The notes under the pieces are model-generated. The model ran no database searches and was not told the DNA's origin. It was given only the letters and a program-made list of their open reading frames with translations. A DNA stretch of 63,203 nucleotides, counting the filler. It is 6 parts of 6 records of this genome, joined end to end, with 100 filler letters (N's around TTAATTAATTAA, not from the genome) between each part and the next. Parts side by side here need not be neighbours in the genome. Positions count along the whole stretch, not along the records: positions 1 to 12,863 come from SRR31156797_13911; 5 more parts are not named here. One strand, 5' to 3'. How positions within the stretch are numbered: position 1 is the stretch's first letter; each line of letters begins with the position of its first letter. The position numbers and the translations under genes were made by a program. Shown here piece after piece: positions 1 through 63,203 of this stretch.

Positions 1-282
1 TCCCCCGTTGTCGTCAACCAGGTCGAAGGCCAGTTCCTTCTTGATCGTTTCCTGTTCGGCCCCGTCGTCCTCGTTCTTTTCCTTCAGGGTGCTGAGGAGC
101 TCGACGTTCCTGATCTTTGACGCGGAGAAACGGTACTCTTTGTCAGAATAGCCGCTGCTCTCCATAGTGTAGATACCCGTAGTGGAGATCTGAGGCCCCT
201 GCTCCTCGGTGGTCGTACAGGACGCCAGGACGGTCGTCGCCGCCAGTATAAGAAGGAATAATCGGATTCCGTTTTTCATCAT
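1..282 (-). CDS. Lipoprotein of unknown function (3' end runs off the window)
   Basis: Manual translation MMKNGIRLFLLILAATTVLASCTTTEEQGPQ...; positively charged N-terminus, hydrophobic stretch and lipobox LASC; GGAGAG RBS upstream; open to position 1. Not in the ORF track. Confidence 0.7.
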   Translation of the reverse strand, partial: MMKNGIRLFLLILAATTVLASCTTTEEQGPQISTTGIYTMESSGYSDKEYRFSASKIRNVELLSTLKEKNEDDGAEQETIKKELAFDLVDDNGG

Positions 283-387
283 ATCTCTCCAGAAAAGTAA
301 ATATAGGGAGAGTGTACCCCCTGGAGTGAAAGATTACAAACCTTTTGTGCCCGGGAACGATCTATTCTCCCCCCGTCAGGGGAGGCT

Positions 388-1398
388 TTATTTTCCGGAG
401 ACCTTTCTGTCCTCCGTCACCAGGTTAGGACAGTCTTCCGTCTGTTCGATCCCGGAGAGGTTGGCGTAGGTGGTATCCCTGATATTCTCAACCGCTTCTC
501 TGGTGAAGAAGGCCTGATGACTGGTGATCAGGACATTGGGAAAGGTCTGAAGCCGGACGAAGGTGTCGTCCTGGATCACCTGGTCCGACAGGTCTTCGAA
601 GAAGAGATCCCCTTCCTCCTCATAGACGTCCAGGCCCACATAACCGACCTTGCCGCTCTTGAGGCCGTCGATTACGGCGCCCGAGTTGATCAGGGGGCCG
701 CGGCTGGTGTTTATTAACATAACCCCGGGCTTCATGGAGCGGATGGCGTAGTCGTTTATCAGATGATAGGTCTCGTGGGTGAGGGGACAGTGGAGGGAGA
801 TGATGTCGCTCTCCCTGTAGAGGGTCTCCAGTTCCACATATTCCACTCCCCTGTCCTTTACCGCCTGGTTGGGGAACTTGTCGTAGGCCAGGATGCGGAC
901 GCCGAAGCCCGAGATCACGTCCATGAAGATCTGTCCGATCTTGCCCGTTCCGATAACGCCTACGGTTTTGTTGTGCAGATCGAAGCCGAGAAGGCCGTCC
1001 AGAGAGAAGTTGCCCTCCCGGACCCGGGCATGGGCCCTGTGAAATTTCCGGTTGAGGCTCAGGATAAGACCCAGGGCATACTCGGCCACCGCATAGGGGG
1101 AGTAGGCCGGTACCCGGCAGACCTGAATCCTTTTCTCCGCCGCCCTGTGAAGGTCCACGTTGTTGAATCCGGCGCAGCGGAGGGCCACGGTCTTGACCCC
1201 GCCCGCGGCCAGTACGTCGATGACGGGGGCGCTGACCGTGTCATTGACGAAGACGCAGACCGCGTCGAATCCCGCAGCCAGGGGAGCGGTCTCTTCGTCC
1301 AGACGGGCCTCGAAGAAGGTTATATCTATGGATTCGGGTTTCTGTACCGAAAAAGCATCCCGAACCCATCTCTTTGTACTGAATATAGCCAGTTTCAT
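388..1398 (-). CDS. ldhA: D-lactate dehydrogenase (D-2-hydroxyacid dehydrogenase family)
   Basis: ALRCAGFNNVDL, RVPAYSP, GVIGTGKIG Rossmann motif, LINTSRG, LDVYEEE, TSHQAFFT. Confidence 0.92.
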   Translation of the reverse strand: MKLAIFSTKRWVRDAFSVQKPESIDITFFEARLDEETAPLAAGFDAVCVFVNDTVSAPVIDVLAAGGVKTVALRCAGFNNVDLHRAAEKRIQVCRVPAYSPYAVAEYALGLILSLNRKFHRAHARVREGNFSLDGLLGFDLHNKTVGVIGTGKIGQIFMDVISGFGVRILAYDKFPNQAVKDRGVEYVELETLYRESDIISLHCPLTHETYHLINDYAIRSMKPGVMLINTSRGPLINSGAVIDGLKSGKVGYVGLDVYEEEGDLFFEDLSDQVIQDDTFVRLQTFPNVLITSHQAFFTREAVENIRDTTYANLSGIEQTEDCPNLVTEDRKVSGK

Positions 1399-1590
1399 GC
1401 TGTCCTCCCTAAGGATATATTTACTAGTTAATTGATAGTAATTTATCTACTCCCTTCTCTCGGGTCAAGGAAACCCGGAAAGATGTCGGGATAAAGTATA
1501 AGGGTTTGTAACATAGATCACAAAAGAGGGCAGAGGCTGTGGGTGTCGGAAGGGGAGTCAAAGGGCGATGAAGCGGGAACCCGCTGAATG

Positions 1591-1625
1591 AAAAAGGGAC
1601 CGAATCCCATACAGGACTGGTCCCT
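1591..1625 (-). terminator. Probable intrinsic terminator of the NSS transporter operon
   Basis: Minus strand AGGGACC-agtcctgtatgggattc-GGTCCCT followed by a T-run, just past the stop at 1647. Confidence 0.6.
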
Positions 1626-1646
1626 ATGACTGCTTTACTGGATCTG

Positions 1647-3023
1647 TCAGCCGCCGAACTTATCGATATAGCCTCCGATAAACACGACCAGAATGATCAG
1701 GGGGAGGATGTAGCGGACGTAGAACTTGAGCTGAACGGGGAACTTGATTCCCCTTCCGGCGTCGGCCTCGCCCACGAACTTATCCCAGCCCCAGCCGATC
1801 TTGAAGCTGCAGAACAGGGCGAAGATCAGGGAGCCTAAGGGGAGCAGATTGTTTCCAACGATAAAGTCCTCCAGGTCCAGAACAACGGTGCCTTCTCCCA
1901 GGGGAGCGAAGCCGCTGAGGACGTTGAAGCCCAGGGCGCAGGGAAGGGAGAGGACGATCATGGCCAGGCCGTTGAGTACGGCGGCCTTCTTCCGGTTCCA
2001 GCCCCAGTGTTCCATGGTGTAGGCCATGATGTTTTCAAACACGGCGATGACCGTGGACATGGCGGCGAAGCTCAGGAAGAGGAAGAACAGGCTTCCCCAG
2101 ATCCGTCCGCCGGCCATGGAGTTGAAAATATTGGGCAGGGTCACGAAGATCAGTCCGGGTCCGGCTCCCGCGTCCACGCCGAAGGCGAAACAGGCGGGGA
2201 AGATGATCAGGCCCGAGAGGATGGCTACCGCCGTGTCCAGCCCGATGATATTCAGGGACTCTCCCGTCAGCCTGTGGTCTTTCTTGATATAGCTGCCGAA
2301 GATGGCCATGCTTCCGATACCCAGGCTGAGGGTGAAGAAGGCCTGTCCCATGGCGGCGTATACGGTCTCCCAGACGCCGGTGGCTACCAGCTTGCCCAGG
2401 TCGGGCTTCAAGAAGAAGGCCACGCCCGCGCCCGCGCCGGGGAGGGTGAGGGCCTTGATCACCAGGATCAGGAGGATGACGAACAGGGAGGACATCATCA
2501 AGGTGGTGATCTTTTCAACGCCCTTTTCCAGCCCCAGCGAGCAGACCAGGAATCCCAGGACGACCACGGGGATCATCCATCCTATCTGAATGCCGGGAGA
2601 GGCGAGCTGAGCGCCGAAGAAGGCGCCCACCTGATCGGGGGCCATGCCCGACAGGCTACCGGCGAGGGTGTGGAAGAAGTAGGCCAGCATCCATCCCGCT
2701 ACGGTGGTATAGAACATCATCAGCACCAGGTTCCCCAGGATGGCGATGTGCCCGTAGATGTGCCAGCGGCTTCCCTTGGGCTCCAGGGCCTTCAGGGCGC
2801 CGGCGATGTTCTTCTGTCCGCCTCGCCCGATGGCCAGCTCCATGGTGAGAACCGGCAGGCCGAGGATAAACAGGAAGACCAGGTAGATGAATACGAAGGC
2901 CGCTCCGCCGTACTGGCCTGTCATAAAGGGGAAGCGCCATACGTTCCCCAGGCCGATGGCGCAGCCCGCCGAGATCAGAAGGAAGCCCAGGCGGGTTCCC
3001 AGTTTTTCTCTTTGCTCACTCAT
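1647..3023 (-). CDS. Sodium-dependent transporter, NSS/SNF family
   Basis: GCAIGLGNVWRFP, GQAFFTLSLG, GPGLIFVTLP; start moved to MSEQREK (ATG 3023) with AAGGAG RBS. Confidence 0.92.
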   Translation of the reverse strand: MSEQREKLGTRLGFLLISAGCAIGLGNVWRFPFMTGQYGGAAFVFIYLVFLFILGLPVLTMELAIGRGGQKNIAGALKALEPKGSRWHIYGHIAILGNLVLMMFYTTVAGWMLAYFFHTLAGSLSGMAPDQVGAFFGAQLASPGIQIGWMIPVVVLGFLVCSLGLEKGVEKITTLMMSSLFVILLILVIKALTLPGAGAGVAFFLKPDLGKLVATGVWETVYAAMGQAFFTLSLGIGSMAIFGSYIKKDHRLTGESLNIIGLDTAVAILSGLIIFPACFAFGVDAGAGPGLIFVTLPNIFNSMAGGRIWGSLFFLFLSFAAMSTVIAVFENIMAYTMEHWGWNRKKAAVLNGLAMIVLSLPCALGFNVLSGFAPLGEGTVVLDLEDFIVGNNLLPLGSLIFALFCSFKIGWGWDKFVGEADAGRGIKFPVQLKFYVRYILPLIILVVFIGGYIDKFGG

Positions 3024-3033
3024 AATATGCTCC

Positions 3034-3132
3034 TTATCCCTTCTTTTTCGTGGCGATGTACAGACAGACCGCCGCACCGCCCCAGGTAATACCCAGGCCG
3101 AGAATCATCATTATAATGGCATCTATTGTCAT
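3034..3132 (-). CDS. MetS-type NSS transporter small subunit (32 aa)
   Basis: Manual translation MTIDAIIMMILGLGITWGGAAVCLYIATKKKG*; AAGGAG RBS; single TM helix with the WGG motif typical of MetS-family small subunits; directly downstream of an NSS large subunit. Confidence 0.85.
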   Translation of the reverse strand: MTIDAIIMMILGLGITWGGAAVCLYIATKKKG

Positions 3133-3150
3133 GTTTTCTCCTTATGTCCT

Positions 3151-3203
3151 ACCGAAGCTCCTTAAGGAGCCTCGGCGACTTGCTCTCATAGGGCCGAAGG
3201 GCC
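3151..3203 (-). ncRNA. Candidate cis-regulatory RNA motif, copy B (upstream of the small-subunit gene)
   Basis: Minus strand GGCCcttcGGCCctatgagagcaagtcgCCGAGGCTCCttaaGGAGCTTCGGt, then aggacataAGGAG RBS; homologous to 4718-4767 and 12158-12208. Confidence 0.6.
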
Positions 3204-4696
3204 TAGTTCAGCTCTGCGGCTGTTTTGTTGTTCCACTTCATCCGCATGATCACGACGGAAGCCAGGGCCAGGACGATGATCATGGCCCAGCCGAAGACGA
3301 TCTGTACGGTGGTGTCGTAGCCGGAGTAGTTGTTCTTCAGGTCGTTGATGAGATTCAGAATCCAGTTGACACCCAGGACGAGGGGGGTGACAAAGCGGAT
3401 CGTGATGTCCCACCACTTACCGATCTTGAAATCGCTTGTCAGGTTGGCGTGCTCCCGGAGGCTGCCCAGATTGAAGAACCAGCCCAGGAGGATGACCTCG
3501 ATGATCCCGGCGGTGACGATACCGTAGTTGTTTATGTAGTGATCCACCACATCCAGGATATGAAGTCCCGCGCCGGTGGCGTAGATAAGGCTGATCGCAC
3601 AGGCCGCCAGGGAGTACCAGATGGTAACCTTGTGACGCTCCCATCCGGTCTTGTCTGAGATGGAGCGGACGATGACCTCGTTGATGGAGATAAAGGAGGA
3701 AAGACCCGCGAATGAGAGGGTCATGAACAGCAGTACTCCGATCAGGGCATTCAGGGCGGGCAGCTGGCTGATGGCCGAGGGGAGGGTGACGAAGGCCAGA
3801 AGAACTCCCGCCAGCTTTTCGGGGAGGGTTCCTCCCGCCTGGTGCTGCATAAAGCCCACGATGCTGAAGATGGCGATACCGGCGAGCATGCTGAAACCGC
3901 AGTTCAGGAAGGCGGTCATAAAGGCATTGTTGACGATATCCGACTTCTTGGGCAGGTAGCTGGAGTAGGTGATCATGATGGCGAAAGCGATGCTCAGGCT
4001 GTAGAAGATCTGACCGTAGGCGGCGATCCACACGGAGGGATCCATTACGGCCTTGAAATCGGGCTTGAAGAGGATCTGGAGTCCGTCGGCGGCACCGGGA
4101 AGGGTGACTGCGCGGACTACGATGACCAGAAGCATAACGATCAGGATGGGCATGAAAAACTTGTTGGCCCGCTCCAGTCCCTTGTGGACGCCGGCGTAAC
4201 TGGCCAGAAAATTGACGAGCCATGCGGCTATGATGGTCATCAGGATCCAGAGGTTGAAACCGCTCATATCAAAGGGACCGCTGCTGATCTTGAGATAGCT
4301 GCTCAGGAAGAAGTCGGCGGGGGCGCTTCCCCAGGACTGGGTGAAGCTGAACGCCACGTAGCTGATGGACCAGCCGACGACGGCGACGTAGTAGTTGGCG
4401 ATGACCACGTTGATACCGGTCTGGAACCAGCCCAGCCACTCCCACTTCTTATGAAGGGAGGCGAAGGTCAGAGGGGCTCCGGCCCGGCTCTTATGGCCCA
4501 GGCTGAACTCAAGGATCATGATGGGGATACCCGCTGTCAGCAGGGCGACGAAGTAGGGGATCAGGAAGGCCCCCCCTCCGTTTTCATATACCATGTAAGG
4601 GAAGCGCCAGATGTTTCCGAGGCCTACGGCGGAACCGACGGCGGCCAGGATGAAACCGAGGCGGCTTCCCCATTGCTGTTTTTGTTTATCAGACAA
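3203..4696 (-). CDS. Sodium-dependent transporter, NSS family (MetP-like large subunit)
   Basis: GSAVGLGNIWRFPY, YGQIFYSLSI, SSYLPKKSD; TTG start with AAGGAG RBS; followed by a MetS-type small gene. Confidence 0.92.
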   Translation of the reverse strand: MSDKQKQQWGSRLGFILAAVGSAVGLGNIWRFPYMVYENGGGAFLIPYFVALLTAGIPIMILEFSLGHKSRAGAPLTFASLHKKWEWLGWFQTGINVVIANYYVAVVGWSISYVAFSFTQSWGSAPADFFLSSYLKISSGPFDMSGFNLWILMTIIAAWLVNFLASYAGVHKGLERANKFFMPILIVMLLVIVVRAVTLPGAADGLQILFKPDFKAVMDPSVWIAAYGQIFYSLSIAFAIMITYSSYLPKKSDIVNNAFMTAFLNCGFSMLAGIAIFSIVGFMQHQAGGTLPEKLAGVLLAFVTLPSAISQLPALNALIGVLLFMTLSFAGLSSFISINEVIVRSISDKTGWERHKVTIWYSLAACAISLIYATGAGLHILDVVDHYINNYGIVTAGIIEVILLGWFFNLGSLREHANLTSDFKIGKWWDITIRFVTPLVLGVNWILNLINDLKNNYSGYDTTVQIVFGWAMIIVLALASVVIMRMKWNNKTAAELN

Positions 4697-4717
4697 TTTT
4701 TACTCCTTATTATTTTG

Positions 4718-4767
4718 CCAAGGCTCCACCGGAGCCCTGGTGATTTTCTCGATAGGGCCAAAGGGCC
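4718..4767 (-). ncRNA. Candidate cis-regulatory RNA motif, copy A (5' leader of the NSS operon)
   Basis: Minus strand GGCCctttGGCCctatcgagaaaatcaCCAGGGCTCCggtGGAGCCTTGG, then caaaataatAAGGAG RBS. Confidence 0.6.
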
Positions 4768-4895
4768 GTATTGGATGTGTTGATAACTTCTAAGATTGTG
4801 CAGTTTAACGGTGAGTTGTCAATCATTAATTAAATGGTAATGTTTGTTAATTCGTAGAAATAACGGCTATTTTCTGCTGGTTTCTATAAACAGAA

Positions 4896-4917
4896 ACGTT
4901 TTTGTACGCAAAAACGT
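4896..4917. promoter_or_regulatory. Perfect inverted repeat, possible transcription-factor operator in a divergent promoter region
   Basis: ACGTTTTTG-tacg-CAAAAACGT in the AT-rich intergenic region between divergent genes. Confidence 0.35.
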
Positions 4918-5050
4918 ATTGTTGTGATCCTTCGTCCAGCAGTGAGGCAAAGGGGGCTTTACATAAATGATAGTTCAGGATTTGCAATTTGATTTTTTAG
5001 TGTTATCCTATTAGAAAAGGCATATATAAGACGATCTCCGGGAGGAACGT

Positions 5051-5383
5051 TTGAGAAACCTGGTCATTATTTTCTTTGTTCTGATCAACCTTACAGGATT
5101 CACACTGGCTTTGCTGGACAGTACGGAGAGTCGTAGGGATGAGGGCTCCTACTTTTCCATCCCCAGTGATATAAGGGTGTTGACCCTGTCCGCCTTCGGC
5201 GGCGCGATCGGCAGTTATGCGGGCTGCGTCGTCAGCAGCGGAGGCTTCGCCTGTGTCCAGCTGCGGGGAGCCCTGCAACTGATTATCGTGCAAAACCTCG
5301 TCACCTTTATGCTGGCTCTCAGAGCCTTCCGGCGGAAAAAGAAGAAAAACGCCTCCTATACACGCTCATCCCTCAGCCTGTAG
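5051..5383 (+). CDS. Small membrane protein, DUF1294-like
   Basis: GGAGGA RBS, TTG start; INLTGFTLALLD and LSAFGGAIGSYAG resemble the DUF1294 pattern; three hydrophobic segments. Confidence 0.55.
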   Translation: MRNLVIIFFVLINLTGFTLALLDSTESRRDEGSYFSIPSDIRVLTLSAFGGAIGSYAGCVVSSGGFACVQLRGALQLIIVQNLVTFMLALRAFRRKKKKNASYTRSSLSL

Positions 5384-5394
5384 CGAGCCGTCCG

Positions 5395-6753
5395 TTACAG
5401 AAATTTTTCCTCAAACTCGGTGGCGCCCACGGGGGGGCTTGAGATGTAGCCCTGGATGTAACGGCAGCCCTCCGATATCAGGCAGTCGAACTGATCCTGC
5501 TCTTCTATCCCTTCGGCCAGGGTGGTGAACCCGAAGGTGCGGGCAATGCCCAGTATGGCCCTTACCATCTCGAGGCTGTCCGGGCTTTCGGGCAGATCGT
5601 CCACGAACTCCTTGGCGATCTTCAGGGTGTTTACGGGAAAACTGTTCAGGGCGCTCAGGCTGGAGTAACCGGTTCCGAAGTCATCCATCATAATCTCGAT
5701 GCCGATCTCCTGCAGGGCCTTCAGCTTCTCCCTGGCGATCTCCGGATTCGACATGACCGCGCTCTCGGTAATCTCTATATGGAGGGCCTCACCCGGAAGG
5801 TTGAGAACCTCCAGCGCATTGGCAACGGTCTCGAAGAAATCATCCTGCTCCAGCTGGACGGAGGATATGTTCACAGAGACCTGAAGGCTCTCAAGCCTTT
5901 CCTCTCTCCATATCTTGACCTGTCTGAGCGCATTGTACAGAACCCACTTCCCCAGATGGCAGATCAGGTTGCTCTCCTCCGCCAGGGGGATGAACCGGCC
6001 CGGCGATACGGCCCCCTTGTCGGGAGCGTCCCAGCGCAGAAGGGCCTCGCAGGCAATCAGGTTCCTGTGGCCGTCCACAATGGGCTGATAGGCGACGTGG
6101 AATCCCTCGAAGCTGTTGAGGACGCTCATGCGCAGGCTGTATTCCAGGTTTTGGCTCTCATGGAAATCCTCGCCTCTCTCCGGACTGTAGATGAAACCGT
6201 TCCAGCTCTTCGCCTCGTAGATGCCCAGGGCGATCTCCGCATTGACCTCCAGCTCGTCCACGCTTCGGGCGTGCCGGGGATAGAGGGCGACGCCGACGTT
6301 GCATCCGAAGTTGACATCCGTGGCGGGATGCTGGTGTGACTCTGAGATCTTCATGATCATCTGCTCGATACGCTCTTCGACTTCCTTTTCATCGTGGATG
6401 CTAGGAATGATAAACAGGAACTCGTCCGACCGGTCCGACTGGTAGAGGTTTTCCTCCCCCACCAGAGATTTCAGGCGTTCCGATGAGACATAGAGCAGAA
6501 CCTTCATACGGTCCCGGGTGTGGCGTATCCTCTGATAGTTCTTGTCCAGCCGCAGTATGCCGAAGGCGAAGGGCTCCTTCGACTCGCTGATCATCTTGTT
6601 CAGCCGCCGGGTGAGGATATGCCTCTGCATCAGACCTGTGTCGGGATTGTGATTCAGAAGATTCTCCAGCTGCCTGCTATGATCTTTTTCCAGCTGCAGT
6701 TCTATTTCAGTCTGTCTGAGTTTTTCTCTGCACTCTGCCAGGGGATCGGCCAT
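5395..6753 (-). CDS. EAL-domain c-di-GMP phosphodiesterase with a degenerate GGDEF domain
   Basis: YQPIV, CEALLRW, EITES, DDFGTGYSS, LKIAK, LAEGIE, IQGY; GGDEF position reads RSDEF; start MADPLAE (ATG 6753) with AGGAG RBS. Confidence 0.88.
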   Translation of the reverse strand: MADPLAECREKLRQTEIELQLEKDHSRQLENLLNHNPDTGLMQRHILTRRLNKMISESKEPFAFGILRLDKNYQRIRHTRDRMKVLLYVSSERLKSLVGEENLYQSDRSDEFLFIIPSIHDEKEVEERIEQMIMKISESHQHPATDVNFGCNVGVALYPRHARSVDELEVNAEIALGIYEAKSWNGFIYSPERGEDFHESQNLEYSLRMSVLNSFEGFHVAYQPIVDGHRNLIACEALLRWDAPDKGAVSPGRFIPLAEESNLICHLGKWVLYNALRQVKIWREERLESLQVSVNISSVQLEQDDFFETVANALEVLNLPGEALHIEITESAVMSNPEIAREKLKALQEIGIEIMMDDFGTGYSSLSALNSFPVNTLKIAKEFVDDLPESPDSLEMVRAILGIARTFGFTTLAEGIEEQDQFDCLISEGCRYIQGYISSPPVGATEFEEKFL

Positions 6754-6999
6754 TTTGAATACGCTCCTCTTGTCAATCAGGATAAGGCAATCGGGCCGGG
6801 AGTTCAACTTCTATCGGGCATTCGGGCTATAATGAGTAATCGGCGATATAGGAATGCTTAAAATACAATACCCATTCCCTTTCCATTATGGTATAAATAT
6901 ATCCAAATTTGTTTAATAATGCTTTCAATGCTGTTTCTTTCTGTAAAAACAGCTTTGCTTCGGCTTGATAAGCCGGATTCTGTTCTAAGGAGATATCAT

Positions 7000-8598
7000 A
7001 TGTCTGAAATCGTAGTTCTGGGAGACGAGGCCGTCGCCCTGGGTGCCATTCACGGAGGAGTGTCCTCTTGTTATGGTTATCCCGGCACACCATCGACCGA
7101 GATAATGGAATACCTCATTGAGTATAATGAGAAGAATGAGGCTCCCTTCGCCCGCTGGTCCAGTAATGAAAAAACGGCTTTGGAAGAGGGGCTCGGAGCC
7201 TCCTTCGCCGGTAAGAGGGCCATCGTGACCATGAAGCATGTGGGCCTCAATGTGGCGGCAGACGCTTTTATGAACGGCGCTCTTCTGGATATCCGGGGCG
7301 GTCTGGTCATCGTGGTCGCCGACGATCCCGGAATGCACTCTTCCCAGAATGAGCAGGATACCCGCTATTACGCCGACTTTGCCAAGGTTCCCCTTCTGGA
7401 ACCGGTTAACCAGCAGCAGGCCTATGAGATGACCCGCGAGGCCTTCGACCTTTCCGAGAAGATGCACACCCCCGTGCTGCTCAGACTGGTCACCCGCCTG
7501 TCCCACTCCCGGTCCAGCATCATGACCTCCGAGCCCCGGCAGGAGAACGCCCTGGACAAGGCCGACAACAGGATGGATTGGATGCTCCTGCCCGCCAACG
7601 CCCGTCGCCGCTGGGACAGCCTGCTGAAAAGGCAGGACGATATGGTCGCCTACAGCGAGGCCAGTCCCGTCAACGCCCTGGTTATGAACGAGGGCAATAA
7701 GAAGACCGGTGTCATTACCACCGGACTGGGCTTCAACTACTATAAAGAGAGCGTGGGCGAGCTTTCCGACGCTCCCTCCCATCTCCATATCGGGGTGTAC
7801 CCCTTTCCCGTGGATAAGATCCGCAAGCTGGCCGCCCATGTGGAGGAGCTGGTGATTCTGGAAGAGGGCTACCCCTTCGTCGAGCGTTTTCTGGTCGGCC
7901 TGCTGCCCGGAGGGGATCTCAAGATCAAGGGCAAGCTGAGCGGAGACGTACCCGAACAGGGCGAGCTCAACCCCGACAATATCCGCCCCGCCCTGGGACT
8001 TCCCGCCAGAGAGTCGGTCGCTCCCGCCGCCATGGAGCTGGCCGGACGCCCGCCCCAGCTCTGCAAGGGCTGTCCTCACGATGACACCTACAGGGTCATC
8101 AAAGAGGTCCAGGCCGAGCTGGAAGAGAGCACGGTGACCTCGGACATCGGATGCTACGCCCTGGGAGCTCTGCCCCCCTTGAGCGTTCCCGAAGCCATCA
8201 TCTGCATGGGCGCTTCCATCACCGCCGCCAAGGGGGCCTCCGAGGCCGGACTGAAGAACGTGATGGGCGTTATCGGCGACAGCACCTTCCTCCACTCCGG
8301 GCTTACCGGTCTGGTGGACTGCGTTTCATGCGATACGGATGTGACCATCATCATCGTGGACAACGAGACCGTGGCCATGACCGGCGGTCAGACGACCATC
8401 CTTCCCTCCAGCCGCCTCGAGAACGTGGTCAGGGGAATCGGTGTGGATCCCGATCATCTGATCACGATACCCGCCCACCGCAAGTTCCATGAGGAGAACA
8501 AGGAGAGGCTGCGCAAAGAGCTGGCCCACAAGGGCGTTTCCGTTATCATCGCCGTAAGGGAATGCATTGAAACCGCACGTAAGAAGGTCAGGAAATAA
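7000..8598 (+). CDS. iorA: Indolepyruvate:ferredoxin oxidoreductase alpha subunit
   Basis: GYPGTPSTE, MKHVGLNVAAD, DDPGMHSSQNEQD, RPPQLCKGCPH, TPP-binding IGDSTF...DN; start MSEIVV (ATG 7000) with AGGAG RBS. Confidence 0.93.
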   Translation: MSEIVVLGDEAVALGAIHGGVSSCYGYPGTPSTEIMEYLIEYNEKNEAPFARWSSNEKTALEEGLGASFAGKRAIVTMKHVGLNVAADAFMNGALLDIRGGLVIVVADDPGMHSSQNEQDTRYYADFAKVPLLEPVNQQQAYEMTREAFDLSEKMHTPVLLRLVTRLSHSRSSIMTSEPRQENALDKADNRMDWMLLPANARRRWDSLLKRQDDMVAYSEASPVNALVMNEGNKKTGVITTGLGFNYYKESVGELSDAPSHLHIGVYPFPVDKIRKLAAHVEELVILEEGYPFVERFLVGLLPGGDLKIKGKLSGDVPEQGELNPDNIRPALGLPARESVAPAAMELAGRPPQLCKGCPHDDTYRVIKEVQAELEESTVTSDIGCYALGALPPLSVPEAIICMGASITAAKGASEAGLKNVMGVIGDSTFLHSGLTGLVDCVSCDTDVTIIIVDNETVAMTGGQTTILPSSRLENVVRGIGVDPDHLITIPAHRKFHEENKERLRKELAHKGVSVIIAVRECIETARKKVRK

Positions 8599-8764
8599 GC
8601 GTCTCCGGCCCGGTCCGGAAGCCGTCTGAGGAGGCCCTGCCCCTCAGGTCTATGCAGATAGCTGTCCCGGGGGGATGTGAGTCCTCCCCGGGCTGCAAGC
8701 GTTCAGCGCTTCGGCGGATGCGATCCATCCGCTGACAAGCGCAGCATTACGAGGAGATAATAAG

Positions 8765-9334
8765 ATGAAATACGATATAATTCTTTCCGGTGTAGGAGGA
8801 CAGGGGGTTCTTTCCCTGGCCGCCGTTATCGCTACAGCCGCCGCCGATGCGGGATTCACCGTCCGCCAGTCGGAGGTTCACGGTATGGCCCAGCGCGGGG
8901 GCGCCGTTATGGCCCATATGCGCATTGCCGACGGAGAGATCTACTCCGATCTGATCGGGCAGGGAACGGCGGATATGGTACTGAGCATGGAGCCCCTGGA
9001 GAGTCTCCGCTACCTGAAGTGGCTCTCTCCCGAGGGAATACTCGTGACCTCTACCAATCCGGTCGTCAATATTCCCAACTACCCCGACAGGAAGCAGGTG
9101 ATCTCCGAGCTGGAGAAGCTCGCCTCCTACAGACTCGTGGATGACAAGACCCTGGCCAAGGAAGCCGGCTCCTCCAAGGCCGGAAACATGGTTATCGTCG
9201 GCGCCGCGTCAGAGTCCCTTCCTCTGGAGATGGACCATCTGAAGGCCGCCGTCAAGAAGCTCTTCGGCCGTAAGGGAGACGCCATAGTGGAGACCAACTT
9301 CAAGGCCCTCGACCTGGGACGGAATTCCAAATGA
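8765..9334 (+). CDS. iorB: Indolepyruvate:ferredoxin oxidoreductase beta subunit
   Basis: SGVGGQG, SEVHGMAQRGG; follows iorA. Confidence 0.93.
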   Translation: MKYDIILSGVGGQGVLSLAAVIATAAADAGFTVRQSEVHGMAQRGGAVMAHMRIADGEIYSDLIGQGTADMVLSMEPLESLRYLKWLSPEGILVTSTNPVVNIPNYPDRKQVISELEKLASYRLVDDKTLAKEAGSSKAGNMVIVGAASESLPLEMDHLKAAVKKLFGRKGDAIVETNFKALDLGRNSK

Positions 9335-10647
9335 CCCGCGGCCTGTACAGCGATGCGGAGGTGGAGCGGCTTGACCGCGAAGCCCTGAAGGCCCTGCAGC
9401 TGCTCCGCCTGAAGAAGACGGTCAGCACCGCCCTGACGACCCCCTTTTACAAGGAGCGCTTGAAGAAGGCGGGGATCGCTTCGGCCGCAGACATCCGTAC
9501 CCTGGACGATATCCGCAAGATACCCTATACCACCAAGGAAGACCTGCGGGAAGCCTATCCCTACGGACTGCTGGCCGTTGATCATGAGGAGATCGTCCGG
9601 ATGCACGCCTCCAGCGGCACCACCGGAACACCCACGGTGATCTACCATACCCAGGGGGATCTGGACAACTGGACCTATATGACCGTTCGTTCCCTCAAGG
9701 CCACCGGCTGCCACAGGGGCGACGTCTTCCAGAATATGATGACCTACGGTCTGTTCACCGGGGGCATCGGCCTGCACTACGGCGCCGAGAGGCTGGGGAT
9801 GCTGGTTATCCCCGCTTCCAGCGGGAATACGACCCGCCAGTTCAAGCTGATGAAGGACTTCGGCACCACCACCATTCACGCCACCCCCAGTTATATGCTC
9901 CATCTCTACTCCCGTATGGAGGAGATGGGCTACTCTCTGGAGGACTTCAAACTGGAGAGGGCCCTTATCGGAGCGGAACCCCACTCCGAGGAGATCCGTC
10001 AGAAGATAGAGGAACTCTTTAAGATCGATGCCTACAACTCCTACGGCCTGTCCGAGATGAACGGCCCCTCCGTGGCTTTCGAGTGTATGGAGAAGAGCGG
10101 GATGCATGTGTGGGAAGACGCCTACTGCATGGAGGTTATCGATAGGGACAGTCTGGAACCCGTTCCCGACGGGGACGAGGGCGAGCTTGTTCTGACCATA
10201 CTGATCCGGACGGGAACCCCCATCCTGCGCTACAGGACCAAGGACCTGACCAGGATCATACCCGAGCCCTGCGCCTGCGGAAGAACGAGCCGGAGGATCA
10301 CGAGGATCAAGGGACGGACCGATGACATGCTGATCATCAACGGCGTCAACGTATTCCCCTCTCAGATCGAAGAGGTGATTATGAAGATGCCCGGCATCGG
10401 CACGAACTACCTGATCAAGGTGAGCAAAGAGGGAACCCTGGACAGGCTGACCATCCAGACCGAGGTCCGTTCGGAGATGTTCACCGACGACGCTCAGGAC
10501 CTTCACAAACTGAAACGGCGGATCACCGAGGAGCTGTCGGCTTCTATCACCATACGTCCGGCCGTGGAGCTTCATGAGCCCGGATTCCTCCCCGTTCAGC
10601 AGGGGAAGGCCATTCGCGTCGTGGATGAGAGAACCGGAACTTTTTAA
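9331..10647 (+). CDS. paaK: Phenylacetate-CoA ligase family protein (copy 1)
   Basis: HASSGTTGTPT, YGLFTGG, YGLSE, RYRTKD, GRTDDMLIINGVNVFPSQIE; 4-nt overlap with iorB. Confidence 0.9.
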   Translation: MTRGLYSDAEVERLDREALKALQLLRLKKTVSTALTTPFYKERLKKAGIASAADIRTLDDIRKIPYTTKEDLREAYPYGLLAVDHEEIVRMHASSGTTGTPTVIYHTQGDLDNWTYMTVRSLKATGCHRGDVFQNMMTYGLFTGGIGLHYGAERLGMLVIPASSGNTTRQFKLMKDFGTTTIHATPSYMLHLYSRMEEMGYSLEDFKLERALIGAEPHSEEIRQKIEELFKIDAYNSYGLSEMNGPSVAFECMEKSGMHVWEDAYCMEVIDRDSLEPVPDGDEGELVLTILIRTGTPILRYRTKDLTRIIPEPCACGRTSRRITRIKGRTDDMLIINGVNVFPSQIEEVIMKMPGIGTNYLIKVSKEGTLDRLTIQTEVRSEMFTDDAQDLHKLKRRITEELSASITIRPAVELHEPGFLPVQQGKAIRVVDERTGTF

Positions 10648-10803
10648 GGGATCCGATATAACCGGCCCGTTCCGCCATGGCGGCAGAGGCCGGATCTTTC
10701 CGGTTCCGTACTGACCGACGGGTCGGTCGGTAGCGGGAGACAGTATAATCGGGGCTGCGGCTTCAGCCTGGCCCCTTGCATAAAATCAGCAGGAGGAATC
10801 GTA

Positions 10804-12105
10804 ATGATTTGGAATAAAAGCGCGGAATGCGACAACCTGGATGACCGGAAGGTTCAGCAGCTGTACAGGCTCAAAAAGCTGGTCCGGCATGTGTATGAAA
10901 ACGTACCCTTCTATAAGAAGAAGTTTGATGACGCCGGCGTGAAGCCTGAAGATATCAAGACCATGGCCGATATCGCCAGGCTCCCCTTTACCACCAAGGA
11001 TGAGCTGCGCGACACCTATCCTTACGGTCTGGTCGCCTGCGACCAGAAGGATGTCGTCGAGATCCATACCTCCTCCGGAACCACCGGAACCCCCGTCCTC
11101 GCCGCCTATACGAAAAATGATATGGACATGTGGGGAGAGGTGATGGCGCGCTGTCTCTGCATGGCCGGCGGAACCCCCGACGATGTGGTCCAGAACGGAT
11201 ACGGATACGGTATGTTCACCGGCGGCCTGGGCGTGCATTACGGCTCCCATACCCTGGGCTGTATGACCATCCCCGTTTCCTCGGGAAACACCAAGCGGCA
11301 GCTGATGCTGATGCGGGACTTCAAGTCCACCATCCTGACCTGTACCCCCTCCTACTCTCTCTACATGGCCGAGGCCGCCAAGGAGATGGGCATCGACTTC
11401 AAGGATCTCTCTCTGAAGGCCGGTATCTTCGGGGCCGAGCCCTGGAGCGACAATATGCGGAAGGAGATCGAGGATAAGCTGAACCTCAAGGCCTTCGATA
11501 TCTACGGCCTGACCGAGATCGTCGGTCCCGGGGTCTCCAATGAGTGCGAGGCCCACGACGGTCTGCATGTGAACGAGGACCACTTCTACCCCGAGATCAT
11601 CGATCCCAAGACGGGAGAGGTCCTCCCCGAGGGAGAGAAGGGCGAGCTCGTCTTCACTACCATCACCCGGGAGGGAACCCCCATCATCCGTTACAGGACC
11701 CGGGATATCACCTGGCTCTGGCACGACGACTGTCCCTGCGGACGGACCACCGTCAAGATGCACCGCCTCCTGGGCCGTACCGATGACATGCTGATCCTCA
11801 GGGGTGTCAACGTCTTCCCCAGCCAGATCGAAAACGTCCTCATGCGTATCGAAGAGACCGAGCCCCACTATCAGATCGTGGTCGACCGCGGCGATACCCA
11901 CCTGGACGAGGTGGAACTGCATGTGGAGGTCGAACCCAGTTTCTTCACCGACGAAACCAGGGATCTGGAACGGATCAAGAATAAAATCGCCGCCGAAATC
12001 AAGCAGGAGCTGGGAATCGCGGTTATAATAAAGCTTGTGGAACCCAAGTCCATCGCCCGTTCCGAGGGCAAGGCAAAGCGGGTCATCGACAAGAGAACCC
12101 TGTGA
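10804..12105 (+). CDS. paaK: Phenylacetate-CoA ligase family protein (copy 2)
   Basis: HTSSGTTGTP, YGMFTGG, GAEPWS, YGLTE, GRTDDMLILRGVNVFPSQIE, GKAKRVIDKR. Confidence 0.92.
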   Translation: MIWNKSAECDNLDDRKVQQLYRLKKLVRHVYENVPFYKKKFDDAGVKPEDIKTMADIARLPFTTKDELRDTYPYGLVACDQKDVVEIHTSSGTTGTPVLAAYTKNDMDMWGEVMARCLCMAGGTPDDVVQNGYGYGMFTGGLGVHYGSHTLGCMTIPVSSGNTKRQLMLMRDFKSTILTCTPSYSLYMAEAAKEMGIDFKDLSLKAGIFGAEPWSDNMRKEIEDKLNLKAFDIYGLTEIVGPGVSNECEAHDGLHVNEDHFYPEIIDPKTGEVLPEGEKGELVFTTITREGTPIIRYRTRDITWLWHDDCPCGRTTVKMHRLLGRTDDMLILRGVNVFPSQIENVLMRIEETEPHYQIVVDRGDTHLDEVELHVEVEPSFFTDETRDLERIKNKIAAEIKQELGIAVIIKLVEPKSIARSEGKAKRVIDKRTL

Positions 12106-12157
12106 GTTTCCGGCCGGGGGCCGCGTTTCCCGGCGAAGCATCCCATTGATCATCTAA

Positions 12158-12208
12158 GGCCCTCGGGCCCTATCCGGGAAAATCACCATGGCTCCAGGGG
12201 GAGCCGTG
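12158..12208 (+). ncRNA. Candidate cis-regulatory RNA motif, copy C (upstream of the ACT-domain gene)
   Basis: GGCCctcgGGCCctatccgggaaaatcacCATGGCTCCagggGGAGCCGTG, then acaggataaaaAAGGAG RBS and ATG at 12233. Confidence 0.6.
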
Positions 12209-12232
12209 ACAGGATAAAAAAGGAGTTTTACT

Positions 12233-12649
12233 ATGAAGGTTAAGCAGATTTCCGTATTCCTTGAAAATAAAAACGGACGCCTCTCCGAGGTGACCCGTAC
12301 CCTCTCCGAGGCGAAGATCAGCCTCCGGGCCGTCTCCATCGCCGATACCGCAGATTTCGGAATCCTTCGTCTGATCGTCGAAGAGCCCGACCGCTGTCTG
12401 AAGCTTCTTCAGGACAACAGCTTTACCGCCCGGGTCACCGAGGTCATCGGCGTTTGCATAAACGACAGACCCGGCGCCCTGCACGATGTGATGCAGATCT
12501 TCGAGGACAACAATGTGAACATCGAGTACCTCTACTCCACCATGATGCTAATGGACGATAAGGTGGTCATCATGTTTAAGGTCGAGGACATCGATCACGG
12601 GCTGAATATCATCAAGGAGAACGGGATGGAGGCCATTACCGCCTTTTGA
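12233..12649 (+). CDS. Tandem ACT-domain (amino-acid-binding) protein
   Basis: QISVFLENKNGRL, SIADTADFGILRLIV, DRPGAL, NIEYLYS; family commonly found beside paaK/iorAB. Confidence 0.9.
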   Translation: MKVKQISVFLENKNGRLSEVTRTLSEAKISLRAVSIADTADFGILRLIVEEPDRCLKLLQDNSFTARVTEVIGVCINDRPGALHDVMQIFEDNNVNIEYLYSTMMLMDDKVVIMFKVEDIDHGLNIIKENGMEAITAF

Positions 12650-12863
12650 ACAGCTTCAACACCGTCCGTTCGGAGCATCTGAACGCGCATGGCCATCTCT
12701 TCGGAGGGCAGATGCTCTACTGGGTGGACGAGCTGGCCTGGCTTACGGCGGCCCGGGACTTTCCGGGCTATAGGCTCGTGACCAGGGGGATGGAGCGGAT
12801 CAGCTTCGAGAGGGCCGTGCCCAACGGTTCGATCCTCCGTTTCCATCTGCTCCCCGCCAGGCA
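12646..12863 (+). CDS. Acyl-CoA thioesterase, hotdog fold (3'-truncated by contig end)
   Basis: HLNAHGHLFGGQMLYWVDE motif; TTG start overlapping the ACT gene stop. Confidence 0.82.
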
Positions 12864-12963
12864 NNNNNNNNNNNNNNNNNNNNNNNNNNNNNNNNNNNNN
12901 NNNNNNNTTAATTAATTAANNNNNNNNNNNNNNNNNNNNNNNNNNNNNNNNNNNNNNNNNNNN
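12864..12963. other. Artificial contig linker
   Basis: 44 N + TTAATTAATTAA (stops in all six frames) + 44 N. Confidence 0.98.
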
Positions 12964-14391
12964 AAGCAGTTTGCCCTCTACGACCAGGCACAGGAGAAAA
13001 TCATCCAGCGAGTGGTGGAAGAAAACGGGGTTGTTGAGCGGGAAGAATGGGAAGCCTGGCTGACACCGGAACCCGGGGATGCCCTTGATGAATGGGAGTT
13101 GGCGCAAATTGTCGAGCGTCAGCAGCGGACCATTCAGGATAATCGCCGTGCGGCCATCGCTGCCGCTACCCTGGACCTGGATCTGATCCGAAATGATGAC
13201 GCAAAACTGGACCGGTACTGCAATGAATTTCCCAAGGGTGCGATGCTGCATATTCATCCCACAGGCACCCGGAACAGGCAGACCGTGACGGAAATTATAG
13301 AAGCGGTCAATCCGGTAATCAACGGCCACGAGATCGTTGCCCAGGCCAATGACGGGGAACAATCCATGCTCTACCCCGGGGAGATTGAATTCCTCTCTTC
13401 TTTGCCTGTCCGGAACTACCTGGATTACGATGGGGAAGATCAAGAACGGATTCTGGCATTTTTCTTTCTGCCGGAGAATCCGCCCTCCCATGATTTCAAG
13501 CGTTTTGAGGCGATCTTCACCATTAATGACCTTTTGAAGCAGGAGCCGTCCCTGCAGGCATGGGTTGAGGAAAAGACCTATCTTGATTTTCTCAAACGCT
13601 GTGCCGCCCAGAACGTCAGCTACGTGGAATTTACCAAGGTGATGTGGCCGGATCCCTCAACCTTTGAACAGCTCCACACATGGGCAGAGGCGTGGTATGA
13701 GAAAACCGGTGTCATTGTGCGCTGGAATTCCGCTTTTATTCGCACCCTGGCAGTTGATAACAATAACGTGTGGACCCGGGAATTTATTTCCGTGGTTGGT
13801 AAGAGTCCGTCTACAGCGCTTGTGGGGATTGATCTTCTGGCCAATGAAACCCATACCCCGGCCCTGGAAACAGGGCAGAACATCTATATTCCCATCCTGG
13901 CAGCCAATCAACAGGGACAGCTCAATATTCACCGTACCATGCATGCCGGAGAACTGGGGGATGTTCATAACGTACGGGATGCCATGATCATGGGGGCCGA
14001 ACGGGTGGGACACGGCGTTCTTCTGGCCCAGGATCCCTTGGCCCTGGAGTACGCGATTCAGGAGAAAACTCTGCCCATAGAGATTAACCTATACAGTAAC
14101 TACAGGTTGCAGGTCAACGTGGATTTCAGCCACCATCCCTTTTTAGACTTTCTGCGCCTTGGCTTGCCCGTGAGCCTGTCCACGGACGATGAGGGCATTT
14201 TTGTCACCGATATCACCAATGAATACAAGATCGCCATCCGCTATACCGACATCACCCATGAAGAGTTAAAACAGATGGCATACAATTCCATCGAGACCTC
14301 CTTTGCCGATGAAGCGGTCAAAACAAGGCTGCTGAAACAGCTGGATACGGATTTTGCAGTTTTCGAAGCCGGATGGCGCAGTCTCAAATGA
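12964..14391 (+). CDS. Adenosine deaminase family protein (5'-truncated)
   Basis: PKGAMLHIH, HAGE, RVGHG, STDD metal-binding motifs; frame is open back to the contig edge (KQFALYDQAQ...). Confidence 0.85.
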   Translation, partial: KQFALYDQAQEKIIQRVVEENGVVEREEWEAWLTPEPGDALDEWELAQIVERQQRTIQDNRRAAIAAATLDLDLIRNDDAKLDRYCNEFPKGAMLHIHPTGTRNRQTVTEIIEAVNPVINGHEIVAQANDGEQSMLYPGEIEFLSSLPVRNYLDYDGEDQERILAFFFLPENPPSHDFKRFEAIFTINDLLKQEPSLQAWVEEKTYLDFLKRCAAQNVSYVEFTKVMWPDPSTFEQLHTWAEAWYEKTGVIVRWNSAFIRTLAVDNNNVWTREFISVVGKSPSTALVGIDLLANETHTPALETGQNIYIPILAANQQGQLNIHRTMHAGELGDVHNVRDAMIMGAERVGHGVLLAQDPLALEYAIQEKTLPIEINLYSNYRLQVNVDFSHHPFLDFLRLGLPVSLSTDDEGIFVTDITNEYKIAIRYTDITHEELKQMAYNSIETSFADEAVKTRLLKQLDTDFAVFEAGWRSLK

Positions 14392-15676
14392 GGGAACCCC
14401 CGCGAAAACAGGTGATCACTGCTTCGAGATATCGTGATTTCACCTGGGTGTTGGCCAGGGCCTGCTTGATGGGGGGAAGTTTCAGGATGACCCCCAGGAG
14501 GGTGGCAAGGGCCCGGTGGCTGAAGAGCACCCGGTTGTCAAACAGCAGGTCCTGGAGCCCTCCCCGTTCAATGGCCATGACCACGGCCCGGTGGGCATGG
14601 TTTAACGGGGTGATCACCCGGGGAGCTCTCGAGCCCAGGGTGATGGCGTCCTTGGGGCAGGCAGTGACGCAGACCCCGCATCCCAGGCATCGTTCTTCGT
14701 CCAGGAGGGCGGTCTGCGTTTTTGGGTTTTCGGGATCGTTGGCCGTCACAAGGCCCATGGCCCCCACCGGGCACACTTTTTGGCAGCGGCCGCACCCATT
14801 GCACTGGTCGGGGGCCACAAGGGGCAGAAAGTTGGTGGTGTGCACCGGGTTGAAGATGGCAAAGCGCTGAACTGCCAGCATGGCTTCGCAGCAGCAGCCG
14901 CAGCAGTTGCAGATGAAGTTGACCCGTTCCCTCACGTTCTCGCCGAATTGAACCAGGTGGTGGGCCCTGGCCTTTGCCAGCAGGTCCAGTCCTTCCATGG
15001 GGTCCACCTCTCGTGCATGGCCGTGCTTGATCAATGACCGTGCCACCGTGTTAAAGGTCATGCAGATATCCAGGGGAGCGTCACAGGCCCGGTCGAGGTG
15101 GGTCATCTTGTGGCGGCAGTAGCAGAGGCCGATCCCCATGGGGGCGGCGGTTTTGATCACATGGGTCGCCCGCTCATAGTCCAGGACATGGAGAGCGTTA
15201 TGGGGTGACAGGGCCTGTTCGTTGACAAAGGTGCGCCCCAGCTGGGTATCGCCCCGTGTGAAGAGCTCCCGGATGAAGGTTTCCTCCTGGTTGAGGTAGG
15301 TGTAGAAGAGTTCGCTCAGGGCCTTCTGGTCGATATCCTTTCTGACCCGCATCAGGGAAAATTCAAAAAAGCCGGCCATGGGCGGGGGCAGGGCGTAGAG
15401 GGTCTGGCCGTTGACCTCCATGTCCACGAGGATCGCCCGTGCGGCAAGGGTGTCCAGGATTTTTCGGGCCTTTGCCCTGGCCAGCTTCCAGACGGTGGCG
15501 GCCTTTTCAGCGGTAAAGGGCTTGATGGGCAGGCGCGCCACAAGGTCCGCTTCCTTTTCCGTGAAGAGCATGGCCAGGATTTTGCGCAGCAGGTCCGAGG
15601 GCGGGGCGCCCTGGGGGAACCGGTTCAACCGGTTTGTCAGCCTGGAATAGCCTGAGTCGAGCAGGGTGTGTGCCAT
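14384..15676 (-). CDS. 4Fe-4S dicluster domain protein
   Basis: CYCR, CNCCGCCC, CNGCGRCQKVCP, CLGCGVCVTACP. Confidence 0.85.
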   Translation of the reverse strand: MAHTLLDSGYSRLTNRLNRFPQGAPPSDLLRKILAMLFTEKEADLVARLPIKPFTAEKAATVWKLARAKARKILDTLAARAILVDMEVNGQTLYALPPPMAGFFEFSLMRVRKDIDQKALSELFYTYLNQEETFIRELFTRGDTQLGRTFVNEQALSPHNALHVLDYERATHVIKTAAPMGIGLCYCRHKMTHLDRACDAPLDICMTFNTVARSLIKHGHAREVDPMEGLDLLAKARAHHLVQFGENVRERVNFICNCCGCCCEAMLAVQRFAIFNPVHTTNFLPLVAPDQCNGCGRCQKVCPVGAMGLVTANDPENPKTQTALLDEERCLGCGVCVTACPKDAITLGSRAPRVITPLNHAHRAVVMAIERGGLQDLLFDNRVLFSHRALATLLGVILKLPPIKQALANTQVKSRYLEAVITCFRGGSLI

Positions 15677-15927
15677 ATCGTTGCCTGTTGAAAACAGCGC
15701 CTCTGGAAGGGAGGGCCGATGGATGATTTTTATTCAAGGGGCTAATGACGATTTAAAATGAATGGGACGGGAAAAGCAAGGGAAAACTTGTCCGTACGCG
15801 GTTCTGCGGGCGCTTTCCCCGGGGTCTCGGCGGATTCCAGTTGGGGGGGCGTCGGGGCTGTCAGGGGAATGGGCCCCGCCTGTCTGAGATCAGACCGGCG
15901 GGACCCGTGGATGTCCTTGTGGGATTC

Positions 15928-18069
15928 TTAATCGTCAAGCAGTTCCACGAAGTGCCTGACCTCGATGTCCATCTTGTTTTTATCGATGCCGCCCCGAAGC
16001 TGCATGATACACCCCGGGCACTCCGTTGCAATCACTTCGGCGCCGGTCTTCTCGAAGTCCGCAAGCTTTTTTCTTAAAATCTCAGCGGAAATTTCAGGGA
16101 ATTTGGCGGAGTAGGTGCCACCGAAACCACAGCAGCTCTTCTCCTCCGATGCCGGGACGAATTCAGCGCCGGTGGCGCCAATCAGATCCTTGGTGGCATC
16201 TCCGGCTTTCATGCAGTGGGTCAGGTGACAGGGGGAGTGGAAGGTCACCTTCTTGCCTTTGGAAGCCTGGCTGCTCACATCCAGTTTAACCACTTCTTTA
16301 AGGAATTTTCCCGAGGTGATCACCTTTTCGGAAAAGTCCTGGGACTTTCTGTAGATCGAACCCTCGGAAGGAGTGAACATCTTCTCGTAGTTCTCTTTCA
16401 GGTGAGATGCACAGGATGCGCAAAGGGTGATGATATAGTCGTATTGGCCGCCATCGAAGGCGAGGATGTTCTGCCGGGCAACGCTTCTTGAGGAGGCATG
16501 CTCGTCCATCATCTTCAGGGGCAGCCCGCAGCAGGATTGTTCCATGGGGAAATCAACGGCGATATTTTTGTTTCTCAGCAGGTTGACAAAGGACTTAAGC
16601 TGCTCAGGGTAGACAAAATCCTGAACGCATCCGGCAAAGATGGCGACTTTCATCTTCGGGTTTGGCACAGTGGGCTTAAGCTCTTTCCACATGTCCCGGA
16701 ACGATTTGTCAGCGATTTCAGGGAGGGATTTGAAATCGTGGTCTTTGGCGAATATCATGGGAAGGTGTCTCAGGTAGCCGCTGTTGTCTGTCACCGGTTT
16801 TTGTGCAAACTTCGCAAACTTCAGCAGGGTATGGAAGAATGCCCTGTTTTTCAGGACCATGGTGGCAAGCTTGCCTCCGGGGCCTCTTCCCTTTTCTCCC
16901 TGGATCTCTGCCGCAACGGACTTGATCACCTCGGGAAGGTTCATTCCTCCCGCACAGATATTTTTACATGCACCGCAGCCGATGCAGTTGCCGATCAGTT
17001 TTTCCGCCTCTTCCTTGCCATGGTAGAAGTAGGTCAGAATCAGCCCGATGGCACCGATATAGATATGACCCATGGTGTGTCCGCCGACCATTCGGTAAAC
17101 CGGGCACACATTGGCACAGGCGCCGCACCGGATGCATCTCAGGACTTCATTGAACACCTTGTCTTTTGCAAGGGCCTTTCTTCCGTTGTCCAGAAGTACG
17201 ATGTGGATATCTTTTTTGTCCGCTTCGTTTTTGAAGCACTCGTTCCGGCCCGAGATCCAGGTCACATAGGAAGTGATTGCCTGGCCCGTGGCATTTCTCG
17301 GAAGGGCTCTTAGCACCGTCAGGGCTTCGGGGAGCCCGGGAAGCAGTTTGTCCACGCCTGCCAGTACCACGTGGGTCTTGGGAAGGGTGGAGGTCAGCCT
17401 TGCATTTCCTTCGTTGGTGACGATTCCCACCGTGGCCGTGTCCGCCAGAAGGAAGTTCGCACCGGTGATTCCCATGTCGGCGCCTGAGAATTTGTCCCTC
17501 AGCTGGGACCTGGCCACCTTGACCAGGTTGTCGATATTTTCCGGGTCCTGATTCGTACGGGTCACATCGGAGAACAGGTCCGATACCTGGTAACGGGAGA
17601 GGTGGATTGCCGGCATCACCATATGGGACGGTCCCTCTTTTCTCAGCTGGATGATCCACTCGCCCAGGTCCGTTTCGGTCACGTTCAAGTTTTCCGCTTC
17701 AAGATGACGGTTCAGGTGGGTCTCTTCCGAAGTCATGGACTTGGATTTAACGATTTTTTGACTGCCGCTGTCCCGGGCGATGTCGGCGATGATTCTGTTG
17801 GCGTCTTCGGCCGTGTCCGCCAGATAAACCTTCACCCCTTTCTCTTCCGCCTTTTTCCTGAACTGAATATAAAGCTCATCCAGGTTGGCCGCGGCCGCAT
17901 CCTTGGTACAGACGATCTCTTTTACCAGTGCCTCCTTGTCGAGGCCGTTGTAAGCACGGCTCTGGCCGTCCCGGTAAGCCACGGCAAAATTGTCCATGGA
18001 TTTGCGGAGGAATTCGTTGTCCAGGGCGCTCTTCACCTTCTTTTTGTAGTCTTTTTTGAGGTTGCTCAT
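15928..18069 (-). CDS. lldH: L-lactate dehydrogenase large subunit (LutB-LutA/CCG fusion)
   Basis: VKSKSMTSEE, ETDLGEWIIQL, PSHMVMPAIH, CIRCGACANVCP, CCG domains (CCGLP, CCGFGG). Confidence 0.9.
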   Translation of the reverse strand: MSNLKKDYKKKVKSALDNEFLRKSMDNFAVAYRDGQSRAYNGLDKEALVKEIVCTKDAAAANLDELYIQFRKKAEEKGVKVYLADTAEDANRIIADIARDSGSQKIVKSKSMTSEETHLNRHLEAENLNVTETDLGEWIIQLRKEGPSHMVMPAIHLSRYQVSDLFSDVTRTNQDPENIDNLVKVARSQLRDKFSGADMGITGANFLLADTATVGIVTNEGNARLTSTLPKTHVVLAGVDKLLPGLPEALTVLRALPRNATGQAITSYVTWISGRNECFKNEADKKDIHIVLLDNGRKALAKDKVFNEVLRCIRCGACANVCPVYRMVGGHTMGHIYIGAIGLILTYFYHGKEEAEKLIGNCIGCGACKNICAGGMNLPEVIKSVAAEIQGEKGRGPGGKLATMVLKNRAFFHTLLKFAKFAQKPVTDNSGYLRHLPMIFAKDHDFKSLPEIADKSFRDMWKELKPTVPNPKMKVAIFAGCVQDFVYPEQLKSFVNLLRNKNIAVDFPMEQSCCGLPLKMMDEHASSRSVARQNILAFDGGQYDYIITLCASCASHLKENYEKMFTPSEGSIYRKSQDFSEKVITSGKFLKEVVKLDVSSQASKGKKVTFHSPCHLTHCMKAGDATKDLIGATGAEFVPASEEKSCCGFGGTYSAKFPEISAEILRKKLADFEKTGAEVIATECPGCIMQLRGGIDKNKMDIEVRHFVELLDD

Positions 18070-18074
18070 CTTGA

Positions 18075-18647
18075 TTAATTACCCTCCTGTACAAGGATAT
18101 GAAGTTCAAGGGGGCCGTGAACGCCCAATGCCAGGATTCGTTCGATGTCGGCGGTTCTGCTGGGGCCTGTGATGAATGCCATGTATCCGGCTGATTTTTC
18201 AAGTATTTCGTTCATTTCGGCCGTGAGGTCGAAGGCGGTTGCCCTGATTTTTGATTCCGGCAGGATCGCCACATGGATATTGGAGATCATGGTGGCCAGT
18301 CTCAGGTCTTCGCTTTTGGAATCCACCACCAGGGTTCCGGTTTCAGCGATGCCATAGTCCGCACCGGTGATGCCCACATCGATTCCGGCGGTATTATCCA
18401 ACAGTCCGGACCGGATGAGTTTGATCCCCTTTCCGCCGCAGATATTTTCAAGCTGTGCAAAATCGTCGTCGCCCAGTCCCGGTGCGGTGAGGGTTTTGTC
18501 TTTGATGGCGTCAGAGTTATCTGAATTTACGATAAGGTCTGCTGCATACTGGAAAGCTTCCGGCAAGGTTTTGATGGTTGCAACCTTGGCAGAAACCGCT
18601 TCCGCCTTTTCCCTGAAAAGTTCGTATCGTTCTTTATTCCCGCTCAT
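18075..18647 (-). CDS. lldG: L-lactate utilisation protein (LutC/LldG)
   Basis: GIAETGTLV, ITGPSRTADIE, LGVHGP. Confidence 0.9.
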   Translation of the reverse strand: MSGNKERYELFREKAEAVSAKVATIKTLPEAFQYAADLIVNSDNSDAIKDKTLTAPGLGDDDFAQLENICGGKGIKLIRSGLLDNTAGIDVGITGADYGIAETGTLVVDSKSEDLRLATMISNIHVAILPESKIRATAFDLTAEMNEILEKSAGYMAFITGPSRTADIERILALGVHGPLELHILVQEGN

Positions 18648-18718
18648 AATACTCCTTAAACAAAAAATCTGCGGTTGAATGCGCCTTTATTCAAAAAGGG
18701 CATCGTCCTTGACTGCTT

Positions 18719-18733
18719 AATGGTAATACCAAT
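18719..18733. promoter_or_regulatory. FadR/LldR-type operator 1
   Basis: aaTGGTaatACCAat matches the TGGT-N3-ACCA consensus; lies upstream of lldG. Confidence 0.7.
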
Positions 18734-18860
18734 GTTTTTTGCCATCCTTGAGATGAACTGTCAATGAAAATGTTTGTAAATGTTGAAATTTAATTAATAT
18801 ACGTTTGAAACGTATGCCCTTGAATCCCCTTGTGGTTTTGGGCTTGGGAATGGTTTTAAG

Positions 18861-18875
18861 AAAGGTCGTACCAAT
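18861..18875. promoter_or_regulatory. FadR/LldR-type operator 2
   Basis: aaaGGTcgtACCAAT, a near match to the same consensus; AATTGGTC half-site at about 18892. Confidence 0.55.
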
Positions 18876-19007
18876 GCTCTCGGGGTTTACTAATTGGTCT
18901 GCTGGTGCTATCTATGGCCAAAAAGTGTGCACCGATGACCGTATTTTTTGACAGGATTGATTCTTAAAATACGGTTTTTTATTTATATACAGGACGTGTT
19001 GATACGA

Positions 19008-19721
19008 ATGAAACTGAAACCGATAAAACCAAAGCGCATATCCGATCAGGTGTTTGATCAGGTAAGGGAGTTTATTTTCCGGGGTACCCTGAAACCGGGG
19101 GATAAAGTCATGACGGAACGGGAGCTGGCGGCGGCCATGAACGTCAGTCGGACCGCTGTCCGGGATGCCATTAAAAAACTTGTGGCCCAGGGGCTTCTGG
19201 AGCAGAAGCAGGGAAAGGGAACCTTTGTGTGTGAACCGGCCCGTGGCGGCAGCATGCTGGAACAGCTGATGGACACCGAGGAGGCAACGCTGTTGGATCT
19301 GCTTGAAGTCAGGAGGGGGCTTGAATGCAATGCCGCGGCCATTGCGGCTCAGAAGGCAACCGAGAATGATCATCGGCTGATGGCGGAGAGCATTGCGGCC
19401 CTGAAAAACAGTTTAAGTGAGGGATGCGGCGGTTCGGAAGCCGATGTTTCCTTTCATATGGCCCTTTCTTTTGCCACGGGAAATCCCCTGCAGGTTTACC
19501 TGATGAAGCAGATCCACAACATCCTTTCCACGGGTATCTGCGCCGTGCTGAAGAAGCTCCATGAACATCCGGAAAATATTCAGAAGATCATTCGGCAGCA
19601 TGAGGATATCCTGGCTTCCGTTAAATCCGGCAATGCTGAAAAGGCGTATTCGGATATGAGAGAACATATCGGCTTTATCATTGAATTTTCCGGGAGGTCG
19701 TCGGGCGGGGGGCTTGGATGA
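19008..19721 (+). CDS. GntR/FadR-family transcriptional regulator (LldR-like)
   Basis: wHTH TERELAAAMNVSRTAVRDA, FCD domain LLEVRRGLE, ADVSFH; divergent from lldGH; ATG 19008. Confidence 0.9.
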   Translation: MKLKPIKPKRISDQVFDQVREFIFRGTLKPGDKVMTERELAAAMNVSRTAVRDAIKKLVAQGLLEQKQGKGTFVCEPARGGSMLEQLMDTEEATLLDLLEVRRGLECNAAAIAAQKATENDHRLMAESIAALKNSLSEGCGGSEADVSFHMALSFATGNPLQVYLMKQIHNILSTGICAVLKKLHEHPENIQKIIRQHEDILASVKSGNAEKAYSDMREHIGFIIEFSGRSSGGGLG

Positions 19722-19773
19722 TGAATTCTACCAGGTATCGAATCAATGGATTCACTGGCTTTTTTCATGGGGG

Positions 19774-19799
19774 AAAAACCCCTCCCGGCGGGGAGGGGC
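19774..19799 (-). terminator. Probable terminator downstream of cbiK
   Basis: Minus strand CCCCTCCC-cgcc-GGGAGGGG followed by TTTTT. Confidence 0.6.
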
Positions 19800-19820
19800 T
19801 GAAAAAACAGCAGGAATACC

Positions 19821-20591
19821 CTAATGGGGGATGACGTCCCGGGCATCCTTGATATGGCTTGCGAACAGCTCGGTGATGGCGGCGATTTCGCCGACGCCGT
19901 GGTCCACCACACTGACCTGGATGCCTTCCCTTTGCAGGCGCTTTTCCCAGGAGTCCTCCTCCCGGGTGAGATCCTCCTTGAAGTGAACCCCTGCCACCAG
20001 CATGAAGGGCACCAGGCGAACCTTGGTGAACCCGAATTTTTTGATCTTGGCGATGGTGTCCGCCATTTCGGGCATTCCTTCCACAACCCCGGCAAAGACC
20101 CGGTCGCCGTGGACCTGGCGGAGCACCGATTCCAGGGCCGGGTAGCAGGCCCAGGCCGGGTGGTCGGTGCCGTGGCCCACGATGATGGTGGCCTCGTCCT
20201 CTGAATCGGCGATCAGGGGGGCAATGGCGTCGGCCACGGCATTGTAGTCCTCAAAGGAGGTGAGCAGCGGCAGGCCCATGGCGGTGCGGATCTCCGCGGT
20301 TGCCGCGATCTCCTTGAGGCGGTCGAACTCATGGCCGCAGATGAGGTGCAGGGACTGGACCACGGCCCAGTCATGGCCCTGGGCTTTCAGTTCCGCCAGC
20401 ACCTGGGCGGGATCCTTGATGTCGATGTTCTTGTTTTTTTTCAGGCTGCGCTTCACCATTCGTGAGGAATAGGCCCAGAAGAGCGGGGTGTTCGGGAGGC
20501 GCTCCTTGAAGATCCTGTCCATTTTACTGTAGGTCTCAAAGGCCTTGGCCGTGGTTCCAAACGCGGTTAATACAACGGGTATGGTGGTCAT
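19821..20591 (-). CDS. cbiK: Sirohydrochlorin cobaltochelatase (cytoplasmic CbiK)
   Basis: AFGT, AYSSRMV, VQSLHLICGHEF, VGHGTDH, PFMLVAGVHF. Confidence 0.9.
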   Translation of the reverse strand: MTTIPVVLTAFGTTAKAFETYSKMDRIFKERLPNTPLFWAYSSRMVKRSLKKNKNIDIKDPAQVLAELKAQGHDWAVVQSLHLICGHEFDRLKEIAATAEIRTAMGLPLLTSFEDYNAVADAIAPLIADSEDEATIIVGHGTDHPAWACYPALESVLRQVHGDRVFAGVVEGMPEMADTIAKIKKFGFTKVRLVPFMLVAGVHFKEDLTREEDSWEKRLQREGIQVSVVDHGVGEIAAITELFASHIKDARDVIPH

Positions 20592-20594
20592 TCT

Positions 20595-22634
20595 TTACTC
20601 CTTGTCATTCTGTTTCTGAAGGCCGGTCATGAGCCAGTTAAAGGTGATTTTCAGGGGGGCCGGAAGGTCGTTGGTGGTGGTAAACGTCAGGGGCCCGGGA
20701 ACGGGTTCTCCGGCAAGGGTCGCAGCGGCGGTCCGCCCCAGGTCCGAAAACAGGGAGAGGTCGTGGATCAGGCCTTTGTTGCGGGCGTCGCACACGGCAA
20801 GGGCCGTTTCCACAAGTCCGGCATACCTGGGCTCCATGAGAAGGGCTTCCAGGCCGGCCGCCATCCGGTCCAGGGTTCCGGGGGCGCACTGGCACCCTGA
20901 GCCCCGAACAAGGCTGCTGACGGTGATGCCCCGCTCCTGGAGCCGCTGGAAGATGTTTCGGTCGTTTTTCAGGCCGTTCTGGAGAAACACGGCCTTTGTG
21001 ACCCCGTCATACACTGCCTTGGCAATGAGTTCTCCCATCTTGGAGTGGCCGCCGGTGTTATCGATGGGGCATCCCTCTCCCTGGACCATGATGATGTTGT
21101 CGGTGCCCGTGCCCGTTGCCTGGTACTCGAGGCCCTGGTAGCTGCTTCGGATATCCAGGTCGGACAGGGCTGCGGTTTTTGCCTCGGTGGCGGTGATCAT
21201 GGCCCGTGCCATTGCCCGCTGGGAGAGCCGCATGTTGGTCATCACCATGATGTTGATGGTCCCGGGTTCGTAATAGCCGCCCACGGCCCGGGACATGCGC
21301 TGGGCATTGGAGCAGACCCCGGCCGTGACAACGGCCATGGCCCGCATTTTTTTGTAGCGCTTTTCCGTGACCGTGACATGGTCCATGTCGGCACCGGTCA
21401 TCAGCAGGGAGGTGGATGCGGGATCCCGTTCCACCGCGGAAAGAATCCGTTGCTTGGTCCCTGCCATGCCACCTGCGTGGGGCATGGTCCAGGAGGGGGG
21501 CGGCAGGTAGTGGTTGGCAATGGTGGAGATGTTATGCTTCAGTCCCTCCAGGGTGGAGAGAACGGTCTGGGGGCTCTTGAAGTCGATCACCAGGGTCTTG
21601 TGAGTGAAGTCGGCAATGGAGACCTTGATCCGCTGGCTTTGCTTGATGATCCCCAGATTGATGGGCACGGGTTCGCTGGCAAGTCTGGCGTCCTTGTGGA
21701 TCAGGTTATCGGGGGTGAAAAAGTGATCGCTGTAGATGACGGCGGCGAGCCACTGGACAAAATAGCCGCTGTGGCAGGCCGCCCGGCAGGTGAGTTCGCA
21801 GGGAAAGTAGTAGATCTTGTGGTTCTTTACCCCGTCCACGCTGTTCCAGCCGGGGCGCGTGAAAAATGTCTCGGCCGCCGTTTTGTCCCCCCCGCATCCG
21901 AAGATCACCTGGGGATTGAACGCTTTCCATTGCTCCAGGCTGACCTCGGCCACCATGCCATCGGCCTCGGGGGCCATGGGGATACCGCCGGCAAGGCGCA
22001 CCAGGTCGTTGAGAAAAGCGCCCTTGGCAGGGGTCATGACCGACTCCCGGCCCATGAGGCGGAATACCCGTTTGCGCTGGTCCATGGGGATTTTTGCCAC
22101 CTTTTGCCGGACCGTTTCGATCTGGTCCCGGATGGTGGCGATGGATGCCGCAGCTTCCTTTTCCTTGTCAAAGATGGCGCCGATCATCCGGATGTTGTCA
22201 AGGCTCTGCTCAAAGGAGAGGGTGTCGATATAGAGGGTTCTGATGCCGCGGGCTTCAAGCTCCCGGGCCGTGTCCGCCTGGATGTCAGTGACAAACACCA
22301 GGTCGGGATCAAGGCTCAGGATGGTTCCAAGGTCCGGGGACAGGAAGCCCCCCACCACGGTTTTCCCGTTTTTCTCTGCGGGCAGGCTGGAATGAAAGGT
22401 AACCCCGGTCAGGGCATCGGCCGCCTTCAGGGTGCAGATGATTTCCGTGGCGGATGGCACAATGGAGACCACCCGTGTGGGCGGGGCATCAAAATGGATG
22501 GTGCGGCCCCGGGTGTCCTGGACTTCCGCCGCCGCTGCCGCTGCCGCTGTTGCCGTCCCGGCCGTTTGGGTAAGGAACAGCAGCAGTAGCAGTGGCAAAA
22601 GCCCTGTTAACATGGTGACGGATTGCTTTTTCAT
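20595..22634 (-). CDS. Fusion of a cobalamin-binding periplasmic protein (BtuF-like) and adenosylcobinamide amidohydrolase (CbiZ)
   Basis: Signal peptide from MKKQSVTML (ATG 22634); N-terminal PTRVVSIVPSATEII...LDPDLVF; C-terminal LMTGADM, GTINI, TATEAKTAAL, ATGTGTD. Confidence 0.85.
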   Translation of the reverse strand: MKKQSVTMLTGLLPLLLLLFLTQTAGTATAAAAAAAEVQDTRGRTIHFDAPPTRVVSIVPSATEIICTLKAADALTGVTFHSSLPAEKNGKTVVGGFLSPDLGTILSLDPDLVFVTDIQADTARELEARGIRTLYIDTLSFEQSLDNIRMIGAIFDKEKEAAASIATIRDQIETVRQKVAKIPMDQRKRVFRLMGRESVMTPAKGAFLNDLVRLAGGIPMAPEADGMVAEVSLEQWKAFNPQVIFGCGGDKTAAETFFTRPGWNSVDGVKNHKIYYFPCELTCRAACHSGYFVQWLAAVIYSDHFFTPDNLIHKDARLASEPVPINLGIIKQSQRIKVSIADFTHKTLVIDFKSPQTVLSTLEGLKHNISTIANHYLPPPSWTMPHAGGMAGTKQRILSAVERDPASTSLLMTGADMDHVTVTEKRYKKMRAMAVVTAGVCSNAQRMSRAVGGYYEPGTINIMVMTNMRLSQRAMARAMITATEAKTAALSDLDIRSSYQGLEYQATGTGTDNIIMVQGEGCPIDNTGGHSKMGELIAKAVYDGVTKAVFLQNGLKNDRNIFQRLQERGITVSSLVRGSGCQCAPGTLDRMAAGLEALLMEPRYAGLVETALAVCDARNKGLIHDLSLFSDLGRTAAATLAGEPVPGPLTFTTTNDLPAPLKITFNWLMTGLQKQNDKE

Positions 22635-22742
22635 GGTAAATCCAATTTCTGGTAATGGGTTGATATTTTGGCTCCTCGTATATGACTTGAGCCCATCTCT
22701 TATCTTAACAGGCAAAGCAGATATCCATTGGCGTGCAAACCT

Positions 22743-22940
22743 CTATACGCAGCGGTTCAATCCGGGACATAGACCATGCTGCCGTTTTCCAGCCGATAGG
22801 CGGTGCCTAGGCGTTCGCCCCTGCAGCCGGGCGGTGATCGCATCGGCGTCCCCCAGGAAAAATCCGATCCGGGTGGCGGCATTGGCGCCCGGGGGCGCAG
22901 CCAGGAAGAAGAGGAGAAACAGGATCGCGTGTCGGGTCAT
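22743..22940 (-). pseudogene. Truncated remnant of an exported protein gene
   Basis: MTRHAILFLLFFLAAPPGANAATRIGFFLGDAD: clean signal peptide and mature start, then non-protein-like sequence and a stop after 65 aa. Confidence 0.45.
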
Positions 22941-22992
22941 TGAAAACCTATATTTCCCATGGGGTACTGATTGATTCGGCGTAAACGGTAAC

Positions 22993-23024
22993 GCCCCGGA
23001 TCGATCGGATGATCGATCCGGGGC
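22993..23024 (-). other. GC-rich hairpin duplicating the riboswitch expression-platform stem
   Basis: GCCCCGGATCGATC-ggat-GATCGATCCGGGGC; ATCGATCCGGGGCTTCCC is identical at 23012-23029 and 25249-25266. Confidence 0.6.
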
Positions 23025-23132
23025 TTCCCGTTTTATCCTGGGCCTTTCAAGTCCCAATGGACGGGTCAATCTTGGTGTTGAACTTTTTTTGCTGCTCCTT
23101 TGGATTACCGGAAGAAGCAAGGTTTTAGGCTA

Positions 23133-25166
23133 TTAAAAGTCATATGAAACTTCTACATAAACAGAGCGGCCGGCCCCTGGATATTCCTGCCGCGATGTCG
23201 CCCATGTTTCATCCGAGAAGGTGGCTGTGTTGGTTCCATATTTTTCATCAAAGAGATTGTTACCCTGGATGGAGATGTGCCAGTGGTCAAATAGAATCTG
23301 TTCAAGCTTCATATCCATGGTCCAGTAATCATCCAGGGTATAATCCGGCTTAACAGCGTTGTTGTTCGCATAATGGGCCGGGCGCTCACCCACATAGCGA
23401 AGGGTTGTTGTGGCTGTCAAACCAAAATCAAACCAATAGGTCAGGCCACCTTTAAACAGATGCTCTGCGGTATTCACGGCCTGTCTGTCAGGACCACCGG
23501 CCTTTTTCTCTTCAGCATCGGTATATGTATAAGAGAGAGAGGTCATCACGTTTTTCATCGGATAGAGCTTCGTGCCTATTTCCCATCCCGTTGCTTTGTA
23601 TTCATCCACGTTTGAAGGCGTCCAGTAGTTCCAGCCAAAGCCTGTTGGCCGGTCAGGGTCTTCTGCCCAAGCGATTTTATTGTCGATGTCCCATTTGAAA
23701 TAGGAGATATCAACAAATAATTTTTTATTAAAAAGGCTTTGTTCTACGGTAATGTCATGGTGCCAGCCGGTCTCAGGCTTTAGATCAGGGTTTCCAACCA
23801 TTCCACCGGCATCAGGCCAATAGAGGTCGTTCATTGTGGGGGCTTTGAAATGTTTTCCGGAACTTGCCTTTAACGTGGTTGTCTCCACCGGATTTATCAC
23901 CACGCCATATCGCGGAAGATTAATTGAGCCGAACATGGAGTGATATTCATTTCTTACACCTGCAAGAAATTTGATATAGCGGCAGGGACGGTATTGTGCC
24001 TCCACATAGGAGGCTCTGGTGTAAACACCGTATCTTTCTGATGATTTTGAACCTGCTACCGATTGTCCGGAACCGTCAAGATTCTCGCCCTTATTCTTAT
24101 AGTCGAAATCGTTATAGGCCCCTCCAAACATTACCTGGGCTCCCTCAAAGGGTTTAATGTTAATGTTGGACTCGATTGTGCTGATTTCGTTTGTGACCCA
24201 GGTCCTTTCCCCTGTTCCTGCGGAAGTAACTCGGCGGGAATAATTATAATTTTCCAAAGATGAGTAATTGGCTGTCAGGTTGAAATCAAGCCATTCAACA
24301 GGGCTGCTGTTCAGGTTGAAGGATGTATGGTAGTTTTCATTGCTGCCCCTGTTGACAAGGCTTGAAGAATCATTGTTATAAAATTTTTCTCCATTGATAT
24401 AATAATCCTTGGTTCCGTCAGGCGTTGTCGGTCCTGGCACGCCGTAATCACGATCAAGATAGTCTCCGTACAGGCTCATCTTGAGAAGATCTCCCTTGTC
24501 AAACAGCAGTTTAAGAGAGAAATCCTTTTGTGTGAGATCTCCGTTGTCCCGGAAGCCATCAGTCTCCTTTTTGTTGGCTGTCAGGTAATATCCCAATGAA
24601 TCTGTTATAAACATTCCCTGTTCGCCTGAGGCATGCCAGGCGTTGTTTGTTCCATAGCCGGAACCAACCTTGAGGCTCATTTTGTCGTGATCAGGTTCTT
24701 TTGTGATAATATTGATGGTGCCACCCATTGCTCCTGATCCGTAAAGCAGTGAGCCAGCCCCTTTTACTACTTCAATCCTTTCAATGTTGTTCAGTGGAAT
24801 CATACCTACGTCTGCGGTTCCAAGGGAGGGGGAGTTGACATTGATGCCATTTATAAATACCTGGGTCCCGTCTGAACCCATGCCTCTTATGTGGAGTGTT
24901 TCTGCTGCTCCTCCATAGTTGCCTTGGGTGTTCCAGTCAATGCCGGGTTCGTTGGCAAGAAGCTCTCCAAGACTTTTTGCGGACGACTCCTGGATATCAG
25001 CTTTGTCTATGACGATGGTTGAATTCGGTATGTTTTTTCGGTGTTCACTTGTTTTGGTTGCCGTTACCACCATTTCATCCATGATCGTGGACGGCTCTTC
25101 TGCCGCCCATGCCTGGCCGGCGACCATCAACAGTAATCCTGTCAACCCTATGAAGGTTTTTTTCAT
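23133..25166 (-). CDS. btuB: TonB-dependent receptor, probable cobalamin transporter
   Basis: Signal peptide, TonB box EMVVTATK, IERIEVVKGAGSLLYGSGAMGGTINIIT, NPDLKPE, C-terminal F; downstream of a cobalamin riboswitch. Confidence 0.88.
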   Translation of the reverse strand: MKKTFIGLTGLLLMVAGQAWAAEEPSTIMDEMVVTATKTSEHRKNIPNSTIVIDKADIQESSAKSLGELLANEPGIDWNTQGNYGGAAETLHIRGMGSDGTQVFINGINVNSPSLGTADVGMIPLNNIERIEVVKGAGSLLYGSGAMGGTINIITKEPDHDKMSLKVGSGYGTNNAWHASGEQGMFITDSLGYYLTANKKETDGFRDNGDLTQKDFSLKLLFDKGDLLKMSLYGDYLDRDYGVPGPTTPDGTKDYYINGEKFYNNDSSSLVNRGSNENYHTSFNLNSSPVEWLDFNLTANYSSLENYNYSRRVTSAGTGERTWVTNEISTIESNINIKPFEGAQVMFGGAYNDFDYKNKGENLDGSGQSVAGSKSSERYGVYTRASYVEAQYRPCRYIKFLAGVRNEYHSMFGSINLPRYGVVINPVETTTLKASSGKHFKAPTMNDLYWPDAGGMVGNPDLKPETGWHHDITVEQSLFNKKLFVDISYFKWDIDNKIAWAEDPDRPTGFGWNYWTPSNVDEYKATGWEIGTKLYPMKNVMTSLSYTYTDAEEKKAGGPDRQAVNTAEHLFKGGLTYWFDFGLTATTTLRYVGERPAHYANNNAVKPDYTLDDYWTMDMKLEQILFDHWHISIQGNNLFDEKYGTNTATFSDETWATSRQEYPGAGRSVYVEVSYDF

Positions 25167-25225
25167 CGTTTGTCCCCTTTTAAAAAAACAAAACTTTCAT
25201 TAACATCTTCCTGCGCCCCTTAACT

Positions 25226-25263
25226 AAAAAAGCCCCGAACCGATAAGCATCGATCCGGGGCTT
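25226..25263 (-). terminator. Riboswitch-associated terminator hairpin
   Basis: Minus strand AAGCCCCGgatcgat-gctt-atcggttCGGGGCTT running into a T-run, between the aptamer and the btuB start. Confidence 0.7.
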
Positions 25264-25319
25264 CCCTTTTTGGTCCGCAAGATCCTGGGGGCTCCATGTC
25301 CTTTGGAGAGTCTCCCATT

Positions 25320-25478
25320 GCAAGGCAGGTCTTCTGACTTACGCGTCGTCCTACCGGCCGCGTCTTCCCACCCGTTGGAGCAGTGACTTCATGTGCGGCT
25401 TTCGTCAGCGATTACAGCGGCGGGCCCGTCCCTGAGTTTCACAGGGTTCCCTATTAAGCTTGTAAAGCACCATGCAAC
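25320..25478 (-). ncRNA. Cobalamin (AdoCbl) riboswitch
   Basis: Minus strand GGTGC...TTAATAGGGAAcccTGTGAAAcTCaggGACGGgCCCGCCGCTGTAA...AGTCACTG...GGGAAG...AAGTCAGAAGACCTGCC (B12 box). Confidence 0.93.
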
Positions 25479-25607
25479 ATCTATTTCAGCCAGACAAAAC
25501 CAGACAACCATCAAGGTGTCAAGAAAAAAACCTTTGATTGCTATTGTGATCCGTATCTGTTACCAAAGAATTTTAACCGACCTTCAGCAATTTAGAGGAG
25601 ATTTCCC

Positions 25608-26312
25608 ATGATAAAAAAAACAATCACCCTTGGACTGGCTGTTTCAACCGCGGCCATACTCGTTTCCGGAATCCCCGGGTTCTGTGGCGACAAGGCCCTT
25701 ACCACCGAAAAAGAGAAGATTAGCTATACCCTGGGCGCGACCCTCGGGAAGCAGATCAAACGGGATTTTGCCGTTGACCAGAAAGCTTTCTTCAAGGGAT
25801 TTGAGGCGGCCACCATCGGGAAAGAGCTGCTCATGACCGATGAAGAGATGCAGCAGACCATGATGGCCTTCCAGCAGCAGATGCAGGCGCGCCAGATGGA
25901 GAAGCTGAAAGCCGTTGCCGACAAAAACAAGGCCGATGGCGCAGCTTTCCTTGCCGGGAACAAGACCAAGGAGGGGGTGGTCACCCTGGAGAGCGGTCTT
26001 CAGTACAAGGTGATCAAGAACGGCGAGGGCAAAAAACCCACCCGTCCGGACACGGTTATTTGCAACTACAGGGGCACCACCATCGACGGCACGGAGTTTG
26101 ATTCCTCCTACAAGCGCGGAGAACCCGCATCCTTTCCCGTGGGCGGCGTTATCCAGGGATGGACCGAAGCCCTTCAGCTCATGCCGGTGGGCTCCAAATG
26201 GATGCTCTATATCCCTTCCGAGATGGCCTATGGGGACCGGGGCGCAGGGGCCACCATCCCGCCGGGATCAACCCTTATTTTTGAGCTCGAACTCCTGGGG
26301 ATCAAAGGGTAA
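25608..26312 (+). CDS. FKBP-type peptidyl-prolyl cis-trans isomerase (FkpA/Mip-like)
   Basis: Signal peptide, SGLQYKVI, YRGTTIDGTEFDSS, VIQGWTEALQLM, IPPGSTLIFELEL. Confidence 0.93.
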   Translation: MIKKTITLGLAVSTAAILVSGIPGFCGDKALTTEKEKISYTLGATLGKQIKRDFAVDQKAFFKGFEAATIGKELLMTDEEMQQTMMAFQQQMQARQMEKLKAVADKNKADGAAFLAGNKTKEGVVTLESGLQYKVIKNGEGKKPTRPDTVICNYRGTTIDGTEFDSSYKRGEPASFPVGGVIQGWTEALQLMPVGSKWMLYIPSEMAYGDRGAGATIPPGSTLIFELELLGIKG

Positions 26313-26337
26313 TCAATAAGAGCATTGTGGTACCGAC

Positions 26338-26377
26338 GGCCATGGATTCGGGGTGCAGAATCCATGGCCTTTTTTTT
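26338..26377 (+). terminator. Intrinsic terminator after the FKBP gene
   Basis: GGCCATGGATTC-N8-GAATCCATGGCC-TTTTTTTT. Confidence 0.85.
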
Positions 26378-26454
26378 CGGGAATATTGGAGCCACACCCC
26401 TGGTAACCCGGCCGGGGCAACCCATGTGCGGATGGCTCCCTGGAACGGAGCCTC

Positions 26455-26752
26455 CGACCATTGAAATCCCCCATGGTTAATGTTATATTTTTTCCACCAG
26501 TGGCTTTTCACACAGTTTGTCAAGCATCTCCTCCGCGTCTTTGACGGAAATTTCGTACTCATATTCCAGCCGGCTTACGCTACGGGTCCAGCCCTTGAGC
26601 ATGACACCCCCCGTTGAATCGCTGGGCCGTATCCTGACAACGCCCGATTCCGAGTTCATGATATCCCCCTCCTTCAACATAAGGGGCTTGATGCCTGATG
26701 CTTTCCAGGCGTCGTTTTTTGACAGGAATTCTCTCTCTGTTTCGATGTCCAT
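26455..26752 (-). pseudogene. CYTH-domain (class IV adenylate cyclase/triphosphatase-like) pseudogene
   Basis: MDIETEREFL (ExERKF-like), VRIR, SRLEYEYEI, EKI*; continuation YNINHGGFQW is in another frame and then similarity ends. Confidence 0.7.
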
Positions 26753-26784
26753 GTTCGTTTTTTTGTCACACTTGAAATTGATTC

Positions 26785-26798
26785 TTACAAATTTGTAA
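26785..26798. promoter_or_regulatory. Palindrome TTACAAATTTGTAA, candidate activator site
   Basis: Perfect 14-bp palindrome, repeated at 26969-26982. Confidence 0.55.
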
Positions 26799-26939
26799 TA
26801 ATATCTTTCCCCATTCTGGGCAACACGGCAATGCCGCAATAGCCGGTCTTTTTCATTGGGGGGGCTTTCAAAAGATCGTCCATGTGAACCCGGTCCTGGG
26901 GACGAATCGGGGTGTCTTTTGAATGAAGTGGGCAGGTAA

Positions 26940-26982
26940 TTACAAAAATGTGGATATTGAAAGTGTGATTACAAATTTGTAA
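26940..26982. promoter_or_regulatory. Paired candidate enhancer-binding-protein sites upstream of the glnA sigma54 promoter
   Basis: TTACAAAAATGTGG (26940-26953) and TTACAAATTTGTAA (26969-26982). Confidence 0.55.
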
Positions 26983-27062
26983 CATCTGTAGGGATTGTGT
27001 GGAGAATAAGGGGGTTAAAAAAGCGCATGGAAAACAAGCCGTTATGGTTTTTGTGGGGTGTG

Positions 27063-27078
27063 TGGCACGGTTGGTGCT
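27063..27078 (+). promoter_or_regulatory. Sigma54 (-24/-12) promoter of glnA
   Basis: TGGCACGgttggTGCT versus consensus TGGCACG-N4-TTGCW. Confidence 0.8.
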
Positions 27079-27141
27079 TTTAGGGAAAGCATACAAAACG
27101 TGTTAATTGAGAGTTTACAACTATACAAAGGAGTGTGTGCC

Positions 27142-27255
27142 GTGACAAAAGAAGAGATATTATCGATCATCGAAAAAGAGAACGTCAATTTTTTCAGGAT
27201 TCAGTTTTGTGACATCAACGGGTTCATGAAAAATGTCGCCATCCCCAAGAGCCAG
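27142..27255 (+). CDS. glnA: Glutamine synthetase type I (N-terminal fragment, cut by contig end)
   Basis: GTG start with AAGGAG RBS; TKEEILSIIEKENVNFFRIQFCDINGFMKNVAIP. Confidence 0.85.
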
Positions 27256-27355
27256 NNNNNNNNNNNNNNNNNNNNNNNNNNNNNNNNNNNNNNNNNNNNT
27301 TAATTAATTAANNNNNNNNNNNNNNNNNNNNNNNNNNNNNNNNNNNNNNNNNNNN
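27256..27355. other. Artificial contig linker
   Basis: 44 N + TTAATTAATTAA + 44 N. Confidence 0.98.
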
Positions 27356-27482
27356 CGGGCGCCCCGTAATAAGATGGTATTCATGAAATAGCCCCGCTGT
27401 AATTTAAAGTGCGGAGCGAATCGGTTACATGCAATAAATGATCGGAAAAAAATTAAAATCGTAAAAAAGAACGAACCAAAGA

Positions 27483-28310
27483 TCAACGGTTAAAATGACG
27501 CATAATTGCTTCAAGCACGGCCCCGCCGATAGCGCGCGCTTTATCGGAAACGGACCAGCAATAATCCGTTTCTCCCCTCGGATCTACATCCCCGACCTTG
27601 AAACCCTTTTCAACATTGGTTCCGGAGCGGATCAGTCCCCGGATAGTTCCGGAAATGTTTGATTTAATCTGAATTCCGGACACGTCAGCCACAATCTGCC
27701 CGGCTTCGACCATCGATCCTATTTCCAGGTCGCTTCTAAAGGTTCCGGCCGCCGGAGATCGAAGCACGCGAAGAATGTCTTGTCCGCCAATGGTTCCGGG
27801 AACTCCGGTATTTGGCGCCGCCTGTCCTTCATATATCAGGCGGCCAAGGTTATGCCCGCGCATGGTTTCTATCACCACATGCGCATCCTTGCCGGCCGTG
27901 AAACCAGGTCCCAGGGCGACCACCAAATCGGCCGCATTGATACTTAGCCCCAGGTTTTTTTTGGCCAGGATGGCGTCCACAATAATATCGGGTTGAAGAA
28001 CCGACGCACAGGCCAGGTCCCGGTCAATAATTACGGGCATCAAACGTTGCGCCAAGATCGACGCCGCTTCATCAGGCCCATTTATCAGGACGGCGGTGCA
28101 CCCTTCCACAGTCATTCGTCCATTTATGACGGCTTCGCAAAAGGACACTCCACGCCTGATGCACAATGGCGATTCAATCTCGGTGAATGCCACATTCAGG
28201 TGCGAATGAAACAGGCGAACGGCGACGCCGCTGGCCATTTCACCGGCCCCGCGGATAAGAACCTTCAGGGTCCGATTAAACAACCGCGAACCAGGTGAAG
28301 TCTGCACCAT
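27483..28310 (-). CDS. yqeB: Selenium-dependent molybdenum hydroxylase system protein, YqeB/EF2563 family
   Basis: IRGAGEMASG, RRGVSF, VDAILAKKN, ALGPGF, IETMRGHNLG, GDVDPR, SDKARAIGGAVLEA; ATG 28310 with AGGAG RBS. Confidence 0.9.
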   Translation of the reverse strand: MVQTSPGSRLFNRTLKVLIRGAGEMASGVAVRLFHSHLNVAFTEIESPLCIRRGVSFCEAVINGRMTVEGCTAVLINGPDEAASILAQRLMPVIIDRDLACASVLQPDIIVDAILAKKNLGLSINAADLVVALGPGFTAGKDAHVVIETMRGHNLGRLIYEGQAAPNTGVPGTIGGQDILRVLRSPAAGTFRSDLEIGSMVEAGQIVADVSGIQIKSNISGTIRGLIRSGTNVEKGFKVGDVDPRGETDYCWSVSDKARAIGGAVLEAIMRHFNR

Positions 28311-28349
28311 CCCATTCTCCTGTTTCAGCAATCATTTGGCATGTTTCAT

Positions 28350-28364
28350 TGTATACTGTATACA
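28350..28364. promoter_or_regulatory. Palindromic operator (GntR-type) over the predicted yqeB promoter
   Basis: TGTATAC-T-GTATACA; on the minus strand TTGACA (28373-28378) lies 17 nt upstream of TATACA. Confidence 0.55.
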
Positions 28365-28396
28365 GTCCCTCCTGTCAAGAATTCTAATCCCCTTAT

Positions 28397-29744
28397 AAAG
28401 ACATCCATTTTTATGAAAATTGACAATAATACCTGCATTCATTCCGAATAGACTTAATTCAAATGATAAAACAGAGTTTACCGACATAATCATATTTGAT
28501 TGGCAAAGAATAAAAGCAAATATTCTCAATCAGATAAGAATTTATGCGTAGTTGTCCACTAAAAGACAAGAAGCAATGTCTAATATTTGAAGTAAAGAGA
28601 GGAGTTTGGAAATTAGGCGGCGGAAAATGCCCGGGCGCAGTTTTTTATGCCGCCGAACCAGCGCAGCCCTGCCTGTTGAGCCGCCCTGGCCATGGAATCC
28701 AGGCAACCGACGGCGCGATGGAACAAGCGACCGTAATCCTGAACCGTGTCGGCCCATGAATCCGCATCAATGCTTATTCTCGTTAATATCGGCGCCAGGC
28801 GGTCGGGTATGGAGGCTTTACCATCCCCCCGGATCAAACGACCGGTCCAATCAACAAGATTGAGGTATTCATCCAGGCGCATATCCAGAACAGGAGTTTC
28901 ATCCTTGCCGGCTTCATCCACGAAAGGAGCAAGCCAATCGGCCGGGCTTTTCCATTTAAACGCCTTTGCATCATCTTTTGCTGATGCCTCAATCGCCTTT
29001 TCACTCAAAGCGATATTCTTACCATTGCGCCGGGACATGATTCGATCGTGCACACTGGTGAAAAAGCTTGTCTCGGGCGTTTCCGCAATCCCGGCTCGAA
29101 TTGGATTGAGGTCTACATAGGCCATGCAGGCCAGGACCGCCGATTCATCCAACAAGGCCTGGGATTTGAAACGCCCTTCCCAGAATCGCCCCCTGCACCC
29201 GTCCTCCCTGTTAGCCTGGCGCGCGATATGTTCATTCAGACATCGCATGAACCAGCTCACACTGGATAAGCGCTCCCGCAATTCAGTCATCCTTGCCTCA
29301 TTGCGGGCCAAGCGAGCTGCTTCATTCTTCATTTCAACAGGATTATCCGGCTTCACACCCGCCGGAAAAAGATCAAGCCACTTGCGCGCAACCTCATCAT
29401 CGGTCCACTTAGCCGCGATATCGGGCCGATTCCTTATCACCACGTGCAGGTGATTTGACATCACCGCATAAGAAAAAACGTCAACGGCAAACCCGTCCGC
29501 CAATTGTTTAAGCCTGCTTTTCACCCAATCTTTTCTATGTTCATAAGATCTGCCGGAATATTGATCCAATCCGCACAAAAAAGCTTGCCGCACGCAACGG
29601 GATATGCAGTGATAAATCCCGATCGTCCCCTCGCTGACAATTTCTTTCCGCGCTATCGGCATATCGAACTCCTTGTATGATGATTCGTTAGGACGATATT
29701 AACACAAAGGGGAGATAGGAATAAATTGATAAATGGGTGTCTTT
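28397..29744 (-). mobile_element. Putative RAYT element bounded by 14-bp inverted repeats
   Basis: AAAGACATCCATTT (28397-28410) and AAATGGGTGTCTTT (29731-29744; reverse complement AAAGACACCCATTT, 13/14 match) flank the transposase gene. Confidence 0.6.
28613..29662 (-). CDS. REP-associated tyrosine transposase (RAYT; HUH Y1 family, long variant)
   Basis: YHCISRCVR, YAVMSNHLH (HUH), GRFWEGRFKSQ, MAYVDLNPIRAG (catalytic Tyr). Confidence 0.88.
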   Translation of the reverse strand: MPIARKEIVSEGTIGIYHCISRCVRQAFLCGLDQYSGRSYEHRKDWVKSRLKQLADGFAVDVFSYAVMSNHLHVVIRNRPDIAAKWTDDEVARKWLDLFPAGVKPDNPVEMKNEAARLARNEARMTELRERLSSVSWFMRCLNEHIARQANREDGCRGRFWEGRFKSQALLDESAVLACMAYVDLNPIRAGIAETPETSFFTSVHDRIMSRRNGKNIALSEKAIEASAKDDAKAFKWKSPADWLAPFVDEAGKDETPVLDMRLDEYLNLVDWTGRLIRGDGKASIPDRLAPILTRISIDADSWADTVQDYGRLFHRAVGCLDSMARAAQQAGLRWFGGIKNCARAFSAA

Positions 29745-29788
29745 TTATTTTAAGATGGTGGAGGGACGGGGGGGGGTTGTTGATTGGA

Positions 29789-30877
29789 TTAGCCGCGGGA
29801 GAGGTCTTTGTGTTGGTATACGCCGCAGTTGGAAGTGAATTCAATCAAGTTGTTCAGAGTGTCGCCGGCACGGCCCGAATCTATGGATTCCCTCGCCATA
29901 TCAAGTCCTTCCTTCATATCCGAGCTTTTTCCGGCGACTGTCAGGGCGGCGGCCGAATTAAGCAGCACCACGTCCCGCCTGGGGCCGGACGCCCCTTCGA
30001 TCACTTCCTTGATAATGGATGCGTTTTTCGCGGCATCCCCGCCGCTGATGTCTTCCGGCCGGGCCCGCTTTAGTCCGACATCTTCCGGGACCAATTCATA
30101 TTCGAAAATTTCACCGTCTTTTAAATGATTGATCAGGGTCGGGCCGGTTATACTGAATTCGTCCAGGGTATCCTGACCATAAACGACCATGGCTTCACGA
30201 CATTCCATTAATTTAAGCACCCGGGCCATCAGGCGGGATCTTTCAGGAATGTAAACTCCCAGGACCTGGCTTTCCCCCCTGGCCGGATTGATCAAAGGGG
30301 CGATCAGGTTGAAAATCGTTCTTACTCCGATATCTCCACGAACCCGGGCCGCCGAAGCCAGGGCGGTATGGAACAAATTGGCATAAAGAAAACCAAGACC
30401 AACCTGGCGAATGCACCGCTCGACTTCGGTCAAGGTCAGGTCGAGGTTGATGCCCAGTTCATCGACAACGTTCGCCGATCCGCAAAAAGTGGATTCCGAT
30501 CGGGCGCCGAATTTCGCCACTTTCAAACCGCTGCCCGCGGCCACCAGGGCCGTGGCCGTTGATATATTGAAAATTCTGGTATCTGAACTGTCCAGGCTGC
30601 AGGTCTTGGTTACGGTTTCCTCATCCAGGTTGATTTCATCGCGATCCAGGATTACAGCGCCGTTTGCTATTCGAATTCCGGGGAGATGCTTGCGCACCAC
30701 CCTGGCTGCGGCCGCGATTTCTTCAGCGGTCTCCCCCTTAAGACGAAGTGCTGTGAGCAGGGCGGCCATCTGGGTAAGCCGGGCATGCCCCCCCAACATA
30801 ATCTCCATCGCCTCGGTCATCTCTTCCTGACTGAGATTATTTCCCTGGACCACATGATTGATATAATGCCTTATCAT
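29789..30877 (-). CDS. trpD: Anthranilate phosphoribosyltransferase (TrpD) paralogue with degenerate PRPP-binding motifs
   Basis: LRLKGETAEEI, FNIST, GVRTIFNL, LDEFS, VLLNSAAAL; but TCSLDSSD replaces TCGTGGD and KFGAR replaces KHGNR; ATG 30877. Confidence 0.75.
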   Translation of the reverse strand: MIRHYINHVVQGNNLSQEEMTEAMEIMLGGHARLTQMAALLTALRLKGETAEEIAAAARVVRKHLPGIRIANGAVILDRDEINLDEETVTKTCSLDSSDTRIFNISTATALVAAGSGLKVAKFGARSESTFCGSANVVDELGINLDLTLTEVERCIRQVGLGFLYANLFHTALASAARVRGDIGVRTIFNLIAPLINPARGESQVLGVYIPERSRLMARVLKLMECREAMVVYGQDTLDEFSITGPTLINHLKDGEIFEYELVPEDVGLKRARPEDISGGDAAKNASIIKEVIEGASGPRRDVVLLNSAAALTVAGKSSDMKEGLDMARESIDSGRAGDTLNNLIEFTSNCGVYQHKDLSRG

Positions 30878-31123
30878 TTTCAACCTCCCCGCGCCACTTC
30901 GGAAGCCTAATGAAGATTCCGCATCCGAGGTCGGCGCCCGTTTAAATATTCCGGCGCATGTTGAAATCAAGACAGACAAATAACTTCTTGCTGGTTGGAT
31001 ATTCTTAGAAAAGCACGTTCCGTGAGAAAATACAAGGGGGAAGAGCAAATACCGATTTACTTGTTTACTCCGCCGGCAATAGGGGCCGCCATGACGCCGG
31101 GGCGCAACTGTTAATAAGGAAAT

Positions 31124-31143
31124 CTCTTGACTTTAATCAAGAG
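31124..31143. promoter_or_regulatory. CRP/FNR-type palindrome upstream of the HADH-ECH gene
   Basis: CTCTTGActttaaTCAAGAG; core TTGAC-N4-ATCAA versus FNR consensus TTGAT-N4-ATCAA. Confidence 0.5.
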
Positions 31144-31229
31144 TTTTAATACGAAATTCAGATACGCTATACATCAAACACATTTCAATCAGCCACGGCA
31201 TTCTGCCGAAAGAAAGGTGGAGTTTCAGT

Positions 31230-33254
31230 ATGGAAAGAGCTGGAAAACTTTATGCCTCGGCGTTCAACCCCCTTATTCTAAAACCATCACGCCCCCTCCC
31301 AAAGGAAATGGCGATTATCGGAGCGGGCACTATCGGACCGGACATCGGCTATTATTTGAAAAGCGCTCTGCCCCAATCCTCTCTGCACCTGGTGGACATC
31401 GCGGAAGCCCCTCTCCAAAAAGCTCAACAGAGACTCGAAGGTTATGCTCAAAAAGCAATAGACAGAAAAAAGATGAAACCGGACCAGGCCAAGGCTGTGC
31501 TCGAAGGAATCAACTACACCACAAACTACCAGGATATCAAGGATTGCACCCTGGTTATCGAAGCGGCCACTGAAGACATTCCTTTAAAAAGAAAGATTTT
31601 CGCGGAAGTGGAAAAAATCGTTTCACCCGAGGCCATAATAACATCCAACACCAGTTCCATACCCGCGGACAGAATTTTTGCAGACATGACCAGGCCGGAA
31701 AGGACGACCGTCACCCATTTTTTCGCTCCGGCCTGGCGCAGTCTGCCCGTGGAAGTAATTGACTGGGACAAGGCCGACCGCGATGTGGTCGACTACCTGT
31801 GCTGGTTTTTCGCCAAAACCGGCAAGGCGCCGATCATGACCGACAATGCCATTTGTTTTATGCTGGACCGCATTTTTGACAACTGGTGCAACGAAGCAGC
31901 GTTCCTGCTTGACCAGGCTACGGCCGCCCAGGTGGATTCAACAGCGGAAGAATTTGTTTTCGCCGGCCCCTTCTTTGTCTTAAACATGGCCAACGGCAAT
32001 CCCATAATCATAGAAACCAACACCCTGCAAATGGAGGAAGGTGATTATTACAGGCCTGCCCCGGTGTTTGCATCCGTTGACAGATGGAACACGTGCCGGC
32101 CGGGCAGTCGCGTCGAAGTGGATGAACATACAAAATCCGCTGTCCGAGACCGGCTACTAGGCATTCTGTTTTCACAATCCTTTGACATTGTCGACCGGGG
32201 AATCGGAACAAAATCCGACCTCAATTTCGGCTGTCAGATCGCCCTTGGCTTTCGCCAGGGTCCGCTGGACGTGATGACCGAAATCGGTGAGACAGAAGTA
32301 AATAGAATAATGGCTGAATTCGAGCGCAACCGGGCGGGATTTCCCAAGGCCCTGGAACCGCTCGGAGACTATCTGAATTTTTACAGGTATACCCTGGTGG
32401 ACGATCTTGACGGAGTCAAGATAATCACCATCAGACGGCCCCAGGCCATGAATTCCCTTAACGACGACGTCAATGCCGAAATATTGAGCGTACTAAAAAC
32501 CTATGCCGACGACCCGGCGGTCAAGGGCTTTATCATTACGGGTTACGGTTCAAACGCCTTTTCAGCCGGTGCGGATATCGGCAAATTTCCATCCATGCTG
32601 GGAGACCCGGAAGCTTCGGCCCAATACGCCCGTGATTGCGCTGATGTACAGGTTTTCATGGACAACATGGACAAGCCCGTGGTAGCCGCCCTTAACGGCG
32701 TGGCCCTGGGCGGAGGCCTGGAAGTCGCCATCCGCTGTCACGGCATCGTGGCCATGTCGGGCGCGCGCCTTGGATTTCCGGAAATTACACTGGGCATTCT
32801 GCCGGGCATTGGCGGCTGCGTGGTCCCGTACCGTAAGTGGCCCCAGAGCGCTGAGCTTCTTTCTGAAATGATCTGCCTCGGCCGAGCCGTCACCGCCAAG
32901 GAAGCTCAGGAAGCCGGCATAGTCAGCGCTGTGTGCGACGACTATGCGGACATGATCGCTTTAGCTGTTGATGAAATTAACAGGCTGGCCGGCGCCTTGC
33001 CCCGCATTCCGGAAAGCCCTGTATCCATACCGGACGTCAACCTGCCCGATCCGCCCATGAGCGGCAAGCAGGTCCTCAGCCGGGAAGCTATCGGTCTGAT
33101 TAAGGAAACCGTCAATGCCGGGGCGGCCGCATCATCACTGGCCGAGGCCCTTGAAATCGGATACAAGGGATTCGGCCGGATCGCTTGCAGCGACGCGGCC
33201 AAGGAAGGAATATCAGCCTTTTTGGAAAAAAGAAAGCCGGTCTTCGATAAATGA
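31230..33254 (+). CDS. Bifunctional 3-hydroxyacyl-CoA dehydrogenase / enoyl-CoA hydratase (HADH N-terminal, ECH C-terminal)
   Basis: IIGAGTIG, VIEAATE, SNTSS, HFF; C-terminal FSAGADI, GGGLE, PEITLGILPG, AFLEKRKP. Confidence 0.9.
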   Translation: MERAGKLYASAFNPLILKPSRPLPKEMAIIGAGTIGPDIGYYLKSALPQSSLHLVDIAEAPLQKAQQRLEGYAQKAIDRKKMKPDQAKAVLEGINYTTNYQDIKDCTLVIEAATEDIPLKRKIFAEVEKIVSPEAIITSNTSSIPADRIFADMTRPERTTVTHFFAPAWRSLPVEVIDWDKADRDVVDYLCWFFAKTGKAPIMTDNAICFMLDRIFDNWCNEAAFLLDQATAAQVDSTAEEFVFAGPFFVLNMANGNPIIIETNTLQMEEGDYYRPAPVFASVDRWNTCRPGSRVEVDEHTKSAVRDRLLGILFSQSFDIVDRGIGTKSDLNFGCQIALGFRQGPLDVMTEIGETEVNRIMAEFERNRAGFPKALEPLGDYLNFYRYTLVDDLDGVKIITIRRPQAMNSLNDDVNAEILSVLKTYADDPAVKGFIITGYGSNAFSAGADIGKFPSMLGDPEASAQYARDCADVQVFMDNMDKPVVAALNGVALGGGLEVAIRCHGIVAMSGARLGFPEITLGILPGIGGCVVPYRKWPQSAELLSEMICLGRAVTAKEAQEAGIVSAVCDDYADMIALAVDEINRLAGALPRIPESPVSIPDVNLPDPPMSGKQVLSREAIGLIKETVNAGAAASSLAEALEIGYKGFGRIACSDAAKEGISAFLEKRKPVFDK

Positions 33255-33277
33255 AGCTCCCCGTAGCAAGCTACGGC
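33251..33277. repeat. Short REP/IS200-IS605-end-like hairpin at the contig edge
   Basis: atgaagctcc-CCGTAGC-aa-GCTACGG directly after the stop codon, just before the contig break. Confidence 0.35.
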
Positions 33278-33294
33278 GCATCAAACGGAAACAT

Positions 33295-33394
33295 NNNNNN
33301 NNNNNNNNNNNNNNNNNNNNNNNNNNNNNNNNNNNNNNTTAATTAATTAANNNNNNNNNNNNNNNNNNNNNNNNNNNNNNNNNNNNNNNNNNNN
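33295..33394. other. Artificial contig linker
   Basis: 44 N + TTAATTAATTAA + 44 N. Confidence 0.98.
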
Positions 33395-33421
33395 TCATGT
33401 CCTTCATGCTCTTCATGGTTT
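33395..33421. repeat. Partial arm of an interspersed palindromic repeat with 9-bp periodicity
   Basis: TCATG-TCCTTCATG-CTCTTCATG-GTT at the contig start; similar internal periodicity to 40082-40156. Confidence 0.45.
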
Positions 33422-33440
33422 TAAATATAAATCAAAGCCG

Positions 33441-34748
33441 TTATTCGCGCATGGCTTTGTCAACATTTTGAAGCAATGGATCTAAAAGATAGCTGATCAC
33501 CGTCCGGCTCTCGGTTGTGATATAGCAGGCAGCGGGCATACCAGGTGAAAGATAGGCGTTATGGGCTTTTAAATCCACTTCATCCACCTGTACATGGACC
33601 TCATAATAGGATATTTCCCCCCGGGAACTCTGCTCGCTCATTAAATCCGGGGAGACATAGGTCACCTTTCCCATGATGGGAGGAGTGGCTTTTCGCTGGA
33701 ATGCCGCCAACTGGACCTTGGTGGCCTGGCCCTTTTTAACACTGATAATATCCTGGGGCCGGACCTGGGCTTTAATCACCATACTCAAATCCTTGGGTAC
33801 AATTTCCAGCAAAGGCATCCCGGGCCGAATTACACCGCTGTCCTCGGAATGAACCTGCATATTAATGACAACCCCGCTTACCGGGGCCCTGACTTCAAGC
33901 CGGTGCTCGGCGTCAAGCATGGGCTTGATCTGATCTTTAAGATCGAAAATCAGGTCGGTCACCTCCCCGAGTTTTGACACGGCTACATCCCTGTACTCAT
34001 TCTCCATATCCACAATACGCAGTTTATATTCCTGGATCATCTGGGTGAACTGGGCAATATCCTGTTTTAATTTACCTTTTCTCCCCCGGTACTCGGAAAG
34101 ACTTCTTTCAAGCGTAAGAATATCAGTTTTCCCCATGTACTTTTCTGCCAGCAACGGACGCTTGCCGGCTAAATCCTCTTCAAGATTCAGGATAATTTCG
34201 CCCACACTTTTCAATTCCTCTTTGGCACCCTCAATCCTGTTTTTTGTCTGACTGATCTGGGAATGATGCAATTTTATTTTTCCCTGCAGATCAGAGCGCC
34301 GGGACACAAAAATATCCTTTTCAGTGGAAAGGATCTGGGCAATCTCCGGGTTGCCTTTTAATTCATCCAGGGCCTTGGGCCACAAGATTGAAGGTTTCAT
34401 CACCGCTTCGGCCCGAAGTCTTGCCGCCTCAGCTTCCTTAGCCCACAATCTTCCCTGGAGCAGTTCCACATTGGAACTGACCTGGGAGCTTTTCAGCTCA
34501 ATGAGGACATCTCCCTGGGTGACTTCGTCCCCCTCTTTTACAAAAATTTTATTAACGATCCCGCCTTCAAGGTGTTGAACCATCTTTCTTTCACCAAATA
34601 CATTCACCACACCCGGGGCAATAACCGCCCCCTGGAAGGGAAAATAAACGGACCACACCCCAAGGCCGCCGAAAAAAAGGATAATAACCAAAAGCCCTGC
34701 AATGATATACTTTGAAGGGTTTGTATTTAAAACTGGATCTTTTTTCAT
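33441..34748 (-). CDS. Type I secretion membrane fusion protein, HlyD/PrtE family
   Basis: N-terminal TM, VQHLEGGIV, VKEGDEV, long coiled coil, VRAPVSG, LSPGMP, RTVISYLLDP. Confidence 0.93.
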   Translation of the reverse strand: MKKDPVLNTNPSKYIIAGLLVIILFFGGLGVWSVYFPFQGAVIAPGVVNVFGERKMVQHLEGGIVNKIFVKEGDEVTQGDVLIELKSSQVSSNVELLQGRLWAKEAEAARLRAEAVMKPSILWPKALDELKGNPEIAQILSTEKDIFVSRRSDLQGKIKLHHSQISQTKNRIEGAKEELKSVGEIILNLEEDLAGKRPLLAEKYMGKTDILTLERSLSEYRGRKGKLKQDIAQFTQMIQEYKLRIVDMENEYRDVAVSKLGEVTDLIFDLKDQIKPMLDAEHRLEVRAPVSGVVINMQVHSEDSGVIRPGMPLLEIVPKDLSMVIKAQVRPQDIISVKKGQATKVQLAAFQRKATPPIMGKVTYVSPDLMSEQSSRGEISYYEVHVQVDEVDLKAHNAYLSPGMPAACYITTESRTVISYLLDPLLQNVDKAMRE

Positions 34749-34751
34749 TTT

Positions 34752-36422
34752 TTATACTCCTGCCGCCTGCTGGGACTGTTTATTGTTGGCAAGCTTAGTT
34801 AACACCTCTTTACCAGGTCCGTACATGGCAGTCTGCCCCTCCTTGATCACGAGAAGCTTGTCCATGTTCACAATCAGATTAGGCCGGTCCGAGACCACAA
34901 CGGTGGTCACATTTTCCTGCTTTAAATTTTTCAGAGCGGCAAGCACCACCCTGAGCCCCAGGTCATCTAAATGGGCATGGGGTTCGTCCAGAACCACAAA
35001 CTTTGGATCGCCATACAGGGCCCTGGCCAGGGAAATCAATTGCCGCTGGCCTGCCGCCAGATTTCTTCCGGATTGATCAATCCGGGTTTCATACCCCTGG
35101 GGAAGTTTTAAAATCATTTCATGGACCCCGGCCCGCTGGGCCGCGTTAACGATTTTTTCAGAATCTATTTGCTCAAACCTTGAAATATTTTCCGCCACGC
35201 TGCCGGGGAACAAATCAGGTGCCTGGGGCATATATCCAAGGTATTGGCCCAGCTCATCCTCCGGCCACTGGGAAAGTTGCGCCCCATCCAGTCTGACTTT
35301 TCCCGTCAAAGGCGGCCAGATCCCGAGCAGCACCTTGCAAAGACAAGTTTTCCCCGACGCACTGGGGCCGAAAACACCAAGGGTTTCACCCGGCTCAAGG
35401 GCCAGGGAGATATTATATAAAACCGTTTTGGCATCAAGGTTCAGGGTGACGGACTCTGCCGAAAACCGTCCCTCGGGGGCCGGCAGGGAGAGTTTGGGCT
35501 TGGATTCCTGGGTATTCACAAATTGTTTTAACCGCTTATAGGCCGCTGCCGCCTCAACAGCGGCTTTCATATTCAGCAGGCTGCGTTCATAGGGATAAAA
35601 AAGCCGTGTAATAATAATCACTCCGGCAAAAATGCCCCCCTGGGTAATTTCATGGGTGAAAAACACAAAAGCCCCCGCGGTGAACACAGCCGCCACCACC
35701 GCCACCTGAAGCAGGCGGATGACCGTTCCAAAGGCAGATTGGAACGCATCAGCCCCTGATCTTGCAGCCAGGCTCTTTTCATACCGGACCCTGTATTGTT
35801 CCATAACGGCGGAAAACATCCCCATCCCGGAAATCAAAGGGGCATGGCGCAGGCAATTGCCGGCAAAATCGATACCGGCCTGGAACATAACATCGGCCAC
35901 GGTGTAACGCTTTGTTTCGATTTTTTTAAGCAAAAGCTGAAACATGGTAATCAGAAAAACGCCGCCGATACTCACAAAGCCCATCATGGGATGTATAAGA
36001 TAAATGACTGCCAGGTACACCAGCACCCAGGGCAGCTCTAAAATATTTACAATATGGCCGCCGACAAAGGCATCCCTCAACAACTCAAGGTCCAAAAGCC
36101 CCCGGGTATACCCGGAACGCTTAATTGCCGTGGCATCCGCCTGCATGCTTTTAAATACATAGGGCATCATTTTTTGGGCCAGGTCATTGCCGGCCTGGCC
36201 CAGCATACGGGCACGGAAATAATCAATCAGGGCCATCATGACAAGGCTGATTACGATCCCGGTGGCCAAAGTAAAAAGGCTGGCCGTACTGAAGCTGAAC
36301 AGCACCTTGTCATAGATGACCATCATATAAATGGGCAGGGCAAGGTAGACCAGGTTCGCACAGAACCCGAAAATGCCTGCGAATATAAAATATTTTACCC
36401 ATAATCTACTTATCGTTTGCAT
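34752..36422 (-). CDS. Type I secretion ABC transporter, PrtD family (degenerate NBD)
   Basis: TMD + NBD; Walker A GPSASGKT, signature LAAGQ, Walker B VLDEP followed by HAHLD, H-switch VSDRP. Confidence 0.88.
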   Translation of the reverse strand: MQTISRLWVKYFIFAGIFGFCANLVYLALPIYMMVIYDKVLFSFSTASLFTLATGIVISLVMMALIDYFRARMLGQAGNDLAQKMMPYVFKSMQADATAIKRSGYTRGLLDLELLRDAFVGGHIVNILELPWVLVYLAVIYLIHPMMGFVSIGGVFLITMFQLLLKKIETKRYTVADVMFQAGIDFAGNCLRHAPLISGMGMFSAVMEQYRVRYEKSLAARSGADAFQSAFGTVIRLLQVAVVAAVFTAGAFVFFTHEITQGGIFAGVIIITRLFYPYERSLLNMKAAVEAAAAYKRLKQFVNTQESKPKLSLPAPEGRFSAESVTLNLDAKTVLYNISLALEPGETLGVFGPSASGKTCLCKVLLGIWPPLTGKVRLDGAQLSQWPEDELGQYLGYMPQAPDLFPGSVAENISRFEQIDSEKIVNAAQRAGVHEMILKLPQGYETRIDQSGRNLAAGQRQLISLARALYGDPKFVVLDEPHAHLDDLGLRVVLAALKNLKQENVTTVVVSDRPNLIVNMDKLLVIKEGQTAMYGPGKEVLTKLANNKQSQQAAGV

Positions 36423-38064
36423 TCGCGCCTCCCATTAACTGTCCTACAACCTCATCCCGGTCTCCGAACCGGACCTGTTGTCCTTGTTGGAGTACTAAGA
36501 CTTTATCCACGGTATATAAAAGGTTTGGCTTATGTGTAATCATAATTGTTGTGGCACCCATTTGTTTAAGGTTTTGTAATGCCTTGATCAAGGCTTGCTC
36601 CCCTGCCTCATCCAGGTTGGAATTGGGCTCATCCAGAATCACCAGTTTAGGGGTGCCGTAAAAGGCACGGGCAAGGCCCACTCTCTGGCGCTGTCCACCG
36701 GAAAGGCTTCGGCCCGCCTCCCCGATATCGGTATCATACCCTTGAGGAAAAGTTAAAATCATCTCATGGGCACAGGCGCTGTGTGCGGCCTGGAGTATCT
36801 TTTCCCCGTCGGCCTCCCCCATTCTGGCGATATTATCTTTTACACTGCCGGCAAACAGCTCCACATTCTGGGGCAGATACCCCAAATATTGCCCGAGATC
36901 ATCATTATCCAGCTCAAATACATTTTTGCCGTCCAGTTCCACCACGCCGCTGTCAGGTTCCCACATCCCTAAAATCATCCGGCACAATGTGGTTTTACCG
37001 GCACCATTGGGTCCGACCAGTCCCATAGCTTCCCCGGGCTTCAACCCAAAATCGATATGACTGAGCACCTGGGTTTCGTTTATGGAAAGGCTGATATCCG
37101 CCACATCCAGCGCCCCGGTTATTTCACCAAGGGTTTGCAACTTTTGTTCAGGCTTTTTTAACAACATGGCTAAATCATCATAAGCTTTTCTGGCTTCGGA
37201 TGTCTGCTTCCAGGCGGCAATGGCCTGATTCACCGGTGCCAGCGCCCTGCCCATTATAATTGACGCGGCAATGATAACGCCCGGGTTACTCTCGTTGGCC
37301 AGCACAAGGATCGCACCGACCCCATATATGATAACCTGCATGAGAATCCCAAAACTCTGGCTGATTGCCCCCAAGATATGTCTTACATTACCGGTTTTGT
37401 CGTGGATCTGAATTTCCTGGTCATTTATTTGGCAATACCTGGCACCCGCATTGCCGGTCATCCCCATGCATTGAAGCTCCCGGGCCGTTCTAAAGCTGGC
37501 TGCGACCCATTGCTGTCCTTGATTCTTCAACATTGTCGCCTCGACCGTACCTTTCTGAGTCAGGCCCGACTGCAGCAGCCCAATAACGAAAATGACAACC
37601 GCACCGCCTGTGGCTGTCAGGCCAAGCAGGGGATGCACAAGGTAAATCACCCACAGATAAATAAATATCCAGGGCAGATCAAAAAAAGCAAAAATGGAGT
37701 TGCCGCCCAGGTAATTTCGCAGGGTATTAATATCGTTGAGTCCCTTGGTGTACCGGGCGCTGTCGGCACGGCACAGATCCTTGAGCATTGCCTTGAGTAC
37801 CCGGCGGCTCAAAAGCTTGTCCAGCTTAATCCCAGCCCGTACAAGGAGGCGGGACCTGCAGAACTCAAGCAGTCCTAAAGTCACAAGAGCAGTTAAAGCA
37901 ATGGCCGTTATGGCATAAAGCGTGGGCATGCTGTAATTGGCCAGAACATTGCCGTAAACCGCCAGCATGTATAAAGAAAAAGTCAAATTCAGGGTGTTGA
38001 TAAATATGGAGAAAAACCCTGCAAACACAAAATATTTAAAACAGGAGCGCAGATACCTAATCAT
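36406..38064 (-). CDS. Type I secretion ABC transporter, PrtD family
   Basis: FFDLPW, ASIIMGRALAP, GPNGAGKT, GYLPQ, LSGGQRQ, LDEPNSNLD, ITHKP. Confidence 0.92.
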   Translation of the reverse strand: MIRYLRSCFKYFVFAGFFSIFINTLNLTFSLYMLAVYGNVLANYSMPTLYAITAIALTALVTLGLLEFCRSRLLVRAGIKLDKLLSRRVLKAMLKDLCRADSARYTKGLNDINTLRNYLGGNSIFAFFDLPWIFIYLWVIYLVHPLLGLTATGGAVVIFVIGLLQSGLTQKGTVEATMLKNQGQQWVAASFRTARELQCMGMTGNAGARYCQINDQEIQIHDKTGNVRHILGAISQSFGILMQVIIYGVGAILVLANESNPGVIIAASIIMGRALAPVNQAIAAWKQTSEARKAYDDLAMLLKKPEQKLQTLGEITGALDVADISLSINETQVLSHIDFGLKPGEAMGLVGPNGAGKTTLCRMILGMWEPDSGVVELDGKNVFELDNDDLGQYLGYLPQNVELFAGSVKDNIARMGEADGEKILQAAHSACAHEMILTFPQGYDTDIGEAGRSLSGGQRQRVGLARAFYGTPKLVILDEPNSNLDEAGEQALIKALQNLKQMGATTIMITHKPNLLYTVDKVLVLQQGQQVRFGDRDEVVGQLMGGANANDK

Positions 38065-39725
38065 TGGGCCACCCGTTTTGCGGATAGTTTTTCAAACACC
38101 GTATCCTTTGGGCCGAACATGGCAACCTGTCCGTTGTTCATGACCAGCATCTTGTCCATGGCGTGCAGCAGTTGGGGTTTATGGGAGACCATGATGCAGG
38201 TACAGCTCCGGCGCTCTTTTATGTCCACAAGTATATTGACCAGCAACTGCTCTCCTTGTTCATCTAGATTGGAGGTGGGTTCATCAAGAACAAGGAGCCG
38301 GGGCCGTCCATAAAGGGCCCTGGCAAGGCCGACCATCTGTTTTTGTCCGCCGGAGAGCCGAATTCCCTGGTCTCCTTCAAGCTGGGTTAACAGCCCTTCG
38401 GGCAAACTGTCTACCAGGCCTTGTATGCCGCAGGTTTGTACGGCCATATCAACCATATCCAGGTCCACGTGGCCAAGCCTTGCGATATTTTGGGCCACAG
38501 TTCCCGGGAACAACTCAATCTCCTGGGGCAGATACCCGATGTAGGGCCCGACTTCCTCCTTGTCCCAGGAAAAAATATCTTTCCCGTCCAGATAGACCTT
38601 GCCGCCAAAGGCAGGCAAAATACCCAGAAGCAGGCCGCACAAGGTCGTTTTGCCGGCGCCGTTGGGTCCGATAACCCCTAGAAGTTCTCCTGCAGGCAGT
38701 TCAAAGGAGACTGCTTTGAGCAATGATCGATTGGGGATTCGATAACCTGCACCGGCAGCACTGACGTGGCCTTTGGGTGCCGGCAGCGGCATGTCGGAAC
38801 TCTGTTTTTCAAGCATGGCTGAAAAGCCGCTTAACCGCAGGTAGGATTCCTTTGCCGCGGCTGTCATGCGCCAGGAGGACATGAACTGCATCAAAGGCGC
38901 AAATCCGCGCCCCATGATAATGGACCCTGCCACCATAAGCCCGACATCAAACCCGTCTTTTATGGCATAAATAGCGCCAAAACAATAAATTAAAACCTGA
39001 ACCACGTTCTGCAGGGGCTTGATCATGGACTGAATGGTGCCGGCATAATAACTTGCTTTTGTCTGATTTATCATCACCAGGTCATTTTTCTCAACAAATC
39101 TGTCGGAGATATCCCCGATCATCCCCATCCCATTTATCACTTCAGCATTTCTCATAAAAGAGTCCACAAAACGGTGGCTCTTGACATTCAATTGGCTAGC
39201 CTCTTTCATGCTCTTTCGGATAAGCACTTCCTGCAATATGCTCAATCCGACCATGACAAGGGCGCCTGACGTTGCAATAATGCCCAACACCGGGTGAAAC
39301 AGATAAACAAGGGCCAGGTAAAAAGGCGCCCATGGCGCATCAAACAGCGCATAGATAGCCGGCGTTGAAAAATAATTGCGCAGCACTTCAAGATCATTCA
39401 AGCCGGCCTGATAAGCGTGTTGACCGCCCAGCACGGATCCTTTAATCATGCCCGAATAAACTTGTTCCCTCAATCGAAGACTTAAATCCTGGCCTGCCAG
39501 GGCTAAAAGCCTGGACCGCAGATATGAAAAACACGCGAGAATCGCTACGGCCATAAAAGCCACCACCGTAATGTTTTTTAAAGACAGCGGGCTGTAGGAA
39601 ATAATAATATTGCCGTATATGGTGAACATATAAAAAGGAAAGGTTAATTGAAGAATATTCACAAAACAGCTTAAAAGCGCGGCAAAGGTGAAATACTTTT
39701 TCCATTTTTTTAAGAAGGCAGTCAT
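38061..39725 (-). CDS. Type I secretion ABC transporter, PrtD family
   Basis: LFDAPW, GSIIMGR, GPNGAGKT, GYLPQ, LSGGQKQ, LDEPTSNLD, VSHKP. Confidence 0.92.
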   Translation of the reverse strand: MTAFLKKWKKYFTFAALLSCFVNILQLTFPFYMFTIYGNIIISYSPLSLKNITVVAFMAVAILACFSYLRSRLLALAGQDLSLRLREQVYSGMIKGSVLGGQHAYQAGLNDLEVLRNYFSTPAIYALFDAPWAPFYLALVYLFHPVLGIIATSGALVMVGLSILQEVLIRKSMKEASQLNVKSHRFVDSFMRNAEVINGMGMIGDISDRFVEKNDLVMINQTKASYYAGTIQSMIKPLQNVVQVLIYCFGAIYAIKDGFDVGLMVAGSIIMGRGFAPLMQFMSSWRMTAAAKESYLRLSGFSAMLEKQSSDMPLPAPKGHVSAAGAGYRIPNRSLLKAVSFELPAGELLGVIGPNGAGKTTLCGLLLGILPAFGGKVYLDGKDIFSWDKEEVGPYIGYLPQEIELFPGTVAQNIARLGHVDLDMVDMAVQTCGIQGLVDSLPEGLLTQLEGDQGIRLSGGQKQMVGLARALYGRPRLLVLDEPTSNLDEQGEQLLVNILVDIKERRSCTCIMVSHKPQLLHAMDKMLVMNNGQVAMFGPKDTVFEKLSAKRVAQ

Positions 39726-39728
39726 GGG

Positions 39729-39953
39729 TTAAATTTGATTCCTGCCCCCATCAATACCCACACCCTCAAAACCGTTTGCATCAATCTCTTGACTTGTCCA
39801 CAGTGCAGGATCTTTTTCAGCAGATGCATCCTTTTTTGTTGTACCGGTGGATTCTAAAGAATCAAACAGGACATAGATACCCAACAACACCACAGGACCC
39901 AAAATGAGATAAAGCAACATAACATCAATGGCGATCAACGGTCCGGTACCCAC
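39729..39953 (-). CDS. Small single-TM protein at the head of the T1SS operon
   Basis: GTG at 39953 with AAGGAG RBS; 74 aa, MGTGPLIAIDVMLLYLILGPVVLLGIYVLFDS plus an acidic tail; stop lies 3 nt before the first ABC gene. Confidence 0.6.
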   Translation of the reverse strand: MGTGPLIAIDVMLLYLILGPVVLLGIYVLFDSLESTGTTKKDASAEKDPALWTSQEIDANGFEGVGIDGGRNQI

Positions 39954-40081
39954 GAGACTTTCTCCTTTTAGAAACAGCTTGAATCTGTTTTTTTGTGTCG
40001 TTCGGATCAAGCGAAAGAGTTTAATACAATTTTGCAAAAAGTCAATGATGACGGCGATCCAACCGCAATTCTAATTTTATT

Positions 40082-40156
40082 CCCGCACAAAGACACCAAG
40101 GCACAAAGTGTCATAAAACACAATATAATTTTTGTGCCTTGGTGTCTTTGTGCGGG
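40082..40156. repeat. Perfect 26-bp inverted repeat (REP/REPIN-like element)
   Basis: CCCGCACAAAGACACCAAGGCACAAA-N23-TTTGTGCCTTGGTGTCTTTGTGCGGG. Confidence 0.8.
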
Positions 40157-40226
40157 TTTTTTAACGAATTAAGATTCATATTTAAAATTGCCCGACCCAA
40201 AAACAACTTGCAATTTTCCCATGTTT

Positions 40227-40326
40227 NNNNNNNNNNNNNNNNNNNNNNNNNNNNNNNNNNNNNNNNNNNNTTAATTAATTAANNNNNNNNNNNNNNNNNN
40301 NNNNNNNNNNNNNNNNNNNNNNNNNN
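40227..40326. other. Artificial contig linker
   Basis: 44 N + TTAATTAATTAA + 44 N. Confidence 0.98.
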
Positions 40327-40327
40327 T

Positions 40328-40807
40328 AATGACAATGAACCCAAGACCGGCAGTTTCTTTGGAACCGAATTGAACTACGAGGATATGGAATCCTATAATA
40401 TAGATGATTACACCTACAAACTGCTTGGCAGCGAAACGTACAGGAAAAGAGCGTGCTGGGTCATCGAGGCGGATCCCGTGATGCGAAAGGCCGTCAAGAG
40501 CAATTACAGCCGTGAAATCTACTGGGTGGACAAGGACCGGGACATGATACTGAAATCCGTGCTGTTCAACCGGAACGGGAAAAAATGTAAAAAGATCTAT
40601 AACGGAAACATTCAAAGGATCGACGGCATCCTTGTTCCCATGAAGATCGTTGTGAACAACATTGAAGCGAAGAGACGCACCACCATGATGTTTGAAAAAA
40701 TCATTCTCAACAGGGCGGTGGAGGACGACTATCTGACCCAGAGAACCTTGACCGATAAGGGATTCAGGGAACGAAAGCTCAAAGCGTACCAGAAAACGAT
40801 GATGTGA
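40328..40807 (+). CDS. Outer-membrane lipoprotein-sorting (LolA-like) protein, 5'-truncated
   Basis: GSFFGTELNYEDM, CWVIEADP, YSREIYWVDK, GKKCKK; frame open to the contig edge. Confidence 0.75.
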   Translation, partial: NDNEPKTGSFFGTELNYEDMESYNIDDYTYKLLGSETYRKRACWVIEADPVMRKAVKSNYSREIYWVDKDRDMILKSVLFNRNGKKCKKIYNGNIQRIDGILVPMKIVVNNIEAKRRTTMMFEKIILNRAVEDDYLTQRTLTDKGFRERKLKAYQKTMM

Positions 40808-40839
40808 TGGCCGGTGGAAATTATTACTCCTGAAGACAG

Positions 40840-42234
40840 ATGGTGGTGACGATTTTGAGCTCAATGATATCAAAAGTGGATTTACTGGTTCTTGTTATCG
40901 CTGCGATGTTGATTCTTTGCCCCGGCTATGCTCCGTCAGCCGAGACCTTTGGCCCCATGGACGATTTGAACCCGGCCGAGGCTTTTGATGAGGATGAGGA
41001 AGCATTTGAAGAGGATGTATTTGAGGAGGAGGGTGAGATCACCGGAATGGATGGGGGCTCCGGGTTAAGGGATTTTACATTTACCTTTGCCCATGAATTG
41101 TCCTGGGCAACCCGGGAGCCCGACCCCGGGATCGTCACAAACAGGTCCTCCCTGAGGTGCGAGTTTGATAAATCTTTTTGGGATAATCTTTTTATCAAAT
41201 TCGACGGTAAGGCCTCCCTGTATTATGAAAACGACCATGTTGCCGAGGCCGGGGGCAAGGATGCCGACGTGGATGAAGAGATAAGGGAGTTCTATCTCCA
41301 GGCCGGGTTTGACAGGTTCATGGTCCGGGCCGGCAAGCAGGTGGTTGTCTGGGGGGAAACCGACGGGGGGGTGATCAATGACGTTGTCTCCCCACGGGAT
41401 GAGTCGGAATTTGTTTTCATGGATCTCGAGGAGTCCCGGCTGGGCCAGTATATGGCGTCACTGGATCTTTATTCCGATTATGGTGATTTCCTGGCCTTTG
41501 TGGCGTTCAAACCCGGTTTCAACGAGACCCCGGACAGGGGAACACGATATTACAGGGATTTTGGCGAAACGGTGGTAACGGAAAAGAAGACCGATTTCTC
41601 CGATCTGGAGGCGGGGCTCAAATGGAAGAAAATCTACGATAAATTTGAGATTTCGTTGATGGCGGCGTCGCTGCGCCAGAACGCGGGCGTGCTGGAGCAT
41701 GATTTCGGCAATGTGTACAATAAGGTTCATGAACGATACGGGTTCTATGCCGTTGGGGCAAGTTATACCATTGGCAGTTATCTGTTCAAGGTCGATGCGT
41801 CTTTTAAACATGATTATGCCCTTCAGTCCATAGAAAACGAGTATCAATTGGGAAAGAAGGAATATGATATATCGGATGCCGCGTTTGCCGTCGAATATGA
41901 TGCAAATGGACGATACACGCTTAATTTTGAACTGACCAACCGCCATGTGTTCGATTATTCCAGCGATCTGTGGGGCACGGAAAGGAATAATACCGGCCTT
42001 TATTTTCAATATAACAAAAAGTTTTTGAATGACACTTTAGAATTTGAATATGTTTTATATCACCAGTTCCAGGAGAACAACTCCTTTCACAAGACAGAGC
42101 TTGAATACAGCATCTCCGATGATATTGAGCTGACAATCGAGTATGTATTCTTTCAAACGCGAGATGCCGACGGTTCCTTGTGGCACTACCGAAATGAGGA
42201 CCGGATCGGTGCGGAGATAAAAATATACTACTGA
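40840..42234 (+). CDS. Putative outer-membrane beta-barrel protein (DUF1302-like)
   Basis: Signal peptide, IREFYL, RAGKQVVVWGETD, aromatic C-terminus (KIYY); follows the LolA-like gene. Confidence 0.65.
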   Translation: MVVTILSSMISKVDLLVLVIAAMLILCPGYAPSAETFGPMDDLNPAEAFDEDEEAFEEDVFEEEGEITGMDGGSGLRDFTFTFAHELSWATREPDPGIVTNRSSLRCEFDKSFWDNLFIKFDGKASLYYENDHVAEAGGKDADVDEEIREFYLQAGFDRFMVRAGKQVVVWGETDGGVINDVVSPRDESEFVFMDLEESRLGQYMASLDLYSDYGDFLAFVAFKPGFNETPDRGTRYYRDFGETVVTEKKTDFSDLEAGLKWKKIYDKFEISLMAASLRQNAGVLEHDFGNVYNKVHERYGFYAVGASYTIGSYLFKVDASFKHDYALQSIENEYQLGKKEYDISDAAFAVEYDANGRYTLNFELTNRHVFDYSSDLWGTERNNTGLYFQYNKKFLNDTLEFEYVLYHQFQENNSFHKTELEYSISDDIELTIEYVFFQTRDADGSLWHYRNEDRIGAEIKIYY

Positions 42235-42681
42235 ATTAACTATTCTTTTTTGTGAGTGCGGGGCGGGCTGATTGCCCCTGCCTGCAATGATTCCGGCCCC
42301 CCGAAAGGGGGGTGCGGATATTTTTTTTAGGAAAAAATCAAATATCCCTTGCACCTTAGTAAAACACAGGATATAAAATGCAAATGCAAGAATAGATATG
42401 TCGGCATACGGCATTGTTCAACAAGGTTATCTTTGATAATACCGCTTTTCAAAATGACTCGTTCAGTATCGTCGGAGTCTCTTTTCCGTAAAACGGCGAG
42501 CCGGACAACGGGGAGCATTTAAAGATCAGAACCGCCCGGGAGCAGGCGAAGGACAAATTCACCGGTTTTCAAAGCAAGGCAACTCTTTTTCACGCTTGAG
42601 CGCTGGGTCAATTGAAGAGCATGATGATATTCCAGTAAGATGTCCCAGGAAACAGGAAGAATTGTTTGAGGAGGAAGAATC

Positions 42682-42957
42682 ATGAGTAGTCTCCCAAAAT
42701 ACATCAACAAGAGAAAAAAAAGTGGTTCTGCATTTGGGGGGAGTTTCGACACTGGGTGTAACCAATTTAAAATCGGAGTGGTGTTGAAGCAGGCACGCGA
42801 AGAGGCCGGGCTGACCCAGGCGGAACTGGCTTCCCGCCTGAATACGAAAAAGTCCGCGATTTCAAGGATCGAAAACCATGCAGAGGATATAAAACTGTCA
42901 ACATTGGGAAAAATTGCGAGCGCTCTGGGTAAGAAGCTCCGATTGGAAGTCGCCTAG
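42682..42957 (+). CDS. XRE-family HTH protein (HigA-like antitoxin)
   Basis: LKQAREEAGLTQAELASRLNTKKSAISRIEN, IKLSTL; GAGGAG RBS. Confidence 0.85.
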   Translation: MSSLPKYINKRKKSGSAFGGSFDTGCNQFKIGVVLKQAREEAGLTQAELASRLNTKKSAISRIENHAEDIKLSTLGKIASALGKKLRLEVA

Positions 42958-43005
42958 GACAAAATAGCAGGAGAAGATGAAGAAGCTGTCATAGGGGAGA
43001 CCACC

Positions 43006-43476
43006 ATGACCCCGAGGGTTGCCGGAACAACTGTTCCCGGGGGCGGACGGGCCGCTTTACTCTTGTTCGCCTTCATCATTGTTTTGACCTGTTGTGACGA
43101 TGCCGTTACCGGGCAAGGGGCTCCGGAAGCGTTGGTGTCAACGGCCTCGCCCCAGAGGATCACGATCATCACGGCCCCGGATATTCTGGCCGATTACCGG
43201 ACCTTTACGGAAAACAGGGATGTGCTCAGAATTACTCATTTCGCGGGAGCGGGCGCCCGGCGAGATGTGGTGGAGGTCGTGCTGATTCGTCAGGCCCTTT
43301 GGGAAGGCGGCATGACAAATGAGGTGGCGTTTGTCACGGCCGGCACCTACCTGCGAATTATCGAGGAGATCACCTCGGGAATGGTGACCATGTCGGGCAA
43401 CTCCATGTGGCTCAGCGACCTTTTTTTCAATGACCGTGTTGCCCCGTGGAAACAGCTGAATTGCGGCCAATACTGA
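43006..43476 (+). pseudogene. Probably truncated periplasmic substrate-binding-like protein
   Basis: Signal/lipoprotein-like N-terminus, RRDVVEVVLIRQAL; ends abruptly next to a frameshifted signalling gene. Confidence 0.4.
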
Positions 43477-43504
43477 AGACGTGGTTTGATTGCCAGGAGC
43501 TCCC

Positions 43505-45103
43505 ATGAACATTGGAAACAAATTCCGTAACCGCCTGTCATTCCGGTTCGGAAAACGGTCCATTTCAAGTGAGCTCACATTCTGCCTGCTGCTTCTCATG
43601 ATCATTGTCCAGGCCCTCACCTTCGGGGTCTTTTACCATAAGCACACCCGGTTTCTTCAGGCCTTTCTTGAAAAAAAAGCGGACAGCTATGTGACGAATT
43701 TCACGGAAGTGCTTTCCACCCCGGTCTGGTCCATCGATTATGAACAGGTTGAGCGGATTGGCACCATATTTATTCAGAACGATCTTATCCATGAAATACG
43801 GATTTTTGATTCAAAGAATACTCTTTTGTTTGCATCGGCAAAAGAGACAGGGGGGGGCAGACAGGTCAAAAGGCACGGAAAGATCATGCATGGGCGGCGG
43901 GTGGTTGGCCGGGCCGAGCTGTCCATCTCCATATCCGAATTGAAAAACAGGCAACTGGCCATATTTCACAACACCAATTTTTTATTTCCGCCGTATCGCT
44001 GATTGTCATCCTGGCTGCAACGGGATTCCTGATGCGCATCTTCATGCATGCCCCGCTGGACCGGCTGACCGGGATCTCCAGGGATGCTGTGGGTAAAATC
44101 GGACGACGGGGGGGGGGCAGGTTCTTCGGGTGGGAGCATGTCCGCTGGAAAATGCTGTACGAAGGAGATCAACAACCCTGTGACATGGAAAACTGGCCCA
44201 TGATGAGGGTCGCCAAGGACCGTGAAATCCTGGAAAACCTGGAACTTGTTTACTGGCACGGCACCAACGGGAAACGGGATGTGCTGTTCAACGGAAAACC
44301 GGTGTATGACCATCAGGGAAACATGCTTGCGGGCATCGGCATGTGCCAGGATATCACCGAAACCAAAAAGAACCGGGAACAGATACTCCGACTCAACCGC
44401 GATCTGGAGAAAAAAGTCATTGAGCGGACCAACGCGCTGCAAAGCGCTGTTGAACAGCTGCGCCGGAACGAAGCCGTCCTGCGTGAAAGCAGGGAACGAT
44501 ATAAATCCATCATCGAAAGTATCGAGGAAGGGTACATGGAAGTGGACATGACGGGCCGTCGGGTTCCGGGGCATTGTCCGGGATATCGAACTGCGAAAGA
44601 AGCAGGAGGAAAAGCTGATTTACCTTGCCTACCATGACGCCCTGACCGGATTGCACAACCGGAAGGCCTTTTATGAGCATCTGGCGTCCACCCTGAGCCA
44701 GGCCGCCCGGTATGGCACCCAGGTCACCCTTTTATATATGGATATCGATAATTTCAAGACCGTCAACGATACACTGGGGCATGAGGCGGGTGACCAGCTA
44801 CTTCAGGAAATATCGCGACGGCTGAAAGCCTGCCTGCGGAAAACCGATTTCCTGGCCAGAATCGGTGGCGATGAGTTCACCCTGATCGTGGAGAATCCCC
44901 AGGAGTTGAACCTGGACGTTTTTGCCGGCAAGATCGTCAAAACCATTTCAGCCCCATACACCATCAAAGGCACTGCCGTGGATTATATCTCGTCAAGCAT
45001 TGGCATCAGTATCTTCCCAAGGGATGCCCGGGATGCCGATGCCCTGATCGAAAAGGCCGATGCGGCCATGTACAGAGCCAAAAACGGTAAACCCCGCGCC
45101 TGA
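43505..45103 (+). pseudogene. Frameshifted membrane-bound PAS/GGDEF diguanylate cyclase
   Basis: Three ORF pieces (43505-44002, 44032-44637, 44651-45103). The second TM (ISAVSLIVILAATGFLMRIF) and GFRGIVRD...YHDALTGLHNRK lie in shifted frames. GGDEF motif is intact. Confidence 0.78.
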
Positions 45104-45279
45104 CTTTCCTACGCCGCGATCGTGAATCCCCTCGTCCCATCTCCACTGCCTTTTCGCCTGTTGCATAGGGCCCGTCCGGCTGGGGAAGGGCGGTGTTATC
45201 TGTTGCAAAGGGACCGGATTTTCTGTACTACTATGTGAATCACAATATGACTGAAACATAAACCAAAGGAGTGGATACC

Positions 45280-46197
45280 ATGAGACTGTTAACCCGTTCG
45301 GATTTTGACGGCCTGGGATGTGCCGCACTGCTTAAGGAAAAAGGGATTATTGATGATATCAAATTCGTTCATCCCAAGGATATCCAGGATGGAAAGATTG
45401 ACGTGGATGGTAATGATATCCTTGCCAATATCCCCTATGTCAAAGGATGCGGCCTCTGGTTCGATCATCATTCCAGTGAAACGGAGCGGCAGGCCTATGG
45501 GGAGTTCAAGGGCAAGAGCGAACCTTCCGCACTGAGTGCGGCCCGTGTGGTTTATGAGTATTACGGCGGAGAGAAGACATTTGACAATCCTCATATAAAT
45601 GATCTGATCCGGGCGGTGGATAAGGCGGACTCCGGTAATTTCTCGAATGATGAGATCCTCAACCCCAAGGGATGGGATCTGCTGTCCTTTGTCATGGATC
45701 CCAGGACCGGCCTTGGCCGCTACAAGGATTACCGCATCAGCAACTACAGCCTGATGATGGACATGATCGACTACTGCCGGAGCAAAACCGTTGAAGAGAT
45801 CCTGGAAATTGAGGATGTGAAGGAGCGGACCCGCCGCTATTTTGAGCAGGATGCCCTGTTTAAGGAGATGGCCCGGGCCAACACCACCATCCATGGTAAC
45901 GTGATCGTCATGGATTTGAGAAACCAGGAGGAGATCTACACCGGCAACCGGTTTGTGCTTTACAGCCTCTATCCGGACCAGAACGTCTCCATCCAGGTGA
46001 TGTGGGGATTTCAGCGCCAGAATATCGTCATGACTTGCGGCTACAGTATTGTGAACAGGAGCTGTACCGCTGATATCGGCTCCCTGATGCTGAAGCATGG
46101 CGGTGGGGGCCATAAAAAAGTGGGAACCTGCCAGATCGATGTGGACAGGGCGGACGAGGTCCTGGAACAGCTCATTGAACAGCTCAAGGATGCCTGA
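45280..46197 (+). CDS. DHH/DHHA1-family phosphoesterase (often annotated exopolyphosphatase)
   Basis: TRSDFDG, FDHH, GGGH; ATG 45280 with AGGAG RBS. Confidence 0.85.
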   Translation: MRLLTRSDFDGLGCAALLKEKGIIDDIKFVHPKDIQDGKIDVDGNDILANIPYVKGCGLWFDHHSSETERQAYGEFKGKSEPSALSAARVVYEYYGGEKTFDNPHINDLIRAVDKADSGNFSNDEILNPKGWDLLSFVMDPRTGLGRYKDYRISNYSLMMDMIDYCRSKTVEEILEIEDVKERTRRYFEQDALFKEMARANTTIHGNVIVMDLRNQEEIYTGNRFVLYSLYPDQNVSIQVMWGFQRQNIVMTCGYSIVNRSCTADIGSLMLKHGGGGHKKVGTCQIDVDRADEVLEQLIEQLKDA

Positions 46198-46210
46198 TTC
46201 CTTTGGAAAA

Positions 46211-46242
46211 CCTGCCCCGGCTTTTGGGAAGACCGGGGCAGG
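46211..46242. terminator. Hairpin between convergent genes
   Basis: CCTGCCCCGG-N12-CCGGGGCAGG. Confidence 0.5.
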
Positions 46243-46257
46243 GCGCAAAGACGCATA

Positions 46258-47346
46258 CTAACCCAGGACAGGGTTGTCCCATAGTTTTAGGGACTGGCCG
46301 ATGCCCATTCGTTTGGCGTTTTCATATACCCGGTGGGCTTCCGACAGGTCATGGATGCCCATGCCGATGGGGTTGAAGAAGATCCGCTGGGTGTCATCGG
46401 TTCTGCCCTGTTTGTCTCCCACCACGATCTCACCCAGGTTGCCAAGGATTTTTTCCTCGGGAATGATGCCGTCGCGAACCGCGCGCCAGGCAACGTCCAC
46501 CCCGTGGTGCTTGACCTGGTACCAGTCGTCCACCACCAGGAAATCCATGGCCTTAAGGGCTTCGGGCGGGGTGTCCCAGAAGGAGATCTCGCAGTGCAGG
46601 GCGCCTTCCTTGTACCAGTCGCCGTTCACGTAGGGCTCCTTGGCCATGGTGGCCGTGCAGATCACGTCGGAATCCTGGAACGCCTCCCTGGCGCTGTCCA
46701 CGATTTCGAAATCAAGGTCCACCCCCAGTCTTTTCATCTCTTCCACGAACTTTTCGCAGGTGGCGCGGTTGATGTCGAACACCTTGCAGGTCTCCAGGGT
46801 GGGAACCCCTTCCCTGACAGCCATGGTCTGGGTGATCCCCTGGACGCTTGCGCCCACAAGACCCATCACCTTGGAACCCTTGCGGGCAAGGTATTTGGCC
46901 GCAACCCCCGAGGCCGCCCCTGTTCGCATGGCGCTGACCAGGGTGCCGTCCATGATGCAGGCCGGCATGAGGGTGTCCGGGTCCGTGATGATGATGACGG
47001 CATTGGCCCGGGGCAGGTTGTACTTTTCCGGGTTGTGGGGCTTGCTGGGGATGAACTTGATGCCCGAGGTGTTCACCGGTCCGATCATGCCCTTTTCCTC
47101 GAGCTCCCGGCCATATTCCGCGCCGCCCACAAAGGAGGGCATGGACATGATACGGCCCGTGGTCTCCTCTGTTTCCGGGCCTCCCCACCGGATCACGGGT
47201 TTTCCCGGCTGGATAAAATCCTGTTTGCCGTGGAGGAAAAACGATCGCTCGGTGGCCTGCATGGTTCCTTTCATGTCAAAACCGCCGGCTTTGACACAAT
47301 CTTCCTGCTGGAGGTACAAGAACTCGACTGATCTGTTGGCTGTCAT
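46258..47346 (-). CDS. Ornithine cyclodeaminase / mu-crystallin family protein
   Basis: GRIMSMP, GIKFIPSKPHNP, LPRA, SAMRTGA, GASVQG, NPIGMGIHD. Confidence 0.88.
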   Translation of the reverse strand: MTANRSVEFLYLQQEDCVKAGGFDMKGTMQATERSFFLHGKQDFIQPGKPVIRWGGPETEETTGRIMSMPSFVGGAEYGRELEEKGMIGPVNTSGIKFIPSKPHNPEKYNLPRANAVIIITDPDTLMPACIMDGTLVSAMRTGAASGVAAKYLARKGSKVMGLVGASVQGITQTMAVREGVPTLETCKVFDINRATCEKFVEEMKRLGVDLDFEIVDSAREAFQDSDVICTATMAKEPYVNGDWYKEGALHCEISFWDTPPEALKAMDFLVVDDWYQVKHHGVDVAWRAVRDGIIPEEKILGNLGEIVVGDKQGRTDDTQRIFFNPIGMGIHDLSEAHRVYENAKRMGIGQSLKLWDNPVLG

Positions 47347-47593
47347 CTATTGCTCCTTTTGGGCTGTGGTTCCTTGCCACGCCTTGTTGTTTGTTCATTT
47401 CCGTCCTCCTGTGGGGGGGGCGGCGTCAGTTTGAAGAGAAATCGCATATGAAAGAAAAAATGTCAAGATGAAATGAATTGTTTCGTTTTTGAGGGTTCAA
47501 GTTGTGTTTATCCTGTCAATCTGGTACATCAGGTGTCATTCTGCCGGATGGCCTGTGGCCCTGGCATATTGATGATCAGAGAAGGGAGATATT

Positions 47594-48502
47594 ATGATGG
47601 AGGGGCAGCTGAAGCATCCCCTGATGCAGAGAATCAATGACCGTTTGGACAGTATGACCCCCAAGGGGCGCATCCTGGCGGATTATATATTGAAGGAGCC
47701 CAGGAATGTGGTGTTCATGACCACCCGGGAACTCTCGGCTGCAAGCACGGTGAGCGAGTCGACCATTGTCCGGTTTGTCGGTCTGCTGGGATATGAGGGG
47801 TATGGGGCGTTCATACAGGCCCTGCGGGATTTCCTGGACACGGGCATGACCCTCGAGGACCGGCTGAGCCTTTCCGGATCAATGGGGGAGGGGTGCGGAC
47901 GCCTGGACCGGGTGGTTGCCGAAGAGATTGAAAACCTGAAGCGCATGGCAAGGTCTATCGATCCGGACGCCGTGGAGCGGGTGGCAACCCTGCTGGCCGA
48001 GCGTGGGCAGGTGTATGTGGCGGGCTCCAGGATTTCCTATACCTTTGCCTATTATCTGGAGTGGTCCCTGACCAAGCTCAGGCCCGGCAGCCAGATGCTC
48101 AAGGGGAGTGATCTGGCTTCCATCGACCGGCTTACCATCGCGCCGGAGGATAGCCTGGTGGTGATCGTGACCGTGTCCCGCTATCCCAATGAACTGATTC
48201 AGCTGGGAAAGCTCGCCCGCCGGCTTGGCCACCGGCTGGTCGTGCTCACGGACAGTCCCCTTTGTCCCATCAACCGGTTCGCCCATGAAGTGCTGATCGC
48301 ACCGTCCCATCATTTTCCCATCATTGGCAGCCCCACGACCCTTTCCTGCCTGATCAACCACCTGGTGCTCGAGGTGGCGGCCAAAAAAGGGGTTGATCTG
48401 AAGGCCCACCAGCAGAAGCTGGAGCAGTCCTACCGGGAGAATGATCTCCTGTTCAACCTGGATGATTTCAGGGGGTATATGGGGGAGAAAAACGGGGGAT
48501 AG
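47594..48502 (+). CDS. MurR/RpiR-family transcriptional regulator
   Basis: ELSAASTVSESTIVRF, GYEGY, SIS domain (SRYP, VLTDS); divergent from the OCD gene. Confidence 0.9.
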   Translation: MMEGQLKHPLMQRINDRLDSMTPKGRILADYILKEPRNVVFMTTRELSAASTVSESTIVRFVGLLGYEGYGAFIQALRDFLDTGMTLEDRLSLSGSMGEGCGRLDRVVAEEIENLKRMARSIDPDAVERVATLLAERGQVYVAGSRISYTFAYYLEWSLTKLRPGSQMLKGSDLASIDRLTIAPEDSLVVIVTVSRYPNELIQLGKLARRLGHRLVVLTDSPLCPINRFAHEVLIAPSHHFPIIGSPTTLSCLINHLVLEVAAKKGVDLKAHQQKLEQSYRENDLLFNLDDFRGYMGEKNGG

Positions 48503-48531
48503 GACAGGGCGAACGCATGTAGATTATTGGA

Positions 48532-48631
48532 NNNNNNNNNNNNNNNNNNNNNNNNNNNNNNNNNNNNNNNNNNNNTTAATTAATTAANNNNNNNNNNNNN
48601 NNNNNNNNNNNNNNNNNNNNNNNNNNNNNNN
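48532..48631. other. Artificial contig linker
   Basis: 44 N + TTAATTAATTAA + 44 N. Confidence 0.98.
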
Positions 48632-48695
48632 CCTCATGGTAGTCTGATCCAGTACCTCATGATAGTCTGAGCAGTGTGCTCATGGTTTGTGAGTA
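48632..48695. repeat. Degenerating 23-bp tandem repeat at the contig edge
   Basis: cctcatggtagtctgatccagta / cctcatgatagtctgagcagtgt / gctcatggtttgtgagta. Confidence 0.6.
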
Positions 48696-48796
48696 AGTTA
48701 CTATAAGTGTTTTTTAGCAAATTCTACATACATTCATCATTCATGTATTGGTGCATAGGTGTAGTATGTAAAAAAGGTTTTATACTAAAGAATATA

Positions 48797-51700
48797 CTAT
48801 TTGTCGGCTTGCTGAAAGTATTCTCTGGGTGATTTACCATATTGGTTTTTGAAGGCTCTGCTAAAATAAGTTAAAGATGTAAACCCGGTTTTATAGGCAG
48901 CTTCGGAAAAACTACAGTTTTCTTTTGCTATAAATTCAATCGCTTTTTTAAGCCTTATTATTCTGATATATTCGGTTGTAGAACAATTTAATATACTTTT
49001 TAACTTGATATGTAAAAGTGAACGACTCACATGAAGTTTACCAATGATGAATTGTACATCCATTTCCGGATTGTCAAGGTTCTCTTCAATTAAGGTCGTT
49101 AACTCTTCAATAAATTCTTTATCCCTGCTCGAAGTTGTTACTTCTGTTGGTGCAATATCCGGGTTTGAAGAAAAACGCTGTATGGCATTTTTACGGGTAT
49201 TGATAATATTTAAAATATTCTGCTTTAATATTTGAGGTAAAAATGGTTTCTCTAAATAAATATCAGCACCATGTTTTAAGCCCTCATATATATTATCCAA
49301 ACCAGTTTTTGCTGTTAATAAAACAATTGGAATATGTGATGTTTCAATCGCTGATTTTAATATTTGGGTAAGTTCGAGTCCATCCATTTCGGGCATCATC
49401 ACATCACTAATGATTAAATCAAAATTATTTGTCTTAACCAGTTCCAATGCCTCTTTTCCATTTTGTGCTGTTTTAATATTGTACTCAATTAAAGATTCTG
49501 ATAAGAATTCCAGTAGCTCAATATTATCTTCAACTATTAAAATAGGAACCCTGTCTTTGTCGTCGATAATAATTTGATCTTTTTCTGTTTGTTCATCTAT
49601 TGCAGATAAGGTGTTTTCAGTTATACTAAATTCTTCCTGTATCTCGTGTGATATTTCTGTTTCATCAAAAAACTCTTCGGTACAAGGTAGCCATATCTTT
49701 ATTAATGTTCCTTCATTGGGTTCACTTTCAATAGACAGTTTACCTTTATGCATATTTACCAGGTTATTGACATATGATAAGCCTATACCAGTTCCATTGT
49801 TTACTTTTTTTGCTTTAGAAGATTGATAAAAACGATTTAAAACTTTATTCAAATCATATTTAGAAATTCCAGGACCACTATCCTTAACTGAAATATTTAA
49901 ATAATCGGTAAATTCGTCGTTATTCTCAACAGAAACATTTAAGTGAACGAAATCATTAGGATTGCAATATTTAAATGAGTTGGATAAGAGGTTGAATATG
50001 ATTTTTTCAATTACAGCTTTATTGATCCAAACTTCGGTATTAACCTGATCATAGGTTGCGGTAAAGTTAATATTGCGATGTTCAGCAATACATTTAAAAG
50101 CTTCTTTAATATTTTTTACAAAAGATAAATCAACCTGCTTGTACACACGAAAATTGACAGATTCCTTATCGATACGTCTAAATTCTAATAATTCGCCCAA
50201 TAAATTATTAAGTCGGCTTACATTAATATAAATACGGCTTAATTTGTTTTGAGTGTTTTGGCTTAGCTTTTCATTCTCCAATAAACTGGATAGAGGTCCT
50301 AAGATAAGCGATAAAGGAGTTTTAATTTCATGGGAGATATTAGTAAAAAACTCCAGTTTAAAATTATTAATTTCTTCGTTGTGCATACGTTCCTGTCTTT
50401 CAAGAGCGAGGTCTGATTTAGAACGTTGCATTTTTACACTGATAAAGTTTAATACAAAAACAATGGCCAGAAATATAATAGCATAAGCAAAAAATGCATA
50501 AGGAGTGAGCCAAACTGGTGGTTTTATATGAATGTGTATTTGCTTAATGCCACTTTGGTTTACCCACGCATCATTGGAAGCTTTTACATAAAAAGTATAA
50601 TTCCCGGGATCGAGATTGGTATAGGTAGCTGAATTTTGATTTCCTACATAATTAAAATCATTATCAAAGCCATCCATTTTATAGGCATATGAAATTTTAC
50701 CGTTGTTTGCGTAATCAATTGATGAGTATTGAATGGTAAATACATTTTCATTATGCTCAAGTTCAATTTCTGTAGCATTAACAATGGAAGTTTTAATTGG
50801 TGCATCATTATCCGGTGTAACTAACTTATTAAAAAGCAGAAAGTGAGTAAGCTGTACATTTGCCGGACTAACTTTATAGTATTGATCTGTATTTATAGAA
50901 ACCATTCCCTCGTTTCCACCAAAATATATAATGCCATTGGATGATTTAAATGCTGCTCGGTAGTTAAACTGATTAAAAGGCACTCCTGCATTAGAATCGT
51001 AATGAATAAAAGAATTATCTTCCGGGTTGAGATGGATGATGCCGTTATTAGTGCTTACCCAAATCGTTTGATCATTAGCTGATTCTATTGCAAAAATTCG
51101 ATTAGTTGGGAAGTCTGTTTCTTTGTTAAAAAAATGTATTGTTTCATTATTTTCATTATATCTAATAAGCCCCCTGTTGTTAGAAGATAACCATAAATAA
51201 CCTTTAGAATCGCAATGCACTTGACCCAAACCTCCTATGGCAGATAGCTTTTCATGCTTTTTTAGTTGACCCGAAATGGTGTTATATGAATATACATTGT
51301 CGTAGGAACAAATCCATAAAGTCTTATTTTTCCATGCAAAAGAAACAATTACTTCATTGCTTATTATCTCTTCAAAAAATCGGCTAAATTTTTTAGTGTT
51401 TTTATCATAAACCGAAATTCCACTATCTGTACCAATATAAATAAGGTTGTTTTGCTGTGTAAATGCATATACAAAATCGGAGGCTAATAGGGGGTAATCT
51501 TTTGCTTGAAAACAAGTTATTTGATTGTTTTTTGTGTTTAAAACATTAATACCTCCCGAGTAGGTTGCAATCCATAAGTGTGTTTGATCGACTAATAGTA
51601 AATCATGTACGTTTTTATAGGATAGGTTACTATTAATTAGTTGTTCGGTTACTTTTTCAATATGACCAGTTTTTGAGGATATTTTATTTACACCCATATC

Positions 51701-52813
51701 TTCAGTACCAATCCAAATATTATGATTTTTATCTTCGTAAAAACAACTGACCACTTTGCCTCCCAAATGATCTTCACTGGTACCGGGTTCCCAATAAGTA
51801 AACTTAGTTGATTTATTGCTCCATAAGTTTATTCCACCAAAGTAAGTTCCCAGCCAAATATTACCATCTTTATCTGTAAATGAATTGTATATGGGGTTGG
51901 TGTTTAGTCCTTTGGGTTTTCTAATGTCGTACTCGAAACAACGGAATTCATTGTTTGATTCATCCCAAATGCATAATCCGTTTTCTGTTCCAATCCAAGC
52001 CCTGTTTTGGTTATCCAAGGTTACGCAATGAACCATTTTATGAGGCAGTTTATAATGCGTATCTGTGGAAAAGTAGGTTTTTCGGCACGATGGAAAATTA
52101 TATTTAACTAATCCATTAGCGTATAATCCAATCCAAATATTATTGTGCTTATCTACTTTAAGAAAGGTAACCTCAGAGGTTTTATAAACATCTGTTGCAA
52201 CTACGCTTATTTTTTTTGTTTTAAAGTGATATAGTAGAACTCTGCCTAAAGAAGTATATGCAACAATAACATTGTCATTAGCATCTATTTTAAGGTAATC
52301 CTCAGTTTTTGCTTGCTTATCGAATTTTTTAAATAAATCAGATAACTCTACTTTCTTATCAATAATGTTAAGAGTGTAAATCGAATTATCCTGAATATAG
52401 GCAATGGTGTTATTCGGAAGCGTAGTTAAACATTCTTTTTTTAGATTACTAAAAAGTGGTGTATATGGTTTAAAGCATTCCTGATCATAATCAAAATAAT
52501 AGTGGAAATTTTGCATTGATTCTAAAAGAATGATAGAATCATTAATGCAACTTAACAATTGAGGTTCAATATTAATAGGATTTCCTAAAACATCGTATGC
52601 CGGAAAGTTAACGAAGTGGTTGCCTTCAAATCTGCTAATATCTTCACGGGTTGCAATCCAGATAAAACCCAATTTATCCTGCTGTATTCCTTTTACATAG
52701 GATGACGATAAACCTTCTTTGTTAGTGAAATGAGTAAATTCCGGAGACGAAATTTGAGCAAATATAGATGCACTGATTAAAGAAATAAATATAATGGTAA
52801 AAATGTTTTTCAT
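48797..52813 (-). CDS. Hybrid two-component system (beta-propeller sensor, Y_Y_Y, HisKA, HATPase, REC, AraC)
   Basis: Repeated IWIGT/WLGT blades, YTNLDPGNY, FFTNISHEIKTPL, GTGIGL, ISDVMMPEMDG, YFSRAFK. Confidence 0.95.
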   Translation of the reverse strand: MKNIFTIIFISLISASIFAQISSPEFTHFTNKEGLSSSYVKGIQQDKLGFIWIATREDISRFEGNHFVNFPAYDVLGNPINIEPQLLSCINDSIILLESMQNFHYYFDYDQECFKPYTPLFSNLKKECLTTLPNNTIAYIQDNSIYTLNIIDKKVELSDLFKKFDKQAKTEDYLKIDANDNVIVAYTSLGRVLLYHFKTKKISVVATDVYKTSEVTFLKVDKHNNIWIGLYANGLVKYNFPSCRKTYFSTDTHYKLPHKMVHCVTLDNQNRAWIGTENGLCIWDESNNEFRCFEYDIRKPKGLNTNPIYNSFTDKDGNIWLGTYFGGINLWSNKSTKFTYWEPGTSEDHLGGKVVSCFYEDKNHNIWIGTEDMGVNKISSKTGHIEKVTEQLINSNLSYKNVHDLLLVDQTHLWIATYSGGINVLNTKNNQITCFQAKDYPLLASDFVYAFTQQNNLIYIGTDSGISVYDKNTKKFSRFFEEIISNEVIVSFAWKNKTLWICSYDNVYSYNTISGQLKKHEKLSAIGGLGQVHCDSKGYLWLSSNNRGLIRYNENNETIHFFNKETDFPTNRIFAIESANDQTIWVSTNNGIIHLNPEDNSFIHYDSNAGVPFNQFNYRAAFKSSNGIIYFGGNEGMVSINTDQYYKVSPANVQLTHFLLFNKLVTPDNDAPIKTSIVNATEIELEHNENVFTIQYSSIDYANNGKISYAYKMDGFDNDFNYVGNQNSATYTNLDPGNYTFYVKASNDAWVNQSGIKQIHIHIKPPVWLTPYAFFAYAIIFLAIVFVLNFISVKMQRSKSDLALERQERMHNEEINNFKLEFFTNISHEIKTPLSLILGPLSSLLENEKLSQNTQNKLSRIYINVSRLNNLLGELLEFRRIDKESVNFRVYKQVDLSFVKNIKEAFKCIAEHRNINFTATYDQVNTEVWINKAVIEKIIFNLLSNSFKYCNPNDFVHLNVSVENNDEFTDYLNISVKDSGPGISKYDLNKVLNRFYQSSKAKKVNNGTGIGLSYVNNLVNMHKGKLSIESEPNEGTLIKIWLPCTEEFFDETEISHEIQEEFSITENTLSAIDEQTEKDQIIIDDKDRVPILIVEDNIELLEFLSESLIEYNIKTAQNGKEALELVKTNNFDLIISDVMMPEMDGLELTQILKSAIETSHIPIVLLTAKTGLDNIYEGLKHGADIYLEKPFLPQILKQNILNIINTRKNAIQRFSSNPDIAPTEVTTSSRDKEFIEELTTLIEENLDNPEMDVQFIIGKLHVSRSLLHIKLKSILNCSTTEYIRIIRLKKAIEFIAKENCSFSEAAYKTGFTSLTYFSRAFKNQYGKSPREYFQQADK

Positions 52814-53258
52814 ACTCAACAATGTCCCCTTTAAATCAGCATTACATCAACATGCTGAATTCAACTGTTTTCCTTTTAAAAATAATGCAATTTACAAGTG
52901 AATTCACTTCAATTCACTATAAATTAAGAGTGTAAAATACAAAAATCTTCCGAGTTAGAAACAATAATATATTCGGTGTATATCGATAAGTTTTATAAAG
53001 GTAATTCTGTATGTGTTTGTAATATAGTTTATTGAGACGATGAAGTTAAATAATGTTATAATCATGATTAAACATAGAGCATAAAAAATAAAACATATGT
53101 ACAAGTTAATTTTCTTAAATAAACGGACATTTGATTGAAGTTAAAATGGACTGAATAAGTCCGGTATTTTTATTTGAAAAATCAATTTACGACTTTCTTT
53201 AAATGAGGGTTTAGTATGGCGATTTTTACCAATTTTCAATTAATTAATGTAGTTCAAT

Positions 53259-55235
53259 ATGAAGAGATCAATAGGCTTTTTAGCCTTATTCTTATGTGCA
53301 GTAAATTTTATCAATGCTGCAAAGCAATTAAAGCTTACTTCTCCCGATAGTAAAACCATCATAAACTTGAAATTAGATAATGGTTTAAGTTATTCTTTAA
53401 GCTATCAAAACAAACTTATAATTGATTATTCCCGAATTGGTTTGATCATTGAAAATGAAGCAACAACTATAAATAGTCTGAAAATAGTTAATGAAGTAGA
53501 AAAGAAAGAGCATATTGTTTCCCCTTTTTATAGATTTAGATCTTTTGATGTGGTTTATAAACAGTATGATATACGTTGCAATGCAAAACTAACAGTGCAA
53601 TTTCGTTTGTTCGAAAATGGGGGAGTTTCTTATCGCTTTAAAAGTAATTTTAAAGATAGTCTGACTATCAAAAATGAACTGGCCGAATTTAATTTCACCA
53701 AAGATTACACAGCTTATACAGCGCATACCACTGGTAAAAAAGATCGCTTTGCCATGGCTTTTCAAAATTCGTATCAGGTAAACCCATTATCTCAAACAGA
53801 TACCAGCCTGGTGTTTTTACCAGCTACAGTTGATGTTGAAGGAGGTTGGAAAGTGACCATTACCGAAGCTGATTTAGAAAGCTATCCGGGTATGTTTTTA
53901 CAGATAAATAAAGGTAAGAAAGGATTTGACGGAGTATATGCTAATTATCCTGCTAAAGTAGATTATTACCCATGGAGAAGTCAAGAGTATGTTACGGGAA
54001 GAGCTTCATCTATTGCAAAAATAAAAGGGAAAAGAGAGTTCCCATGGAGAATTATTTCAATCTCAGAAAAGGATACAGAAATGCCTGTCAATAACTTGGT
54101 TTATGCATTGGCTTCATCAAACAGAATTGGAGATTACAAATGGGTAAAGCCAGGAAAATCTGCATGGGAATGGTGGAACGATTGGGGCGTTTGGGATGTC
54201 GATTTTGAAGCAGGTATAAATATGAAAACCTATAAGTATTATATTGATTTTGCATCTAAATATGGTTTGGAATATGTTATTCTGGATGAGGGTTGGTATG
54301 ATGGTAAAGTAGGAGATATGATGCAGGTAATTCCCGACTTGGATTTGCCAGAGTTATTGGCTTATGCTAAGAGTAAGAATGTAGGTGTTATTTTATGGAC
54401 TGTTTTTAATGTTTTAGATAAGCAGTTAAAAGAGGCATGTCAACACTATGCTCAAATGGGAGTAAAGGGGTTTAAAGTGGATTTTTTAGATCGTGATGAT
54501 CAAAAAGCAGTTGAAATGGTTTACCGTATCGCAGAAGAAACAGCAAAACATCACTTGGTTTTGGATTTGCATGGATTTTATAAACCTACAGGATTAAACA
54601 GGACATACCCACATATTGTCAATTTTGAAAGTGTGTTTGGAATGGAGGAAATGAAATGGAGTTCGCCGGAAGTAGATATGCCTTTGTATGATGTTACTTT
54701 TCCATTTATCCGTTTAATGGCTGGTCCGGTCGATTATACGCCGGGAGCCATGAGAAATGCAACAAAAAAGGATTTTCAGCCTATATACAGTAATCCATTA
54801 AGTCAGGGAACCCGCTGTCATCAATTGGCTACATATATTGTATTTGATTCACCATTTACAATGTTGGCCGATTCGCCTGTATTATATGATCAGGAATCGG
54901 AATATACCAGCTTTTTGTCAGCCTTGCCTGTTGTGTTTGAAGATACAAAGATACTGGATGGAAAATTAGGAGAGTATATTGTTACAGCCAGAAGAAAGGA
55001 CAAAGATTGGTATATTGGAGGTATGACCAATTGGAATGCCAGGGAACTGGAAGTTGATTTTTCTTTTCTGGAGAAAGACAGTAATTATAAACTTACACTA
55101 TATAAGGATGGCGTAAATGCAAACAAACAAGCTTCAGATTATGATGTGGAGACTATAGTCGTTAACAAAGAATCAAAAATAAAAATCCCAATGGCATCAG
55201 GTGGAGGTTTTGTTATGAAAGTTGAAATACTGTAA
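53259..55235 (+). CDS. Glycoside hydrolase family 97 (retaining type; alpha-galactosidase/beta-L-arabinopyranosidase-like)
   Basis: WVKPGKSAWEWW, YIDFAS, LDEGW, GFKVDF, RTYP, GPVDYTPG, GTRCHQLA. Confidence 0.92.
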   Translation: MKRSIGFLALFLCAVNFINAAKQLKLTSPDSKTIINLKLDNGLSYSLSYQNKLIIDYSRIGLIIENEATTINSLKIVNEVEKKEHIVSPFYRFRSFDVVYKQYDIRCNAKLTVQFRLFENGGVSYRFKSNFKDSLTIKNELAEFNFTKDYTAYTAHTTGKKDRFAMAFQNSYQVNPLSQTDTSLVFLPATVDVEGGWKVTITEADLESYPGMFLQINKGKKGFDGVYANYPAKVDYYPWRSQEYVTGRASSIAKIKGKREFPWRIISISEKDTEMPVNNLVYALASSNRIGDYKWVKPGKSAWEWWNDWGVWDVDFEAGINMKTYKYYIDFASKYGLEYVILDEGWYDGKVGDMMQVIPDLDLPELLAYAKSKNVGVILWTVFNVLDKQLKEACQHYAQMGVKGFKVDFLDRDDQKAVEMVYRIAEETAKHHLVLDLHGFYKPTGLNRTYPHIVNFESVFGMEEMKWSSPEVDMPLYDVTFPFIRLMAGPVDYTPGAMRNATKKDFQPIYSNPLSQGTRCHQLATYIVFDSPFTMLADSPVLYDQESEYTSFLSALPVVFEDTKILDGKLGEYIVTARRKDKDWYIGGMTNWNARELEVDFSFLEKDSNYKLTLYKDGVNANKQASDYDVETIVVNKESKIKIPMASGGGFVMKVEIL

Positions 55236-55459
55236 AGCTTAATTTTTTTAATACAAGTCAATGAAAAAAGCGGTTAAAGCTGATTTTGGGATTTGTATTG
55301 ACTGTTTTTGCTCTAAATTTTGAGGGGTGAAATGTAAAATAGTAGGATTTGAAATATTTCTATTTGAAAAAATTCAAGTCTTCCCCGAACGATTCATTTA
55401 CTTTTGTTTAAAGTAAAGAGCAAAAATTACTAATTATCAATTTATTTAAATTATAGAGT

Positions 55460-56851
55460 ATGTTTAGTAAAGGTACATATATAAAGCGCAGAGAGGAATT
55501 AGCTAAAAAAGTAGGAAAAGGTTTGGTTTTGCTTCTGGGAAATAACGAAAGTCCCATGAATTACGAGGACAATACCTACACCTATCGTCAGGATGGTACT
55601 TTTTTATATTTTGTAGGTTTACAATTACCTTCTATAGCGGTGGTTTTTGATATTGATGAGAACAAGGAAATTTTGTTTGGTGATGATTTGTCAATGGATA
55701 TGATTGTTTGGATGGGAAACCAACCATCTATGCGCGAAAATGCAGAAAAAGCAGGTATTCAAGAGGTAAAACCGTACAGCGAACTAGCAACTTATATTGC
55801 TAAAGCAAATCAAAAAAAGCAGGAAATTCATATTCTTCCTCCATATCGTCATGATCACATTTTAGAGCTAAGTGCATTGTTGGATGTGTCTCCAAAGCAG
55901 CTTCAAAAATTTGTTTCTGAAAAGTTAATTCAATCGGTTGTTGCACTTCGCGAAATAAAAAGTGAGGAGGAAATTGCAGAGATTGAAAAGGCGGTTAATG
56001 TTTCAGTGGATATGCATGTGGCAGCTATGCAGGTAGCACAAGCAGGAATGACAGAAGCAGTTGTTGCTGCTGAAATTCAGAAAGTAGCTCAGGCTTCCGG
56101 AGGTGATATTTCCTTTCCTATTATCGCCACTATTAATGGGCATATTCTCCATAACCATTATCATGGTAATGTTTTAAAGCAAGGAGATATGGTTTTGGTT
56201 GATGCCGGGGCGCAAACAGCTATGGGATATTGTGGTGATTTATCATCTACATTTCCGGTTTCTCCAACATTTACATCTATTCAAAAAGAGATTTATGCTT
56301 TAAGTTTAGAAGCCCACAATAAAGCCATTGATATGTTAAAGCCTGGTCTTGCATTTAAAGAAGCTCATTTTGAAGCATGCCGAACCATTATTGAAGGTAT
56401 GAAAGGGATGGGCTTAATGAAAGGTAATACAGAGGATGCTTTGGCAGCCGGAGCACACGCTTTATTTTTTCCGTGTGGATTAGGACATATGATGGGATTG
56501 GATGTACATGATATGGAAAACCTGGGCGAAAAATGGGTTGGTTATAATGGTGTAGAAAAAAGCACGCAGTTTGGATTAAAATCATTGCGTTTGGCTAAGG
56601 AATTAGAACCGGGTCATGTCTTAACCATAGAACCTGGAATATATTTTATTCCTGAGTTGATAAAAATGTGGAAAGCCGAAAATACGAACGCTGAATTTTT
56701 AAATTTTGATCAAATAGAGAAGTTCAAGGATTTTGGTGGTATTCGTAATGAAGAGGACTTCTTAATTACCAAAGATGGAGCAAGGTTGTTGGGTAAGCCA
56801 TGTCCAAAATCAATTGAAGATGTTGAAAAGTACAGGGCTTCAGCTAAATAG
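55460..56851 (+). CDS. pepP: Xaa-Pro aminopeptidase (M24B)
   Basis: YRQD, IKSEEEI, LHN, VDAGA, YCGD, GLGHMMGLDVHD, TIEPGIYF, GGIRNEED. Confidence 0.92.
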   Translation: MFSKGTYIKRREELAKKVGKGLVLLLGNNESPMNYEDNTYTYRQDGTFLYFVGLQLPSIAVVFDIDENKEILFGDDLSMDMIVWMGNQPSMRENAEKAGIQEVKPYSELATYIAKANQKKQEIHILPPYRHDHILELSALLDVSPKQLQKFVSEKLIQSVVALREIKSEEEIAEIEKAVNVSVDMHVAAMQVAQAGMTEAVVAAEIQKVAQASGGDISFPIIATINGHILHNHYHGNVLKQGDMVLVDAGAQTAMGYCGDLSSTFPVSPTFTSIQKEIYALSLEAHNKAIDMLKPGLAFKEAHFEACRTIIEGMKGMGLMKGNTEDALAAGAHALFFPCGLGHMMGLDVHDMENLGEKWVGYNGVEKSTQFGLKSLRLAKELEPGHVLTIEPGIYFIPELIKMWKAENTNAEFLNFDQIEKFKDFGGIRNEEDFLITKDGARLLGKPCPKSIEDVEKYRASAK

Positions 56852-56863
56852 TCAACTATAAAA

Positions 56864-59137
56864 ATGAAGATGATGAGAAAAACAGGAATATTCTTTTTAT
56901 GGTTGATTTGTAATTGTGTTGGAGGACAGACGATTGCGTATAAATATCAGCGTAGTGAAGATTTTAAACGCTTGGTAAAGGATAAAGTACTCCATGGCTA
57001 TTTTGTACCTCATTGGTTTTCTGAAACCAATAGATTTTGGTATTCAGTGGAAACCCGCGAAGGTGAAAAGTTTTATGTTGTAGATGCCGATAGAAATAAA
57101 AAGAAGGAAGTTCTAAGCGTAAATACTTTACTTAAAAAGCTAAAAGAATTTACGCAGCACTCTGTAAACAAAGAAGAGCTTAGAAATATAACGATTAATG
57201 AAAGCTTAAAAAGCAGCCATTTTATTTACGAAGGTTATAATTGGACTTGCCAAATCCCATCATATAAATTAGAAAAACAGGATTTATATAAGGAGAAAGA
57301 ACCTTATAAATGGACAATGGCACAAGCAGATCAATTGAGTGGAGGGCCAGTGAAATCTCCTGATGGAAAATGGTTGGGATATATTAAAAATTATAATCTT
57401 TTTGTAAAGGATTTGAGTTCAGACAAGGAGATTCAGATCAGTTTTGATGGCGGGTTAGGTCTATTTTACTCATCCTTTTTACAATGGTCGCCCGATTCAA
57501 AAAAAATAATGACATGTTTGGTTCAACCGGCTGAAAAGCACTTTGTCAACTATATCGAAAGTTCACCTAAAGGTCAATTGCAACCGGTTTACTCATCTAT
57601 TGAGTATTACAAGCCGGGAGATGCTTTACCTCAGTTTTATCCTACCATTTTTAATGTGGAGCAAAAAACAAAGGTAGCAAGTTGTCGGGAATTAATACCG
57701 AATCAATACGGCATAGAATACATAAGGTGGGATGATGAAAGTGAGTACATCACGTTTGAATACAATAAAAGAGGTCATCAGTCTTATCAGGTGATAAAAC
57801 TGGATGCGCAAAACGGAAAAAGTCAGGTTGTTATTAATGAGCATTCTAATACTTTTATAGATTATAGTAGTAAACACTATAGATATGATGTTAATAGTGA
57901 GAATGAAATAATCTGGGCTTCTGAGCGCGATGGATGGAATCACTTATATCTGTACGATAGTCAAATTGGCCAGGTAAAAAATCAAATTACCAAAGGAGAA
58001 TGGGTGGTAAGAAATGTAATTCGTGTTGATGAAAAAAAACGTAATATCATTTTTGCAGCAAGTGGAAAAGAACAAGGTGATCCATACTATTTATATTATT
58101 ATTCTATCAATTTTGATGGATCCGGTTTAAAGTTATTGACTGAAGGAAATGGAAATCATCGCGTAAGTTTTTCTTCCGATTTTCGTTTTATGGTTGATTC
58201 CTGGTCAAGAGTGGATATGGCTCCGGTTACGGTTCTTCGTGAAGTATCTACTGGAAATCACTTGATGACTTTGGAAAAAGCAGATATTTCTAACCTTTTA
58301 AGTATTGGATGGACTAAACCTGAAGTTTTTAAAGCCAAAGGAAGAGATGGCAAAACGGATATTTGGGGAATGATTTTAAAGCCCTCTAATTTCGACTCCA
58401 CTAAAACCTATCCGGTGATTGAATATATTTATGCCGGACCGCATAGCAATCATGTACCAAAGGATTTTAGATCATACTATAACCGTTGTAGACAAAGCTT
58501 AACAGAGTTGGGTTTTATAGTGGTAATGATTGATGGAATGGGAACTTCTAATCGTTCCAAAGCATTTCATGATGTGTGTTTTAAAAATCTAAAAGATGCC
58601 GGTTTTCCGGATCGGATTAAGTGGATAAAATCGGCAGCTAAGGAACGTCCATACATGGATATAAGTAAGGTCGGTATTTATGGAAAATCAGCTGGAGGAC
58701 AAAATTCTACCGGCGCAGTGTTATTTTATCCAGACTTTTATAAAGTAGCAGTCTCTGTTTGTGGTTGCCATGATAACCGCATGGATAAAATTTGGTGGAA
58801 CGAGCAATGGATGGGATGGCCGATCGGAAAGGAATATGCGGAATGTTCTAATGTAGATAATGCTTATCGCTTAAAAGGAGATTTGTTTTTAATTACTGGA
58901 GAAATGGATCAGAATGTTGATCCTGCATCTACTTATCAGGTGGTAGATGCTTTAATCAAAGCTAATAAAGACTTTGATTTACTGACTTTACCAGGTAAAG
59001 GTCACGAATGGGGTGGTGAATATGGAGAGCGAAGAATTTGCAACTATTTTGTGGATAAGATACTATCAGAAAAGTCACCACATATTAATCAAATGGATTT
59101 CGGAAGATCCTTAATTCAAACTGATATCGATAGATAA
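56864..59137 (+). CDS. S9B dipeptidyl peptidase IV-like serine peptidase
   Basis: SERDGWNHLY, YIYAGP, GIYGKSAGG nucleophile elbow, GEMDQNV, GKGH. Confidence 0.9.
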   Translation: MKMMRKTGIFFLWLICNCVGGQTIAYKYQRSEDFKRLVKDKVLHGYFVPHWFSETNRFWYSVETREGEKFYVVDADRNKKKEVLSVNTLLKKLKEFTQHSVNKEELRNITINESLKSSHFIYEGYNWTCQIPSYKLEKQDLYKEKEPYKWTMAQADQLSGGPVKSPDGKWLGYIKNYNLFVKDLSSDKEIQISFDGGLGLFYSSFLQWSPDSKKIMTCLVQPAEKHFVNYIESSPKGQLQPVYSSIEYYKPGDALPQFYPTIFNVEQKTKVASCRELIPNQYGIEYIRWDDESEYITFEYNKRGHQSYQVIKLDAQNGKSQVVINEHSNTFIDYSSKHYRYDVNSENEIIWASERDGWNHLYLYDSQIGQVKNQITKGEWVVRNVIRVDEKKRNIIFAASGKEQGDPYYLYYYSINFDGSGLKLLTEGNGNHRVSFSSDFRFMVDSWSRVDMAPVTVLREVSTGNHLMTLEKADISNLLSIGWTKPEVFKAKGRDGKTDIWGMILKPSNFDSTKTYPVIEYIYAGPHSNHVPKDFRSYYNRCRQSLTELGFIVVMIDGMGTSNRSKAFHDVCFKNLKDAGFPDRIKWIKSAAKERPYMDISKVGIYGKSAGGQNSTGAVLFYPDFYKVAVSVCGCHDNRMDKIWWNEQWMGWPIGKEYAECSNVDNAYRLKGDLFLITGEMDQNVDPASTYQVVDALIKANKDFDLLTLPGKGHEWGGEYGERRICNYFVDKILSEKSPHINQMDFGRSLIQTDIDR

Positions 59138-59155
59138 AAATTAATTTATAAAGCT

Positions 59156-60535
59156 ATGTATGTAAATAGAGTATTTGTATTTCTATTGTTTGTCTCTTGC
59201 GGCATTCTTCCTTATTCTTGTGTCGAAAAAGGAACAAAATCCACAACTGTTTCATCACTTCCAGAAAAGGAGTTATTGTTGCCAGATACAATTTGGATGG
59301 TACCTGATAATAATAATTTTAATATCGATACCTGTGAATATGCTTACTCACGGTCTTTACAATCAGAAAATCTAGCTTTATTCTGGCATCGTGATTATGG
59401 TGTAGATCCAATGATGAATCCTGATACAATACAACGTTTTGATCCGAAAAGAGCCATATTGGAATGTGAACGTTTTTATAAGTATTATGTAGATGAGCTA
59501 AAATTAGTTACTAAAGGAGCTTCTTTAACTGATAAATACAAGCTGCTCATATTTGTAATAGGAGGAGATGAGCATACGGCATTTGGAGGAGGAGCTGATG
59601 AAAAAGTAGGTGTGCTCTGGACTCCAGCGGTAAGAATTAGCCAGGAACCTTTTGGTGCTTTGGCACATGAAATGGGACATAGTTTTCAGTACTTAAGTGA
59701 AATGGATTATGGAACAGGTCCCAAAGGACCTATTATGGAGATGTCGGCACAGTACATGCTTTGGCAGGTATATCCGGAATGGATGACCTTTGAAAATTAT
59801 CATCTGGAGGCCTTTTTAAAGAAAACCCATTTTGCCTTTCTACATCCGCAAAATATGTATCATTCTCCTTATGTATTGGAGTATTGGTCCCAAAAGCATG
59901 GAAAAGATTTCTTTGGTAGGTTAAGTCATGAAACAAAAGAGGGAGAAGATCCTGTAACTACTTATAAAAGAATAACTGGCATTACGCAAGAACAATTTAA
60001 CGATGAGATATTTGATGCTTGCAGAAGGTTTGTTACCTGGGATTTACCAAGGGTAGAAGAAGTGGCTAAGCCTTATCGAAATATGCATCGAACTAAGTTA
60101 ATTGATGAAGGAAATAATAGGTATAGGGTAGATTCTTTAAACTGCCCTCAGAATTATGGATACAACGGAATTCAGCTAGAAGTACCGGAAGCAGGAACTC
60201 AAATTGAAGTAGATTTTGAAGGGGAAGCTAATGCTGAAGGTTACTCAAGCGTAAATGTAGATAAGGCAGGTTGGCGATATGGCTTCGTGGCTTATTTAAA
60301 AAATGGTAAACGCGTTTACAGTAAGATGTATAAGGACAAAAGTGGAAAAGTATCTTTTAAAGTTCCGGAAGAAACAACTTTTTTATGGTTCGTTATTAGT
60401 GGTGCACCTACTGAGCATTGGCCAATAGTGTTTAACTGGGGAGCACCCCAAACGGATAATCATAAAGAAGAACAATGGGCTTATAAATTTCAGTTATTTG
60501 GAACTAGTATTGTAAAAAGCTCGTTACCATCATAA
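59156..60535 (+). CDS. Putative lipoprotein with an HEXXH zinc motif (DUF6055-like)
   Basis: N-terminal hydrophobic segment with Cys; AHEMGHSFQ and downstream IMEMSAQ; PQNYGYN. Confidence 0.65.
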   Translation: MYVNRVFVFLLFVSCGILPYSCVEKGTKSTTVSSLPEKELLLPDTIWMVPDNNNFNIDTCEYAYSRSLQSENLALFWHRDYGVDPMMNPDTIQRFDPKRAILECERFYKYYVDELKLVTKGASLTDKYKLLIFVIGGDEHTAFGGGADEKVGVLWTPAVRISQEPFGALAHEMGHSFQYLSEMDYGTGPKGPIMEMSAQYMLWQVYPEWMTFENYHLEAFLKKTHFAFLHPQNMYHSPYVLEYWSQKHGKDFFGRLSHETKEGEDPVTTYKRITGITQEQFNDEIFDACRRFVTWDLPRVEEVAKPYRNMHRTKLIDEGNNRYRVDSLNCPQNYGYNGIQLEVPEAGTQIEVDFEGEANAEGYSSVNVDKAGWRYGFVAYLKNGKRVYSKMYKDKSGKVSFKVPEETTFLWFVISGAPTEHWPIVFNWGAPQTDNHKEEQWAYKFQLFGTSIVKSSLPS

Positions 60536-60651
60536 TAAAATTGCATATTAAACATTTGTATGTATTAATTCATCATTTGATGTAGTGCTTTTTTAAGTTT
60601 GTATGCAATTTTGAACATGTATTTAACGTGTAAATTTTAAATTAAAAAGTA

Positions 60652-63051
60652 ATGAAGAAAATAATCTATTTCATTGTTGGACTTTTTGCGATTTCAGCAC
60701 ATGGACAGAAAAAAGAGGATGGAGGATATCCGATATCACCAGTACCTTTTACCTCTGTAAAAGTCAATGATACATTTTGGGGACAAAGGTTAAGGGCAAG
60801 TCGCGAAGTGACTATTCCTTTGGCTTTTAGTAAGTGTGAAGAAACAGGTCGTTATGAGAATTTTATTAAGGCAGCTAATCCTAGTGATACAATCGAGGTA
60901 AAAGGCTTGTCTTTTGATGATACCGATGTGTATAAAACCATTGAAGGAGCTAGTTATTCAATGCAAACTTACCCAGATGCTAAGCTGGATAAATATATAG
61001 ATAGTATTCTTACCATTGTAGCAGCTGCTCAGGAACCTGATGGATATTTATATACCAGTCGTACCATGAATCCAAAGCATCCGCACGAATGGGCAGGATC
61101 TAAAAGATGGGAAAAAGAAGAAGACTTAAGTCATGAGCTATATAACCTGGGGCATATGTTAGAGGGAGCTATAGCGCACTATCAGGCTACAGGTAAAACT
61201 AATTTCCTTGATATTGCAAAAGCATATGCAGATTGTGCAGTGCGTGAGGTAGGCGATAAACCGGGACAGGCTTGCGTAGTTCCTGGACACCAGATTCCGG
61301 AAATGGCATTGGCTAAACTATATGTACTTACCGGAGAGCATAAGTATCTTGATTTAGCTAAGTTTTTGCTGGATAAAAGAGGTAAAACAACAATTAAAAC
61401 TGAGTATAGCCAATCTCATAAGCCAGTAGTTGAGCAGGATGAGGCTGTAGGTCATGCTGTAAGAGCAGCTTATATGTATTCAGGTATGGCAGATGTAGCT
61501 GCACTTACCGGAGATTCTTCATACATTAAAGCGATAGATGGAATATGGGACAATATTGTGAATAAAAAATTATACATCACAGGAGGTATTGGAGCAACAA
61601 ACCATGGCGAAGCTTTTGGTAAAAATTATGAATTGCCAAATATGTCAGCTTATTGCGAAACATGCGCAGCTATTGGTAATGTATATCTGAATTATCGCCT
61701 GTTTTTACTACATGGAGAATCAAAGTACTACGATGTATTGGAACGTACTTTATATAATGGATTAATTAGTGGAGTGTCGTTAGAAGGTGATGGATTCTTT
61801 TATCCAAATCCACTGGAATCCATTGGTCAGCACCAACGTCAGGCATGGTTTGGATGTGCTTGTTGTCCTTCAAACGTATGTCGTTTTATTCCATCTGTAC
61901 CGGGATATATTTATGCGGTTCATGAAAAAGATGTATACGTCAACTTATTTATGTCGAATAAATCAGAAATTAATGTGGAGAACGCTAAGGTAGCCTTAAC
62001 GCAAACTACAAATTATCCTTGGAGTGGAGATGTTGAGTTAAAAGTTGAACCTAAAAAGAAGCAAAAGTTCAACCTAAAAGTGCGTGTTCCGGGTTGGGTT
62101 CTTGGTGATGTAGTGCCGGGAGATCTTTATTCTTATACAGATAAAAAGAAATTATCCTATAGTGTAAAAGTGAATGGGGAAGCAGTTGAAGCTAAACTCG
62201 ATAAGGGTTATTTTACTGTATCTCGTAGCTGGAAAAAGGGAGATAAGGTAAGCGTTCATTTTGATATGGAAGTGCGAACAGTTAAAGCACATCCTAATGT
62301 AGAAGCTGATCGTGGTAAAGTATCTATAGAGCGTGGTCCAATTGTTTACTGTGCTGAATGGCCTGACAATGATTTCAGTGTACTGAGCCCTGTTTTATCT
62401 AAAAAACCTGAATTCAAGGTGGTAGATAAACCAGATATGCTATATGGAATTAAAATGATTCAAACTGATGCTCAATTATTAGCTTATAATGATGCCGGAA
62501 TGATTGAAGTAAATACTGTAAAGTTGAATATGATCCCATATTATGCCTGGGCACATAGAGGAAGCGGTGAAATGGCAGTTTGGTTATCTAATGATTTGAG
62601 CTCAAGTCGTCCGGTACAACCACCAACCATTGCTTCTGAAAGTAAAGTAGATGCATCTCATAAAACAAAAGCATTATCAGCAATTAATGATGGATTGCTT
62701 CCTAAAGATGAACATGACAGGAGTGTACCATATTATCACTGGTGGCCTAAACAAGCAAGTACAGAATGGCTTTCGTATGAATTTGCCAAGCCACAAAGAG
62801 TTTCCAGTGCTTCTATCTTCTGGTATGATGATGCACCTTGGGGTGGATGTAGAATTCCTCAGTCATGGAAAATTTATTATAAAGATGATGCCGGAAATTG
62901 GTTGCCAGTTGAAAATGAATCGGAGTATGAAATAAAAAAAGGCAGATTAAATGAAGTCAGCTTTAAGTCTGTAACTACATCTGCGTTAAAGCTTGAAGTT
63001 GTTCTGCCAAAAGAAAATGCAGCAGGTCTTTTTGAATGGCAGGTAGAGTAG
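60652..63051 (+). CDS. Glycoside hydrolase family 127, beta-L-arabinofuranosidase, with a C-terminal beta-sandwich domain
   Basis: HELYNLGH, GHAVRA, GEAFG, YCETCAAIG, WFGCACCP (Zn-Cys3 site), RGPIVYC, IPYYAW. Confidence 0.93.
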   Translation: MKKIIYFIVGLFAISAHGQKKEDGGYPISPVPFTSVKVNDTFWGQRLRASREVTIPLAFSKCEETGRYENFIKAANPSDTIEVKGLSFDDTDVYKTIEGASYSMQTYPDAKLDKYIDSILTIVAAAQEPDGYLYTSRTMNPKHPHEWAGSKRWEKEEDLSHELYNLGHMLEGAIAHYQATGKTNFLDIAKAYADCAVREVGDKPGQACVVPGHQIPEMALAKLYVLTGEHKYLDLAKFLLDKRGKTTIKTEYSQSHKPVVEQDEAVGHAVRAAYMYSGMADVAALTGDSSYIKAIDGIWDNIVNKKLYITGGIGATNHGEAFGKNYELPNMSAYCETCAAIGNVYLNYRLFLLHGESKYYDVLERTLYNGLISGVSLEGDGFFYPNPLESIGQHQRQAWFGCACCPSNVCRFIPSVPGYIYAVHEKDVYVNLFMSNKSEINVENAKVALTQTTNYPWSGDVELKVEPKKKQKFNLKVRVPGWVLGDVVPGDLYSYTDKKKLSYSVKVNGEAVEAKLDKGYFTVSRSWKKGDKVSVHFDMEVRTVKAHPNVEADRGKVSIERGPIVYCAEWPDNDFSVLSPVLSKKPEFKVVDKPDMLYGIKMIQTDAQLLAYNDAGMIEVNTVKLNMIPYYAWAHRGSGEMAVWLSNDLSSSRPVQPPTIASESKVDASHKTKALSAINDGLLPKDEHDRSVPYYHWWPKQASTEWLSYEFAKPQRVSSASIFWYDDAPWGGCRIPQSWKIYYKDDAGNWLPVENESEYEIKKGRLNEVSFKSVTTSALKLEVVLPKENAAGLFEWQVE

Positions 63052-63091
63052 TTTTCTACTAATAAAATATTTTCTATCATTATCATATCTG

Positions 63092-63138
63092 ATCTCCTTT
63101 TCGTTCGTAGTTATTATGATTCGAAAAGGAGATTTTTA
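63092..63138 (+). terminator. Intrinsic terminator after the GH127 gene
   Basis: ATCTCCTTTTCG-N18-CGAAAAGGAGAT followed by a T-run. Confidence 0.7.
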
Positions 63139-63203
63139 TTGCATTTATTAAAGGTTTATTCCTCTCAATTAATCCCGGATTATGTATTAGAACATCGTTA
63201 TGA

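Follow-up and report, generated by a model that had tools for sequence, protein, structure and literature searches.

A two-hairpin interspersed repeat adjoining Shine-Dalgarno sequences in marine spirochaetes

We analysed three structured segments in a 63,203-nt stretch of spirochaete DNA (the window, meaning the whole stretch). With a probability of roughly 0.8, they are copies of a lineage-restricted, multi-copy interspersed element that either lands at Shine-Dalgarno (SD) sites or survives only there. The element is very likely a repeat dispersed by insertion, as opposed to a regulator specific to a ligand or pathway, and we lean towards the SD itself being the insertion target, rather than the place at which copies are retained.

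Results

Three copies in the window

The three copies share one layout, consisting of a first hairpin (GGCC-N4-GGCC), CTAT, an A-rich linker, a second hairpin of 9-10 bp, a tail of 8-10 nt and the SD AAGGAG, with the start codon 5-7 nt further on. Copy A (4767->4703, (-) strand) lies in the 5' leader of an SNF/NSS symporter gene and comprises hairpin 1 (4767-4756), CTAT (4755-4752), the linker (4751-4741), hairpin 2 (4740-4718; 10 bp, loop GGT) and the tail (4717-4709), followed by the SD AAGGAG (4708-4703) and the start codon TTG (4696-4694). A promoter-like site on the same strand (4795..4822; TTGACA, 16 nt, CACAAT; a consensus match only, at 10 of 12 positions) ends about 28 nt upstream and, if real, would place copy A inside a 5'-UTR. 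Copy B (3203->3138, (-) strand) separates the SNF-family symporter gene that lies between copies A and B (3203-4696, (-) strand) from the gene of a 32-aa membrane peptide (3034-3132, (-) strand), the SNF transporter's small partner; the insertion site is the SD of the peptide gene. The stop codon TAG of the SNF gene (3205-3203) overlaps the first G of hairpin 1 (3203-3192), and CTAT (3191-3188), the linker (3187-3176), hairpin 2 (3175-3152; 10 bp, loop TTAA), the tail (3151-3144), the SD AAGGAG (3143-3138) and the start codon ATG (3132-3130) follow. Copy C (12158->12225, (+) strand) lies between the second paaK-like gene, with its stop at 12103-12105, and the ACT-pair gene. It is composed of hairpin 1 (12158-12169), CTAT (12170-12173), the linker (12174-12185), hairpin 2 (12186-12209; 9 bp plus a basal C-A mismatch, loop AGGG), the tail (12210-12219) and the SD AAGGAG (12220-12225), and the start codon ATG is at 12233. 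Besides the ACT-pair gene, the window encodes a second SNF protein, iorA/iorB-like proteins and two paaK-like proteins.

A 16-nt pattern for hairpin 1 matched the window three times, against 0.53 matches expected, and one of 100 shuffles reached three. A covariance model made from the three copies (R1), run with filters off, scored copies A, B and C at 75.1, 75.2 and 77.2 bits, respectively; the next best match, at 19.4 bits, was the antisense of a hairpin 2. A broader model (R2) recovered the same three copies only, at 62-72 bits (copy A, 71.7 bits), with the next match at 17.3 bits. No Rfam 15 family matched the window at its gathering score, and at E<=10 there were chance-level matches only. 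The preliminary description had reported three two-hairpin segments at these positions and strands, each in the sense direction and immediately before the SD of the gene that follows, and had been able to assign them to no known riboswitch class; these observations were confirmed, with a segment length of about 65 nt, as were the identities it gave for the flanking genes.

Structure and divergence of the element

Across the copies, the element is about 55-65 nt long and consists of hairpin 1 (GGCC-N4-GGCC), CUAU, a single-stranded A-rich linker that ends in AUCAC, hairpin 2 of 9-10 bp and a short tail of the type (U/C)AGGAC-AU. Among 53 distinct copies, 93.0% of stem cells are paired, compared with 84.8% in shuffles (0 of 500 shuffles as high), a fraction that is somewhat inflated because the model rewards pairing. 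In the related Oceanispirochaeta genome G001, however, 22 of 25 matches to a pattern for hairpin 1 alone were already full model matches, one was an additional true copy (L179), and two were chance-like, having no linker or second hairpin. Double changes in the stems number 70, against 23.3 in shuffles; changes on both sides occur in 10 of the 14 stem pairs; and G-U/U-G combinations outnumber A-C/C-A by 3:1 (45 vs 15). The earlier claim that stem 2 keeps pairing through different bases thus holds in the larger set, and the data support a strand-specific, G-U-tolerant structured element whose distance from the SD hardly varies. The linker and the tail are conserved in the alignment by sequence and not by pairing. 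Long-range pairing of CUAU with the G(U/C)AG that follows hairpin 2 was judged by eye and dropped, since many copies place an uncompensated A opposite C.

The mean pairwise identity of the copies is 0.59, and none of the 1128 pairs in G001 reaches 0.90. Judged by this divergence the copies are old, and G001 gives no sign of recent activity. Stem pairing kept in old copies, together with the compensatory changes and the G-U excess, indicates that the structure of a single strand has been maintained. The apical half of hairpin 2 has been replaced wholesale between genomes and tracks the genome, not the site: in the type found in the window and G001, CUCC and GGAG face each other, and in the G006/G010 subtype this combination is missing from the apex and the stem is still perfect.

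Copy number and placement

In G001, R1 gave 58 matches at E<=1, of which 48 were full length (E<=0.0012). All 52 copies examined there are in the sense orientation and precede either an SD and start codon or a tandem copy. For 51 of these, a start codon lies 11-22 nt past the model end in 49 cases and a tandem copy follows in two; the remaining copy, L179, obeys the same rule. The 3' edge of the element is fused to the SD of the next gene, and its 5' side is either an upstream stop codon, at operon-internal sites, or a 5'-UTR. In 11 of the 51, the stop of an upstream frame on the same strand (>=60 codons) overlaps or abuts the 5' edge, although not all of these frames need be genes, some being short. 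Among 24 copies examined in the five other genomes, only 12 directly precede an SD and start, and four belong to arrays that end at an SD and start; for the remaining eight, no ORF was found within 130 nt (two copies, in arrays) or none of at least 60 aa (six copies). The arrays are head to tail: tandem junctions in G001 share a single AAGG, and the G006 arrays have a unit period of about 52 nt and end at GGAGG before ATG. The preliminary description had set against its own reading the case of a plain repeat scattered genome-wide, in both orientations and at gene 3' ends; in G001 the scatter is evident, and antisense copies and copies at 3' ends are not.

The element was found in 6 of 61 relatives, with 59 (G006), 48, 11 (G010), 5, 5 and 2 copies, and in none of a phylum-wide sample of 150 further genomes. 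Its distribution is narrow and patchy.

Filled and empty sites

Relative to G001, copy B is a discrete 62-nt insertion (3201-3140): two blastn segments of 87% identity are separated by 69 nt in the window and by 11 nt in G001, where the empty allele reads CTGAACTAGGAGAGAAGTGAAATG. In this allele the stop codon overlaps a plain SD, and in the window AAGGAG stands at the 3' edge of the element. The junction is ambiguous over 3 nt, with AGG on both sides, which fits either a 3-nt target-site duplication or none. G010 has its own copy (L063) before the same 32-aa peptide gene, so the empty state in G001 could reflect precise loss of an ancestral copy. Copy B is also present in two close strains, represented by assembled contigs of sequencing runs, and those contigs contained no clean empty allele. 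Many assembled contigs match the element only and then continue into unlike sequence.

The site orthologous to copy A is filled in G001 (L029), with a core identity of 52%. That of copy C, between paaK and the ACT gene, is filled in G001 (L002/L076), holds two tandem copies in G006 and is empty in 4 of 10 genomes (G004, G005, G009 and G010), with 15-34 nt from stop to start. Genomes with ACT proteins 75-94% identical to that of the window have kept copies at shared sites. At each of three other sites (L010, L024 and L034), three of the relatives examined have no element, as in the G004 allele GGCGGCGTTTAAGGAGCGACAGAAATG. In a scan with the NSS protein, 80 of 80 metagenomic NSS loci had no element, and the junction before the small-subunit orthologues was empty. 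Identity reaches only about 80% at the nearest of these loci, and none is filled, so they represent ancestral states and give no recent polymorphism.

We propose that the element spread by insertion at SD sequences, or survived only there, with a junction within A/UAGG-AG. Such a junction would leave a working SD at the 3' edge, so that the host gene stays translatable, and the element would be co-transcribed as part of the mRNA.

Regulatory readings

The element was previously suggested to be a riboswitch or ligand-sensing leader that coordinates NSS amino-acid uptake with the ior/paaK/ACT aryl-acid pathway. Three copies within 9 kb before amino-acid-related genes, a conserved structure with covariation and the lack of a match to any known family speak for this reading, which is nevertheless contradicted and which we regard as practically untenable. 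In G001, some 50 copies stand before unrelated genes; 76 Pfam families are represented among the 49 genes concerned, each of them by two genes at most, and the products include aconitase, OTCase, glucuronate isomerase, TGT, starch synthase, CbiC, MsrA/B and ABC/FtsX transporters. Orthologous NSS and ACT genes in most relatives lack the element, as do all the metagenomic NSS loci, the ACT site in four genomes and the copy B site in G001, the closest genome. Wholesale exchange of the hairpin-2 apex between genomes and the low identity of copy A to its G001 orthologue also argue against ligand sensing, and the minimum-energy structures of the window copies contain neither a terminator nor an alternative fold that sequesters the SD. 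Quite unlikely, too, is a cis-acting RNA module by which a single global post-transcriptional factor would control about 1% of genes, with insertion as regulon growth and retention by function; candidates would be CsrA acting on two GGA motifs, in the tail and the SD, or an RNA-binding protein or sRNA that reads the linker. That old, diverged copies have preserved their stems through compensatory change and that the single-stranded linker and tail are conserved in sequence is consistent with such a factor, as is the hairpin-2 apex following genome over site, which would be expected from co-evolution with a factor in trans. The tail plus SD does provide two GGA motifs, one of them within the SD, and CsrA is encoded in all five genomes tested. 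However, CsrA prefers GGA in loops and these motifs lie outside the hairpin loops, the downstream genes have no functional theme, and CsrA does not discriminate, since the copy-free G004 and G009 encode it too.

Possible neutral persistence and a candidate mobilising enzyme

As a passive relic, the element would stem from an old burst of a selfish repeat that is now neutral, its hairpins persisting only because a freed CUCC arm of hairpin 2 would pair with the adjacent SD. The absence of any G001 pair at 90% identity and the position of CUCC opposite GGAG in the window/G001 type agree with this. So does the result that led us to reject an insulator role, in which the element would keep the SD unpaired: the mean predicted unpaired probability of the SD is 0.545 with the natural and 0.541 with a shuffled element, with 26 of 52 copies higher (Wilcoxon p=0.96). 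We consider a passive relic unlikely, since the G006/G010 subtype keeps a perfect stem without apical CUCC/GGAG, hairpin 1 and the linker sequence are conserved as well, and copies are retained at the same sites across genomes that differ as the ACT proteins do. A non-autonomous derivative of the IS200/IS605 or REP/RAYT type, moved as single-stranded DNA by a Y1 (HUH) transposase that reads the two hairpins, inserts 3' of A/U-AGG without duplication and excises seamlessly, would account for the two unlike hairpins, the strict strand specificity, the tolerance of G-T pairs on one strand only (45 vs 15), an insertion point adjoining a fixed short motif and a G001 empty allele without trace of the element; hairpin 2 also ends about 12 nt before the 3' boundary. 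We hold this to be improbable. The analysis found no gene for a mobilising enzyme. The Y1 transposase domain PF01797 does not co-occur with the element: it was found twice in G001 and 5 and 7 times in the copy-free G004 and G009, but in neither of the assemblies searched for G006 (59 copies of the element) and G010 (11 copies). Both of these assemblies are fragmented, so that the absence is provisional in either case and, for G006, weak evidence. Hairpin 1 stands at the very 5' boundary, unlike in IS608, where a hairpin lies some 20 nt inside the boundary, and copies occur at gene 5' ends only, unlike REP/BIME sequences. Searches of G001 with hairpin-1 and tail patterns revealed no longer parent element with the same ends, no orphan ends and no related autonomous IS with the same ends, as would characterise a MITE. 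All 11 matches to the tail pattern with at most one mismatch were at sites already reported by R1 or R2, and at two mismatches the pattern and its reversed control gave 48 matches each. By eye, the element ends match at about 9 of 13 positions with one gap, a weak resemblance to a terminal inverted repeat.

A possible role in RNA

Beside the dispersed-repeat explanation, which we prefer, we entertain tentatively a host-level RNA role for the retained hairpins; a protein-binding leader and a processing or stability signal, named as alternatives in the preliminary description, may be among the forms it takes. In the favoured version, RNase Y would cut in the linker, after which hairpin 1 may cap the 3' end of the upstream cistron and hairpin 2 the 5' end of the downstream cistron. 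RNase Y was detected in all five genomes searched; RNase E/G was rejected as the processing enzyme, as PF10150 was found in none of five. A further step, which we regard as doubtful, would be an element that homes to the SD core (A/U-AGG-AG, sense strand) and rebuilds the SD at its 3' edge, its RNA acting as a portable intercistronic module or a landing pad for a factor. As a module, it would work through RNase Y cleavage in the linker, the upstream message receiving hairpin 1 as its cap and the downstream message hairpin 2; as a landing pad, it would bind a genome-specific RNA-binding factor. If true, a post-transcriptional trait would spread through the genome by transposition.

Discussion

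Many mycobacterial MIRUs are intercistronic, and on our best reading MIRUs appear to be the closest known system in logic. A passage of PMC12548453 describes them as short, apparently mobile repeats in one orientation with the operon, which insert at the translation-initiation region and spare expression; insertion is at the start codon, and an internal ORF is coupled to the host gene at -4 nt (PMC12548453). By that account, the spirochaete element is alike in having one orientation, lying at the initiation region and being present or absent as a unit, and it differs in that its junction is at the SD, from which a host-specific spacer leads to the start codon. It is also unlike MIRUs in sequence, in its two-hairpin fold and in the phylum of its host. 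A coupling ORF of the MIRU type was rejected: 18 of 52 copies have an ORF that ends at -12 to +4 of the start, with no common start offset or register, and an internal ATG occurs in 14 of 52 copies only, with no conserved internal ORF.

A REP is a single imperfect palindrome headed by GTAG; such sequences lie mostly after genes or between convergent genes, in both orientations, and are accompanied by a RAYT gene. The spirochaete element resembles REP/BIME/REPIN sequences as a short, structured, high-copy extragenic repeat with compensatory stems, clusters and mosaics, whereas it has two unlike hairpins, is sense only, occurs at gene 5' ends only (G001) and has no tie to PF01797. ERIC and Correia elements, of 120-150 bp, have terminal inverted repeats and occur in either orientation at varied intergenic places, and Correia elements duplicate a TA target; unlike the present element, none is tied to the SD. 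In passages of PMC3049150, which also provide background on BIME effects, ERIC and Correia elements are presented as repeats co-transcribed within operons, where they can give rise to RNase cleavage sites and change how stable the flanking cistrons are. As described there, this is an RNA-level effect of the kind proposed here. PATEs, derived from IS200/IS605, likewise lack clear terminal inverted repeats and have unlike sub-terminal hairpins, seamless empty sites and strand-specific insertion beside a short fixed motif; the differences are that the required Y1 transposase does not co-occur with the spirochaete element and that the hairpin-to-end distances are unlike IS608. Supplements aside, we found no account of the element in full-text literature searches on SD-associated interspersed repeats or in a listing of publications on Oceanispirochaeta, nor did the searches on SD-associated repeats turn up the SD core as target of PATE-type insertion.

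The analysis removes a false riboswitch candidate and documents instead an undescribed repeat family in marine spirochaetes. For annotation, it implies that covariation and a leader position are insufficient for a riboswitch call, and that copy number and the coherence of the gene set should be checked. The placement rule is unusually strict, in that one genome has every examined copy in the sense direction and joined to an SD. The two alleles of one junction, filled and empty, would form a natural experiment on a structured spacer before an SD, with translational coupling, mRNA processing and stability as readouts. If the SD is truly the target, the element would represent a second natural solution, after MIRUs, by which a selfish repeat colonises operons without silencing genes.

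Sequence features of the window copies

The preliminary description placed three two-hairpin segments in the window, and a check of the sequence confirmed both their positions and the description. Copy A (4767->4703, minus strand) precedes an SNF-family (NSS) symporter gene, copy B (3203->3138, minus strand) a gene encoding a 32-aa membrane peptide, and copy C (12158->12225, plus strand) an ACT-pair gene. All three copies begin with a 4-bp hairpin 1 (GGCC-N4-GGCC), sense to the downstream gene, followed directly by CUAU. An A-rich linker terminating in UCAC or UCGC then leads to hairpin 2 (9-10 bp), and a tail of 8-10 nt connects this hairpin to AAGGAG, with a spacing of 5-7 nt to the start codon. 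Hairpins 1 and 2 were both predicted by ViennaRNA in 3/3 copies. The hairpin-1 pattern was found three times in the 63-kb window versus 0.53 expected. The covariance model R1, derived from copies A-C, scored these at 75-77 bits and matched nothing comparable elsewhere in the window, the runner-up being the antisense of hairpin 2 at 19.4 bits; a broader model (R2) likewise matched only these copies. The observation is real and beyond chance. The gene calls were also right (SNF-family symporter, second SNF gene, iorA/iorB-like genes, two paaK-like genes and ACT-pair protein), and the 32-aa membrane peptide gene is among the confirmed window genes.

A search of the window against Rfam 15 at the gathering score gave no match to the segments, which at E<=10 showed chance-level matches only. 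The sole family found at the gathering score was an unrelated cobalamin riboswitch, a full-length aptamer at 25307-25489 on the minus strand (RF00174, 112.6 bits, E 2e-27).

Several other features lie near the copies. A perfect palindrome with 9-bp arms and a 4-nt centre (4896-4917) precedes the promoter-like site of the NSS operon by ~75 nt and could be an operator. A GC-rich hairpin without a T-run (12110-12135) is situated between the paaK stop codon and copy C, outside the repeat, and a similar one occupies the matching place in the related Oceanispirochaeta genome G001 (L076). On the strand opposite to copy A (4727-4742, plus strand), hairpin 2 and, after it, the complement of the linker score as terminator-like; the element might halt antisense transcription entering gene starts. 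The two SNF-family transporter genes (1647-3077 and 3203-4696, both on the minus strand) lie on either side of the 32-aa peptide gene. The order of large subunit and then peptide also occurs in distant metagenome loci, where the stop codon overlaps the SD or the start, and this conservation suggests that the SNF large subunit and the peptide form a conserved two-component transporter.

A dispersed repeat in a related genome

A search of 185,579 species genomes with a strict 25-base pattern located it once, in the Oceanispirochaeta MAG G001. G001 is a close relative, with ACT and NSS proteins 94% and 95.7% identical to those of the window. R1 gave 58 matches in G001 at E<=1, 48 of which were full length at E<=0.0012. 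Of the 58, 51 were examined as one set; the rest were four hairpin-2-only partials, two weak matches (E>0.5) and L179, which proved on examination to be a further copy with the same layout. In 49 of the 51 copies, a start codon lies 11-22 nt past the model end in the copy's own orientation, with an SD in between, and in the remaining two a tandem second copy comes next, followed by SD and start. The 12 nt preceding two further copies, L009 and L040, look like the tail of an upstream copy unreported by R1 and R2. No copy among the 52 examined in G001 was antisense to its neighbouring gene, and none lay within or after a gene. As at copy B, an upstream frame on the same strand (>=60 codons) ends in a stop codon that overlaps or abuts the 5' edge of the element in 11/51 copies, although some frames in this group are short and may not represent genes.

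The 49 downstream genes in G001 represent 76 Pfam families, with a maximum of two genes per family. They include genes for aconitase, carbamoyltransferases, glucuronate isomerase, tRNA-guanine transglycosylase, starch synthase, CbiC, methionine sulfoxide reductases and ABC/FtsX transporters. This scatter excludes a ligand- or pathway-specific regulon. The proposal that the element is a riboswitch candidate linking amino-acid uptake with the ior/paaK/ACT pathway is refuted.

Two variants were seen in G001. In a minor subfamily (L029, L179 and L017), a longer, different apical loop of hairpin 2 replaces the CUCC/GGAG apex; L029, the orthologue of copy A, belongs to this subfamily, whereas copy A is of the main type. 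Three copies (L028, L042 and L048) are without hairpin 1 and start with AGG-CCCTA, a form that would result if the stretch separating the two GGCCCT half-repeats had been lost or had never been duplicated.

Using R2, which was built from 51 copies, at least 6 of 61 relatives of G001 matched at E<=0.001, with counts of at least 59, 48, 11, 5, 5 and 2, and no match at E<=1e-4 was obtained in a phylum-wide sample of 150 other genomes; these counts are lower bounds because strict filters were used and the number of candidates scored was capped. With the filters off, R2 revealed divergent copies scoring 15-31 bits; one of these was in G008, a genome counted as zero under the strict filters. Among 24 copies examined for placement in the other five genomes, 12 lie directly before SD and start, 4 belong to arrays that terminate at such a site, 2 belong to arrays for which no ORF was found within 130 nt, and 6 have no ORF of >=60 aa within 130 nt. 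The arrays in G006 are head-to-tail with a unit period of ~52 nt, and the final unit adjoins GGAGG and then ATG. One of the six copies outside arrays that lack such an ORF, L069 (G002), has a T-run immediately after hairpin 2 and no downstream ORF within 130 nt, and looks like a terminator-like variant at an apparent gene 3' end.

Conserved pairing and age

In an alignment of 53 distinct copies, 93.0% of the stem cells were paired versus 84.8% in shuffles, and 10 of the 14 pairs had changed on both sides (70 such cells versus 23.3 expected). None of 500 shuffles was as high for either measure, and shifting the partner by one column reduced pairing to 59%. These compensatory changes bear out the earlier reading that stem 2 keeps pairing through different bases, G-U included. 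G-U/U-G pairs exceeded A-C/C-A pairs by 45 to 15, which argues for folding of the sense strand, as RNA or single-stranded DNA. Ascertainment bias is small. When hairpin 1 alone was used as a pattern, 22 of its 25 matches were already full model matches and one more was a true copy; the other two, with no linker or second hairpin after them, were taken for chance matches.

The copies are old, with a mean pairwise identity of 0.59 and not one of the 1128 G001 pairs at 0.90 or above. Copies A and C share 52% and 75% identity with their orthologues L029 and L002, respectively, whereas the flanking genes have 87-91% nucleotide identity. The apical half of hairpin 2 tracks the genome, not the site: a GGCUCC-N3-GGAGCC apex is found in the window and G001, and apices with longer A/U-rich loops in G006, G010, G002 and G007, shared sites included. 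A genome-specific apex would fit turnover of copies where sites are re-used, concerted change, or co-evolution with a factor acting in trans.

Filled and empty orthologous sites

For copy B, blastn of the window NSS region against G001 yielded two aligned segments with 87% identity; the stretch between them measures 69 nt in the window versus 11 nt in G001. The G001 site is CTGAACTAGGAGAGAAGTGAAATG, a plain SD overlapped by the stop codon. The window has the same TAGG, 62 extra nt (3201-3140), AGAAAAC and ATG; the junction falls inside AGG-AG with a 3-nt ambiguity, and AAGGAG lies at the 3' edge of the element. G010 has its own copy at this site before the same 32-aa gene (L063), and copy B is kept in two close strains represented by public-run contigs. 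In four public runs with close strains, many contig pieces match the element only and then continue into unlike sequence.

In G001, copies are likewise present at the sites of copies A (L029) and C (L002). The copy C site, at the paaK-ACT junction, carries the element in the window and G001, a tandem pair in G006 and a remnant of hairpin 2 in G007. Empty sites were seen in G004, G005, G009 and G010 (stop-to-start distance 15-34 nt), and other sequence occupies the junction in G002, G003 and G008. Three operon-internal G001 copies were also compared. The L024 site is empty in G004 (sequence GGCGGCGTTTAAGGAGCGACAGAAATG), G010 and G009; the L034 and L010 sites are both empty in G006, G004 and G009, with divergent copies in G010 and G008 at the former. 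In the G010 copy at the L034 site (L187), the frame of the upstream gene enters the element and ends at an internal TGA, so that the insertion has replaced the original C-terminal codons and stop. The element was absent from 80/80 metagenomic NSS loci (45-81% protein identity). Five of these were read at sequence level: in L101 and L103 the stop codon at the B site overlaps an SD as in TAAGGAGG, and the A site in L097 and L098 has a simple AAGGAG before the start.

Spread and possible role

The element is a discrete unit, sense only and fused to the SD at its 3' edge, that is present or absent at orthologous sites. It occurs in arrays and before unrelated host genes, and its pairing is conserved. 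It probably spread through insertion at SD sequences, or is tolerated there alone, and would leave a working SD. The element would be co-transcribed with its host gene, as copy A lies ~28 nt past a promoter-like site and copies B and C are operon-internal. Y1 transposase genes did not track with the element, and no longer parent element with the same ends was found in G001.

RNase Y, which cleaves single-stranded A/U-rich sites adjacent to stems, would cut the A-rich linker of the present element next to hairpin 2, and both products would be hairpin-capped. We favour such processing, at modest odds, because a comparison of SD accessibility did not support an insulator effect, the element has no MIRU-like coupling ORF, and RNase Y is encoded in 5/5 genomes, in none of which RNase E/G was found. 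The main alternative is a putative CsrA-type or other factor that binds the linker or the GGA-bearing tail; CsrA is also encoded in 5/5 genomes, element-bearing or not, and its presence is therefore non-discriminating.

Relation to known repeats

A review describes MIRUs as mobile repeats whose insertion targets start codons and whose internal ORF is coupled to the host gene, a coupling that limits harm (PMC12548453). They are the closest in logic, with common orientation, placement at initiation sites and unit-wise presence or absence; however, the present element uses the SD and a coupling ORF is absent. Position, orientation and the lack of a RAYT tie set it apart from REP/BIME. ERIC and Correia elements are unlike it in size, in their ends and in where they are placed (background in PMC3049150). 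Miniature elements derived from IS200/IS605 are alike in form, but the present element is without the transposase. Full-text literature searches on interspersed repeats associated with SDs turned up no account of an element of this sort, and the papers listed for Oceanispirochaeta include none on repeats. The element represents a new family of bacterial interspersed structured repeats, a broad kind that is already known, and the placement of this family at ribosome-binding sites is unusual and strict.

Follow-up and report, generated by a model that had tools for sequence, protein, structure and literature searches.

Why should a type I secretion operon carry three ABC transporter genes beside a single adaptor gene? 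The locus described here, from a clade of Desulfobacter-like sulfate reducers, is predicted from its genes to form the inner-membrane part of a type I secretion system (T1SS), with ABC exporters of the HlyB/PrtD group (TIGR01842, with a match to PDB 5l22) and a HlyD-family adaptor in the same operon. A search of open-access papers and bioRxiv returned no published description of a T1SS with three such paralogs. A first-pass annotation had proposed a dedicated three-ABC module, and the conserved arrangement reported below bears this out. What appears to be new, judged from the alignments, is the loss of the H-loop His from the third ABC protein (ABC3) and the presence of a small upstream gene.

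Organization of the operon

The window, meaning the whole stretch of DNA analysed (63,203 nucleotides), was resolved by a letter scan into six contigs with 100-bp N-linkers between them. Positions 33395 to 40226 match exactly one 6832-base contig of run X1, which the operon fills alone. An artificial linker (44 N + TTAATTAATTAA + 44 N) adjoins this contig at each end (33295..33394 and 40227..40326), and the same 100-bp type recurs at three further positions in the window. Because the operon stands alone on its 6832-bp contig, its neighbours in the window are not its genomic neighbours. However the window was assembled, the four genes ABC1, ABC2, ABC3 and HlyD lie within one N-free contig.

All of these genes are on the minus strand. 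ABC1 (38061..39725) encodes a PrtD-type TMD-NBD half-transporter of 554 aa and is followed by ABC2 (36406..38064; PrtD-type half-transporter, 552 aa), ABC3 (34752..36422; PrtD-like half-transporter, 556 aa) and the gene for a HlyD-family periplasmic adaptor of 435 aa (33441..34748), the cytoplasmic N-terminus of which is very short, with only some 13 aa preceding the membrane helix. From the coordinates, ABC1 and ABC2 overlap by 4 nt, ABC2 and ABC3 overlap by 17 nt, and a gap of 3 nt separates ABC3 from HlyD. The first-pass annotation had given the same junctions, and its coordinates and lengths for three full-length TMD-NBD genes were exact.

Upstream of ABC1 is a small ORF of 74 aa (39729..39953, minus strand), which was recognized with an HMM and an alignment of relatives. 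A consensus scan found a sigma-70-like promoter candidate upstream of this ORF (TTGACT-16 nt-TAAACT; 40018..40045, minus strand), and the corresponding block, CATCATTGACTTTTTG.AAAATTGTATTA.ACT, is kept in the two nearest loci. Further upstream, a repeat search found a perfect inverted repeat with 26-nt arms and 23 nt between them (40082..40156); a short piece of this repeat has a match on a second contig of run X1 as well. The small ORF had been overlooked in the first-pass annotation, as had the contig linkers and the degenerate ATPase motifs of ABC3.

Family assignment of the three ABC proteins and HlyD

TIGR01842, the model of the PrtD subfamily, is the best NCBIfam match of all three ABC proteins. 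Its curated cut-off (510.15 bits) is passed by ABC1 (526.3 bits) and ABC2 (600.8 bits), and ABC3 falls just under it (492.2 bits); the third gene of the triple scores under the cut-off in most of the genomes listed (415-518 bits). ABC3 matches PDB 5l22 over its full length (E 2.3e-95) and HlyB distantly (E 1e-43). The adaptor scores 335 bits against TIGR01843, for which the cut-off is 209 bits. A Pfam scan found ABC_tran in ABC1, ABC2 and ABC3 and ABC_membrane in ABC1 and ABC2, and it found no C39 peptidase domain in any of the three.

Pairwise identity among the paralogs is 40, 33 and 36%, and between their membrane domains it is 25-34%. The earlier description of three strongly diverged proteins lacking C39, with N-termini that can be aligned, was therefore accurate. 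When conservation in the membrane domain was profiled across the paralogs, in search of a common HlyD-binding surface, TM1 and the FD.PW region had the most in common, a likeness that may reflect family-wide motifs only. By sequence identity to single PrtDs of the same family, ABC2 (47-53%) appears to be the paralog nearest to the single-copy PrtD genes, followed by ABC1 (42-46%) and ABC3 (36-41%). In the databases, all three genes are annotated as 'type I secretion system permease/ATPase', and this common annotation hides a structured three-gene family.

Conservation, phylogeny and selection

The arrangement is not strain-specific. The order ABC1-ABC2-ABC3-HlyD was found in 24/24 related loci retrieved, with orthology assigned by position; HlyD follows ABC3 immediately in 23 of these, and a contig end cuts the 24th. 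Loss of a single paralog was seen in none of the 24 loci retrieved, and in several of these other genomes the triple sits on megabase-long contigs. Furthermore, an independent metagenome contig (X3) keeps HlyD-ABC3-ABC2 at about 94% identity. Cultivable carriers named in source annotations include Desulfobacter postgatei and Desulfobacula toluolica. A wider survey covered 101 genomes sampled from the nearest genome's family, with only 12 candidates scored per genome (only 3 in another search), and on that basis three adjacent PrtD-like genes occur in 25/101 genomes, with three more fragmented cases. The synteny survey suggested in the first-pass annotation thus supports the three-gene arrangement. 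The triple and the single PrtD have a complementary distribution: with the same 12 candidates per genome, 24/25 genomes with the triple lack any further match above the PrtD cut-off, 14 genomes carry just a single PrtD, and one carries both. In two related variants (G366 and G208) the small gene stands with ABC genes that are fewer in number or split, which indicates that three ABCs are not obligatory everywhere.

In a tree of the ABC proteins, each paralog clade forms one side of a branch, with support of 96 for ABC1, 79 for ABC2 and 100 for ABC3, and the ABC3 clade sits on a long stem. The same inner subclades recur in all three clades, so the genes have been inherited together. ABC1, ABC2 and ABC3 form three old, co-diverging clades, which answers in the affirmative an earlier question as to whether they are ancient and separate. 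All three ABC paralogs are under purifying selection, with dN/dS values of 0.11-0.20 across them and about 0.1 for HlyD. For ABC3 the range is 0.14-0.20, and a value this low shows that the gene is maintained and not decaying.

Degenerate ATPase motifs in ABC3

ABC1 and ABC2 retain Walker A, the Walker B Asp-Glu, LSGGQ and the H-loop His in 25/25 cases. When aligned with these, the window copy of ABC3 has an intact Walker A, a signature that reads LAAGQ, and Asp in place of the H-loop His (VVSDRP). Among ABC3 orthologues the H-loop residue is D or E in 25/25, the signature is non-canonical in 22/25, and 5/25 have lost the Walker B Glu, with Walker A kept; a locus from an outlying genome (L045) has the same motif pattern. 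ABC3 is nonetheless intact and full-length in 25/25 loci. The set of features expected of a catalytically competent ABC ATPase is therefore complete in ABC1 and ABC2 and incomplete in ABC3, and the degenerate signature and degenerate H-loop of ABC3 are on one chain, not split between partners.

The H662A variant of HlyB is reported to have <0.1% ATPase activity and yet still to form ATP-bound dimers (PMC9751043). With Asp or Glu at the ABC3 H-loop, some hydrolysis might still be possible. Mean membrane-domain identity within the clade is 45% for ABC3 versus 58-59% for ABC1/ABC2, a low conservation that is as consistent with divergence by substrate as with a structural role.

A small gene upstream of ABC1

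The small ORF is a fifth gene of the operon. It has a GTG start behind a AAAGGAGAA ribosome-binding site, and both the site and the start are conserved. With an HMM built from relatives, the gene was found directly upstream of ABC1 and on the same strand in 25/25 triple loci, and in 0/6 single-PrtD loci. The protein is 62-74 aa long across loci. Its one predicted transmembrane helix is followed by a linker that is rich in Lys and varies among loci, and then by the conserved motif KDPALW-x-(E/D)(E/D)-I. For the gene, dN/dS is 0.23-0.70.

Annotation offers little guide to its function. All 32 database homologues of the small protein are unnamed or called 'hypothetical protein' and have no Pfam domain, an NCBIfam scan at E up to 1 left the window's copy without a match, and an ESM Atlas search gave best scores of 0.85 and nothing usable. 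Weak matches to a cytochrome-oxidase subunit model in 3/25 small proteins (NCBIfam; best E 2.4e-4) were taken as chance likeness between membrane helices. A complex prediction with two copies of the small protein and two of the ABC1 membrane domain (residues 1-320), run without controls or supplied alignments, scored 0.00 and speaks neither for nor against binding. A KKDP string shared by the N-terminus of the window's HlyD and the KDPALW of the small protein was also considered, and was dropped because other HlyD orthologues do not keep it.

How the paralogs may be arranged

The HlyB/HlyD complex was reportedly solved by Zhao, Lee and Chen in 2022. The premise of the first-pass annotation, that a classical T1SS uses one homodimeric ABC, is outdated: the HlyB/HlyD inner-membrane complex is reported to consist of three HlyB dimers and six HlyD, with only one dimer transport-competent (PMC11026475, PMC9751043), and PDB entries 7sgr and 8dck each list six HlyB chains. 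Given three HlyB dimers, the 3x2 assembly with HlyD that the annotation had raised is the natural expectation and not an exotic one. We lean, at slightly below an even chance, towards one machine that uses all three ABC paralogs, each as a homodimer at its own position around a HlyD hexamer, with ABC3 non-catalytic.

Gene content, conservation, orthology, motif states and purifying selection can be read directly from the sequences. What we infer, namely a joint complex of 2:2:2 stoichiometry, homodimeric pairing, an ABC3 without hydrolysis, a role for the small protein and the kind of cargo, draws for stoichiometry and pairing on gene counts and motifs. Three genes in two copies each would fill six ABC positions beside the single HlyD gene, and since both degenerate motifs of ABC3 are on one chain, only a homodimer would unite them in one composite site. 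The proposed assembly is (ABC1)2(ABC2)2(ABC3)2(HlyD)6, with one paralog homodimer per ABC position, and five co-inherited genes would contribute to the system: the small single-helix protein, three PrtD-type ABCs and one HlyD. In this scheme ATP hydrolysis would fall to ABC1 and ABC2 as the engines. ABC3, which retains Walker A and the nucleotide-binding fold but not the H-loop His, would bind ATP with little or no hydrolysis and would hold a specialised non-catalytic position as channel or regulator. The small protein would probably be an extra membrane subunit tied to ABC1, and TolC and the cargo would be encoded elsewhere. It counts against this model that its three-dimer template has been solved only for HlyB, the C39-like domain of which makes the main HlyD contacts in the structure as reported (PMC11026475), and that the PrtD-type proteins of this operon lack this domain.

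A stronger version, which we put forward with more reserve, is a hard-wired pump with three engines, in which each dimer position has its own gene, ABC3 acts without hydrolysis and the small protein is an added subunit. If this is true, simple genetics could tell the 'channel' role apart from that of 'allosteric engine', which cannot be done in one-gene HlyB; three paralogs beside one adaptor would make the function of each position directly testable. The small membrane protein is an undescribed addition to the T1SS parts list.

The nearest known systems each share part of this layout. PrtD/PrtE-type T1SSs (PDB 5l22) belong to the same TIGR01842/TIGR01843 families and have ABC proteins of about 550 aa with no C39 or C39-like domain, but they have one ABC gene, whereas this operon has three, one of them degenerate and under the cut-off, together with an extra small gene and no TolC gene. 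E. coli HlyB/HlyD likewise pairs an ABC exporter with HlyD, and its three-dimer/six-HlyD stoichiometry with unequal dimers is the template for our model; there, however, one gene with a C39-like domain serves, in place of three genes without it. RtxB and RtxE of the atypical MARTX T1SS of Vibrio resemble HlyB and carry an N-terminal domain. The MARTX operon (RtxB-RtxD-RtxE) resembles ours in having more than one ABC gene, but its organization was not found here: it has two ABCs in the order B-D-E, whereas here three PrtD-type ABCs precede the adaptor, and no degenerate third paralog or small upstream gene was found in the description of the MARTX system (PMC3034196).

Could the paralogs instead form heterodimers within one machine, for example an ABC1/ABC2 engine with ABC3 mixed in, or the pairs 1-2, 2-3 and 3-1? 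We consider this possible but rather improbable. Heterodimeric ABC exporters are typically encoded by adjacent, translationally coupled half-transporter genes such as those found here. Strict co-inheritance would fit heterodimers and homodimers equally well. In TM287/288-type exporters, on the other hand, the degenerate-site changes are split between two chains. As that class is generally defined, with changes split over partner chains and one consensus site, its pattern was not found here: both changes are on ABC3, both sites would be impaired in any ABC3-containing pair, leaving none of the consensus type, and these exporters are two-gene systems, in contrast to three genes with a HlyD adaptor. 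TM287/288, TmrAB and BmrCD, which have one degenerate site, do resemble the present locus in having side-by-side half-transporter genes and one non-canonical NBD (PMC8277102). In favour of heterodimers, MARTX secretion is reported to need both RtxB and RtxE (PMC3034196); the heterodimer scheme is itself an extension of the two-ABC RtxB/RtxE idea. Of the alternatives offered in the first-pass annotation, the higher-order assembly thus stands better than the alternative heterodimers, against which the motif pattern, with a degenerate signature and H-loop on the same chain, argues weakly.

It is unlikely that the three ABCs serve as alternative transporters, each exporting a different class of substrate from its own complex with shared HlyD and TolC. 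Membrane domains only 25-34% identical between paralogs would suit such a division of labour, as would the several kinds of cargo candidate in relatives' loci (RTX proteins, subtilases, an M10 protease and DUF4214 proteins). However, paralog loss was seen in 0/24 retrieved loci while the neighbouring cargo candidates vary, and ABC3 lacks the H-loop His in 25/25 and, if the <0.1% activity reported for HlyB H662A (PMC9751043) is a guide, is unlikely to power export alone. Finally, that ABC3 is a decaying duplicate, or the triple an assembly artefact or a strain-specific duplication, is scarcely credible: the low score (492 vs 510), the degenerate motifs and the concatenated contigs of the window speak for it, but it is already contradicted by an ABC3 that is full-length in 25/25 with dN/dS of 0.14-0.20, by four genes in one N-free contig, by the same order in 24 other genomes, several with megabase contigs, and by contig X3, so that neither strain restriction nor misassembly, which the first-pass annotation had named as fatal to its reading, was found.

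Genomic neighbourhood and candidate cargo

Returning to the preferred assembly of three homodimers, its outer-membrane partner and cargo would have to be sought beyond this contig. The 6.8-kb contig holds no TolC-type gene and no cargo gene recognizable by RTX repeats or a C-terminal signal; the first-pass annotation had said as much of TolC and the substrate, which is true but trivial for only 6832 bp. No OEP match was found in the window ORFs scanned, which are on contigs other than that of the operon. Similarly, 16 flanking ORFs of the window gave no BLAST match to any ORF of 25 related loci, because contig linkers separate them from the operon.

The loci of relatives are more informative. 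Of the ten compared, three have an OEP gene at a distance of up to about 7.5 kb, four have RTX-repeat proteins and five have a SapC-family gene (PF07277) next to the operon; an M10 protease, subtilases and DUF4214 proteins are also present, and the candidates vary from locus to locus. The proposal of S-layer or large-adhesin cargo in the first-pass annotation gains only a hint from the SapC-family and RTX genes of relatives, neither of which is on this contig. A SapC-family gene recalls the sapCDEF S-layer T1SS of Campylobacter fetus, a system with one ABC gene. Taken together, the neighbouring genes of relatives suggest RTX-repeat proteins or secreted proteases as the cargo.

Organization of the operon

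ORF listing and translation gave four closely packed genes, all on the minus strand: the tandem PrtD-type ABC transporter genes ABC1 (38061-39725, 554 aa), ABC2 (36406-38064, 552 aa) and ABC3 (34752-36422, 556 aa), and the adaptor gene HlyD (33441-34748, 435 aa). ABC1 and ABC2 overlap by 4 nt, ABC2 and ABC3 overlap by 17 nt, and 3 nt separate ABC3 from HlyD, so the operon claimed in the first-pass annotation stands in its lengths, overlaps and gap. The three transporter N-termini can be aligned as described there and, in agreement with the absence of a C39 domain that it reported, a Pfam scan found ABC_tran in all three proteins and C39 in none. Their best NCBIfam match is TIGR01842, the PrtD subfamily of T1SS permease/ATPases (526, 601 and 492 bits, respectively; cut-off 510 bits), and they share pairwise identities of 40, 33 and 36%. 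The solved PrtD homologue 5l22 gives a full-length match to ABC3 (E 2.3e-95), and the HlyD adaptor matches TIGR01843 (335 bits).

Conservation and descent of the triple

The closest public genome contig is labelled as a Desulfobacter sp. MAG (86% identity to ABC3). We searched 101 genomes sampled from the family of this genome with TIGR01842, scoring the best 12 candidates per genome; 56 had a match at E 1e-90 or better and, as read from the coordinates, 25 of those 56 carry three adjacent matches on a single contig. Fragments of the arrangement occur in three further genomes (G001, G043 and G072). Twenty-four of the 25 loci were fetched, G044 being omitted since a contig end truncates its first gene. 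The order ABC1-ABC2-ABC3 recurs in all 24, the best window match of each position being the equivalent position, which answers the synteny survey proposed in the first-pass annotation; HlyD follows immediately in 23, and the remaining locus is cut by a contig end. Across a sample of the whole phylum (401 genomes, best three candidates each), at least one genome, G277, has a tandem triple. By source annotation, ABC3 relatives come from Desulfobacter postgatei, Desulfobacula toluolica, Desulfotignum and Desulfobulbus MAGs, and all are called merely 'type I secretion system permease/ATPase'. An independent microbial-mat metagenome run (X3) yielded a 5.2-kb contig, about 94% identical, that covers HlyD, ABC3 and part of ABC2. 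Contigs from one RNA library (X18) fall on all 30 bins of the window with 90-99% likeness, which is no proof of transcription.

Among the best 12 candidates per genome, 24 of the 25 genomes with the triple lack any further hit that passes the PrtD cut-off; on the same basis, the triple occurs alone in 24 family genomes and a single PrtD alone in 14, and one genome carries both. The triple and the single canonical PrtD are therefore almost mutually exclusive among the sampled family genomes, a distribution that supports replacement of one PrtD gene by three. G072 has six PrtD-like matches over four short contigs (C101, C261, C199 and C145), possibly two copies of the module.

The paralogs also form the ancient separate clades for which a phylogenetic test had been suggested. 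In a maximum-likelihood tree of 94 proteins (quick IQ-TREE, PMSF mixture model; 26 triples, nine single PrtDs, two variant ABCs and five LssB-like outgroup rows), a single branch separates each of ABC1, ABC2 and ABC3 from the other sequences (SH-aLRT 96, 79 and 100, respectively). All three clades repeat one set of inner subclades, which indicates that the three genes have co-diverged since before the split of these genomes. The deepest branching order is not resolved by this tree, in which long branches were flagged for L017, L045 (the G277 locus) and L047 (the G366 locus). The paralog nearest to same-family single PrtDs is ABC2 (47-53% identity). Pairwise dN/dS among five close genomes was 0.11-0.14 for ABC1, 0.14-0.16 for ABC2, 0.14-0.20 for ABC3 and 0.09-0.12 for HlyD.

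ABC3 as a degenerate ATPase

Motifs were counted in 25 orthologues per paralog, window copy included. The signature (L/I)SGGQ, the H-loop His and the Walker B Asp-Glu are present in 25/25 copies of both ABC1 and ABC2. In ABC3 the signature is non-canonical in 22/25 (LAAGQ, LSAGQ, LSCSQ and others), the H-loop residue is Asp in 22 and Glu in three, and the Walker B Glu is missing from five; Walker A is kept in all three paralogs. Judged by these motifs, ABC3 is catalytically degenerate, and the G277 copy is likewise. The idea that ABC3 is decaying, or that the arrangement is an artefact, is contradicted by its conservation, intact frames and dN/dS. Its NBD is conserved as in the other paralogs (59% mean identity within the clade), whereas its membrane domain is the most divergent of the three (45% within-clade identity, against 58-59% for ABC1 and ABC2).

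Counted from the motif strings, a His lies directly behind Walker B (DEPH) in 22/25 ABC3 copies, and a second His is found in the D-loop (xHLD) in 13/25; at those positions ABC1, ABC2 and the single PrtDs carry T, N or D. Speculatively, one of these clade-specific residues, relocated or acting in trans, may compensate for the missing H-loop His. In HlyB, <0.1% of ATPase activity remains after H662A, yet ATP-bound dimers still form (PMC9751043), and H662 has roles in cis as well as in trans (PMC8277102).

A possible division of labour in one machine

The HlyB/HlyD inner-membrane complex has been described as three HlyB dimers assembled with six HlyD; all three dimers hydrolyse ATP, but only one is transport-competent (PMC11026475, PMC9751043). 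Six HlyB chains are listed in each of PDB 7sgr and 8dck. Set against this background, the simplest reading of three co-inherited paralogs beside a single HlyD gene is one machine in which each of the three ABC positions would have acquired its own gene.

How the paralogs might pair is suggested by the motif pattern. In an ABC dimer, one chain contributes Walker A, Walker B and the H-loop to each ATP site, and the partner chain contributes the signature. Because the degenerate signature and the degenerate H-loop are both on ABC3, homodimers of each paralog are favoured: with composite sites, only an ABC3 homodimer would unite both defects in the same sites and spare those of ABC1 and ABC2. Heterodimeric pairing schemes, which would not keep the defects together in this way, are less likely. 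That the three ABCs are instead alternative transporters for different cargoes seems more doubtful still.

Full-text searches of open-access papers and bioRxiv gave no description of a three-paralog T1SS, a degenerate third PrtD paralog or the small gene described below. That literature does cover the three-dimer HlyB structure and the MARTX system, which has two ABCs rather than three. A Desulfotignum genome paper mentions type I secretion only in passing, within a TolC count.

A small membrane protein gene upstream of ABC1

The gene immediately upstream of ABC1 is a small ORF (39729-39953, minus strand) that begins with GTG behind AAAGGAGAA; its promoter-like block, RBS and start are conserved in the two closest loci. 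The protein has a short N-terminus, a hydrophobic helix (LIAIDV.LLY..LGP.VL...YVLFD), a variable Lys-rich linker and then KDPALW(T/S).(E/D)(E/D)I. Since the Lys-rich segment follows the helix, we infer that the C-terminus is probably inside. No Pfam or NCBIfam family matches it, its 32 database homologues are all unnamed or 'hypothetical protein', and its dN/dS among the five close genomes was 0.23-0.70.

An HMM built from relatives found the gene beside ABC1, on the same strand, in 25/25 triple loci (gaps of -64 to +60 nt), and in 0/6 single-PrtD loci within the about 1-kb flanks covered. In the phylum sample, the small-protein profile matched in 4/401 genomes, three convincingly. G277 has the complete five-gene module. 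In G366 (L047, G366:C59, 3980-11994), three other ORFs separate the small gene and an ABC1-like gene from a single canonical ABC and HlyD; the upstream ABC is sister to the ABC1 clade in the tree (support 100). In G208 (L046, G208:C15, 5318-7402), the small gene precedes a 269-aa ABC1-like fragment and an HlyD-like gene. The distribution of the small gene thus follows the ABC1 lineage.

HlyD and its orthologues have about 13 cytoplasmic residues ahead of the membrane helix, with a conserved LNTNP.KY motif, whereas the cytoplasmic N-terminus of E. coli HlyD is much longer. We speculate that a cytoplasmic function missing from this short N-terminus might come from the small protein.

Gene context and the joined contigs

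Ten relatives' loci with about 7.5-kb flanks were scanned against Pfam. Neighbours include a GT4 glycosyltransferase (7/10 loci), SapC family (5/10), RTX-repeat proteins (4/10), a TolC-type OEP (3/10) and a carbamoyltransferase, SxtJ and GDSL set (2/10), together with subtilases and DUF4214 proteins; in L016 an M10 protease gene lies directly upstream of the small gene. The GDSL hydrolase, carbamoyltransferase and SxtJ-like set stands right behind HlyD (L011, 2415-5721; L020, 13918-17367). With GT4 and SapC, this set suggests a link to surface polymer or protein modification, and the context as a whole would suit a protein-secreting T1SS with a part in surface or matrix biogenesis.

Upstream of ABC1 the sequence runs into N's that enclose TTAATTAATTAA. 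Artificial 100-bp linkers (44 N + TTAATTAATTAA + 44 N) occupy 12864-12963, 27256-27355, 33295-33394, 40227-40326 and 48532-48631, so the window is six concatenated contigs and gene neighbourhoods across these points are not real. The operon is the sole occupant of the fourth piece (33395-40226), which a 6832-base contig of the probable source run matches exactly; that contig is not independent evidence. None of 16 flanking ORFs in the window has a homologue near the operon in relatives' loci, because these apparent neighbours are other contigs. The last piece (48632-63203; about 35% GC, with a range of about 30-37% against about 45-61% in the rest) encodes a hybrid two-component regulator (Reg_prop/Y_Y_Y/AraC), GH97, aminopeptidase P, DPP-IV, DUF6055 and GH127; this DNA seems to belong to another organism and may be bin contamination. 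At 40082-40156, upstream of the candidate promoter of the operon, two perfect 26-nt inverted arms flank a spacer of 23 nt. A segment of this inverted repeat has a match on another contig of the source run; the element may therefore be repetitive, which would account for the contig end nearby.
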